Shown in pieces: positions 1 to 59,795 of a stretch of 59,795 nucleotides of DNA. Every line of letters begins with the position of its first letter. The first letter of the stretch is position 1. The position numbers and the translations under genes were made by a program. The DNA comes from Anaeramoeba ignava BMAN. Taxonomy: Eukaryota > Protista > Anaeramoebae. The notes beneath the pieces were generated by a model. It ran no database searches. It worked only from the letters and a program-made list of their open reading frames with translations, and was not told where the DNA came from. The DNA lies in the NCBI GenBank assembly GCA_028826165.1, contig JAPDFW010000036.1, positions 1 through 59,795 on the forward strand, given 5' to 3'.

Positions 1-2351
1 GAATATGCTTTTAATTCTTGATAAAATAATTACAAATTCAAATAAATCCATTAATTAACCAATTACAATTTAATGAAGTAATATTTCCTAATTTAGCTCT
101 TTGTTGAAATAATTGAACTTGGTTCTCCTCTAAATATGATATTTTCACAATTTAAATCAATACATCCTCGAATTGAAATATTATATTCAATATTTCCTGA
201 TATTTCACTTATTATTCCAATAACCATTTCCATTTAAATTAAGAGATGTGAATTTTTGCCAATTTGTTCCATTATCAAGTGAAATTGAATAATTATTTTG
301 CATTTGTTAATTTTTGTAAAATTAAATTCAATTTCTTCCAATTTTGAAATTGTTTCATAAATTGTTGGAGATGTTAAATTATCAGTTTTAATTGAAATTG
401 AAGAAATATATCCACATTTTCCATTTGAATTACATGCTGATATATTGATTTGATATTTTGATTTTGAAATTGAGCTATAAATTGTTGATTTGATGAAGTT
501 GGTTGATAATTTCCTGAATCATTTTGATAAATTGATTGGATAAGTTAAATTATAATAAAATGGAATTGAACAATTAATTGGTTGATTCCAATTACAATTA
601 ATATCTATTAAATTTGAAATTGAACATGTTAAATTTGTAACTTCTCCAAATAATAATGAAATTGATGATTCAACAATTTCTCCTTTATCATCTCCTTCAC
701 ATTCACCATGTGTTCTACATCCACAAATTGAAATATTATAATAATTTTCACATTCAAAATTATTCAAAAGATAATCAAGTGAAGAATTATCAACTGAAAT
801 GAAAAGATATTAAATCAGGTTTGAGATTGGATTGAAATAAGAAAGATTATAATGATCAATATGAGCAAGCCCTTCATTGATTTGAACATTTGATAATTCC
901 CAAGTAACATTAATTGAATAATTTGAAGGATTTGATAATTGGAAAATTTTTTACAGAATCAATTTTTGATGTTAAATTAATGAAAGAAGAAGATTCACCA
1001 CATTTCATTGATGTTTCATTATCACAAGCTTTTGATTTGAATTGAATAATATTCATTTCCAGTAATACATATCATAAATTGAAGAATTGTTGATAACAAA
1101 TATTTTCATTTTCAAGAATTGGAGAATCAATATCAATCCAATCATATCCATACTAATTTGATATTTCAAAGTTGAAGGAAATTCAATTTTATCCCAATAA
1201 CAATCAAATGATGAAAACAAAGATGAACAATTAACAATATTAACTTGTGGAATTAAACTAACTTCATAAACAAATGCTTCATTTGCATCATAAGCTCCAA
1301 CAACAGTAACATTCCCATAAATTGAAACAGATTGTCCGAATATAGAAGATGATTCATTCAAAATTTTTCTTCATTCCAAAAATGTTCCATTATATCTGTA
1401 AATAAATGCTTGACTTTCAATAAGAGCACCAATAACAATAACATTCTCATAAATTGAAACAGAATATCCAAAATACGTAATAGGTTGACTCAAAATTTGT
1501 TCTTGATTCCAAATTGATCCATTATATCTGTAAATAAATGCTTGAGTTGCATCATCTCCAATAGCAATAACATCTTGGTAAATTGAAACAGAAGATCCAA
1601 AACCTGAAGGTTCACTCAAATTTTGTTCTTCATTCCAAAATGCTCCATTATATCTGTAAATAAATACTTGATTTGCACCATAAGTTCCAATAACAGTAAC
1701 ATTCTCATAAATTGAAACACTTATTCCAAAATATGAAGCTGATTCATTCAAAATTTGTTCTTGATTCCAAAATGTTCCATTATATCTGTAAATAAATGCT
1801 TTATTTGCACCATTAGTTCCAATAACAGTAACATTCTCATAAATTGAAACAGATTCTCCAAAATTTGTAACTGATTCACTCAAAGTTTGTTCTTGATTCC
1901 AAATTGATCCATTATATCTGTAAATATATGCTTGATTTGCACCAGGAGCTCCAATAACAATAACATCTTCATAAACTGAAACACTTCTTCCAAAATTTGT
2001 AACTGATTCATTCAAAGTTTGTTCTTGATTAAAATTTGTTCCATTATATCTGTAAATAAATACTTGATTTGAAGCCCAAGTTCCAATAACAAGAACATCT
2101 TTATAAATTGAAACAGAATATCCAAAATATCCTGAACTTGAAAATTGATCTAATAAATTCCAAATCCAAGCTTCATTGAAAGAAGAATAATATCTTGTTG
2201 TTTCTGTTAATGTTTTTATTTCTGTTAATATTGGTGATACTGATATTAATGATGATTGAATTGATTTTTGATTTTGATTTTGATTTGATTGAATTAAGAA
2301 AATATTGATAATTAAGAAAAAGAAAAAGGAAAAGAAAAGATTTAATTTCAT
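1..2351 (-). CDS. Receptor-like protein, array copy D: signal peptide, 7 FG-GAP blades, FN3 domains; frameshifted and running off the window start
   Basis: ORFs 1371-2351, 1053-1361 and 519-767 are collinear pieces near-identical to the intact 6622-9381 paralog; breaks lie at or near homopolymers (sequencing error or pseudogene). Confidence 0.85.
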
Positions 2352-2995
2352 TTTGTTTTGTTTTGTTGTTTTTTGCTTTTTTTTTAAATAAATATAAATA
2401 AAAATAAATAAATATAAGTAAAATTAATAAATAAATTGTGTGTTTTTGTGTTTTTGTTTATGTTATTTTTATGTTGTTTTTCTTACTTTTTTTTGGTTTT
2501 TAAAAAGAAAAATAAAAATAAAAATAAAAATGATCTTTTTGTTTTTATTAATTTTTTAATTTAAATTTAAAAATTTTTTGGTTTGTTTCTTTTTAATCTT
2601 TTTTCTTTTTTTTTTTTTTTAATTTAATCCCCTTTTTTAATATAAAATAAATATAAAATAAAAATAATAAAATAATTTCTAAATTTTAAATTAATTTAAA
2701 AACTTATTTTATTTTATTTTTCATAAATAAATTCTTTTTAATTTTTAAAAATAAAAATTAAATATATTATTATTTTAAATTTTATCAAATATTTCTTGTT
2801 TTGAATTTAATTATTAATTTCTTCATTTTTCTTTTTTAAATTAATTTAATCAAAATCAAAATCAAAATCAAAAAATAATAAATTTGTTTTTTGTTTTTTT
2901 TTTTTTTGAAATTTTGGAAAATAGATTGTTTTGAATTTTTTGAAAAGAAAAAAGAAAAAAGAAAAAAGAATTGAAATTGGGAATTGGAATTGGAA

Positions 2996-5833
2996 TTAAA
3001 TATCTAAATCATCTTGAAGTTCTTTTTCTTCTTGTTTTTGATTTAGATTTTTGGTTTGTTTTTGTTTTTTTGTTTTTGTTTTTTTCTGATATAAAAGAAT
3101 TGCAATAATAACTATTAAAATAATAATAATAGGAATAAGCATTCCAATAGTTATTGCTGTTGTGTTGGAATTGTTTGAATCAGTTGATTGAGTTGGTTGA
3201 TAAGGAGATAATATTGTAATTGATGTTGTTGAATTAATTCCTGAATATTCATTATTTAAACAATTTAAATCAGCTGATGAATAAACTGAAATTTCATAAT
3301 ATTCTCCTCCTTCTAATCCTGAAGTAATTGAATAGTAGTTGATTAAATTTGTTAAACAAATTGATATTGAATTAAATTTAAATGAATATGATTTTAATCC
3401 ACTTGATAAAATTAATGGATCCCAACTACAAATAAATCCATTAATTAATGAATAACAATTTAATGAAGTAATATTTCCTAATTTAGCTCTTGTTGAAATA
3501 ATTGAACTTGGTTCTCCTAAATATGATATTTCACAATTTAAATCAGCACATCCTCGAATTGAAATATTATATTCAATATTTCCTGATATTTCACTTATTA
3601 TTCCAATAACTTCATTTCCATTTAAATCAAGAGATGTGAATTTTTGCCAATTTGTTCCATTATCAAGTGAAATTGAATAATTATTTGCATTTGTTAATTT
3701 TGTGAAATTAAATTCAATTTCTTCAATTTTGGAAATTGTTTCATAAATTGTTGGAGATGTTAAATTATCAGTTTTAATTGAAATTGAAGAAATATATCCA
3801 CATTTTCCATTTGAATTACATGCTGATATATTGATTTGATATTCTTGATTTGGAAATTGAACTGTAAATTGTTGATTTAATGAAGTTGGTTGATAATTTC
3901 CTGAATCATTTTGATAAATTGATTGATAAGTTAAATTATAATAAAATGGAATTGAACAATTAATTGGTTGATTCCAATTACAATTAATATCGATTGAATT
4001 TGAAATTGAACATGTTAAATTTGTAACTTCTCCAAATAATAATGAAATTGATGATTCAACAATTTCTCCTTTATCATCTCCTTCACATTCTTGTGTTCTA
4101 CATCCACAAATTGAAATATTATAATCATTTTCACATTCAAAATTATTCAAAAGATAATCAAGTGAAGAATTATCAACTGAAATGAAAGATATTAAATCAG
4201 GTTGAGATTGATTGAGATAAGAAAGATTATAATGATCAAGATGAGCAATTCCTTCATCGATTTGAACATTTGGATAATTCCATGTAACATTAATTGAATT
4301 ATTTGAAGGATTTGATAATTGGAAATCTTTTACAGAATCAATTTTTGATGTTAAATTAATGAAAGAAGAAGATTCACCACATTTCATTGTTGTTGGATTA
4401 CAAGCATGAATTTGAATTGAATAATATTCATTTCCAGTAATATTATCATAAATTGAAGAATTAAATTGTTGATAATAAATATTCTCATCTTCAAGAATTG
4501 GAGAATCAATATCAATCCAATCATATCCATAATTGATTTGATATTTCAAATTTGGAATTTGAATTTCATCCCAATAACAATCAAACGATGAAAACAAAGA
4601 TGAACAATTAATAATATTAACTTGAGGAATTAATTTAAATTTATAAACAAATGCTCGATTTGCACCATCAGTTCCAATAACAGTATAATTCTCATAAATT
4701 GAAACAGAATATCCAAAATATGAAGCTGATTCATTCAAATTTTGTTCTTGATTCCAAAATGTTCCATTATATCTGTAAATAAATGCTTCATTTATACTAT
4801 TAGTTCCAATAACAGTAACATTCTCATAAATTGAAACAGAATATCCAAACCATAAAGGTTCACTCAAAATTTGTTCTTCATTCTAAATTGATCCATTATA
4901 TCTGTAAATAAATGTTTGATTTGCACCAGGAGCTCCAATAACAGTAAAATTCCCATAAATTGAAACAGATCGTCCAAAACCTAAATATAAAGGTCCATTC
5001 AAATTTTGTTCTTTATTCCAAAATGTTCCATTATATCTGTAAATAAATGCTTGACTTTCAATAAGAGCACCAATAACAATAACATTCTCATAAACTGAAA
5101 CACTTATTCCAAAAATTTGAAGGTTGACTCAAAATTCATTCAAAAAATTTGTTCTTGATTCCAAAATGTTCCATTATATCTGTAAATAAATGCTTTATCT
5201 GCACCATAAGTTGTAAATAACACTTGATTTGCATTCTCATAAATTGAAAGAAAGATTCTCCAAAATTTGAAGCTGATTCATACAAATTTTGTTCTTGATT
5301 CCAAAAATGTTCCATTATATCTGTAAATAAATACTTGATTTGCACCATTAGCTCCAATAACAATAACATCTTCATAAACTGAAACAGAATATCCAAAAAT
5401 ATGAAGTTGATTCATTCAAAGTTTGTTCTTGATTCCAAAATTGTTCCATTATATCTGTAAATAAATGCTTGTTTTGCACCATGAGCTCCAACAACAATAA
5501 CATCTTCATAAACTGAAACACTTCATCCAAAATTTTAACTCGAGAACATTTTTATAAGTTCAAAAACAGAATATCCAAAATCTCCTAATGAACCTGAAAA
5601 TTGATCAAAAATCCTGAACCTGAAAATTGATCTAATAAATTCCAAATCCAAGCTTCATTGAAAGAAGAATAATATCTTGTTGTTTCTGTTAATGTTTTTA
5701 TTTCTGTTAATATTGGTGATATTGATATTAATGATGATTGAATTGATTTTTGATTTTTATTTTGATTTGATTGAATTAAGAAAATATTGATAATTAAGAA
5801 AAAGAAAAAGGAAAAGAAAAGATTTAATTTCAT
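2996..5833 (-). pseudogene. Receptor-like protein, array copy C: 7 full blades plus 1 partial FG-GAP blade, FN3s, TM; 5' half disrupted
   Basis: Same N-terminus (MKLNLFFSFFFF at 5833) and intact C-terminal 623-aa ORF with TM; several indels at 5100-5620 and TGG->TAG at 4883-4885. Could be an intact gene with assembly errors. Confidence 0.7.
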
Positions 5834-6219
5834 TTTTTTGTTTTGTTGTTTTTGCTTTTTAAATAAAAATAAATAAAAATAAATTAATATAAGTAAAATT
5901 AATAAATAAATTGTGTGTTTTTGTTTTTTGTGTTTATGTTTGTTTTTCTTACTTTTTTGTTTTTTTGAATTTTTTTGTTGTTTTTTTTTTTGCTTTTTTT
6001 TTTTAAATAAAAATAAAAATAAAAATAAAAATAAAAATAAAAAATAAATTGTGTGTTTTTGTGTTTTTGTGTTATTTTTATGTTTTTTTTTTTCTTACTT
6101 TTTTTTGGTTTTTTAAAAGGAAAAGAAAAAAGAAAAAATGATCTTTTGTTTTTTTTAATTTTAATTTTAAAAAAATTTTTTTTGTTTTAATTTTAATTTT
6201 AATTTTAAAAAAAATTTTT

Positions 6220-6408
6220 GGAATATTTATCTGTTTTATCTTTTTATTGGTTTCTTTTTCAATAATTTCTCTTTTAAATTGTTTTTCTTTTTCTTTTTAA
6301 TTTTGATTTAAATTAAATTTATTAATAAATCAAATAAAATTTTTGGATTTTTGTTTTGATTTAATTGAAAATAATTAATTTCTATTTGAATTTAATTAAT
6401 TATTTCTT
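6220..6408 (-). pseudogene. Decayed fragment of the 3' end of the RCC1-BTB gene
   Basis: Aligns by eye with 12148-12329 (e.g. atttatctgttttatcttttt, tttctttttcaataatttctcttttaaattgtttttctttttct, gatttaattgaaaataat). Confidence 0.85.
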
Positions 6409-6621
6409 CATTTTTCTTTTTTAAAATAATTTAATCAAAATCAAAATCAAAATCAAAAAATAATAAATTTGTTTTTTGTTTTTTGTTTTTTTTTGAAATT
6501 TTGGAAAATAGATTATTTTGAATTTTTTGAAAAGAAAAAAGAAAAGAAAAAAAAGAATTTGGAAAATTGGAATTGGGAATTGGAATTAGAATTAGAATTG
6601 GAATTAGAATTGGAATTAGAA

Positions 6622-9381
6622 TTAAAGATCTAAATTATCTTGAAGTTCTTTTTCTTCTTGTTTTTGATTTAGATTTTTGATTTGTTTTTGTTTTTTTGTT
6701 CTTGTTTTTTTCTGATATAAAAGAATTGCAATAACAACTATTAAAATAATAAGAATTGGAATAAATATTCCAATAGTTATTGCTGTTGTGTTGGAATTGT
6801 TTGAATCAGTTGATTGAGTTGGTTGATAAGGAGATAATATTGTAATTGATGTTGTTGAATTAATTCCTGAATATTCATTATTTAAACAATTTAATGTAGA
6901 TGATTGTTGAACTGAAATTTCATAATATTCTCCTTCTTGTAATCCTGAAATTGAATAGTAATTGATTAAATTTGTTAAACAAATTGATATTGAATTGTAA
7001 GTAAATGAATATGCTTTTAATCCACTTGATAAAATTAATGAATTCCAACTACAAACAAATCCATTAATTAATGAATAACAATTTAATGAAGTAATATTTC
7101 CTAATTTAGCTCTTGTTGAAATAATTGAACTTGGTTCTCCTAAATATGATATTTCACAATTTAAATCAATACATCCTCGAATTGAAATATTATATTCAAT
7201 ATTTCCTGATATTTCACTTATTATTCCAATAACTTCATTTCCACTTAAATCAAGAGATGTGAATTTTTGCCAATTTGTTCCATTATCAAGTGAAATTGAA
7301 TAATTATTTGCATTTGTTAATTTTGTGAAATTAAATTCAATTTCTTCAATTTTGGAAATTGTTTCATAAATTATTGGAGATGTTAAATTATCAGTTTTAA
7401 TTGAAATTGATGAAATATATCCACATTTTCCATTTGAATTACATGCTGATATATTGATTTGATATTCTTGATTTTGAAATTGAACTGTAAATTGTTGATT
7501 TGATGAAGTTGGTTGATAATTTCCTGAATCATTTTGATAAATTGATTGATAAGTTAAATTATAATAAAATGGAATTGAACACTTAATAATTGGTTGATTC
7601 CAATTACAATTAATATCTATTAAATTTGAAATTGAACATGTTAAATTTGTAACTTCTCCAAATAATAATGAAATTGATGATTCAACAATTTCTCCTTTAT
7701 CATCTCCTTCACATTCTTGTGTTCTACATCCACAAATTGAAATATTATAATCATTTTCACATTCAAAATTATTCAAAAAATAATCAAGTGAAGAATTATC
7801 AACTGAAATGAAAGATATTAAATCAGGTTGAGATTGATTGAGATAAGAAAGATTATAATGATTAAGATGAGCAATTCCTTCATTGATTTGAACATTTGGA
7901 TAATTCCATGTAACATTAATTGAATTATTTGAAGGATTTGATAATTGGAAATCTTTTACAGAATCAATTTTTGATGTTAAATTAATGAAAGAAGAAGATT
8001 CACCACATTTCATTGATGTTTCATTATCACAAGCTTTGATTTGAATTGAATAATATTCATTTCCAGTAATATTATCATAAATTGAAGAATTAAATTGTTG
8101 ATAATAAACATTTTCATTTTCAAGAATTGGAGAATCAATATCAATCCAATCATATCCATAATTAATTTGATATTTCAAAGTTGAAGGAAATTCAATTTCA
8201 TTCCAATAACAATCAAACGATGAAAACAAAGATGAACAATTAATAATATTAACTTGAGGAATTAAACTAACTTCATAAACAAATGCTTCATTTGCATCAT
8301 AAGCTCCAATAACAGTAACATTCCCATAAATTGAAACAGATTGTCCGAATTGTGAAGATGATTCACTCAAAATTTTTTCTTCATTCCAAAATGTTCCATT
8401 ATATCTGTAAATAAATGTTTGATTTATCCAATAAGCTCCAATAACAATAACATTTCCATAGACTGAAACAGAATATCCAAAACCTGAAGCTGAAGGTTCA
8501 TTCAAATTTTGTTCTTGATTCCAAAATGTTCCATTATATCTGTAAATATATGCTTGATTTGCACCATTAGTTCCAATAATAAGAACATCTTCATAAATTG
8601 AAACACTTCTTCCAAAACCTGAAACTGAAGGTTCATTCAAAATTTGTTCTTCATCCCAAATTGCTCCATTATATCTATAAATAAATGTTTGATTTGCATT
8701 AGGAGTTCCAATAACAGTAACATTCTCATAAATTGAAACACTCCATCCAAAACCTGAAACTGAAGGTTCATTCAAATTTTGTTCTTGATTCCAAATTGCT
8801 CCATTATATCTATAAATAAATGCTTGATTTGCATTAGGAGCTCCAATAACAGTAACATTCTCATAAATTGAAACAGAATATCCAAAAAATGAAGCTGATT
8901 CATTCAAAATTTGTTCTTGATTCCAAATTGATCCATTATATCTGTAAATAAATGCTTGTTTTGCAATAAGAGCTCCAATAACAATAACATCTTCATAAAT
9001 TGAAACAGAATATCCAAAAAATGAAGCTGATTCATTCAAAGTTTGTTCTTGATTCCAAAATGTTCCATTATATCTGTAAATAAATGCTTGTTTTGCACTA
9101 TAAGCTCCAATAACAAGAACATCTTTATAAATTGAAACACTCCATCCAAAATAATCTCCTGATGAACCTGAAAATTGATCTAATAAATTCCAAATCCAAG
9201 CTTCATTGAAAGAAGAATAATATCTTGTTGTTTCTGTTAATGTTTTTATTTCTTTTAATATTGGTGATATTGATATTAATGATGATTGAATTGATTTTTG
9301 ATTTTGATTTTGGTTTGATTGAATTAAGAAAATATTGATAATTAAGAAAAAGAAAAAGGAAAAGAAAAGATTTAATTTCAT
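6622..9381 (-). CDS. Receptor-like type-I membrane protein, array copy B (919 aa): signal peptide, 7 FG-GAP-like repeats, ~5 FN3-like domains, TM, basic tail
   Basis: Intronless ORF; hydrophobic N-terminus; seven ~44-aa repeats FGxSVSIYxxVxVIGA..AFIYRYNGxxW; FN3 signatures (W...Y...YxISIxAC); TM AITIGIFIPILIILIVVIAILLY; many NxS/T sequons. Confidence 0.9.
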   Translation of the reverse strand: MKLNLFFSFFFFLIINIFLIQSNQNQNQKSIQSSLISISPILKEIKTLTETTRYYSSFNEAWIWNLLDQFSGSSGDYFGWSVSIYKDVLVIGAYSAKQAFIYRYNGTFWNQEQTLNESASFFGYSVSIYEDVIVIGALIAKQAFIYRYNGSIWNQEQILNESASFFGYSVSIYENVTVIGAPNANQAFIYRYNGAIWNQEQNLNEPSVSGFGWSVSIYENVTVIGTPNANQTFIYRYNGAIWDEEQILNEPSVSGFGRSVSIYEDVLIIGTNGANQAYIYRYNGTFWNQEQNLNEPSASGFGYSVSVYGNVIVIGAYWINQTFIYRYNGTFWNEEKILSESSSQFGQSVSIYGNVTVIGAYDANEAFVYEVSLIPQVNIINCSSLFSSFDCYWNEIEFPSTLKYQINYGYDWIDIDSPILENENVYYQQFNSSIYDNITGNEYYSIQIKACDNETSMKCGESSSFINLTSKIDSVKDFQLSNPSNNSINVTWNYPNVQINEGIAHLNHYNLSYLNQSQPDLISFISVDNSSLDYFLNNFECENDYNISICGCRTQECEGDDKGEIVESSISLLFGEVTNLTCSISNLIDINCNWNQPIIKCSIPFYYNLTYQSIYQNDSGNYQPTSSNQQFTVQFQNQEYQINISACNSNGKCGYISSISIKTDNLTSPIIYETISKIEEIEFNFTKLTNANNYSISLDNGTNWQKFTSLDLSGNEVIGIISEISGNIEYNISIRGCIDLNCEISYLGEPSSIISTRAKLGNITSLNCYSLINGFVCSWNSLILSSGLKAYSFTYNSISICLTNLINYYSISGLQEGEYYEISVQQSSTLNCLNNEYSGINSTTSITILSPYQPTQSTDSNNSNTTAITIGIFIPILIILIVVIAILLYQKKTRTKKQKQIKNLNQKQEEKELQDNLDL

Positions 9382-9997
9382 TTTTTGTTTTGTTTTGTTG
9401 TTTTTTGCTTTTTTTTTTTAAATAAAAATAAAAATAAAAAATAAATTGTGTGTTTGTGTGTTTTTTATGTTATTTTTATGTTGTTTTTCTTACTTTTTGT
9501 TTTTAAAAGAAAAATAAAAATAAAAATAAAAATGATCTTTTTGTTTTTATTATTTAATTTTTAATTTAAATTTAAAAAAAATTTTTGTTTCTTTTTAATC
9601 TTTTTTCTTTTTAATTTTAAAAAATCCCCTTTTTAATATAAAATAAAATAAAAAATAAAAATAAAAATAATTTTTAAATTTTAAATGGTTTTAAAAATTT
9701 TATTTTATTTTATTTTTCATAAATAAATTCTTTTTAATTTTTAAAAATAAAATTAAATTTATTAATTATTTTAAATTTTATCAAATATTTCTTGTTTTGA
9801 ATTTAATTATTAATTTCTTCATTTTTCTTTTTTAAATTAATTTAATCAAAATCAAAATCAAAATCAAAAAATAATAAATTTGTTTTTTGTTTTTTGTTTT
9901 TTTGAAATTTTGGAAAATAGATTGTTTTGAATTTTTTGAAAAGAAAAAAGAAAAAAGAAAAAGAATTTGGAATTGGAATTGGGAATTGAAATTGGAA

Positions 9998-12085
9998 TTA
10001 AAGATCTAAATTATCTTGAAGTTCTTTTTCTTCTTGTTTTTGATTTAGATTTTTGGTTTGTTTTTGTTTTTTTGTTCTTGTTTTTTTCTGATATAAAAGA
10101 ATTGCAATAATAACTATTAAAATAATAAGAATTGGAATAAATATTCCAATAGTTATTGCTGTTGTGTTGGAATTGTTTGAATCAGTTGATTGAGTTGGTT
10201 GATAAGGAGATAATATTGTAATTGATGTTGTTGAATTAATTCCTGAATATTCATTATTTAAACAATTTAATGTAGATGATTGTTGAACTGAAATTTCATA
10301 ATATTCTCCTCCTTGTAATCCTGAAATTGAATAGTAATTGATTAAATTTGTTAAACAAATTGAAGTTGAATTGTAAGTAAATGAATATGCTTTTAATCCA
10401 CCTGATAAAATTAATGAATTCCAACTACAAACAAATCCATTAATTAATGAATAACAATTTAATGAAGTAATATTTCCTAATTTAGCTCTTGTTGAAATAA
10501 TTGAACTTGGTTCTCCTAAATATGGTGTTTCACAATTTAAATCAATACATCCTCGAATTGAAATATTATATTCAATATTTCCTGATATTTCACTTATTAT
10601 TCCAATTATTTCATTTCCACTTAAATCAAGAGATGTGAATTTTTGCCAATTTGTTCCATTATCAAGTGAAATTGAATAATTATTTGCATTTGTTAATTTT
10701 GTGAAATTAAATTCAATTTCTTCAATTTTGGAAATTGTTTCATAAATTGTTGGAGATGTTAAATTATCAGTTTTAATTGAAATTGATGAAATATATCCAC
10801 ATTTTCCATTTGAATTACATGCTGATATATTGATTTGATATTCTTGATTTTGAAATTGAACTGTAAATTGTTGATTTGATGAAGTTGGTTGATAATTTCC
10901 TGAATCATTTTGATAAATTGATTGATAAGTTAAATTATAATAAAATGGAATTGAACACTTAATAATTGGTTGATTCCAATTACAATTAATATCTATTAAA
11001 TTTGAAATTGAACATGTTAAATTTGTAACTTCTCCAAATAATAATGAAATTGATGATTCAACAATTTCTCCTTTATCATCTCCTTCACATTCATGTGTTC
11101 TACATCCAAAAATTGAAATATTATAATCATTTTCAGATTCAAAATTATTCAAAAAATAATCAAGTGAAGAATTATCAACTGAAATGAAAGATATTAAATC
11201 AGGTTGAGATTGAATGAAATAAGAAAGATTATAATGATCAAGATGAGCAATTCCTTCATTGATTTGAACATTTGGATAATTCCATGTAACATTAATTGAA
11301 TTATTTGAAGGATTTGATAATTGGAAATATTTTACAGAATCAATTTTTGTTGATAAATTAATGAAAGAAGAAGATTCACCACATTTCATTGATGTTTCAT
11401 TATCACAAGCTTTGATTTGAATTGAATAATATTCATTTCCAGTAATATTATCATAAATTGAAGAATTAAATTGTTGATAATAAACATTCTCATCTTCAAG
11501 AATTGGATAATCAATATCAATCCAATCAAAACCATAATTGATTTGATATTTCAAATTTGGAATTTGAATTTCATCCCAATAACAATCAAATGATGAAAAT
11601 GAAGATGAGCAATTAATAATATTAACTTGAGGAATCTGTATAAATTGATAAACAAATGCTTGATTTGCACCATCAGTTCCAATAACAGTAAAATTCTCAT
11701 AAATTGAAACAGAATATCCAAAATATGAAGCTGATTCATTCAAATTTTGTTCTTGATTCCAAATTAATCCATTATATCTGTAAATAAATGCTTGATTTGC
11801 ACTATAAGCTCCAATAACAGTAACATTCTCATAAATTGAAACACTCCATCCAAAATAATCTCCTGATGAACCTGAAAATTGATCTAATAAATTCCAAATC
11901 CAAACTTCATTGAAAGAAGAATAATATCTTGTTGTTTCTGTTAATGTTTTTATTTCTTTTAATATTGGTAATATTGATATTAATGATGATTGAATTGATT
12001 TTTGATTTTGATTTTGGTTTGATTGAATTAAGAAAATATTGATAATTAAGAAAAAGAAAAAGGAAAAGAAAAGATTTAATTTCAT
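9998..12085 (-). CDS. Receptor-like protein, array copy A (695 aa) with only 2 FG-GAP repeats
   Basis: Intact ORF near-identical to copy B except for five missing blades. Confidence 0.9.
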   Translation of the reverse strand: MKLNLFFSFFFFLIINIFLIQSNQNQNQKSIQSSLISILPILKEIKTLTETTRYYSSFNEVWIWNLLDQFSGSSGDYFGWSVSIYENVTVIGAYSANQAFIYRYNGLIWNQEQNLNESASYFGYSVSIYENFTVIGTDGANQAFVYQFIQIPQVNIINCSSSFSSFDCYWDEIQIPNLKYQINYGFDWIDIDYPILEDENVYYQQFNSSIYDNITGNEYYSIQIKACDNETSMKCGESSSFINLSTKIDSVKYFQLSNPSNNSINVTWNYPNVQINEGIAHLDHYNLSYFIQSQPDLISFISVDNSSLDYFLNNFESENDYNISIFGCRTHECEGDDKGEIVESSISLLFGEVTNLTCSISNLIDINCNWNQPIIKCSIPFYYNLTYQSIYQNDSGNYQPTSSNQQFTVQFQNQEYQINISACNSNGKCGYISSISIKTDNLTSPTIYETISKIEEIEFNFTKLTNANNYSISLDNGTNWQKFTSLDLSGNEIIGIISEISGNIEYNISIRGCIDLNCETPYLGEPSSIISTRAKLGNITSLNCYSLINGFVCSWNSLILSGGLKAYSFTYNSTSICLTNLINYYSISGLQGGEYYEISVQQSSTLNCLNNEYSGINSTTSITILSPYQPTQSTDSNNSNTTAITIGIFIPILIILIVIIAILLYQKKTRTKKQKQTKNLNQKQEEKELQDNLDL

Positions 12086-12138
12086 TTTTTGTTTTGTTTT
12101 TTGTTTTCTTTTAATGTTAATTTAAATTTAAATTTAAA

Positions 12139-13974
12139 TTAAAATATGGAACATTTATCTGTTTTATCTTTTTCTTGTTTCTTTTTCAATAATTTCTCTT
12201 TAAATTGTTTTTCTTTTTCTATTTGATTTTGATTATTAAATTTATTAATTAATAAATCAAATAAATTTGGATTTGTTTGATTTAATTGAAAATAATCAAT
12301 TCCAATTTGAATTTCATTAATTATTTCTTGTGTAATTTGAATTCCATTTTTAATTTGATTTGAATAAATCCAATATTCTAATATTTGAAATGATTTATTA
12401 CTTAATTCACTATAATCTGTAACTTTATTAGATTTATCTTCAGTTACAGATAAAAACATTCCTCGATATAATTCACTTCTCATTATTAATATTAATTTAG
12501 GAAATTTATATTTCTTTTCTTTTCTTTCAATAATAAAATCTTTTTCATCTTCATTTAAATAAATTCTTTTCATTGTTTCTTCAATTTTTTCATTTGAATT
12601 TATAATTTCTTTAATTTCAGAATATAATTTCGGATTTATTTTGGAATTATTTGAATAAATCATTTCAAATATTTGATTTGATTCTTTAATTGATTTTTTT
12701 GAAATAATTTCTTGAAGTTTTTCAATTTGATTTTGATTTTGATTTAATCTATATTTCAATATTAATTTATGAGCTTTGATTATTTCTCCATTTTCGGTTT
12801 TAAATGAAATATCACAAAATTCTTTTCTTCTAAATAGTTTTATTAAATCTTCTTCAAGATTGGAAAAAGGAGGAGGAGAATAATAAAGAAATGTTTTATC
12901 ATTCCCACAAGAAATACGATAACTGGAAATATTTTCATTAAATCTTAATTTAGGAAGTTCAATTTGAATTGGAATTATTTGATTTTCTGTATCTCCAGTT
13001 CCTAATTGACCATAAGAATTATCTCCAAATCCAATCAATTTTGAATTAGATGTTAAAATCAAAGTATGATTAATTCCAACAGAAAAATCAAGAATATTAT
13101 CATCATTTTCAAATAAAGATGATTTAATTTCAGTAAATTCATTTGTGTAGGCTATCTTTAAAATCCCATTTCGAGTATAATATCCACATGAATAAAGTTT
13201 TCTTTTTGGATTTTCATTTTCATTTTCAATCAACATTATTGAATGAAATTCTCCACTTTGAATATCAATTATTTTACCTTTTGGAATATTTTGAATTTTG
13301 GTTAATTTTCGGATTCTTGTTTCTCTTATTGATTCTCCTAATCCAAGTTGATAATATTGGTTATCACCGCAAACAAATAGTTCTTGATTTGAATTTAAAA
13401 GAAAAACATGATCTGAATCAATTCCTGAAAATATTTTAGAAACATTTTTCATCATTAAAATTGGTTTTTCTGTTTTTGGAAGTGTTTCAGAATCAAAACC
13501 AAGTTGGCAATATCCATTTGAACCAATTCCATAAGCATTTTGATTTGAAGTTAATAAGTAAATTGATTTAGCTCCAGAAACAACATCTTGAATTATTCTA
13601 TCATTTGTATCTTCAATTAATGATGAAATATTGATAAATTCATTTGGATTATTTGGATTAATATTTTTTCCTTTGGCAAATACATTTCCTTCTATTGTTA
13701 AAATAGCTTCATTTTCATAACCAACAGTTACTTTTTGAATATTTTCTTCAATTTGTATTTTTTTATTTGAATCATTTAAATATTCTATTGCTTTTCCATT
13801 TTCAAAAAGGAGAATTGTTGAAAAATAACTTGTTGAAATTTGTTTAATTTGTTTTTCATTTTCATTTTCATTTTCATTTTCAAATTTAAATTGAATTGGT
13901 TTTATTATTATATATGGTTCATTTTCGATAAGAATTGGTTTTTCATTTTGACCAAAAAATATAATTTCATTCAT
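12139..13974 (-). CDS. RCC1-repeat plus tandem BTB/POZ protein with C-terminal CaaX (CSIF)
   Basis: RCC1 motifs (GSNGYCQLG, GDNQYYQLG, GINHTLIL..GDNSYGQLG); BTB motifs FCDISF..IKAHKLIL and KDFII..LILIMRSELYRGMF; ends KDKTDKCSIF*. Confidence 0.88.
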   Translation of the reverse strand: MNEIIFFGQNEKPILIENEPYIIIKPIQFKFENENENENEKQIKQISTSYFSTILLFENGKAIEYLNDSNKKIQIEENIQKVTVGYENEAILTIEGNVFAKGKNINPNNPNEFINISSLIEDTNDRIIQDVVSGAKSIYLLTSNQNAYGIGSNGYCQLGFDSETLPKTEKPILMMKNVSKIFSGIDSDHVFLLNSNQELFVCGDNQYYQLGLGESIRETRIRKLTKIQNIPKGKIIDIQSGEFHSIMLIENENENPKRKLYSCGYYTRNGILKIAYTNEFTEIKSSLFENDDNILDFSVGINHTLILTSNSKLIGFGDNSYGQLGTGDTENQIIPIQIELPKLRFNENISSYRISCGNDKTFLYYSPPPFSNLEEDLIKLFRRKEFCDISFKTENGEIIKAHKLILKYRLNQNQNQIEKLQEIISKKSIKESNQIFEMIYSNNSKINPKLYSEIKEIINSNEKIEETMKRIYLNEDEKDFIIERKEKKYKFPKLILIMRSELYRGMFLSVTEDKSNKVTDYSELSNKSFQILEYWIYSNQIKNGIQITQEIINEIQIGIDYFQLNQTNPNLFDLLINKFNNQNQIEKEKQFKEKLLKKKQEKDKTDKCSIF

Positions 13975-14044
13975 TTTTGAAAAGAAAAAAAATGAAAAAA
14001 AATTTTTGGATTTTTAATTTTTTTATTTGATTGAAATTTTAATT

Positions 14045-17000
14045 TTAATAATCTTTTTCATCATCAAAACCAAAATCAATATTCCAATCAGAAACAGTAT
14101 TTGATTCTTTTGGTAAATTTTGATTATCTGATTGTAATTGTTGGAAAAGAAAATTTGAATCATTTTGGATTGATTTTTGAGAAGAATCATTTGGATCATT
14201 TTTTTGATTAAAAGAATCCATTAATAAATCATCAAAAAGATTTTTTTCGTCATTATTTTGCCAATCATTTGTTTCATTCATAAAAGAATTTTTCAAGTCA
14301 GTTTCTTTTTCAATTCCATTCATAATATCTTCTTCAAAAGTCCAATCATCCCAACCTTGAGGAAGTATTTCTTTCTTATTTTGCTTGCTTCTTGAAGTTA
14401 AATCAAGTCCTTTTTTGGGTGTTTTTTCAAAACTTATTAATAATCCTGATTCTGTATTTGTTTTTTCCTTTTCTTGTTGATTTGGTAGTATATTTTGACT
14501 TTTTTCTGATTTTTTTGGTTGATTTTGCATTTTTGAAGTGAGTGTTAAAGGTGAAGTATTTGATTTTTTGGGTTGGATTTGAGATAATTTATGTTGATTT
14601 TGAATTTTTGGAATTTCTTTTTTTGGTTTTTGGATTTTTTGATTCAACATTTTTTGATTTTCATTTTTCAAGTTATTTTGATTATGAATTTTTTGATTTT
14701 TCAAGATATTTTCATTTTTTTGATTTTGAATTTTTTGATTTTGAATTTTTGGATTTTGATTTTGATTTTTTGAATTTTCATTTTGATTTTTTGAATTTTC
14801 ATTTTGATTTAAATTTGGATTTGGTGAATTCTTTGTTTCTTCTCCTCTTCTTAATTTCTGTTGAACCCAACCCATTAAAGAAGATTTATTTTCAGAATTC
14901 TCAGGTTGAGAAAGTTCCTTTTCATGAATTTTGACACTTTCTTGTTCAAGCATTTCAACAAAAGCTTTTACAACAACAGCTCCCATTTTACGAACTTCAA
15001 AATCTGGATCAGCCAAAACAACACAAACTGAAGGTAAAAGTTTTCTTGCAGAAGAAGAGAAGGAATAAGAGTCTTTTGTGGCAAGTAAAGCTTTCAAAGA
15101 ATTAATTCTTGAGGGAGAAAAAGGGTCTTTTAAAGAGCGCAAAAAAACGGGTATCAAAATTTGCTCTTTTGTTGATTGTTTGAGATATTGAGCAATTTTT
15201 CCTAAGCAAATTATAGAGTTTGTACGGATTCCTGGTTCGGGATCCATTTGCAATTTTGAGATCAATCTAACGGCTTTGTTGTCTAAATTTTGCTCATTCA
15301 AACTTGGCGCAAAATGAACCATACATTTGAGCGTTAGTTCTCTTAAAAGAGGAGCAGAATCAGTGAATCCGTTGATGATGTTATTAAAAATCACTCCGTT
15401 GATATCTTGCTTTGAAAGAAACTTAATATAATCAGGAAGGTTTTCCAAAAGACCGATTCGAATGCTTCGGTTCATTGAAGAAAATAATTTCAAAATCACT
15501 GGGGCAATCATTGTTGTGTATTCTTCTTGGGTTAATAAAGACGTTATAATAAGAACTGGTCGCAAAACTTTGACATTGTTTGTCAGTTTGAGTTGTTCAA
15601 GAAGAATCGGCAATAGTTTCTGTTTCGAAACTTTTTCTGGTATTTTGGATATTAAAGTCGGGATTTTCTTGAAAAATGATTCGCGTTCATGTTCGCTTTT
15701 CAAGGCAATTGATTCGAGAAAATTGAGGGAAATGAAGTAGGAATTGTTCTGGAAAAAATCGCTTTTGATTGCGGTTTCTGGAGATATTCTATCGGTTGGG
15801 TTGCTTGCAGTTAATCCTGATATAATCTTAATAAGCTCATCTATGTTTTCTATTTGGCTTCCTTTAAACAATTTTTTGATTTGATGAGCTGAATAAAAAA
15901 TGTTATTATTTTTGCCTCCAAATTGAACTGTTGATAAAATTTCAGTCAAAAAACATCCAAGACAATAAGAATCAATTGCATGAATTGGTGACTGTTTTAT
16001 TTGGTTAATTGCTCTGCTTTCAATTTCTGGAGGTTGATATTTTAATCTATTTAGTTTGTTTGCTAAATCTTGTTGTGATAATTCATCAAATTTAATTGAG
16101 TGATCAAGTGTCCCTAATTTCCAATCTCCTCCTTCTGTTACAAAAATATTTGATGAATCTAGCGATCCGTGAATTATTTTACATGAAGAATTAAGAAATT
16201 CTAGTGCAGTCTTTATAGATTTTAATATTAATATTAATTTTATAAATGAATTTTGATTTATAAATGAATTTTAATTTTAATTTTGATTTTAATTTTAATT
16301 TTAATTTTGATTTATAAATGAATTTTAATTTTATAAATGAATTTTGATTTTAAATGAATTTTGATTTATAAATGAATTTTAATTTTAATTTTATAAATGA
16401 ATTTTGATTTATAAATGAATTTTGATTTATAAATGAATTTTGATTTATAAATGAATTTTAATTTTAATTTTAATTTTAATTTTAATTTTAATTTTATAAA
16501 TGAATTTTATAAATGAATTTTGATTTTAATTTTAATTTTATAAATGAATTTTAATTTTAATTTTAATTTTATAAATGAATTTTAATTTTAATTTATAAAT
16601 GAATTTTAATTTTAATTTATAAATGAATTTTATAAATGAATTTTATAAATGAATTTTGATTTATAAATGAATTTTAATTTTAATTTTAATTTATAAATGA
16701 ATTTTAATTTTATAAATGAATTTTAATTTATAAATGAATTTTAATTTTATAAATGAATTTTATAAATGAATTTTAATTTTATATTTAATTTTATATTTAA
16801 TTTTATAATTTTATTTATAATTTTATTTATAATTTTATTTATAATTTTATAAATGAATTTTGATTTATAAATGAATTTTATAAATGTACTGCTAATTTAT
16901 AAATTCCCCATATTTTTTCATCAAAAGTTAAATTATTTAAAACTTGATTAAGAGGAATTGCAGGTTCTGTTATATAATATATCATTTGTTCATTTTCATC

Positions 17001-17333
17001 ACCTTCTAAATATTGAAGGAAATCAGGATGATGAGTTATTCTAATATTATGATATCCATTTGTCGCTAAATAAATTGCAGTTCTTTGTGTTGTTTGTTCA
17101 ATTTTTCTTAAAAAAATTGATACTTTTGAATTATCACTCTTTTTAAAAATTTCAATTTAATTTTTTCAATTTAATTTTTTCATTTTAATTTTTTCATTTT
17201 AATTTTTTAATTTAATTTTTAATTTTTAATTTTTTTTTACTTTTCTTTTTCCTTCATGAAGAACCCAATTTTCAAGTTGATATTGAGTTTCTCCAATTTC
17301 AAAAGGTAAACTGCTTGTAAATGTGTTTCCCAT
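14045..17333 (-). CDS. SCYL1: SCY1-like pseudokinase with HEAT repeats (SCYL1/Cex1 family), 3 exons
   Basis: Spliced model: MGNTFTSSLPF.. (ATG 17333), introns ~17139-17240 and 16211-16889 (GT-AG); kinase-like motifs IIHGSL..NIFVTEGGDWKLG; HEAT region GFTDSAPLLRELTLK, DPEPGIRTNSIICLGKIA. Confidence 0.92.
16211..16889. repeat. Intronic satellite (ATAAATGAATTTT / TTTTAA variants)
   Basis: Tandem repeat filling SCYL1 intron 2 between GT and AG. Confidence 0.9.
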
Positions 17334-17533
17334 TTAAATTTTTATTATTTAAAATTTCAAAAAAATAAGAAAAACAAAAAAACGTAAAATGAAAAATGAA
17401 ATTAAAAAAAAATGAAAAATAAAATTATTCTTATTTTTATCATTATTAGTCATTAAAAAAAATTTAAATAAAAAAAAATTAAATTAAAAAATTTTTTTTC
17501 ATTTTTTTCTTTTTTTCTTTTTTCTTTTTAATA
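17334..17533. promoter_or_regulatory. Putative bidirectional promoter SCYL1/RPL10A (200 bp)
   Basis: Head-to-head ATGs; TTTCATTTT motifs on each sense strand. Confidence 0.55.
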
Positions 17534-19459
17534 ATGTCGTACGTCATTTATATATCAATTTAAATTTTAATATTAATTTTAATTTTTAATTTTAATTTCT
17601 TTTACAAAATTGAAAATAAAGAAAATTAAATACAACTAATTTAGATCAAGCATTAAATCAAATTTACAATTATCTTTCAGAAAAAAAAAGAAAATTTACA
17701 GAAACATTTGAATTACAAATTACACTTAAAAATTATGATATTCAAAAAGATAAAAGATTTTCTGAATTTGTAAAACTTCCACATATAATAAAACCAAAAA
17801 TGAAAATATGTGTAATTGGAGATGAAACTCATTGTGAAGAAGCAAAAAATCTTTCAATACCTTTTGTTGATATTGGAACTATTAGCAGTTTTAGTGGAAA
17901 TGATAAACTTGCAAAACAATGGTGTATTTATTTTGGAAATTAAAATTCATTTTGAAAATTAAAATTAAAATTAAAATTAAAATTAAAATTAAAATGAAAA
18001 TTAAAATTGATATTAAAATTAAAATTAAAATTAAAATTCATTTATAAATTAAAATTAAAATTAAAATTCATTTTGAAAATTAAAATTAAAATTAAAATTA
18101 AAATTAATATTAAAATTAAAATTAAAATTAATATTAAAATTAATATTAAAATTAAAATTAAAATTAAAATTAAAATTAAAATTAAAATTAAAATTAAAAT
18201 TAAAATTAAAATTAATATTAAAATTAAAATTAAAATTAAAATTAAAATTAAAATTAAAATTAAAATTAAAATTAAAATTAAAATTAAATTAAAATTAAAA
18301 TTAAAAATTAAAATTAAAAATTAAAATTAAAATTAAAATTAAAATTAAAATTAAAATTAAAATTAAAATTAAAATTAAAATTAAAATTAAAATTCATTTA
18401 AATTAAAATTAAAATTAAAATTAAAATTAATATTAAAATTAAAATTAAAATTAAAATTAAAATTCATTTATAAATTAAAATTAAAATTAAAATTCATTTA
18501 AATTAAAATTAAAATTAAAATTAAAATTAAAATTAAAATTAAAATTAATATTAAAATTTAAAATTAAAAATTAAAATTAAAATTCATTTATAAATTAAAA
18601 TTCATTTATAAAATTAAAATTAAAATTACTATTAAAATTAAAATTAAAATTAAAATTAAAATTAAAATTAAAAAAATTAAAATTATTAAAATTAAAATTA
18701 AAATTAAAATTAAAATTAAAATTAAAATTAAAATTAAAATTAAAATTATTAAATTAAAATTAAAATTAAAATTAATATTAAAATTAATATTAAAATTAAA
18801 ATTAAAAATTAAAATTAAAATTAAAATTAAAATTAAAATTAAAATTAAAATTAAAATTAAAATTAAAATTAAAATTAAAATTAAAATTAAAATTAAAATT
18901 AAAATTAAAATTAAAATTAAAATTAAAATTAAAATTAAATTAATATTAAAATTAAAATTAAAATTAAAATTAAAATTAAAATTAAAATTAAAATTAAAAT
19001 TAAAATTAAAATTAAAATTAAAATTAAAATTAAAATTAAAATTAAAATTAAAATTAAAATTAAAATTAAAATTAAAATTAAAATTAAAATTAAAATTAAA
19101 ATTAAAATTATTAAGCAAAAAGATATGATGGTTTCTTAGCAAGTGATAAACTTCTTAAAAAAGTTACAAGAACTGTTGGTTCTCTTTTAAACAAATTAGG
19201 AAAATTCCCTAAAATTATAACACATGAAGATTCTTTAGAAGATAAAATTTTAGAAATGAAACAAACAATTCATTTCCAATTAAAAAAAGCATTAAATTTA
19301 AATACAGCAATTGGAACAACTGAATTATCAAAACAAGAATTAAAAGAAAATATTGTTTCAGCTTTAGATTTTTTGGTTTCTTTACTTAAAAAACGTTGGC
19401 AAAATATTGATAAAGTTTATTTAAAAAGTACAATGTCTCCAAGTTTTCAACTTTTTTAG
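17534..19459 (+). CDS. RPL10A: 60S ribosomal protein uL1 (RPL10A), divergent, 3 exons
   Basis: ATG 17534; introns 17539-17621 and 17924-19115; KKRKFTETFELQITLKNYDIQKDKRFS, YDGFLASD, FLVSLLKKRWQNIDKVYLKSTM. Confidence 0.93.
17924..19115. repeat. Intronic microsatellite (AAAATT)n, ~1.2 kb
   Basis: Directly visible; fills RPL10A intron 2. Confidence 0.95.
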
Positions 19460-19658
19460 AATTATCTTTTCTTTTGAAATAAACAAAAACCTTTTATTTT
19501 TTAGAATTAAATCTTTTTTTTTTCATTTTCAATAAATCTTTTTTTTTTTCAATTCCAAATTATTCAATCTTTTTTTTTTTCAATTTTTTATTCTAAATCA
19601 ATCTATAAATTTTATTTATAAAGAAACAAATTTATATTTTCTTTTTTGTTGTTTTCAT

Positions 19659-22600
19659 TTAGAAATCAAAATATGCTTCAATATCTGAATCATCATCATT
19701 AAAAGGAATATCAACAATTAAATTATTTTCATTTTCATTTTCATTTTCATTTTTATTTTCATTTTCATTTTCATTTTCATTTTGATTTTGATTTTCATTT
19801 CCAATTTGATTTTGATTTTTATTTTTATTTTGACTTTGATTTTGATTTTGATTTTCATTTTGATTTTTATTTTTATTTTGATTTTTATTTTGATTTTGAT
19901 TTTTATTTTTATTTTGAATTTGAATTTGATTTTGATTTTTATTTTTATTTTGATTTTGATTTTTATTTTTATTTTCATTTCCAATTTGATTTTGATTTTG
20001 ATTTTCATTTCCAATTTGATTTTGATTTTTATTTTTATTTTTATTTTGACTTTGATTTTGATTTTGATTTTGATTTTGATTTTGATTTTGATTTTGATTT
20101 TGATTTTGATTTTCATTTTGATTTTGATTTTGATTTTTATTTAGATTTTGAATTTGAATTTGATTTTTATTTTGATTTTCATTTCCAATTTGATTTTGAT
20201 TTTGATTTTTATTTTGATTTTTATTTTCATTTCGATTTTGATTTTGATTTTTACTTTCATTTCCAATTTCATTTTCATTTCCAATTTGATTTTCATTTTG
20301 ATTTTGATTTTTATTTTTATTTCCAATTTGATTTTCATTTTCATTTTGATTTTGATTTTGATTTTTATTTTGATTTTCATTTTGATTTTGATTTTTATTT
20401 TTATTTTGAATTTGAATTTGATTTTTATTTTGATTTTGAATTTTAATTTTATTTTCATTTTGATTTTGATTTTGATTTTGATTTTGATTTTGATTTTGAT
20501 TTTGATTTTGATTTTGATTTTGATTTTGATTTTGATTTTTTAATTCTTCTTCTTCTCTCTCCTTAAAAATATTCATTAAATTTAAATATTCTCTTATTAA
20601 AAATCTATTTTTGGGATTTAATTTTAAACCTTTTTCTAAATCAACTTGAGCAATATTAAAATTTTGAATAGCCATATTAGCTTGAGCTCTTCTATATAAA
20701 CATTTTACATTATTAGGATCTCTTTTCAAAACAGTAGTACAAGTCATAATAGCTTTTCCAAATTCACCAATTTTTAAATGACATAAAGCTAAATTTGAAA
20801 GAATTTGACCTTTTAATTGTTCACATTGTTTTCTTTGAGAAAATTTCAATTTAGAATTTTGGAATTTAATTATTCTAATAGCTTTTGAATATGAAATCAT
20901 AGCAATTTTATATTTTTCCATTTTAACATATTCATTTCCTTCTTCTTTCATTGATTTTGATTTTAACATTCTTTCTGAAACACTAAATGAGTCCAAATTT
21001 TTGAAATTAATTCGAACTTTTTCTTTGATTTGTTGCATATGAATATTGAATATCACTGTTGAATTTCCTGGAATTGTTGGTGGACTTCCAAATTTTCCAT
21101 ATGCTTCATTTGGTGGAATTGTAATCTCACAAATTTCTTGTTCTCTCATTGTCATTAATCCTTTTTCAAATCCTGGTATTACTTTTCCACTTCCAATAAT
21201 ATAAACTAATGGATGATTTCGTTTCCATGTTGAATCAAAAATTTCTCCATTTTCTAAACGAGCTTCATAATGAGCTTCATTATTATTTATAAAATTATTT
21301 ATAAAATTAAATATAAAATTATTTATAAAATTAAATATAAAATTATTTATAAAATTATTTATAAAATTAATTATAAAATTATTTATAAAATTAAATATAA
21401 AATTATTTATAAAATTATTTATAAAATTAAATATAAAATTATTAATAAAATTATTTATAAAATTATTTATAAAATTATTTATAAAATTATTTATAAAATT
21501 AAATATAAAATTATATATAAAATTATTAATAAAAATTATTTATAAAATTATTTATAAAATTATTTATAAAATTATTTATAAATTAAATATAAAATTATTT
21601 ATAAAATTATTTTATAAAATTAAATATAAAATTAAATATAAAATTAAATATAAAATTATATATATAAAATTATTTATAAAGTTATTTATAAAGTTATTTT
21701 ATAAAATTATTTATAAAAATTTTCATTTATAAAATTATATATAAAATTATTTTATAAAATCAAATATAAAATTATTTATAAAATTATTTATAAAATTATA
21801 TGTAAAATTATATATAAAATTATTTATAAAATTATTTATAAAATTAAATATAAAATTAATTATAAAATTATTAATAAAATTATTTATAAAATTATTTATA
21901 AAATTTATTTTTATAAAATTATTTATAAAATTAAATATAAAATTATTTTATAAAATTATTTATAAAATTATTTATAAAATTATTTATAAAATTATTTATA
22001 AAATTATATATAAAAATTATTTATAAAATTATTTATAAAATTATTTATAAAATTATTTATATAAAATTATATATAAAATTAAATATTAAAAATTAAATAT
22101 AAAATTAAATACATAAAATTATTATTTATTAAATTATTTATAAAATTATTAATAAAATTATTTATAAAATTATTTATAAAATTAAATATAAAATTATTTA
22201 TTAAAATTATTTATAAAATTAATTATAAAATTATTTATAAAATTATTTATAAAATTATTTATAAAATTATTAATAAAATTATTAATAAAATTAAATATAA
22301 AATTATTAATAAAATTAAATATAAAATTATTAATAAAATTATATATAAAATTATTTATAAAATTATTTGTAAAATTATTTATAAAATTATTTGTAAAATT
22401 ATTTATAAAATTATATATAAAATTAATTATAAAATTAATTATTAAATTATTTATAAAATTATTTATTAAATTATTTATAAAATTATTTATTAAATTATTT
22501 ATAAAATTATTTATAAAATTATTTATTAAATTATTTATAAAATTATTTATAAAATTATTTATAAAATTATTTATAAAATTATTTATAAAATTATTAATAA

Positions 22601-22748
22601 AATTATTTATAAAATTACCAGTAATAATAGAACCTTTTGGAATAAGTTTTCTTTCACCTTTTCCTTCTTTTTTAATTAATTTTTGAATTCCATTTGAAGT
22701 CATTTCAACATTTTTACCTAATTCACCTAAACTTAAAATTTCAAACAT
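19659..22748 (-). CDS. FKBP-type PPIase plus TPR co-chaperone with long poly-QN tail, 2 exons
   Basis: Intron 21275-22618; spliced ..KGSIITAHYEARLENGEIFDST..GKVIPGFEKGLMTM..AYGKFGSPPTIPGNST; TPR motifs KEEGNEY, NLALCHLK, KCLYRRAQA. Confidence 0.92.
21275..22618. repeat. Intronic 12-bp satellite (ATAAAATTATTT)n
   Basis: Directly visible; fills the FKBP intron. Confidence 0.95.
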
Positions 22749-23051
22749 TATTTATAAAATTTTCTTTTTAAATTAAAATGAAAAAAATGAAAAAAATGAA
22801 AAATGAAAAATGAAAAATGAAAAAATTTTTTTTGAATTTTTTTTCATTTTAAAAAATTGCAAAAAAAAAATGAAAAAAAAAAAAAGATTTAAAAGAAATT
22901 TCTTCTTAGAATTGTTTGTTGAGAACAAGAGAAATTTAAATCAAATTATTTAAAAAAAAAATAATGTATTTGAATTCAATAAAATTCGGAATTTTATAAA
23001 TTGATTTTTTTTTTGGATTTTAAAAATGATTTTTTTTTAAAAATGATTTCT

Positions 23052-25705
23052 TTAACAACATCCATCTTTCTTTTTAGGTTTTTTTTGATCTGTAGGAGAT
23101 AATTCACTTTTATCTGGATCAATAATAATTGAAGTTTTTTTAACAGGAACAAAAGCAGATCTTGAATTGGTTGGATTTTCATTTTTGAACATTTCTTTTT
23201 ATAAAAACAAATTTGTATTTTATTTTAATAATTTTAATTTTAATTATAAATATAATTTTAATATTAATTTAATTATAAATATTATTTTAATTTTAATTAT
23301 AAATATAATTTTAATTATAAATATAATTTTAAATATAAATATAATTTTAATTATAAATATAATTTTAAATATAAATATAATTTTAATTATAAATATAATT
23401 TTAAATATAAATATAATTTTAAATATAAATATAATTTTAAATATAAATATAATTTTAATTATAAAATATAATTTTAATTATAAAATATAAATATTAATTA
23501 TAAATATAATTTTAAATATAAATATAATTTTAATTATAAATATAATTTTAATTATAAATATAATTTTTAATTATAAATATAATTTTAATTATAAATATAA
23601 TTTTAATTATAAATATAATTTTAATTATAAATATAATTTTAATTATAAATATAATTTTAATTTTAAATATAATTTTAATATTAAATATAATTTAATTACA
23701 AATATAATTTTAATATTAAATATAATTTTAATTTTAAAAATGAAAAATTTTAATTATGAATTAATTTTTTTGATTATAAATATTGCAAAATTATAAATAT
23801 AATTTTTAATATTAAATATAATTTTAATTATAAATATAATTTTAATTATAAATATAATATTTGTTTACGAGTTGCTAAATCTGTAAATATTTCTGTAATT
23901 CCTTTTCCAGTTTTTGCTGATGTATAATAATGATTTGCTCCTACAGATTCAGCATATCTAAAACGTATTTTTTTGTTAGAATGAAAAATATAAATTAAAA
24001 GAATTATTTACTGTAAAGCTTGTTCAGATGAAACTGCTTGTTTATTTGCATAATCATATTTATTACCAGCAATAACAATTACTGGCTTTTTTTGAAGAAT
24101 TGATAATAATTCTTTAACCCAATGTTGAACTCTTTCGAAAGATTTAAGATCAGTTATATCATAAACCAAAATAGCACCTTTAATTATAAAATAATTTATA
24201 AAATAATTAATAAAATAATTAATAAAATAATTAATAAAATAATTAATAAAATAATTAATAAAATAATTTATAAAATAATTAATAAAATAATTTATAAAAT
24301 AATTAATAAAATAATTTATAAAATAATTACCATTAGCATCTCTATAATAAATATGACTTAAAGCATGATAAACTTCTTGCCCTGCTGTATCCTTTTATTT
24401 TGAAATTTATTATTAAATTTATTATTAAATTTATTATAAAATTTATATTAAATTTATTATTAAATTTATTATTAAATTTATTATTAAATTTATTTTGAAG
24501 TTTATTATAAAATTTATTATAAAATTTATTATGAAATTTATTATAAAATTTATTTTGAAATTTATTATAAAATTTATTTTGAAATTTATTATAAAATTTA
24601 TTTTGAAATTTATTATGAAATTTATTTTTAAATTTATTATAAAATTTATTAAAAATTTATTATTAAATTTATTATTAAATTTATTATAAAATTTATTTTT
24701 GAAATTTATTATAAAAATTATTTTGAAATTTATTTTGAAATTTATTATGAAATTTATTATAAAATTTATTTAGCCTTGAAATTTATTATTAAATTTATTA
24801 TAAAAATTATATTAAATTTATTATAAAATTTATTGCTGTTCTATTATTAAATTTATTTTGAAATTTATTATTAAATTTATTTTGAAAATTTATTATTAAA
24901 TTTATTATGAAATTTATTATTAAATTTATTGAAATATTTATTAAATTTATTATGAAATTATATTAAAATTTATTATAAAATTTATTATTAAAAATAATTT
25001 ATTTTGAAATTTATAAATAAAATTTATTTTGAAATTTATTATAAAATTTATTATAAAATTTATTATGAAATTTATTATAAAATTTATTTTGAAATTTATT
25101 TTGAAATTTATTATAAAATTTATATTGAAATTTATTTTGAAATTTATTATTAAATTTATTTTGAAATTTATTATAAAAATTTATTTAAAAATTTATTAAA
25201 AATTTATTTTGAAATTTATTATAAATTTATTTTGAAATTTATTATAAAATTTATTTTTGAAATTTATTTTTGAAATTTATTTTGAAATTTATTATGAAAT
25301 TTATTATTAAATTTATTATTAAATTTATTTTGAAATTTATTATTAAATTTATTTTGAAATTTATTTTGAAATTTATTATTAAATTTATTATTAAATTTGT
25401 TTTGAAATTTATTATTAAAGTTTGTTTATTTTATTTAGTTGATACCCAAATTGAAAGTTTTACTCTTCCTTCTGGTAAATCTAAACTTTTATCAAGATAA
25501 GCTGCTCTTTTTGTTGATTTCATATCAGGATCAAATGTATCATCAATATATTTAATTAAAATACTTGTTTTGCCAACTCGACCTATTGAAAATATTATAT
25601 TCATTTTCTTTCTAATTGGTTTTTTTTATTAAATTTTATTAAATTTATTTTTATAAACAAACCTTCTCCTAAAAGAACAATTTTATAATGTTTAAAACTT
25701 TCCAT
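23052..25705 (-). CDS. RAB21: Rab21-like small GTPase, 6 exons (absent from the ORF track)
   Basis: Spliced: KIVLLGEGRVGKTS, IWDTAGQEVYHAL..YYRDANGAILVYDIT, GNKYD, YAESVGANHYYTSAK, C-terminal GCC*; introns 25583-25662, 24392-25445, 24178-24330, 23958-24011, 23195-23868. Confidence 0.88.
23195..23868. repeat. Intronic 18-bp satellite (TATAAATATAATTTTAAT)n
   Basis: Rab21 last intron. Confidence 0.9.
24392..25445. repeat. Intronic 12-bp satellite (AAATTTATTATA / AAATTTATTTTG)n
   Basis: Rab21 intron 2. Confidence 0.9.
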
Positions 25706-25876
25706 TTTTTTTTGATTCAAAAAAGTGTGTTTTTTGTTAAAGAAAAGAATGAAAGAAAAAAAAGATAAATGAAACAAAAAGGAAAAAAATGAAAAAAATG
25801 AAAATTTTTTTTTAAAATTTAGGAAGTTTATTATTTAAAAAAAAAATTTTTTTCTCTTTTAATTTGGGATAAAATC

Positions 25877-26526
25877 GAAATAAAATTTTAATTAGATTTT
25901 AAATTGAAATATTTGGATTAAAATTTTAATTGAATTAAATTTTTAAATTGAATTGAAATATTAAATCAAATTGAAATTAAATCAAATTGAAATTTTAAAT
26001 TGAATTGAATTTTTAAATCAAATTGAAATTTTAAATTGGATTGAATTTTTAAATTAAATTGAATTGAATTTTTAAATCAAATTGAAATTTTAAATTGGAT
26101 TAAATTTTTAAATCAAATTAGATTTTAAATTGAATTGAAATATTAAATCAAATTGAAATTAAATCGAATTAAATTTTTAAATCAAATTGAAATTTTAAAT
26201 TGAATTGAATTTTTAAATCAAATTGAAATTTTAAATTGGATTGAATTTTTAAATTAAATTGAATTGAATTTTTAAATTAAATTGAATTGAATTTTTAAAT
26301 TGGATTGAATTTTTAAATTAAATTTTTAAATTGAATTGAAATATTAAATCAAATTGAAATTAAATTGAATTGAATTTTTAAATTAAATTGAATTAAAATA
26401 TTTGGATTAAATTTTTAAATTGAATTAAATTTTTAAATTGAAATAAAATTGAATTGAAATAAAATTTTAATTAGATTTTAAATTGAAATATTTGGATTAA
26501 ATTTTTAAATTGAAATTAAATTGAAT
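25877..26526. repeat. Intergenic minisatellite (~18-bp units such as TTTTAAATTGAATTGAAT) bounded by 46-bp direct repeats
   Basis: 25877-25922 is identical to 26456-26501; tandem units in between. Confidence 0.8.
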
Positions 26527-29500
26527 TTAATTTTGCTTCGTTTCATTCGATAATTCAAAAGTTCCAGCAGGATAAAAACTTAGTTTCAAAGTAGAATCAC
26601 CAATTTGAGATTCTTCAAAAATAATTCTTGAATCAAGTTTTTCTTTGGGTAATTTCTCCAAAGGAATCAAAACAGAATTAAAAGCTTTTTTGAAATCAAG
26701 AGAATAAACTGGGGAATTAATAACAGTATTCAAACAAGGAGATTTCAAAGATTTTCCATCACCATCATTTTCGACTTGATAGAAAACATCGACAACATCA
26801 GAAACTAATAATTTGGCATTTTTTCTGAGTTTCTGGACTTTGGAAATAATTTGTCTTGCGAAATATTCCTGAAGAAGATCATCATTGAGTGTGATATCCA
26901 ATGAGATTGTAGCCTCATCACCAGAATCGCCAGCATAAAGATTTTTGTCACCAACAAACTGGCGGATGATTTTGAACTCATTGCGCTCAATAGTGAATCC
27001 TGCAAGCGTGATTTTGCCTGTGTCCAAAAGAGAATAAATTTGGGATTCGTTGAGTTTTTTTGCTTCTTGACTAACGTCTCCGAATTTCTTGCCCAATTTT
27101 TCACCGAGAGCCTTTCCATCGGGTCTTAAAGCGTATGTGACCCAGTCTTTTTCTTTTGTTTCGTATCGGATTGAACGAACGTTGAGTTCTTCTTTAATGT
27201 AAGACTCCATTCTTTTGAGGTCTTTGAGATAATCCTCGGAATGGTGGATTAAAATGAGCTCTGAAAGTGGGAGTTTTAAACTCAAATTCTTGCGCTCGCG
27301 TGATTTTCTTCCGAGAATGATGACTTCTTGCATTCGAGACACAATTCTCTCGATGTCTTCGTCTGTTTTCTCGCTCCAGATCTCAGGAATCATTTCGAAA
27401 TGAACAGAATCTTCTTTTTGGTTATCAGGAAGACATTTGGATAAATTTTGGTAAACAAACTCTGTGAAAAACGGTGTGAATGGAGCCATTGTTTTGCAGA
27501 GAACAAGAAGAACCTCGAAAAGTGTTGTGAGCGAATATAATTGCTGTTCTTCGCCTTCTTTTCCTTTGAGTCTCATCCTGTTAAATCGCACATACCAATT
27601 TGTGAGCTGGTCGATAAATTTAACGAGTTTGGGAATAACAGTGTAAAGTCTGTATTCAGACATTTCGTTTTTGAAAAACTTCAGAAGCGTTAGTGTTGAT
27701 GAAAGGATCCATTGATCCATAAAATTTGTTGATTTCATTGCAAAATCGCGGTCTGGTTTGAAATTTGTTTTTGTTTTAGTTGAGTATACAAGAGATTGCT
27801 GGACAAAGAAACGGTATGCGTTATACCAAGGAAGAAACACATTTCGGTTGACATTATGCACGCCGACTTCCTGGAAAACGAGCGGATCTGCATGGACAAC
27901 AGGAGAGTTAATTAGATACAATCTGAGCGCATCTGCGCCGTATTTGTTGACAACTTTCAACGGATCGGGATAATTCTTGTCTCGTTTGCTCATTTTCTTC
28001 TTTGTTTTATCAAGAACAAGTCCGTTGACAATTAAATTCTTAAAAGGTGGCTTGTCAAAAAGAGCGGTTGAAAGAACCAGTAATGTGTAGAACCAACCCC
28101 GTGTTTGATCCAATCCTTCTGCGCAAAAATCTGCTGGGAATGTCTTCTCAAAAACCTCTTTGTTCTCGAATGGATAGTGTAATTGCCCATAAGGCATCGA
28201 TCCTGATTCGAACCAGCAGTCAAACACCTCGCTCACTCGATGCAGTTTTTCGCCAGGATGAAGCTTGGATTCGATTGTTAGATCATCGATTTTATCCCGA
28301 TGAAGATCAGTGACATCTTTGGCACCTGTCAGATCTTCAAGTTCTTTGACAGAGCCAACAACAACAATTTCGTCGTAATTTTCACTTGTCCAAATTGGTA
28401 ATGGTGTTCCCCAAAATCTACTTCTTGAAATCGACCAATCTTTCGCGTCTTTTAGCCAGTTATGGAACCGTCCTTCTTGGATCGCTTTAGGAACCCAGCG
28501 TGATTGCAAATTATTGACAAGCAGTTTTTCTTTGATAGATTCAACATGGACAAACCATGAAGGAACTGCTTTGTAAATTAATGGTGTGTTTGAGCGCCAG
28601 CAAAACGGATATGAATGTTTTGTTACTTCTTGATTGATTAAACGTTTTTTCTCCTTCAATAATCTTGTGATATCCTTATCGCAATCCTTTACATATCTTC
28701 CTTGGAAATCACTCACTTCTTCAGTGAAATTTCCTGTCGAATTGACAGGACAAACAACTTCTCCATCTTTTTCTACAATTTTATTTGCTAAGCAAACTCT
28801 GTAATCGTCTTCTCCAAATCCTGGTGCCATATGAACAATTCCTGTTCCTGATTCTTCGTCAACGTATGAATCACAAAGAACTCGGAAAGCTCCTTTTTCT
28901 CGGAGGTTTATGAAGTAATCAAATAATGGTTCGTATTCTAATCCTTCTAATTCTTTTCCTGTCATTTTCTTTAATACTTGATATTGTTTCTCTCCTTTTT
29001 TTGGGTATACTGAGTTGATTCTTTTTTCAAGTAAAATGAATTTTTGTTGAGATTTAAGATCTAGGACTTGGACGTATGTAAATTCAGGATTGACACAAAC
29101 TGCTAAATTACTAGGAAGAGTCCAAGGAGTAGTTGTCCAAGCGAGTAATTTAACGTCAGGTTCTTTTAATAATGGGAAAGTTACAACAACTAAATTTATA
29201 ATAAATATTTAAAATATAAATAAATATTTAAAATATAATAAATATAATAAATATAATAAATATAATAAATATTTAAAATATAATAAATATTTAAAATATA
29301 AATATAATAAATATAATAAATATTTAAAATATAATAAATATAATAAATATAATAAATATATAAAATAATATAATAAATATAATAAATATAATAAATATAA
29401 TAAATATAATAAATATAATAAATATAAATAAATATAAATAAATATTTAAAATATAATAAATATAAATAAATATTTAAAATATAATAAATATAATAAATAT

Positions 29501-30215
29501 AATAAATATAATAAATATAATAGATATAATAATTATAATAAATATAATAAATATAAATATTTAAAATATTAAATTCATTGCTTCAATTACTTGAAGGTTC
29601 AGTAACATCTTTATAATTTAAATTAGCTTCAAAATTAGAAAGAGGAGTACTACAACCAGTTGAAAAAGGCATAACTTTAAAACCTCTATAAACTAAATTT
29701 TTATCAAACAACTGTTTAAAAACCCACCAAACAGATTCCATAAAAGAAGTATCAAGAGTTTTATAATCATTTTTAAAATCAATCCAACGACCCAAACGCC
29801 AAATAATAGATTCCCATTCTTTTGCATAACGCATAACAATTCCTCGACAAGTATTATTATATTCAGCAATTCCGCCGGATAACTTCATGACATCATCACC
29901 GGATTTAATGCCAAGCATTTTGTCAACTTCATATTCTACCGGCAAACCGTGAGTGTCCCATCCAAAACGCCGGGTAACATGATGTCCTGTTTGATGTGCG
30001 TATCTTGTCACAATGTCTTTTATTGTTCCTGCTAAAATATGTCCATAATGTGGTAATCCTGTTGCAAATGGTGGTCCATCATAAAATGAATATGGTTTTC
30101 TTCCTTCGGATTTTTTTAATGATGTTTGAAATGCATCAATTTCTTCCCAATATTTTAATATTTTTTCTTCTTCTTCTGCAAAATTTACTTTTTCAGAAAC
30201 TTGTTTAAATTCCAT
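26527..30215 (-). CDS. IARS1: Isoleucyl-tRNA synthetase, eukaryotic cytosolic type, 2 exons
   Basis: [56 protein letters not shown]; intron 29190-29590. Confidence 0.97.
29190..29590. repeat. Intronic 9-bp satellite (ATATAATAA)n
   Basis: IleRS intron. Confidence 0.9.
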
Positions 30216-30401
30216 TATTATTTTTTATTTTGGAAAATATTTGAAAAAAAAAATGAAAAAATAAAAAGATGAAAAAAAATTTTTTCTTTTTTAATTTTTT
30301 TTTATATACTAATTTTTACGTCATATCACGTTTTTTTTTTATTTTTTATTTTTCATTTTTTTTTTCTTTTTTCTTTTTTCTTTTTTTTAATTATTAAATT
30401 A
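30216..30401. promoter_or_regulatory. Putative bidirectional promoter IleRS/hypothetical gene (186 bp) with central ACGTCATATCACGT
   Basis: Head-to-head ATGs; isolated CpG-containing quasi-palindrome in otherwise A/T sequence. Confidence 0.55.
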
Positions 30402-32310
30402 ATGACAATTTTTGTTAAAAATTCTCAACAAAATCCTTTTAAATTGTAAATAGATTTATTATAAAATCCAAAATAGAGAAAAAACCAAATCAAATTTTAA
30501 TTTAAAAAGGAATTCTCTTTTATAAATTTAACGCATTTTAAATCAATTTTGAAATTTATAGCAAATAACAAAATAAATATAAATATAATTATAAAAATAA
30601 AAATAAATATAAATATAAATATAAATATAAATATAAATATAAATATAAATATAAATATAAATATAAATATAAATATAAATATAAATATAAATATAAATAT
30701 AAATATAAATATAAATATAAATATAAATATAAATATAAATATAAATATAAATATAAATATAAATATAAATATAAACATAAAAATATAAATATAAATATAA
30801 ATATAAAATATATAAAATATAAATATAAATATAAATATAAATATAAATATAAATATAAATATAAATATAAATATAAATATAAATATAAATATAAATATAA
30901 ATATAAATATAAATATAAATATAAATATAAAAAATAAATCTAAATATAAAATATAAATATAAATATAAATATAAATATAAATATAAATATAAAATATAAA
31001 TATAAATATAAATATAAATATAAATATAAATATAAATATAAATATAAATATAAAATATAAACATAAATATAAATATAAATATAAATATAAATATAAATAT
31101 AAATATAAATATAAATATAAAATAAATATAAATATAAATATAAATATAAATAAATATATAAATATAAATATAAATATAAACATAAATATAAAATATAAAT
31201 ATAAATATAAACATAAATATAAAATATAAATATAATTACAAAATATAAATATAAATATAAATATAAATATAAATATAAATATAAATTATAAATATAAATA
31301 TAAATATAAATATAAATATAAATATAAATATAAATATAAATATAAATATAAATATAAATATAAATATAAATATAAATATAAATATAAATATAAATATAAA
31401 TATAAATATAAATATAAATATAAATATAAATATAAATATAAATATAAATATAAATATAAATATAAATATAAATATAAATATAAATATAAATATAAATATA
31501 AATATAAATATAAATATAAATATAAATATAAATATAAATATAAATATAAATATAAATATAAATATAAATATATATATAAATATAAATATAAATATAAATA
31601 TAAATATAAATATAAATATAAATATAAATATAAATATAAATATTTTAATTTTGAAATTGAAATTGAAATTGAAATTGAAATTTAAATTTGTATTAATATT
31701 TAGAAAAGTTTTAGAAGGAGAAGTGGTTTATGATTATCAAATCGATTTTACAACAAATTTTGTTAAAGAAGGAAAAGATACAACAATTATAGTCCAAAAG
31801 AAAAAACTAAAAGAATCACCAAAATTCGAAGAAACAAATGAAAAACAAGAATTAATCACAAAATTAGAAAAACAACAAAAACAACAAAAGAAAAAAGAAG
31901 TTAAATGTGGATGTTATAAAAAAAAACAGAAATTCAAATTACAACATTTTATAACATCAGTTCATTTGCTAATTCAAATTGATACAAAAATTCATTTTGA
32001 TTCAAATCAAAATTTCTTAATAAAAGAAGGTTTATTTGAATATTCAGGTTTGCTTAACGGAGAAATATATCCAGTTTTTAGAATAAAAAACGCACAAGGT
32101 TCAGTTAGATTTCATCACAAAGAAAAATTACGCTTTATGGATCTTAGTCTTTCTTTTTCGGAAGTTATTCTTGATAGAAGAGATTCACTTTTAAAACAAT
32201 TGGGTCAAGAAATTTTGGATTTTGAAAAAATTGAAGAAAATGAAAATGAAATTGAGAAACAAAATAAAGTTGTTGTTTGGGGAACTATTCCAATTACAAA
32301 TATTGATTAA
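30402..32310 (+). CDS. Hypothetical protein (~217 aa), 2 exons
   Basis: ATG 30402 [17 protein letters not shown] 30446 to AG 31703 joins in frame to [15 protein letters not shown]..; complex non-repetitive ORF with no recognised motif. Confidence 0.7.
30600..31645. repeat. Intronic microsatellite (AAATAT)n, ~1 kb
   Basis: Directly visible. Confidence 0.95.
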
Positions 32311-32489
32311 TTTCCAAATCAAAATATTAAAATAATTTTTTTTTATTTTTATTATTATAATTCAAATAAAAATGATAAATTTTACAATTTAAATTTAAAA
32401 AAAAAACAACATTATTAAAAGTTTTTTTCATTTTTTTATTTTTTCATTTTTTTCCTTTTTTTCATTTTTTTTCATTTTTTTCTTTATAA

Positions 32490-35400
32490 ATGGAAGATAA
32501 AAATTTAAATTCATTTCCTTTTAAAAAAAATAAAACCACAAATTCTAATCAAAATTTCTATCAAAATCCCAATATAAATCAATATAAACAACGTTTAAAT
32601 TTTGATTCACCAAATCAAAATCAATTTTCATTATCAAATTTTGATTCTTATACACATATTTTAATGAATTTATATGAAGAAAGTAAATTTCTTGAAAGAG
32701 AAGCTCTTAAATTTCATTTAAAAATAGAAAATTTCTCACAAAAAATTCAGGATTATTTATCAAGAGCTTTGGAACAAGATTATGAATCACCTCTTCAAAA
32801 ATCTCAAAATTTAAATTCAAGCAATCAAAATTTTACAACTTGTCAAGTTAATTCAAGATATTTTGAACCCAATAATTCAAATCAATTAGAAAATGAAATT
32901 CAATTAGAAAATCTAATTCAATTAGAAAATCAAATACAAAATCCAATTCAATTAGAAAATTCAATTCAAAATCTAATTCAAAATCCAATTCAAAATCCAA
33001 TTCAAAATCCAATTCAAAATTCAATTCAAAATTCAATTCAAAATCCAATTCAAAATCCAATTCAAAATCCAATTCAAAATTCATTTGATTATAGAAATAA
33101 ATTTCAATCTACAGATGCGAATTTGGAACTTAGTGATCAATCAGATTTAGATCTTTTTAATAATCCATATAATGAAGATTCAGATGATTTTTCAAATGAA
33201 ATCAAAAATGAAAATGGAAAAATTCAAAAAATTCAAGAAATTCAAGAACATTTTCAAAATTCAAATGAAATTCCTTCTTATAATCAAAATTCATTTAAAC
33301 AGAATAATATTTCAATTCAAAATCAATCAAATCAATCAAATATCCAAGAGAATTCTTCAAATTTCAATTTTCCAAAAAATGAAGATAAATTTATTGAATT
33401 AAAAGATGAAAAACAAAATCAAAATCCAAGTAATTTTCAAATGAATGAAAAAAATAACGAACAAACAAAAATTGAAAACAATGAAATTGGAATAAATCAA
33501 AATGAAGGACTTAGGGGTCTTGATCTTGGACTTGATCTTGATTTAGATCTTGATTTTGCACAATTTACATCAAATGAAAATCCAAATGAAAATGAAAATC
33601 CAATTCAAAATGAAAATGAAAATCAAAATGAAAATCCAATTCAAAAAGAAACTGAAAAACCTAAATCATTTCAAAATCAAAATGAAAATGAAAAAGAAAC
33701 TGAAAAACCTAAATCATTTCAAAATCAAAAACAAAATGAAAATCAAAATCAAAATTTAAATCAAAATGAAAACTCAAATCATAAAGATAAATCAAAAAAA
33801 ATTGAATTTCCAAAGGAAAAAACATCAAAAAGATCATCAGTAATAAAACATTTATATCCTAAAGAAATACAAGGAACAGATGTTACAGATCCTGAACCAA
33901 TAAACTTTTATTCACAAACTAATTTCCCATGGTCTGAAAGAGTTGATATTGCAAAAGAACATCAATTCGAGATTGAAAAATTTCATCCAAATCAACTTCC
34001 TGCAATTAATGCAGCAATGGATGGACAAAATGTTTTTGTTCTTTTTCCAACTGGAGGAGGTATTTTTATTAAATAATTTTTTATTAAATATATTTATATT
34101 TATATTTATATTTATATTTTTTAAAAAAAGGAAAATCATTATGTTATCAAATTATAGGAATTTGTAAAGATGGAGTTTCTATTATAATTTCACCTTTAAT
34201 TTCATTAATTTATGAGTAAATTATATAAAATATCAAAATCGGAAAAAAAAATTTAAATCGGAAAAAAATTTTAAATTGAAAAAATTTTAAATTCTTTAGT
34301 CAAGTAAAAATCCTTGAATCACTTGAAATTAGAGTAGCCTCACTTGATTCAGATATGAAAAGCGAACAACAAGAACAAGTTTATGCAGGACTTAAAAAAC
34401 AACCAGAACCAGAATTCAAATTTGTATTTGTAACACCAGAAAGAGTAACAAAACAAAGATTTCGTTCAGTATTAAGAAATTTAATGAAAAGAAACATGAT
34501 TTCCCAATTTGTTATTGATGAAGTTCATTGTGTAAGTCAATGGGGTCATGATTTCCGACTTGATTATAAAGAATTGTCACTATTACAAGACGAATTCCCA
34601 AGTGTACCACTTATGCTGATGACAGCAACAGCAACAAAAACAGTTCGAAAAGATATTTACAAAATGTTAAAAATAGAAAAATGTCTTTTTTTTAAAAACA
34701 GTTTGAACCGACCAAATTTAATGTATCTTGTGGAAAAAAAAGAAAAAAACGTGGATGATCAAATTGTGGAATTTTTGCAAGAAAAAAAATTAATGAACCA
34801 AACAGGGATTATTTATTGCTATCGAATAAAAGAATGCGAGGAGTTAACAGAACAATTAAAAGCAAAAAACATCAAATGCGAAACTTATCATGCAAATGCA
34901 AAAGAAAAAACGCAAGTGCAAGAAAAGTGGATGAACGGAACCATCAACATTATCATCGCAACAATAGCCTTTGGGATGGGAATCAACAAAGGAGATGTTC
35001 GCTTTGTGATCCACGCTTCGGTTCCAAAGTCACTTGAAGGCTACTATCAACAGAGCGGTCGGGCTGGACGAGACGGCAAAAAGTCCTTTTGCCTGCTCTT
35101 TTATTCTCGAAAAGACAAAAACACAATTGATAATAAATCAAATCAATCATCAGCTTCGCCTGATCAACTTGCACATTATCGCAATCTTCTCAAGTCAATT
35201 GTGGATTATTGCGAAGATAATCAGACATGCAGAAGGAAGTTGATGCTGGATTATTTCAACGAAAATTTCGACGTCAAAAATTGTGGGAAAACTTGCGATA
35301 ATTGCATTCGAACTGCTAAATCCAAATTCACTGAAACAGATGTCACTCCTCATGTCCAGAAAATTCTCCAAGTAATCAATTCAGTCCCTACTAACGTCCG

Positions 35401-36469
35401 TCAAAGCAGTCTCATCCACATGATTAGAGGCACAGGTCGCAAAGAACTCGAAAGGAGAAGATGCTTTAATGAGGAGCTTTTTGGTTTTGCTAAAGGTGTT
35501 TATACTGAAGATGAAGCAAAAAGACTTGTTGCTATTTTGATCCAAAAATCCGTTCTTGAAGAAACTTATCAAGAAATTCAATCTCAATACAGAAAATTTG
35601 GTGTTTTCCTCGTTCCAAGTAAAAATGCAAATGATGTTATTAATGGAAAGTTAAAAATTAAATTTAATTTCGTTGAAAGAGAAAAAAAACGTAAAAAAGC
35701 TTCTCCAAAAAAAGTGGAATTTGGTGATTTGGATGAACATGTTAAAAAAGCAAAAACAAAATCAAAATCAAAATCAAAACCAAAACCAAAATCAAAATCA
35801 AAATCAAAATCAAAATCAAAATCAAAATCAAAATCAAAATCAAATTCAAATTCAAATTCAAAAAAAAATCCTGATTCTGATTCTGATTCTGATTCTAATT
35901 CTGATCTAAATTCAAACCCAAATTTAATTATTAACCAAATGCAATCAACCCCACAAAATAACCAAATGGATATTTCAAATGGTTATTTAAGAAAAACAAA
36001 AAGTACTTTAATTCCAAGAAAAAAAGCTGATCCAAAATTAATTAATCCAAATTTAAAATCAAATCAAAATCAAAAATCAAATCAAAATCAAAAATCAAAT
36101 CAAAATCAAAAATCAAATCAAAATCAACAAAGAAATATTCAAAAAGAAGAAGAACCAAAAAAAAGATTGAATTTGGATCTTTATCTTTTGGAATCCTTAT
36201 TTGAATTGAGAAGAGAATTGGCAGAAAAAGAACAGAAACCTTTCCATTTTATTGCTCAAAATTCAGTGTTATCAAATTTAGTTCTTAAAAAACCAACTAA
36301 TATTAATGATTTAAAAACAATTCCTGGTTTAGATCATGTAATTATTCGTAAATTTGGAAATGCTTTTATTCAACAAATTAGACAAGCTTTAGGTTTAAAT
36401 CCTTCAACTATTCAATTCCAAAATCAAAAAAATCAAGATACAGAAAATTGCAAATTTGATTTATTTTAA
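32490..36469 (+). CDS. RecQ helicase, BLM/Sgs1-like (long disordered N-terminus, helicase, RQC, HRDC), 3 exons
   Basis: Introns 34060-34130 and 34216-34299 give PTGGGKSLCYQ..ISPLISLIYDQ; DEVHCVSQWGHDFR, ATIAFGMGINK, QQSGRAGRDG, CRR..C..CDNC, HRDC-like C-terminus. Confidence 0.95.
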
Positions 36470-36758
36470 AAATTTAATTCATCAAAAAAAAAGAAAAAAA
36501 ATTTTTTTTTTTCATTCCACTTTTTTTAATCAAATATTTTTTTCATTTTTTAAAAAAGGAATTAATAAAAATTCAAAACTCTCTTTTCCAAAATTCTATT
36601 TATAAATTGTTTTATTTCTTTATTTCTTTCTTTCTTTATTCTTTCAAAAGAAAAAAACAACAATATAACAGAAAAAAAATTTTAAAAGAAATAATAATTA
36701 TAATAATAATAAAAATAATAATAAACTTATTATTTTTTAAGTGAAATCAATCAATCAA

Positions 36759-39700
36759 TCAATAAATCATCCGATTTCTTTGATTTCTATTTCTTTTAAA
36801 TTCAGTAGCTTCAACAATAATTTTTTGGAACAAAAACATATTACGTAAATCAAGAAGGGAAGATTTATCAAGAAACAAATCTTTACCACGACGAATTCCA
36901 ATATCAATTTCATTCCATTTATCTCTATATATTTGTTTAAGAAGAATAAGACCAAAACGAGGATGATAAGAAATAACAGCAGAAGAAAGTTTTCCTTTGA
37001 TACACAAATAAACACTGTGTGCTTTAATATTGTTTGAATGAGAAGAAATATTAAAATAACTTGAATCAAGTGAATTGGATCGCAAATCAAGATCAACAAT
37101 ATCGCCTGTTACTAAACATAATCCTGCATTGTTAGGAAGAGGAAGTCCTTGTGAATTTGTTTTTTGTTCAGATTCCCGCCAAATTGTGCTGAATTTTTTG
37201 GGTAAAGTTGAAAATGTAAACTCAATAGGTGGTGTTAATGTTTCCGTTATTGGCATTTTGTTATCAATCTCTCTATTGAAATTCCCATTCATTTTTGTGA
37301 AATATTCATTCAATGATTTCGGTGGTGATTTTAAAATTTCAAAAATGGATATTTCCAATCCAATAAAATCCTGAAAATCTTTGAAATTATTCAAAGAAAT
37401 GATATTTGCATTTGGTGATTGATTGAGGCATATTGAATTGAATAAAGAAATTGTGCGGAAAAAAGGAATGCATATCAATTCAATTTGCTTGACTAGATCC
37501 TCTTCTTTTGCGATATCAACTGCTTTTTGCATTTTATCTTGATCGCTAATTGATTTGCAATTATTTAAAAGTAATGGATATTTTTGTTGAATTGATTCAT
37601 CAACAGAAATTGAGTAAATTATTATTTGATATAAAAGTGGATAAAAAAATAATTTGCTGAGTTCAATAAAACATTTTGATTCTTCAATTTCGTTATTGAA
37701 TAAAATGCTCAAAACAATGAAATAAAACACAATATCTCCTGATAAAAGAGATTCTGAATCAACATCAAAAGAAACTCCTTCGAATATAAATTTCCATATT
37801 TTATTTTTGAGTTCTTGTTGGAATTTCATTCCGTAATTGGTTTCCTTACTCAAAACAACACAAATTCTGTAAATACTTTGTAATTGAAATTTTTGGGTTT
37901 CATCCAATGATTGATTTTCTTGATTTCTTGTTGAAATTTCAAATATCGAAAGTGTGTTAGAAAGTAATTCACAAGCCAAACAAAATCCCTTTTCGGTTGC
38001 ATAACTTGGCTCAAGATTGCTATCGTCTGATAAGCAAAAGTCTAAATTTCGGATAAAAGTATCTATTGAATCTCGAATACTATCAGGTATATTTTCTAAT
38101 ATTGTTGTTTGTCGTGGTTTTTTTTGATTTTCTTCAAAAAATTTGATTGTTTCCTCAAAAAAATTTATTGTTGTTTGTTTTTTCTTTTCAATAGATATTT
38201 TTCTGTAATTTTTTTGTATTTTTTGAAGTGGAGCATTTGATTCCAATTTAATAGAATTATCGGTTTTTTTGAAAAGAAATGGTTTTTTTTGCTTTCGGGA
38301 TTCTTCTTTGTGAGATAATGGTGGTAATTTTGGAATATTTTGAGGAATTGATTTAAAATTTTCAACAATATCCATATTTGTATTTGTATCCATATTTGAT
38401 TTTGATTTTGATTTTGAATTTAAATTTAAATTTAAATCTTTCATAATATTTGATTTTGCTTTTTGTTTTTTTTGTTTTCGAATTCGATTTCGATTTGAAG
38501 ATTTTTTTATATTTGAATTGAAATTTGAATTCTTCATTAGACTTCTTTTTTGGGGTGAATTTGAAAAGATGCTTTGATTTGAAAAGATACTTTGATTTTG
38601 ATTTTGATTTTGATTTTGATTTTGATTTTGATTTTGATTTTGATTTTGATTTTGATTTTGATTTTGATTTTGATTTTGATTTTGATTTTGATTTTGATTT
38701 TGATTTTGATTTGAAAATATACTTGAAGAGATTTGTGAATTTGGAAACATATTTGGAATTTGCTTTGGAATTAGATTTAGATTTTGAATTTGATTTTGAT
38801 TTTGATTTTGATTTAGATTTTGATTTTGGTTTTGATTTAGATTTTGATTTTGATTTAGATTTTGATTATTATTTATGTCTTTAGGTTTAAAAATATAACT
38901 GGGAATTATGGGTAAAAGAGTATTTGCAACTGAACGATCCATTGGACAAAGAAATTGATTTTTTGCCAAATTAATTAAATCCATTCCATCAAAAGCAAGA
39001 CGTCTCATCTGATTTGAAATTAAAGAAGAAATATAACCTTGATAACATTCAATATGCATAAGATGCCCACAACTAATTAAATATAAACGACTTCTTGTGT
39101 TTGAATAATTGAACGATGTTCCACGCTTTTGGGAAATAAATTTATGTGAAACAATATCATGAATATTTGATAAATGGATATAACAAACAAGACCCAAAGG
39201 TCGAGAATCATTATATGGTTGGTCATCTTTGCAAAGAGAGCAACGGAGATGAATGATTTTCTCATCATAACTAAGTTGGGATATGGAATGATCAAACACA
39301 GTCCATGTTGAGATGTTATTTTTATCACCAACTAATTTCAATTTTTGTGTGACTTCATGTTCAACATCCATTTCCATGAATTCATTAGAATGTTTTTGTG
39401 TAAATTGCTTCATTTTCAAGCGGTTTTGAGTCAATATCATTCGTTGTTTTTCTTCAATTTTTCGTTTGCGTTTTTCTTCTTCTTCTTTCATAATTTGTTT
39501 ATTATCAAGAAATTGTGGAAGTTGTTTTTGGATAATTGATTTGCATTCGAGAGATTTACTCTGGAAAATTTTCAAAATTTCAGAAACTAAAATCTCATTT
39601 TCTTTGTTGAGTTGGAGTTTGTACAAGTTGATAAGCAAAGAAATAAAAGTGATTTTTCCTTTTGGAGTTTCAACTGGAAAAATTGAGTTGCGGAATAAAT

Positions 39701-42700
39701 CATTATATGTGGGAAATCTGATGTTATTTGGAACAATGATGCTGTTTTTTTTGAATAGGGAATCGTTTTTTTCATTTTTTAAATGCTCTTTTTCATTGTC
39801 TTTGTTTTGATCTTTGGAATTCTGAATATTTTTATCACTATTCCCCATAAAAGAGTTCTCAATAGTTAGTGAAAATCTAATCAAATGAAGTGCATAATTG
39901 AGTAATTCTTCAGAAAATGATTTGTTTTGTTCAACACTATTATAAAGAACAGTGAAAAGAATTTGGTGCATTAAGTGATTGTGTAAAATTTTCGGAAGAT
40001 TCTGGAAAGATGGATGAGTTGGAGTGTAACGAGGACTTGGATATATTTCAGGAATTTTGGAAGTGGAAAAACGAGCGTTGTGAAGTTTAATAAAATCCAT
40101 GTAATTTTCTTCAGCTTTTTGGGATACTTTTTGTGTAAAATGAGGGAAATATTGACCTTCAAATTCTTTCCAAAATTCTGGTTTAAGAGAAAATGTATGT
40201 TGTTTTTCATTGAAAAATGCGACTTCTTGAAGAATAGATTCGAATTCTTGATCCGAAAAGATATCTTCATCAATAATTTTGTGGAGATTGCTGTGTGATT
40301 GTGGATAATAGCATAATTGGTGGATGATTTCACGCCTCAAAATTGCGCGACTATTAAGAACACCAGAATTGGCTCTTTCAATCAAGATTATGATGAGCAG
40401 TTTAAGAAAATCACCAGCCATTAAAGTTTGAAGCTCAATATTTGCGTTTTTTTTGCTTTTATTTGAGCCAAAATTCCAGAAATTATCAAGTTGAAAAGCA
40501 TCAAGAATGGATAACAACAATTTTTGTGGATCCATTACAACAGCTGCAATTTGGAGAAGAGATATATCTTTGTCAATAAAATGCATGTAGTATTTGGGAT
40601 GGCGATGCATGTCCATTTGTTTTTGCACAGAAGAACCATTTCTGACCCAAAAATTATGAGAAATTTGGGAAAAAACAGCCTGTAATCTGATGACATGAAT
40701 CACAAGAAGAATGAAGGTGTCTAAATATTGTTCGGAATAAATGGATGTTTCTTGGAAAAGACTTGGAAACGTAAGATCCCATTGTTTAACTGCAGAAATG
40801 GCGAATGTAGCCAATATTCTTTGCAGGGGATAATGCATCGAAATGGGTTGTGTTGAAATATCATATGAATATATTTGGTATTGAATCCTTTCTCGCGGGG
40901 AATCTAATGATTGAGGCACACAAACAACGCATTGGTGCAAATCATTATAAACAGCATTATTATCAATAATCCATTCAATATTTGTTGAGATGATTGTTTT
41001 GAAAATATTTGATATTTTGCTCATTAATGTTTCTGTAAGTTGACCACGTTTTGTTGCTTCATCAAATTTTACTGGTGGTGTGAAGATATTCTCGCCACAA
41101 AGAAATCCTTTATTGAGTAAAGAAACCAGTGAATTGTGATAAAATGCAAGATGAAATGCATTTTCCCAGAGCATATCTTCATAGGCTACATGCGATGATG
41201 TTTCGCGCTTGATCATATGCATTCCTTCTAAACATACAAAAAATTGAAGGAATTTTTCAAAAAGGTTTTGTTTTTTCATCATCACAAATTGCGAGGAATA
41301 ATAATCACGAAGTGCATATTTAAGATCAATAATAATAAACCAAATTTTTTTGGATGTAATAATGGGGTGACGAAGATTAATATTTTTCAAATGTGAATCG
41401 GCAAGATTGAATATTTGAGAATTGATCAAATGTGGAAGAGAATTTGCATCAATTGAATTTGGATTTGGATTATTTTCATCGAAAGTAAATGAAATCGAAT
41501 TGTTTCCTTCCAAATTATGACCAGTTAATTGATCACTATCTTCTTGATTTTCTCCTTCAACTGAGTTTTCTTCAAATTCAATTTCTCTTCCGTTATTTCT
41601 ATTTAATGGCGTGCAAATTTCATCAAGTATTTCAGTCATTGTTTCAAACAATATATCAATAAAATTATATTTTTCACAAAATTCAGGAGAAAATTTTGGA
41701 ACATTGAATAATTGAACAGAAAATTGAGAAAAATCTTTCTCGAGAGGATGAAGTGCTATTTTGTGCATTTTTCTGTGAAACATTACTTGATATATTTTAA
41801 TATAGGATTTGAAAAACTCTTTTTTAAAAGAAATATCTGATATGGCTTTATACCAGAAGGAAATGAGTGCTTGGAAAATGGGTCCTTCTTCAAGATATGA
41901 TAAACGCATTAAAAATTCAAGTACACTCATTTCATTTCCAGAATCAATGAATTTTGAAGAAGCAGATTGTTGAACAAATTCAATACTTGTTAGTCTTCTA
42001 AGTCCATTATCAAAGCTAATAAAATTCTGTAACCATTTAAGCAAAACAATAATTTCGTGACGATTTTTATGGAATTCAGAAGAACTAACATTATCAAACA
42101 GAGTATATTCATCAATAGAAAATTGATTTAAATCATTTTGATTCAAATCATTTTGAAATTGATTTTGATTTAAATCATTTTGAAATTGATTTTGATTTAA
42201 ATCATTTTGAAATTGATTTTGATTTAGATTTTGATTTAGATTTTGATTTTGATTTAAATCATTTTGAAATTGATTTTGATTTTGTAATTGATTTTGATTT
42301 TGATTTTGATTTTGATTTTGATTTTGATTTAAATCATTTTGAAATTGATTTTGATTTTGATTTTGTAAATGATTTTGATTTTGATTTTGATTTTGATTTT
42401 GATTTTGATTTTGTAAATTTAAATTTTGATAAGATGAAAAATCAACAAAATGACTCATCTCAATCAAACGTTTATAAAAAAGATTAATTAAAAATCCAAG
42501 AACACTACGAATAATAAAAGGAGCACGAACTTTAAGGCGATTATCAAGGAGATTTTCAGGATTTTCAGGTAAACCTTTATGAAAATGACAAAAACCTGAA
42601 TGTCTCCAAGATTGATCATCACCACAATCACACATACCCAGTCCGCCCTTTACACAATAATAGTCATGACCCTCATGATTGCCTGCCAAAAAGCACTTTA

Positions 42701-43099
42701 CGCATATGGCACTTGTGGGATGCAATCCGCATGTCCTGCATTTGTAACAAATTTCACCTTCTTTCCATGATTCCCCACAAATTCCTGTGTTTTTGGCACA
42801 CTTCCTCCGTAATTCTGCTATATATTCTTCAGGTTCTTCTCCTCCACTCAATATCCAATTTAGCCACTCTGTTAATTCTTCTATCTCGTTTTGCTCTCTT
42901 TGTTGCGCAATTAATTTTTCGATAAATTCGCTGATAAATTCCGGCGACTATCAATTTCCCAAAAAAAAAATCATAGTTTGGTTATTTTTGTTTTGGTTTG
43001 TTTTTTGTTTGTTTTTTTGGTTCTGACTTGGCTAAGTGAATATGCCGTTTCTTTTTTTGTTTTAGATATTTTTGGAATTTTTGAAAATTCTTCTTCCAT
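36759..43099 (-). CDS. UBR-box/RING E3 ubiquitin ligase (UBR1-3/PRT6 family), 2 exons
   Basis: ATG 43099, intron 42948-43027; UBR box CGESW..CRTC..CVKCF..HEGH..CDCGD..FC.FH; FWVRNG; RREIIHQL; split RING CSLC..CGHLMHIEC..CPMD; DIGIRRG. Confidence 0.92.
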
Positions 43100-43577
43100 T
43101 TTGTTTTTGTTTTTGTTTAAAATTCGGTTTTTTTTCTCTTTTGTTATTTTATTTTTATATAATTAATTTTTATTTTTTTAATCTATTGAATAAAAAGATA
43201 AAAGTGGAGAACAAATTTTTAAATAAAAAAGTTGTCAAAAAAATAAATAGGAATGAAAAATGAAAAAGAAAAAAAAAATGAAAAAAAATAAAAAAAAAAT
43301 AAAAAAAAAAAGTTGAATAAAGTGAGAATTTTTACAAATTTAAAAAGAAAATAATCAATAAAATAGATTTAAAATTTAATCAACCTAAATTAATTTAAAT
43401 TAAAAATTGATTTTAGAACAATTTTTAGCTTTCTCCTTTTTATAATCTTTTCTCCTTTTTAATAAAAAAAAAAATTAAAATTTGAAAATTGAAATTTCAT
43501 TTTTTTCTTTTTTTTTTAATTTAATTTTTTTATTTTTCTTTTTTTCTTTTTTTTCTTTTTGATAATTAATTTGAAAA

Positions 43578-46177
43578 ATGACAAAAAATATTAAAAAAAA
43601 TCCTAAATCAATTTTTATTACTTTTAATCAAACAAATGATTTATTTTGTTGTGGTCTTCATAATGGTTTTAAAATTATTAATTGTGATCCATTTGAAGAA
43701 AAATTAAATCGAAGTTTGTGTTTTATTTTATTATTTTATTATTAAATTATTTATTAAAATTAAATTTGGAAAAAAAAACAAAAAATAAAAAACAAAAATT
43801 TTTTTTTCCATTTTTAAATAATTTCCTTTTAAATTTATTCCAAAAATAAAAAAATAAAAAAAGCTTTTCAAGAAACTGGAATTTCAAAAATTGAAATTTT
43901 AAATCGTTCAAATGTTATGGTTTTTGTTGGAGATGGAACATCAACAAATTTTCCATTAACAAAGGTTTTTAATCAAATTTACATTTCAAAATCAATTCAA
44001 AAATTTAAAATGAATTAGAAAATCAAAATGAAAATGAAAATGAAAATGAAAATCAATTAGAAAATGAAAATGAAAATGAAAATTAAAATGAAAATCAATT
44101 AGAAAATGAAAATTAAAATCAATTTGAAAATGAAAATTTAAATTCAAATTCAAATTGAAATTTAAAATGAAAATGAAAATGAAAATGAAAATTAAAATTA
44201 AAATTAAAATTAAAATCAATTAGAAAATTAAAATCAATTCGAAAATGAAAATGAAAATCAATTTGAAAATGAAAATTAAAATGAAAATGAAAATTAAAAT
44301 GAAAATGAAAATCAAAATGAAAATGAAAATGAAAATGAAAATGAAAATGAAAATGAAAATCAATTAGAAAATTCAAATGAAAATTAAAATGAAAATGAAA
44401 TTGAAAATGAAAATGAAAATGAAAATGAAAATGAAAATGAAAATGAAAATGAAAATGAAAATGAAAATGAAAATGAAAATGAAAATGAAAATGAAAATGA
44501 AAATTAAAATGAAAATTAAAATGAAAATTAAAATTAAAATCAATTTGAAAAATCAATTTGAAAATTCAAATTCAAATTAAAATGAAAATGAGAATGAAAA
44601 TCAAAATGAAAATCAATATTAAAATGAAAATGAATTAGAAAATGAAAATGAAAATGAAAATGAAAATGAAAATGAAATTGAAATTGAAAATGAAAATGAA
44701 AATAAAAATGAAAATTAAAATGAAAATTAAAATTCAAATTCAAATTCAAATTCAAATTCAAATTAAAATCAAAATCAAATTAATTTTAAATTTCAAATAT
44801 TAAAAATAAAAAAAGGTTTTTCTTTGGGATGATTATGTTTACAAATGCATTTTAAAATTAGAACATGATGAAGATGTTCTTGGAGTTAAAATTAATTTAG
44901 AATATATATTTACTGTTACAAAAATAAAGCATATATTCATAATTCAAAAACAGGAAGAACAGTTCATACAATTGAAACATATCCAAATCTAAAAGGGATT
45001 AAATTTAGTATTTGTTCAGATACATTTATTGAACAGTTATTAAATTCCTGGTTTAAAAAGGAAGTGTTCGTGTTAGAAATTTTTCACAAGATAATGAATT
45101 TGATCAAGAAATTATGTAAAATTAAAATTATATTATATTATATTTTCAATATTTAAAAATATTCCAAATTAAAATATTATTATTTAAAATATTAAATTTC
45201 AAAACATTAATAAACAAAAATTGAACAAAATTCAATTAAATAAAGATGGTTAATAAATAAAATATTCCAAATCAAATATTTAAAAATATTCAAATCAAAT
45301 ATTTAATAAATAAAATATTTAATAAATCAAATATTCCAAATTAAATATTTAATAAATATTCCAAATTAAATATTTAATAAATAAAATATAATAAATAAAA
45401 TATTCCAAATCAAATAATTAATAAAATATTCCAAATCAAATATTTATAAATATTCCAAATTAAATATTTATAAATATTCCAAATTAAATATTTATAAATA
45501 TTCCAAATTAAATATTTAAAAATATTCAATAATATTTAATAATATTTAAAAATATTTAAAAAATATTTAATAATATTTATAAATATTTAATAAATAAAAG
45601 GGAACTTTAATTAGAGTTATTGAATCTCAAACAGGAAAAGAAATTAAACAATTTAGAAGAGGTGCAAAAAAAGCTAAAATATATTCACTTGCATTTGATG
45701 AAAATTCAGAATTTCTTGCTGCAACTTCTTCTTCAGGAACAATTCATATTTTTAGATTAACTCCTAAAAAAGAAAAAAAACAAAGCGAAAAGAAAAATAA
45801 GTTTGTGATAAAAAAAATTTAATTTTAATTTTAATTTTAATTAAATTTTTTAATAATAAAAAAAGACGAGGAGAAACAGGAACTGAAAGAAGTGTTATGA
45901 AAACTAAAATTCCTAATAAAGAATATTGTGTTTGTGGTTTTGATAAAAGTTCAAATCTTTTTGGTAAAAAAATTTTATTTTTTTTTTATTTTATATTTTT
46001 TTGTTCCACTTTTTTTTAATTAAATTTTTTTTATTTTAAATTTAAATTTTAGTTGTTACAATTGATGGATCTTTTTATAAATTTTATGTTGACAAAGCTA
46101 ATCGACAAATTAAACAAGTTAAGGAAATGTATAAACAATTTTTAAATATTCATGATGAAAAAGAAAAAGAGAAATAA
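43578..46177 (+). CDS. PROPPIN (WIPI3/4, ATG18/Hsv2-like WD40), multi-exon, with indels (absent from the ORF track)
   Basis: FNQTNDLFCCGLHNGFKIINCDPF; VFLWDD; GTLIRVIESQTGKEIKQFRRG..LAATSSSGTIHIFRL at 45601-45760; central exons garbled. Confidence 0.85.
43965..44815. repeat. Intronic (GAAAAT)n / CAATTAGAAAAT satellite
   Basis: PROPPIN intron 2. Confidence 0.9.
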
Positions 46178-46347
46178 ATTCATTCAAAAATTTCTAAAAA
46201 TTCCAAAAAAAAAAAAAAAGAAAAATATAATTTCAATTTCAAATTCAATTCAATTCTTTTAATTCATTTTCTTTTTTTTTTCTTCTTTTAATTTTAATTC
46301 AAAAAAAAAAAAGAAATAATTAAAATTTAAATTAAAAAAAATTTCAA

Positions 46348-49300
46348 TCAATTTTTTTGATTATTATTTTTAACATTTTTAGAAATTGAAAAAGAATTTG
46401 GATCAATAGCAATACTTTTAGTACAATTATGAGTTTTATAAATTCCAACTAATCTATCAGCCAATTCAAACATTGAATTTCTCAAACTAATAATAATAAA
46501 TTGAGCATTTTTAGTTCTTTCCTTAATATAATTCCCAACAATAGAAACATTTCTAAAATCCAAAGCAGCATCAATTTCATCCATAACATAAAAAGGGGTT
46601 GGTTTATAATGATGAAGAGCAAAAACCAAAGCAAGAGAACTAAGTGTTTTTTCTCCACCAGAAAGATTAGAAATATTTTTCCAACTTTTTGAGCAGGTCT
46701 AACAGAAAACAAAATTCCTTCTGAAAAAGGGTCTAAAGAGTCAACCAATTCCAATTCAGCATCTCCTCCAAGTGTAATCATTTGATACATCTCTTTCAAT
46801 TTCATTGTAATTTCTGCAAATCCTGTCATAAATTCTTCAAGTCTGTTTCTTAAGTTATCATAGTTTTCTCTTGCTTTTTCTCTTTCGCTTGTGATTTGAT
46901 CCAGTTTTGTTAGTTTCTCTGAATATTCTTGTTCTTTCTTTCGATATTCTTGAATTGCTGACATGTTTGGTTTTAATTGTTCAAGTGTTTCTTCAAGAAT
47001 AGTAATTTCATATTGAACATCTTTTTCTTTTGAATTTTTCAAGTTCTTCTTCAGAATTTATAATTTGTAATTCTTCTTCTTCATTCAATGCAATTTTTCT
47101 TTTGAATTGTTTTTGAAGTTTTGCAATCTCTTCTTTGCATTGTTCAGTTTTTTGTGTGTTTGTTTTCATAAATCTTTTGTAATCATCAAGTTGATTCATG
47201 ATATCAACTTCAATACTTCTGAAATTACTTAATTTTTGATTCAATTCTTCGTAATCTTTTTGTTGTTTTTGATTTCTTCCTCTTTTTATTTAACAATTTC
47301 TGAGCATTCAAATAAGCTTGTCTAACAACTAGTGCTTCCTTTTCAATTTGACTAATTTCTTCAACAATTTTCTTCTTTTCTTCTCCTACTTTTGTGTATT
47401 CTTTTTTGGTATTTTCAATTGTCTTTTTTGATCTTTCAATTGTTCTTTCTGATGTTTTAATAAGTGCTTTTGATTTTGCAACAATCTTATTTGTTTCCTC
47501 AATATTTGTCTTTAAACTTGAAACCTCCTCTTCTTGTTTTGCAAGTTTAGCTCCTCCAACTTCGCGAATTTTTTGTGATAATTTTTCAATCTCAGATTCA
47601 ACTTCATCTCTTTTGGAAACTGATTTTTCAAGTTTCTTTTTAAAATCAATAATTGATTTATTCAGTGTTTGAATTCTTTTTTCATCTTTTGGATCTTCTT
47701 TTGATTGTGAAACAAATATTGGTATTTGTTGCTCAATTTCTTTATTTTGTGCCAAAAGAGAATCAATAGCCATATTTAGTTTCTTGATTTCTAATTGATG
47801 TTGTGAAATTTCATCAATCAAGTTTTTGATTTGCTTTTCCATTTCAAGTTTTTGATTTTCAAATTGCTTGAGTTGCTCTTGTTTTTGCAATAATTTCTTT
47901 TCCATTTCTTGCATTTCTTGTTTAGATAATATTGGAGTATCCATTTTTGTGTTCATTCCTCCTTTTAAAATTTTCTTTCCTCCTCCACTCATTGTTCCTG
48001 ATATATCAATTAATTGTCCTTGCAAAGTAACAACTCGATATCTTGTTTTGTAATTGAAAGCAACTCTTTTTGCTTGTGATAAATCTTCTGCAACAAGTGT
48101 ATCTCTAAGTGCATAATAAAATGCAATTTTATAAGAATCTTTTTTGAACTCAATTAAATCAAATAATCTTGGAATATTTTCTGGTGTTTTAATTGGTGCT
48201 TCCATTGCTTTTCTTAAATGTTCAATTTTCTCAAGAATAATACAAGTTGCTCTTCCAAGATTAAATTCTCTAAGAAATTCAATACATTTCTGTCCATCTT
48301 CTGTTGTTTCAAGAACAAGATTATATAAAGCACTACAAGCTGTTGAAATTGCAATATCATATTTTTCATTAATTTTCCCAAGTTCACCAAGTCTTCCCTA
48401 ATATAATAATATAAATATTAAATATTAAAAATATTCTTTTATTTTTTTTTCTTTTACATGAAATCCTGTTAAAACTCCTCTTTTAGATGCTTTTCGTATT
48501 TCATCATATAATTTCCCTTGACTTTTAGTTTGCTCTCTTGCTTTTTTTTCTTCATCAATTTGTGTTGATATTTTTCTCGTTTCATGTTGAAGTTTTTCAA
48601 TCTCTTGAGAATTTTTTTCATTCTTCTGTTTTAATGATTCAAGTAATTTTGTTTTCTTTCTTTCTTCTTTTTGATTTTCTTTAATTTTCTTTTTATTCTC
48701 TTCAATTATTTTAGAGTTTTTTTCAAGACTTATTTGAAGATTTTCAAGTTGTTTTGTAATTGATTCTTTTTTTTCAATTAAAATTTTAAGTTCAGCATCA
48801 GCAACTTGTTTTTAGATTGCCAAAGAGAAACATCTTCATTCAAAGGAATAATTTCTTTTTGTTTCATTTCCAATTCATTTCTTATTTCAGTTGTTTTATC
48901 TAAATTATTTGAAAGAATAATAATTTTTATTATTAATTTTTTTATTATTTTTTTATTAATAATTCAAACCTTGTAATTCTTTATACATTTTCTCAAGAAC
49001 TTCTTCTGCTTGAATTAATTTATCACTTAAATCTTGTAATTTCTTTTCTGAATCTTCAATTGCTTTTTTTACTTTCTTCTTTAATTTTTTGATGTTCTTG
49101 TTCTTTTTTTTCTTCTTTTTGGATTTTTTTCTCAAGTTTTTAAATGAAGATTCATTATGTTTAAAACTTTCTTGACATTTTATATCTTTTCTTTCAAAAA
49201 TAGCAAAATCAGCTTTACTTCTATTCATTTCGGAAAGAATTTCTTCAAATACTTTTTGACTTTCTTTAAATGTTTTTCTAATGAACGTAATTCATTAGTT

Positions 49301-50341
49301 CTTTCTTCAACTTTTTTTCTTTCAAATTCCAATTTTTCTTCAAGTTCTAATTTTTTTTCTTCAACAGATTTAATATTTTTAGAAGCTTTTAAACCTGCTA
49401 AATTGATTAAAATTGATTTTTTTTCTAAAAGTTGTTTTTGTTTTGCAAGATAATCTTCAGCTTCATTTTTTGCTCCTTCAAGAGAATCCTAATTAATTTT
49501 TAAATAATTTAAATAATTATAATAAATTGAATAATTTTAATAATTTGAATAATTTGAATAATTTTAATAATTTAAATAATTTTAATAATTTTAATAATTT
49601 TAATAATTTTAATAATTTTAATAATTTAAATAATTTTAATAATTTTAATAATTTTATTAATAAATACTTTTTCTTTCTCAATAACTTTCACAACATTTAA
49701 TTGAGCTGAACGTTTTTCATTAAAACTTTCAACTTCTTTTTCTGCTTCTTCAATCAAAGGAATAAATCTATTTGAACCAATAATATCTTCAAGATATTCC
49801 AAAAGTCCTTCTTCATGATCACTTTGAGCTTTAGGTTTCATCAAAGCAATTTGTTCGACTTCTCCTTGTAAAATTAAGAAACGATTATGATCCAAATCAA
49901 TTGCTCTTTCTTTCAATAAGGAAATAACTTCAGTAAAATTTGATTTCTTATCATTTATAAAATAACTACTTCCTCCTTTTTTTTTAACAACTCTTTGAAC
50001 CCAAAATTGACTATTTTCAACAACTTGATAAGAATCATCTGATTCATCAATGATTTCTTGAAAATAAACTGTTACACTTGCTTGTTTTATATTTTGATGT
50101 TGTTCCGAATTATGAATCAATTCGGATAATTTACTTTGTCTTATTTGTTTTGCTCGTTTTCCAAATACAAATAACATTGAATCAATAACATTACTTTTTC
50201 CACTTCCATTAGGTCCTACTACACTTGTGAAATTTTTGTGGAATGGTCCTATATAATGTTTTCCTGCATAACTTTTAAAATTATCAACTACAATATGATG
50301 TATCATTAATCTTTTTGATTTAATTTATTTTTTTCATTCAT
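46348..50341 (-). CDS. SMC4: Condensin subunit SMC4, broken by probable sequencing indels; 3 short introns
   Basis: NFKSYAG..GPFHKNFTSVVGPNGSGKSNVIDSMLFVFG; RFLILQGEVEQI; hinge (GRLGELG, GTMSGGG); ITLGGDAELELVDSLDPFSEG; LSGGEKT; PTPFYVMDEIDAALDFRNVSI. Start at 50341 needs one extra A; 50306 is the alternative. Confidence 0.95.
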
Positions 50342-50468
50342 TTTTTATTTTAAAAAAAAGGAAAATGAAATTAGAAAAAAAATTAAAATTAAAAATTAAA
50401 AATATAACCGTTAAATTGTTTTTATTTTATTTAACGTTTTTATTTTTAATTCTTTTTGTTCTTTTAAT

Positions 50469-53400
50469 TTATTTTCTTTTTCTTTTTCTTTTTCTTTTTA
50501 TTATTTTTCTTCTTGATTTTCTTTTTGGAGATTTTAATTTAATTTCTTTTTCAATTTTAATTTCATTTTCTTTATTAATTTCTTTTTCTTGTTTTGGTGT
50601 TTGATAATGTTTTTCTTCTTCTTTTTGAATTAATAATTTAAAATTATTAAATTTTTTAATCAATTCTTCATTTGAATAAATTTCTTCTAAATTTGAATTT
50701 AATATAATTTCTTTTATAATTTCTTGATTAAATAAATTTTTTAATTTTGATTCTTTTTGTTCCACTTTTTTTAAATTAAATTTTAATTCTTTTCTTAATG
50801 AAATTATTATTAAAATTTTAATTACTTTTTTAAATGAAATTATTATTTTCTTCTTCTTCTTTTTCTTTTCTTCTTCATTTGAAAATATTTTTTGAAATAA
50901 TTGATTAAAATTATGAATAAATGAGAAATTATAATTTGAAATTATTCCAATTATTTTTTGAATTAATTTTGTTAATTCTTTTCTTGTTATTTGTAAAGAA
51001 ATTATTGAAATGATTCTTGAAATAAAAATATAAAATTCTAAATCAATTTCTTCTTTTTCCAAATTTTCAAAATTTTCAATTAATTTTTCTAAAAATTCAA
51101 TTTTTGATTTAAATTATCTTTTTCTAAAAATTCTAAAAATTGAGAAAATTGTTGGAATTTTTGATCAAAAATTTGATTAAATGAATAAATTTTCTTCCAA
51201 AATTGATAAATCATCTTAATTAAAATAATAATAGTTTGATTTTTGAAAATGAACTTTTTCTTTGAATAATTTTGTTTAAAAATTTTGAATGAAAAATATT
51301 TGTTAGTAATATTTGAATCAAATTGAAGACAAATCAAATATTTTGAAATTTGTTCTGGATGAATATATCCATTTTTAGAAAGTTGATAAACAACATTCAA
51401 AGCTGAAAATCTAATAAATTCTGATTTATGAATCAATAATTCAATAATTTCTTTTGTAAATAAAAGAACAACACAAACATTTTCTTTTTAAATAGTTTGA
51501 ATTTTTGGATTTCTTTTTCTTCATTTTGAATTAAATATGAAAACATTCTTAATATTTGAATTTTCTCTTCATCTTTTGAATCTTTGTTTAATAAAATTGA
51601 ATTCATTTGATTTTCAAATTGAAATGTAAATTCTGGAGATTTACTAAATAAAAATGTAAGTGATTCAATTATAACTATTCTAATCTCAATCTCTTCTACA
51701 TTTTCATAATAGTAGTTTAATAAAAGAATAAAGAGAATTAAAAATGATTCTCTTGAATTTTCAATTAAATCTTCTTGTTCTTGTTGTTGAATATCTATTA
51801 AAAATTGATTTGAATTTCCAAAATATTTACAAAATACTCCAATAATATAAATTGAATGAATAATTTGTTTTGAAATTGGATTATTTTTTAAATTTGATTT
51901 TTATATTATCATCATTAAGGAATATCATTTCTTTTTGAAAAATTTGAACTAATTTTGAATTAAAATCTTGAGGAAATTGTTTTGAAATTGAATAAAAACA
52001 TTTTATACTTGATGAAATGAGTATTTTACTTGAATTATTGATAAAATATTGAAGATAATCCACAATTTCAAAAATGAATTTTTCTTTTCAATTATAATTC
52101 TTAAAATACTAATAAATTGTTTTTATGATTTGAATTTGAATTTCATTTTGGAAAGATAAAATTATCATTATTCAATTCTTTTTGAATTTTTAAGTAATTA
52201 ATAATTGTTGAAATGAAAAGAATAATTAATTTGGTTTCTGCTTTTGTAAATACTTTCAAAGCATGAATAATTTGAAGTTGAATTTCAAGATTATTTTTAA
52301 TTGAATCAATTTCTTTCAATTTTTGTAATTTATTTTCTTTTTCTTTATAATCAAAAAATAAATTGAATAATTGTTTACATAATTTTTGAGAAGATTTAAA
52401 AACTTCATTTCTTTGATTTTTCATTAAATCTTGAATTAAATCAATAAGCCATTTTTTCCTTTTAGAATAATTAGAAAATATTTTAGATTGAAGTAATCCA
52501 AAACAATTAACAATTTGGATTACTCTAGACATAATTTGGTTATTTTGATTTTCATTTTGATTTTCTAATTGATTTTGAATTTGATTTTCATTTTGATTTT
52601 CATTTTCTAATTGATTTTCTAATTGATTTTCTAATTGATTTTCTAATTGATTTTGAATTTGATTTTCATTTTCATTTTCATTTCCTAATTGATTTTGATT
52701 TTCATTTTCTAATTGATTTTGATTTTGATTTTGATTTTGATTTTGATTTTGATTTTGATTTTGATTTTGATTTTGATTTTGATTTTGATTTTGATTTTGA
52801 TTTTGATTTTGATTTTGATTTTTATTTTCAAATTGATTTTGATTTAAATCATTTTGAAATTGATTTTGAATTTCATTTTGATTTTGATTTTGATTTAAAT
52901 CATTTTGAAATTGATTTTGATTTTGATTTTGATTTTGATTTTGATTTTGAATTTCATTTTCTAATTGATTTTGAATTTCATTTTCTAATTGATTTTCATT
53001 TTCATTTTCTAATTGATTTTGATTTTCTAATTGAATTTCATTTTGATTTTTATTTTGATTTTCTAATTGATTTTGATTTTCATTTTGATTTTGATTTTGA
53101 TTTTGATTTTGATATTGATTTTGAATTTGAATTTGATTTTGATTTTTCTTTTCTAATTGATTTTCATTTTCATTTTGATTTTGATTTTCTAATTGAATTT
53201 GAATTTGATTTTCATTTTCTAATTGATTTTCTAATTGATTTTCTAATTGATTTTCTAATTGATTTTCATTTTCATTTTCATTTCCTAATTGATTTTCATT
53301 TTCTAATTGATTTTCTAATTGATTTTCTAATTGATTTTCTAATTGATTTTCATTTAATGAATCTAAAGGAGAAAACCATAAATCTCTTATAATTTCAATA

Positions 53401-55497
53401 GAAAATTTTTTAACTCTTTCATCTAAATCATAAACTCTATTGATTATATTAATTATTATAATTGGAATCTTTTTATGTTGAGGATAAAGAATACAAATAT
53501 TTTTTAAACTTTTCAATATTGAATATCTAACATTCCCATTTTTATCTCTAATTCTCCCAATAAAATGATGAAAAAAATCTTCATTATCAATAAAAATATT
53601 TGAAATTTTTTTGTTAATTAAAATTTTTCCAATTAATTCTGTAATTAAAATTCTAACATTTGAAGATGTATCATAAATTCTTTCCAAAATTTGTTCTTTA
53701 ATTTGATTAGAAAATATTATAATTTCAGGTTGAATTTCTATTAAAGAATTTAATATTTTAATTGTAGAAATTCTCAATTTGGCTTGATTATTTGTTAAAA
53801 GTTGAGAAATTTGATTAAACATTAATTGAGAAATTGATTCAAAAGGAATATTTTTGAATTGGAAATTATTCCAAAATTTGTTTAAAATTGATAAGTTTTC
53901 ATTAATTTCTTTTCTTGAATAATAGTAAATGAATTTGAGTTTTTGTTAATAAATCATTTATATTTTCAATTTCTTTTTGAAATTCTTCCAAAAATAATTT
54001 ATTTCTTGTTTTTCTTCTGAAATACATCTAGAAAGGAATAATAAAATAATTGGAGTTGTTTCTATTGTTTTGTAATCAATTATTTTGGAAAGTTTTTTCA
54101 AATATAAATTAATAATCAATTTAGATTTCAAATTTTCTTCTTTTTCCTTATTTGAATTGTTTTGGATATTTTCAATAATTTTAATCAAATTTTGATCTTC
54201 ATTAATTTCCAAATTAAATTTATTGAGAATTTGATTTTCTTCTTTTGGAATTGATTTTGATTTTTGATTTAATTTTTCCAAATAAATCATAATTTCTCCA
54301 AATATTTTAATAAGAAAACTTTTCATTTCAACATTTTTTCATCAGATTTTAATAAAATAATAATTTCTGATATTATTTTTGTGATAATATTCTCACAAAT
54401 TGGCCAATCAAATGTAGGAAATAATCTAAATAAATCCTTTATGAAATTTTCCAAAAATTCTCTAAAAATAAATTGATGAGTTTCAATATTCTTTTCTTCA
54501 CTTTGTTTAAACATTTCAATTAATATTAATTGAATATTATAAGTGATTTTGTTTGTAATTTTTTTGTTAAATTCTTGAATTGATTCAAAATCCAAAATTG
54601 ATTGAGAAGAATTATTTTTCAAGTTTTTTGCTTCAATAATTATAATACTTTTTAATAATGAAATTATTAATCTTGTAAAATTTGATTTTTCTGGATAAAT
54701 TATTTGATCTTCTTTTATAAAGAATAAATTAATTTTTGAAGAAGAATTAATCTCTTTTGAAATGAAAATGAAAATATCATTAATAATTGAATTTCTTAAT
54801 TTTTCTTTTTGAATAAAAATTTGAACAATTATTTTAATAGATAAAATATTTAAATTCTTGTTAAATTTAGTAATTAAAGATAAAGGAATACTAAATTTAA
54901 GAATTTTGGAAATTGTTTCTTCAAGAAAATTAATTTTTTGAATAAGAGAAAATAAAATTTCTAATAAATTTAATAAATGATTTTGAATAATATCATTTTG
55001 ATTTGATTTTGGATTTAATAATAAATTGATTAATTTATTAATAAAATGAATAATATTATTGAAAATTCCTTCATTTTTTAACTAAAAAGAAAATGAAAAA
55101 TGAAAAATGAAAAATTAAAAAATAAAAATTGAGAATTAAAATTAACTTACTTGATAAGAAATTGAATTAATATTCATTATTTTTAAAAATGATTTGAGAA
55201 TATTGAATAGAATTTTGAAATGATCCAAAATCTAAATTAATTAATAATTTTTTTGATTAATTTGAATAATTTTTGAATTTAAGAATTGAATTAAATTTAA
55301 TAATAAATCAAAATTAATATTATTAATAAGATTATATTTTTCAATGATATCTAATTGAGATTTAAAAAGAAAGTAAATTTATTTCTTCTTTTTTTGATTA
55401 TTTGAAAAAGAAATTATCAAATTAATTCCTTTTTCAAATTTTTCAATTTCTTTTTATTTTGTTTTGATAAAGGAAATGAATTATTTTTCTTTTCCAT
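50469..55497 (-). CDS. NIPBL: Cohesin loader NIPBL/Scc2-like HEAT protein, highly divergent and frameshifted
   Basis: Collinear Scc2-like blocks: FLENFIKDLF..FDWP; RIYDTSSNVR..ELIGK; RIRDKNGNVR; RVYD.DERVKK..LWFSP; IRFSALNVV..GYIHPEQISKYLICL. Confidence 0.8.
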
Positions 55498-55688
55498 TTT
55501 TGTTTCTATTTTTTAAAAAAGAAATAAATGAGAATAAAAAATTTGTTTTTGTTTTTGTTTTTAAATTAAAAAAAAAAGGAAAAAATTGACATTGAAAAAA
55601 AAAGAAGAAAAAAATAAATTTTTTTTTTGTTCCACTTTTTTTTTATTATTTTTTTTAAATTTAACATTTTTATTATTTTTCAATCTTT

Positions 55689-58600
55689 TTAAATTATTAA
55701 TTTTTCTTTTAATTCTTCAATTGATTTTTTAAGTTTAGAAATTAATTTTTGTAAATTATCAATCATTTCTTTTGCATTTTGTTCTGTTTGCCTATTTGAA
55801 TCAATTAACGAAGTAAAATTACCAACAAAACCCATATGTCTTAAATAAAGTCTATTTTCAAAAAATAGAAATAAAATAAAAATAAAATTAAATTAAATTA
55901 AATTAAATTAAATTAAATTAAATTAAATTAAATTAACCTTTCCCAAAATATTAAATGACGTAAAGAATAACTTGGATAAATTAAACCATCAACTTCTTCA
56001 TAAACTTCATTTAAAAATTTAATTTTATGATCATAAATAAATGTCCATAAAGATGCTGTATTTTGTCTAACACCAATTTGATTTCGCTGCTTTTCATTAT
56101 TTTCCTAAAAACGTTCCAAATCTTAAAGATATTGAATGTTCATAAATTGTGATTAAAAACTCCTCATTAAATTGGAAAGCATGAGGGAATTGTTGCCAAA
56201 TTTGATAAACAGAATCGATCCATTGAATAAAAATAGGGGATCTTTGATTATCATTTGATTTTTCATTAGCATGACCAATTCTTTGTGAGAATTTATGACC
56301 AAAACTAATCCAATCCTTTTCAATCAAAACAATAAAACCTTCCAATGTTCTATAATAAGGATCACATAATAATTGGATAAGAGTACAAATTTGGGTTGTT
56401 CTATCCCAACCATCAGAACAATGAACAAGTAAAGAATAATCACTATCAATTAATTTTGCTCCTTTTACTGCCCAATAGACTAATTTTTGGATATGAATAA
56501 GCCATCCAGAATTATCTAATTCTGCGAACCATTTTTTATCATCATTGAAACTATATAATGCTGAGTTTATTAATTTTGTAAATGATTCTCTCATTGTATG
56601 AATATTATCAATCCCAAGAAAAGTCAATTCACTTGTTTTGTAATTATTCAATGATTCAAATCCTCCTCCTTTTGCTTTATTTGCAACTGCATTTGCTTTA
56701 GGTCTACAATCATAAATTTGTAATGGAAGTTTTGATGGATTTTTTTGTGATATAACAAGTATTAATTTTTCATCACTTTCATTTTTTGAACGAGCAACTC
56801 CTAAATATAAAATTTTAAATCAATCAATATATATATATATATATTTAAATCAATATTTATATTTAAATCAAATATTAAAATTTAAATCAATATATATTTT
56901 TGAAATAAAATATTAATTTAAATCAATCAATATTAATTTAAATCAAATATTAATTTAAATCAAATATTAATTTAAATCAATATATATATTTAAATCAAAT
57001 ATATTTAAATCAATCAATATTAATTTAAATCAAATATTAATTTAAATCAAATATTAATTTAAATCAAATATTAATTTAAATCAAATATTAATTTAAATCA
57101 ATATATATTTTTGAAATCAAATATTAATTTAAATCAACTATTAATATTTAAATCAATCAAATATTAATTTAAATCAATCAAATATTAATTTAAATCAATA
57201 TTTTTGAAAATCAATATTAATTTAAATCAAATATTAATTTAAATCAATATATATTTTTGAAATCAAATATCAATTTAAATCAATCAAATATTAATTTAAA
57301 TCAATATTAATATTTAAATCAATCAAATATTAATTTAAATCAATCAAATATTTTTGAAAATCAATCAATATATATATTTAAATCAAATATTAATTTAAAT
57401 CAAATATTAATATATATATTTATATTTACCAACTTTTGGTTGTGATGAACGACATATTGTATTTAATTTTTTTGGATTTCTCCATGTTAAAACTGGTATT
57501 CTTTGTTTAGTTCTAAATTTTTTTAATTTTTCAAGATGAGATTGTGATATATTTGAAGGGATAACAAGATATTTTGGATATGTAGTACAAATTCCAAATT
57601 CAGAATTCCAATCAACAATTTTCCATTTACTTTTTTGAGTAGATTCAATTCCTTTTAAATTTTCAATTCAATTTCAAATTCCAATAAAAAGTTTAAATAA
57701 ATAAATTTTATTACCTTGTCTTTTATATTCTTTTAAAGGATCATAAATAAACCATCCTAAATCAATAGAAGAATTTGATTTATGAAAAAAAGAAAATGTA
57801 AGTCTTAAATCATTTATAAAAGCTCTTTCAACTAATTTGGAAAATATAAATCTTCTTGAATGATTAACTTTTGGAAAATAAAATCTATAAACTCTAAAAT
57901 CTTTGCATTTAACTTCAATTCCATATGAATACATCCCTATTATATATATATAAATAAATTTTATTAAAAGAGTGTAAATCAATTTAATTTTAAATTTAAA
58001 TTTTAATTATAAAAAAACCTTTGCTTTTTTGTCCTCCAATTTTATCAGCTTTATTAATAAAACCTAATGGAATATTTGGAAGTTGTTTTGAAATTTTTTT
58101 ATCCTTTTAATTTTGAAAGAGAAAATATAATTATAATAATTAATTGCTTTAATAAAATATTTCCTCTTTTTGTTAAAAAAAATATACATAAAATGTATTA
58201 TTTTCATTTGGTTGAAAAATAATCTATAAGATGTTAAATGTAAATCCAATAATATATATAAAGTGGATCTTTATCAATTTGAGGAATTAATAATGTAACA
58301 TTTTCTGAAACTGTTAATTCTTGTTCATTTTCAATAAATTCAATTGAAGAATAAAAATTAAATCAAATTCATTTTCATCAAATTGATTAATTTTCTTTTT
58401 GAATAAAAATAATAAATAAAACTAAATAAAATTCTTAATAAAATAAGAATACATTTTTCAATTTCAATTTCATTTTTCATTTTTCATTTTCTTCAAAATT
58501 ATCAGATTGAATATCATTTTGAATAAAAGTATTTCTAGAATAATTGGATTTTCAGGTTTTATTTTTGATTTTGGAAAATAATTTTTATAATTTTGATAAT

Positions 58601-58941
58601 TTTCAAGTTGATTTAAAAAGAATTTTTTTTGAAAGATTTATTTTGATAATTGAAGTGTTTCATTCCAAAAGAATCATCTTTTTAATTTTATTTTGATTTT
58701 TGATTTTGATTTTATTTTATTGTGTTTGATTTTTATTTTTGATTTTTAATTTCATTTTTAAATTTCATTTCATTTTAGTGGATTTTTAATAATTTGTTTT
58801 TTATATCTCCCATTGAAACACTTCTTAATAAATTTTCATTTTCGAAAATTGTGTTAAAGTAATTGAACCTCTTTTTAAATTTGTATTAAGTTTAAGATTA
58901 CGTTTTTGAATCTCTAAATCCAAATATACATATTGTGTCAT
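55689..58941 (-). CDS. Myotubularin phosphoinositide 3-phosphatase (MTM1/MTMR2-like), multi-exon; 5' end uncertain
   Basis: Catalytic LVHCSDGWDRT; CTTYP; RIPVLTW; CRSSQP; DCRPKANAVANKAKGGGFES; EKDWISFGHKF; GRAM-like IEVKCKDFR; C-terminal coiled coil. Confidence 0.92.
56801..57429. repeat. Intronic ~17-bp satellite (AAATCAAATATTAATTT)n
   Basis: Myotubularin intron. Confidence 0.88.
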
Positions 58942-59034
58942 TTTAATAAATTTTAAAAATGAAAAATGAAAAATTAAAATCATTTTTTTCAATTTTTTTT
59001 TATTAAATTATTAAAATGATAATAGAAAATCAAA

Positions 59035-59795
59035 ATGAATGAAAATAATGAAAAAAAAGAAGGAAATAATAGTTTGAGGTTTTAAAAATTTAAAATTAAA
59101 AATTTAAATTTAAAAATTTTATCTTTATTTTTGTCTTTTAGATTTGAATATTCAGAAGAATATGATTATGATTCTTTAACAATAAATTTCACAATCAATA
59201 TTATTTAAGCAAATGTAAATAAAAACTTTATCAAAAATAAATATATTTATTATTTAAAAATTATAAATAAAAAAAGCTTTAATTGAAGAAGATTATAATT
59301 TAGCAATTAAAGGATTTGAGAAAAATACTTGATAGGAAACAGAAAAACTGAATGGGGATTTAAAACATTAAAACAAATAGTGAAATTATATTTTGAAGAA
59401 AGTATTCATTAATGTTGAAAAATATTATCAACAACTTTATATATTGATATATGGATTGTAAATAGATTTGAAAATGTAAAGAAATGAATAAATTTAAATT
59501 TAAAATAAATTTAATAAAAATTATAAGCGTGTAAAATAGTGTGCATTTAAAATTCCAACATTCACAAGATTTAAATTTAGATTTTGGTTACTTGAAAATT
59601 TTATAAAATGCTAAAACAATTTCCAAAGAAGAAAATTGGAGACTTTCATTTTCAATCAATTTAAAACTAGGAGATCTTTATCTTCAACATAAAAATTTCT
59701 CAACTTTTATTTAATAACATTACATACGCGTGTGTAGATCCTGAAGATTAAACACACACAAACAAACAAAATTACTTAGAAATATAATTCATTAA
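59035..59795 (+). CDS. COPS2: COP9 signalosome subunit 2-like, 5' part, error-ridden (absent from the ORF track)
   Basis: Manual translation of fragments: FEYSEE..NQYYLSK; AIKGFEK..EKTEWGFKTLKQIVKLYF; NWRLSFSINLKLGDLY, matching CSN2 NQYYNSK/GEWGFKALKQ/RLWFKTNTKLGKLY. Confidence 0.75.

What the first reader, a model, noticed from the sequence alone, without database searches (positions are those of the whole stretch)
1..12085. Tandem array of FG-GAP propeller/FN3 surface receptors with hypervariable blade loops: candidate diversifying recognition system
Seen: four head-to-tail, intronless paralogs with near-invariant signal peptide, FN3 stalk, TM and tail, whose ~132-bp blade repeats vary at three fixed spots. 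After IG: AYSAK, ALIAK, APNAN, TPNAN, TNGAN, AYWIN, AYDAN, TWASN, TYGAN, DDAT, ALIES, AHGAK, TNSIN, TDGAN. The residue after FG: W/Y/R/Q/E/I/S. The pre-FG linker: SASF, PSVSG, SVTN, PITY, PLW, PLYLG. The scaffold SVSIY..V.VIG..FIYRYNG..W..EQ.L is nearly constant. Known: seven FG-GAP repeats form the integrin-alpha-type beta-propeller, where the FG and GAP loops lie on the ligand-binding face. Inference: a constant scaffold with variable binding loops, conceptually like VLR/LRR receptors, used for prey, symbiont or self recognition in a protist. The propeller+FN3+TM architecture without a GFFKR tail is not a canonical integrin.
Basis: partly seen in the sequence, partly recalled or inferred. 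Interest (0 to 1): 0.85.

Follow-up and report, generated by a model that had tools for sequence, protein, structure and literature searches.

The report
Fast-evolving propeller surface receptor gene family
The anaerobic amoeba Anaeramoeba ignava carries about 80 genes for a membrane protein whose seven-bladed propeller head changes fast on one face while the rest stays nearly constant, which fits a repertoire of receptors for varied outside targets such as bacteria.

Summary
The window is a whole Anaeramoeba ignava contig. Positions 1-12085 hold four tandem minus-strand copies of one gene: signal peptide, FG-GAP_2 propeller, FN3-like stalk, one membrane helix and a short tail. Only copy C (6622-9381, 919 aa) is intact with seven blades. 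Copy D (9998-12085) is an open frame with blades 1 and 7 only. Copy B is frameshifted in its propeller. Copy A is cut by the contig end and frameshifted only in its last 1.15 kb, which may be assembly error.

The genome holds at least 48 such loci, and about 80 annotated proteins share the stalk, all from A. ignava. The nearest outside relatives are bacterial propellers.

Across 26 full-length paralogs, variation sits in the 2-3 loop, the 4-1 linker and the residue after FG. By blade topology these lie on one face. Their dN/dS is about 2 (p about 1e-6, checked against neutral simulations). The stalk and tail give about 0.45. The variable sites are rich in Tyr and Trp. Blades 2-6 are shuffled between genes.

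Expression and ligand are untested. The scan noted another member elsewhere in this genome.

The parts
9998..12085 (-). Copy D: open 695-aa frame with signal peptide, N-terminal strand, blades 1 and 7 only, full stalk, membrane helix and tail
   Evidence: its stalk, membrane helix and tail are 95% identical in protein to copy C's; only 53 bp separate its ATG from the upstream gene
9382..9997 (-). Spacer upstream of copy C, part of the duplicated unit
   Evidence: 92.5% identical to the spacer upstream of A (2352-2995)
6622..9381 (-). Copy C: the only intact seven-blade gene in the window (919 aa)
9313..9381 (-). Copy C signal peptide (aa 1-23)
   Evidence: hydrophobic N-terminus, helix 2-22 in the model; dN/dS 0.65; assignment inferred, no signal-peptide predictor was run
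8263..9201 (-). Copy C seven-blade FG-GAP_2 propeller (aa 61-373); the N-terminal strand 62-71 supplies the 28th strand and by inference closes blade 7
   Evidence: AlphaFold2 pLDDT 91, pTM 0.87, 28 strands; best Foldseek match integrin alpha-V 8w30_A, E 7e-15; TRF array 8276-9139
6817..8262 (-). Copy C stalk (aa 374-855): about five FN3-like beta-sandwich modules with conserved cysteines and 22 N-glycosylation sequons
   Evidence: Pfam fn3 E 3.5e-10 for one module; all-beta in the full-length model, pLDDT 50-80; dN/dS 0.46; cysteines and sequons
6730..6816 (-). Copy C linker and membrane helix (aa 856-884)
   Evidence: hydrophobic stretch; model helix from residue 870
6625..6729 (-). Copy C cytoplasmic tail (aa 885-919), basic then acidic, ending in L-D-L or L-D-I across the family
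   Evidence: dN/dS 0.42, p 0.001
2996..5833 (-). Copy B: broken propeller part (4868-5833) and an open 623-aa C-terminal frame (2996-4867)
   Evidence: the GenBank model P0037 (732 aa) starts out of frame and skips the breaks
1..2351 (-). Copy A: open 326-aa N-terminal frame with six blades (1371-2351); the rest is frameshifted and cut by the contig end
   Evidence: all frameshifts lie at 1-1152 next to the contig end, so assembly error is not excluded

Best explanation
These are members of a large germline family of type I membrane proteins, known so far only from Anaeramoeba ignava: at least 48 loci and about 80 annotated proteins. Each intact member holds a seven-blade FG-GAP_2 propeller on a stalk of about five FN3-like modules, anchored by one membrane helix and a short conserved tail. 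New members arise by tandem duplication of 3.4-3.5-kb units made of gene plus spacer. Recombination within the 132-135-bp blade repeats shuffles the internal blades and now and then deletes some, as in copy D. The signal peptide, stalk, membrane helix and tail stay nearly identical, through purifying selection and probably gene conversion. Positive selection diversifies the loops of one propeller face: the 2-3 loop, the 4-1 linker and the residue after FG, which by inference rings the mouth of the central channel. Shown here: the architecture, the family size, where the variation sits, dN/dS above 1 and the mosaic structure. Inferred: that the variable face binds ligands, and that the ligands are varied outside surfaces. 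The likeliest ligands are bacteria that this bacterivorous, symbiont-bearing amoeba must capture or tell apart.
For: Architecture. Family size and restriction to A. ignava. Variation sits at three spots per blade, with a near-invariant stalk. Under MG94-F3x4 over 13 disjoint paralog pairs, the top loops give omega 2.01 (LRT 24.2, p 9e-7), bottom loops 0.48, stalk 0.46 and tail 0.42. Neutral simulations return about 1.0 for this estimator. The bootstrap 95% range is 1.5-3.4, the close pairs give 3.67, and the single-difference test gives N 338 against S 28 (omega 1.97, p 1e-4). Omega stays at 1.6-5.0 under all 12 mutation models tried. Per position, the residue after FG gives about 10 and the loop centre about 6. 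Inside the window, C against A gives top-loop dN 0.56, dS 0.05 and spacer divergence 0.075. The variable sites are 26% Tyr and 14% Trp against 7% and 2% overall. There are 147 distinct loop pentamers among 182, and every paralog has its own ring of residues. Blades 2-6 are not positionally conserved. Copy C is 97-99% identical to the C49 paralogs at both ends but only 86-94% in the propeller, where the nearest paralog keeps changing.
Against: No expression, localisation or binding data could be obtained. The absolute omega depends on the codon model: GY94-F61 gives 0.88 raw, although it returns about 0.5 under simulated neutrality. The strands also give omega near 1.2, so the whole propeller evolves fast. 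The pairs are not strictly independent, because the genes are mosaics. Face assignment rests on blade topology and predicted secondary structure, not on coordinates. Two to three of the four copies in this window cannot make a seven-blade head.
Confidence: 0.6

Rival explanations
1. The loops are merely unconstrained surface loops drifting neutrally. The apparent dN/dS above 1 is an estimator artefact of an 80% A+T genome, of multi-nucleotide changes or of misaligned blades.
For: GY94-F61 gives 0.88 for the top loops. NG86 inflates omega everywhere, giving the stalk 0.80. Strands also sit near 1.2. A quarter of top-loop codon pairs differ at 2-3 bases. The 4-1 linker has indels.
Against: Neutral simulations show MG94 is unbiased and GY-F61 is halved. 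Omega is at least 1.6 under every mutation model tried. The 2-3 loop has no indels and still gives 1.99, p 7e-4. Top-loop dN between C and A is about seven times the divergence of the adjoining spacer. The Tyr and Trp enrichment is not what drift in an A+T-rich genome would produce.
Confidence: 0.12
2. The family mediates recognition between amoebae, in mating, kin or self recognition, through head-to-head binding rather than recognition of bacteria.
For: Polymorphic tandem surface-receptor families under positive selection serve self-recognition in other amoebae (own knowledge: the Dictyostelium tgrB1/tgrC1 genes). The architecture is that of an adhesion molecule.
Against: About 80 paralogs in one genome suit a repertoire for many targets better than a matching-allele system. 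No partner or receptor-pair arrangement was seen in the window. No sexual or aggregative stage bearing on this was examined here.
Confidence: 0.12
3. The variable face is a site that a pathogen, virus or toxin exploits. The diversification is escape from that enemy, with extra copies acting as decoys, rather than tuning to useful ligands.
For: The same signature, positive selection on an exposed face with a conserved remainder, is typical of host receptors in arms races (own knowledge). Anaeramoeba species carry intracellular bacteria and many virus-derived genes.
Against: No enemy is known for A. ignava. Escape usually acts on one or a few receptors, not on about 80 paralogs. The Tyr and Trp-rich composition looks built for binding.
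Confidence: 0.1
4. The repertoire is diversified somatically, in the manner of VLRs, diversity-generating retroelements or programmed gene conversion from broken copies such as B.
For: Blades behave as interchangeable cassettes, and broken copies lie beside intact ones.
Against: Complete genes are present in the germline assembly. The substitution spectrum in the loops matches that elsewhere, with no adenine-specific pattern. No reads were available to look for somatic variants.
Confidence: 0.03

Closest known systems
Integrin alpha subunit head (FG-GAP seven-blade propeller)
   Same: Seven four-stranded blades carrying FG and GAP-like motifs. Integrin alpha-V is the best structural match (8w30_A, E 7e-15, TM 0.68, 17% identity). 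The variable loops here are the 4-1 and 2-3 loops, the face integrins use for ligand and beta-subunit contact (own knowledge: Springer 1997, Xiong 2001). It is a type I membrane protein.
   Different: No sequence match to any solved structure. The 1-2 loops are two residues long and carry no DxDxDG calcium sites. There is no GFFKR motif and there are no thigh or calf domains; FN3-like modules take their place. It has about 80 paralogs. WD40 propellers match almost as well.
Bacterial FG-GAP_2 (PF14312) multi-propeller proteins
   Same: The same Pfam repeat family, and the nearest relatives outside A. ignava (for example a Phycisphaerales protein, 35% identity over the propeller).
   Different: The bacterial proteins carry 14-21 repeats and lack this FN3 stalk, membrane helix and tail. 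The stalk has relatives only in A. ignava. A bacterial origin of the head is an inference; no tree was built.
Expanded repeat-based surface families of protists (Trichomonas BspA-like LRR proteins, PMC2843621; Leishmania PSA, PMC2584048)
   Same: Large families restricted to one lineage, built from a repeat-based binding domain with a membrane anchor, and in PSA positive selection plus recombination. Titles and abstracts were seen; the papers were not read in full.
   Different: The binding scaffold is a closed beta-propeller, not an LRR solenoid. The organism is free-living with ectosymbionts, not a parasite facing adaptive immunity.
Lamprey variable lymphocyte receptors
   Same: Constant repeat scaffold, hypervariable ligand-facing residues and cassette-like repeat units (own knowledge).
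   Different: VLRs are assembled somatically from an incomplete germline gene. Here complete genes are encoded in the germline and no assembly machinery was seen.
LINKIN / ITFG1 (PMC4275582)
   Same: A membrane protein with seven atypical FG-GAP repeats used in cell adhesion (abstract seen).
   Different: LINKIN is conserved across Metazoa rather than a large diversifying family. It did not appear among the listed sequence hits.

Membership tests
Pfam FG-GAP_2 (PF14312) repeat proteins | Score above the curated cut-off | tested here: met
   129.5 bits against a cut-off of 23 for copy C; copies D, B and A also pass
Integrin alpha subunit | Seven-blade FG-GAP beta-propeller head | tested here: met
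   AlphaFold2 gives 28 strands with pLDDT 91; integrin alpha-V is the best Foldseek match. This holds for copy C only.
Integrin alpha subunit | Calcium-binding DxDxDG hairpins in the 1-2 loops of the later blades | tested here: not met
   No such motif; the 1-2 loops are KD, ED, EN, EN, ED, GN and GN
Integrin alpha subunit | Thigh and calf leg domains and a membrane-proximal GFFKR motif | tested here: not met
   Only fn3 is found in the stalk; GFFKR is absent from the 67 A. ignava family proteins checked
Integrin alpha subunit | Heterodimer with a beta subunit | not tested
   No search for an integrin beta in the genome was made
Fibronectin type III stalk | fn3 profile match and beta-sandwich modules | tested here: met
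   fn3 at 35.8-43.6 bits against a cut-off of 25 for one or two modules. The other modules are all-beta in the model at pLDDT 50-80, so the count of five is approximate.
Diversifying surface-receptor multigene family | Many paralogs, conserved framework, and dN/dS above 1 confined to an exposed face | tested here: met
Diversifying surface-receptor multigene family | Expressed at the cell surface; restricted or exclusive expression | not testable with these tools
VLR-type somatically assembled receptors | Incomplete germline gene completed from flanking cassettes | tested here: not met
   At least 40 complete open frames in the germline assembly
Diversity-generating retroelement targets | Adenine-specific substitutions in the variable region | tested here: not met
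   The substitution spectrum of the loops resembles that of strands and stalk. A search for template repeats or a reverse transcriptase was not made.

The most novel reading that the evidence does not exclude
A. ignava uses this family as a propeller-based, germline-encoded variable receptor repertoire for choosing bacterial partners: sorting its sulfate-reducing symbiont into the symbiosome and prey into phagosomes. Blade shuffling would serve as a cassette-like generator of new specificities, and each cell would express only a subset of paralogs.
Probability: 0.15. Interest if true: 0.85.

Novelty: new variant of a known kind. Interest (0 to 1): 0.62.

Why it matters
How Anaeramoeba recognises and keeps its symbionts is an open question. 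The genome paper only lists candidate interaction domains among laterally acquired genes. It counts three FG-GAP proteins in A. ignava and does not describe this family. A family of about 80 surface proteins, with positive selection focused on one Tyr- and Trp-rich propeller face, gives concrete and testable candidates for recognition of bacteria. It would also add a closed beta-propeller to the short list of scaffolds, such as Ig and LRR, that evolution has used for large variable-receptor repertoires.

Tried and rejected
1. Reads. One run (X1, of unknown kind) held 24% of copy C's words. This leaves no check of expression or of the frameshifts.
2. Exact-protein look-ups for copies C and D found no records.
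3. A metagenome scan with the stalk found no relatives.
4. A sequence search of solved structures with the propeller gave no hit at E 0.01 or better.
5. NG86 dN/dS was set aside as biased in this A+T-rich genome. GY94-F61 was set aside after neutral simulations returned about 0.5.
6. A DGR-like mutational signature was looked for and not found.
7. Closeness to contig ends was only mildly raised, 27 of 48 loci against 18.5 expected, and clustered loci are not independent. It was not pursued.
8. The literature search found no paper on an FG-GAP family under diversifying selection.
9. No coordinates of the models were available, so faces were assigned from topology.
Full report
WHAT IS THERE

The window is an entire contig (G000:C38:1-59795) of a genome with about 20% G+C. 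Database hits identify the organism as Anaeramoeba ignava.

Positions 1-12085 carry four head-to-tail copies of one gene on the minus strand. I name them in the order of transcription.
- Copy D (9998-12085): an open frame of 695 aa.
- Copy C (6622-9381): an open frame of 919 aa.
- Copy B (2996-5833).
- Copy A (1-2351).

Pfam finds FG-GAP_2 (PF14312; 129.5 bits against a cut-off of 23 in C) and fn3. Tandem Repeats Finder finds blade arrays of period 132-135 bp with 78-86% matches. The spacers belong to the duplicated unit: those upstream of A and C are 92.5% identical. Unit length is 3.4-3.5 kb.

STATE OF THE FOUR COPIES

- Copy C is the only one complete with seven blades.
- Copy D keeps blade 1 and blade 7 and has lost blades 2-6 in frame, a loss of 224 aa. 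It cannot form a seven-blade propeller on its own.
- Copy B has a 26-nt duplication, five insertions of 1-2 nt and an in-frame stop between about 4880 and 5632. Its last 623 codons are open.
- The GenBank model for copy B (P0037, 732 aa, named 'myelin p0 related') begins in a wrong frame and skips the breaks, so it is a patched pseudogene model.
- Copy A has an open 326-aa start with six blades (1371-2351). About 18 frameshifting indels follow, all within 1-1152, and the contig end then cuts the gene.
- Because those indels hug the contig end while the adjoining 1 kb is clean, assembly error is as likely as decay for copy A. I could not check reads.

The listed loop strings are all present, but some were read across frameshifts.

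STRUCTURE

AlphaFold2 on residues 40-395 of copy C, using 26 family sequences, gives pLDDT 91 and pTM 0.87. The model has 28 strands, that is seven four-stranded blades. The N-terminal strand (residues 62-71) is the 28th strand. I infer that it completes blade 7.

The best Foldseek match is integrin alpha-V (8w30_A, E 7e-15, TM 0.68, 17% identity). WD40 propellers follow closely. No solved structure matches by sequence.

The full-length model (pLDDT 71) shows three further parts:
- an all-beta stalk of about five modules at pLDDT 50-80;
- a membrane helix;
- a short tail.

The stalk holds 19 cysteines and 22 N-glycosylation sequons. The propeller has no DxDxDG calcium motif, and its 1-2 loops are only two residues long. 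There is no GFFKR motif. The protein is integrin-like in its head only.

THE FAMILY

A six-frame search of the genome gives 61 matches. At least 48 are separate loci, mostly at 65-87% identity, and many lie in tandem clusters. About five carry internal stops.

The protein database lists about 80 A. ignava proteins that share the stalk, and none from any other organism. The next hits for the propeller are bacterial and metagenomic FG-GAP_2 proteins at about 35% identity, with 14-21 repeats. A metagenome scan with the stalk found nothing.

The genome paper (PMC11550330) does not describe the family. Its Supplementary Data 5F lists only three laterally acquired FG-GAP proteins in A. ignava and none in A. 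flamelloides. Most members have a full set of blades, and a minority have two to five.

WHERE THE VARIATION SITS

In an alignment of 26 full-length paralogs, entropy is high at three places in every blade and close to zero along the stalk. The three places are:
- the five or six residues after IG;
- the residue after FG;
- the linker before FG.

The model's secondary structure assigns these to the 2-3 loop, the first residue of strand 1 and the 4-1 loop. In a four-stranded antiparallel blade, the 2-3 and 4-1 loops necessarily lie on the same face, opposite the 1-2 and 3-4 loops. In integrins that face contacts the ligand and the beta subunit (own knowledge). I had no coordinates, so this mapping rests on topology.

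SELECTION

- NG86 gave inflated values everywhere, as expected when third positions are 93% A+T.
- I therefore fitted pairwise codon models jointly over 13 disjoint paralog pairs.
- MG94-F3x4 results are in the table below.
- GY94-F61 gave about half these values. Neutral simulations on the real codons returned 0.85-1.07 for MG94 and 0.39-0.55 for GY94-F61, so MG94 is the calibrated estimator.
- Bootstrapping codon columns gives a 95% range of 1.5-3.4. The eight closest pairs give 3.67.
- Codons differing at a single base give 338 non-synonymous against 28 synonymous changes, with a neutral expectation of 86% (omega 1.97, p 1e-4).
- Omega stays at 1.6-5.0 for mutation models from 50% to 95% A+T and kappa from 1 to 5.
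- Pooled by blade position, omega relative to the propeller-wide rate is about 10 at the residue after FG, about 6 at loop positions +16 and +17, and 3.5-5.8 at -3 to -1. It is 0.01-0.5 at the scaffold residues.
- Inside the window, C against A gives top-loop dN 0.56 and dS 0.05. The adjoining spacers differ by 7.5%.
- The substitution spectrum of the loops is ordinary.

| Partition | Codons | Omega (MG94-F3x4) | Test against omega = 1 |
|---|---|---|---|
| Top-face loops, all | 88 | 2.01 | LRT 24.2, p 9e-7 |
| 2-3 loop alone (no indels) | 42 | 1.99 | p 7e-4 |
| Strands | 160 | 1.19 | not significant |
| Bottom loops | 32 | 0.48 | p 0.002 |
| Stalk | 484 | 0.46 | p 1e-17 |
| Tail | 35 | 0.42 | p 0.001 |

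NATURE OF THE VARIABLE FACE

The hypervariable positions are 26% Tyr and 14% Trp, against 7% and 2% in the whole protein, with Gly, Asn, Asp and Ser also common. Among 182 blades there are 147 different 2-3 loop pentamers. Each of the 26 paralogs has its own ring of seven residues after FG. This is the composition typical of binding sites (own knowledge).

HOW DIVERSITY IS MADE AND CONTAINED

Blades 1 and 7 always find their nearest relative at the same position in another gene. Blades 2-6 find theirs at other positions or in the same gene about as often. This points to shuffling by recombination within the repeat array, and copy D is an extreme product of it.

Copy C is 97-99% identical in DNA to the C49 paralogs in the signal peptide, stalk and tail. 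It is only 86-94% identical in the propeller, where the nearest paralog changes from window to window. The ends are thus kept uniform, probably by gene conversion together with purifying selection, while the head diverges.

MOST LIKELY FUNCTION

I take these proteins to be surface receptors or adhesins whose variable propeller face binds varied external ligands. Bacterial surfaces are the likeliest ligands, given that the organism feeds on bacteria and keeps sulfate-reducing symbionts in a symbiosome open to the outside (PMC11550330).

The conserved, selectively constrained tail suggests a shared downstream step such as uptake or sorting. All of this function is inference.

Rivals are neutral drift with estimator artefact, self-recognition between amoebae, escape from an enemy that uses the receptor, and somatic diversification. 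The structured fields give the evidence for and against each.

LIMITS

- No expression, localisation or binding evidence exists here.
- The pairs are not strictly independent, because the genes are mosaics.
- The bacterial origin of the head is inferred from hit lists, not from a tree.
- The scan had already noted another member of this family on a different piece of the same genome, and two further notes cover this same stretch.

VERDICT

It is a new variant of a known kind, namely lineage-specific diversifying surface-receptor families, built on a propeller scaffold and apparently not described before.

Noticed in passing
window 2996-5375: The GenBank gene model for copy B (P0037, 732 aa, named 'myelin p0 related') starts with an out-of-frame translation of blade DNA and skips the frameshifts and the stop. 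It lacks a signal peptide and looks like a patched pseudogene model.
   Followed up: yes
window 12139-13974 (-): The gene directly upstream of copy D encodes an RCC1-repeat plus BTB protein (611 aa), and its stop lies only 53 bp from D's ATG. At another locus the annotated protein P0045 (1424 aa) combines FG-GAP_2, fn3, RCC1 and BTB domains. Either the same neighbour pair recurs elsewhere or two genes were fused in that model.
   Followed up: partly
window 1-1152: All of copy A's frameshifting indels (about 18, of 1, 2 or 5 nt) lie in the last 1.15 kb before the contig end, while the next 1 kb is clean. This pattern would fit poor consensus quality at a contig end.
   Followed up: partly
window 6625-6729 and family-wide C-termini: Most of the extracted open frames end in a conserved acidic tail of the form E-L-x-x-D-L-D-I/L, that is hydrophobic-x-hydrophobic at the very C-terminus. 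Several of the 43 end differently. The tail is under purifying selection (omega 0.42). No known sorting motif was matched.
   Followed up: no
window 8263-9201: The 1-2 loops often read E-N-V-T or G-N-V-T. That places N-glycosylation sequons on the face opposite the variable loops, and the propeller has 11 sequons in all.
   Followed up: no
window 16000-26000 and 30000-32000: Long stretches with only 8-15% G+C lie between genes or in introns, extreme even for this genome.
   Followed up: no
genome-wide (G000 contigs C49, C75, C68, C77, C87, C116): Family members lie mostly in tandem clusters. 27 of 48 loci are within 40 kb of a contig end, against 18.5 expected. This may reflect assembly breaks at repeats or a chromosome-end location.
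   Followed up: partly
   Followed up: no
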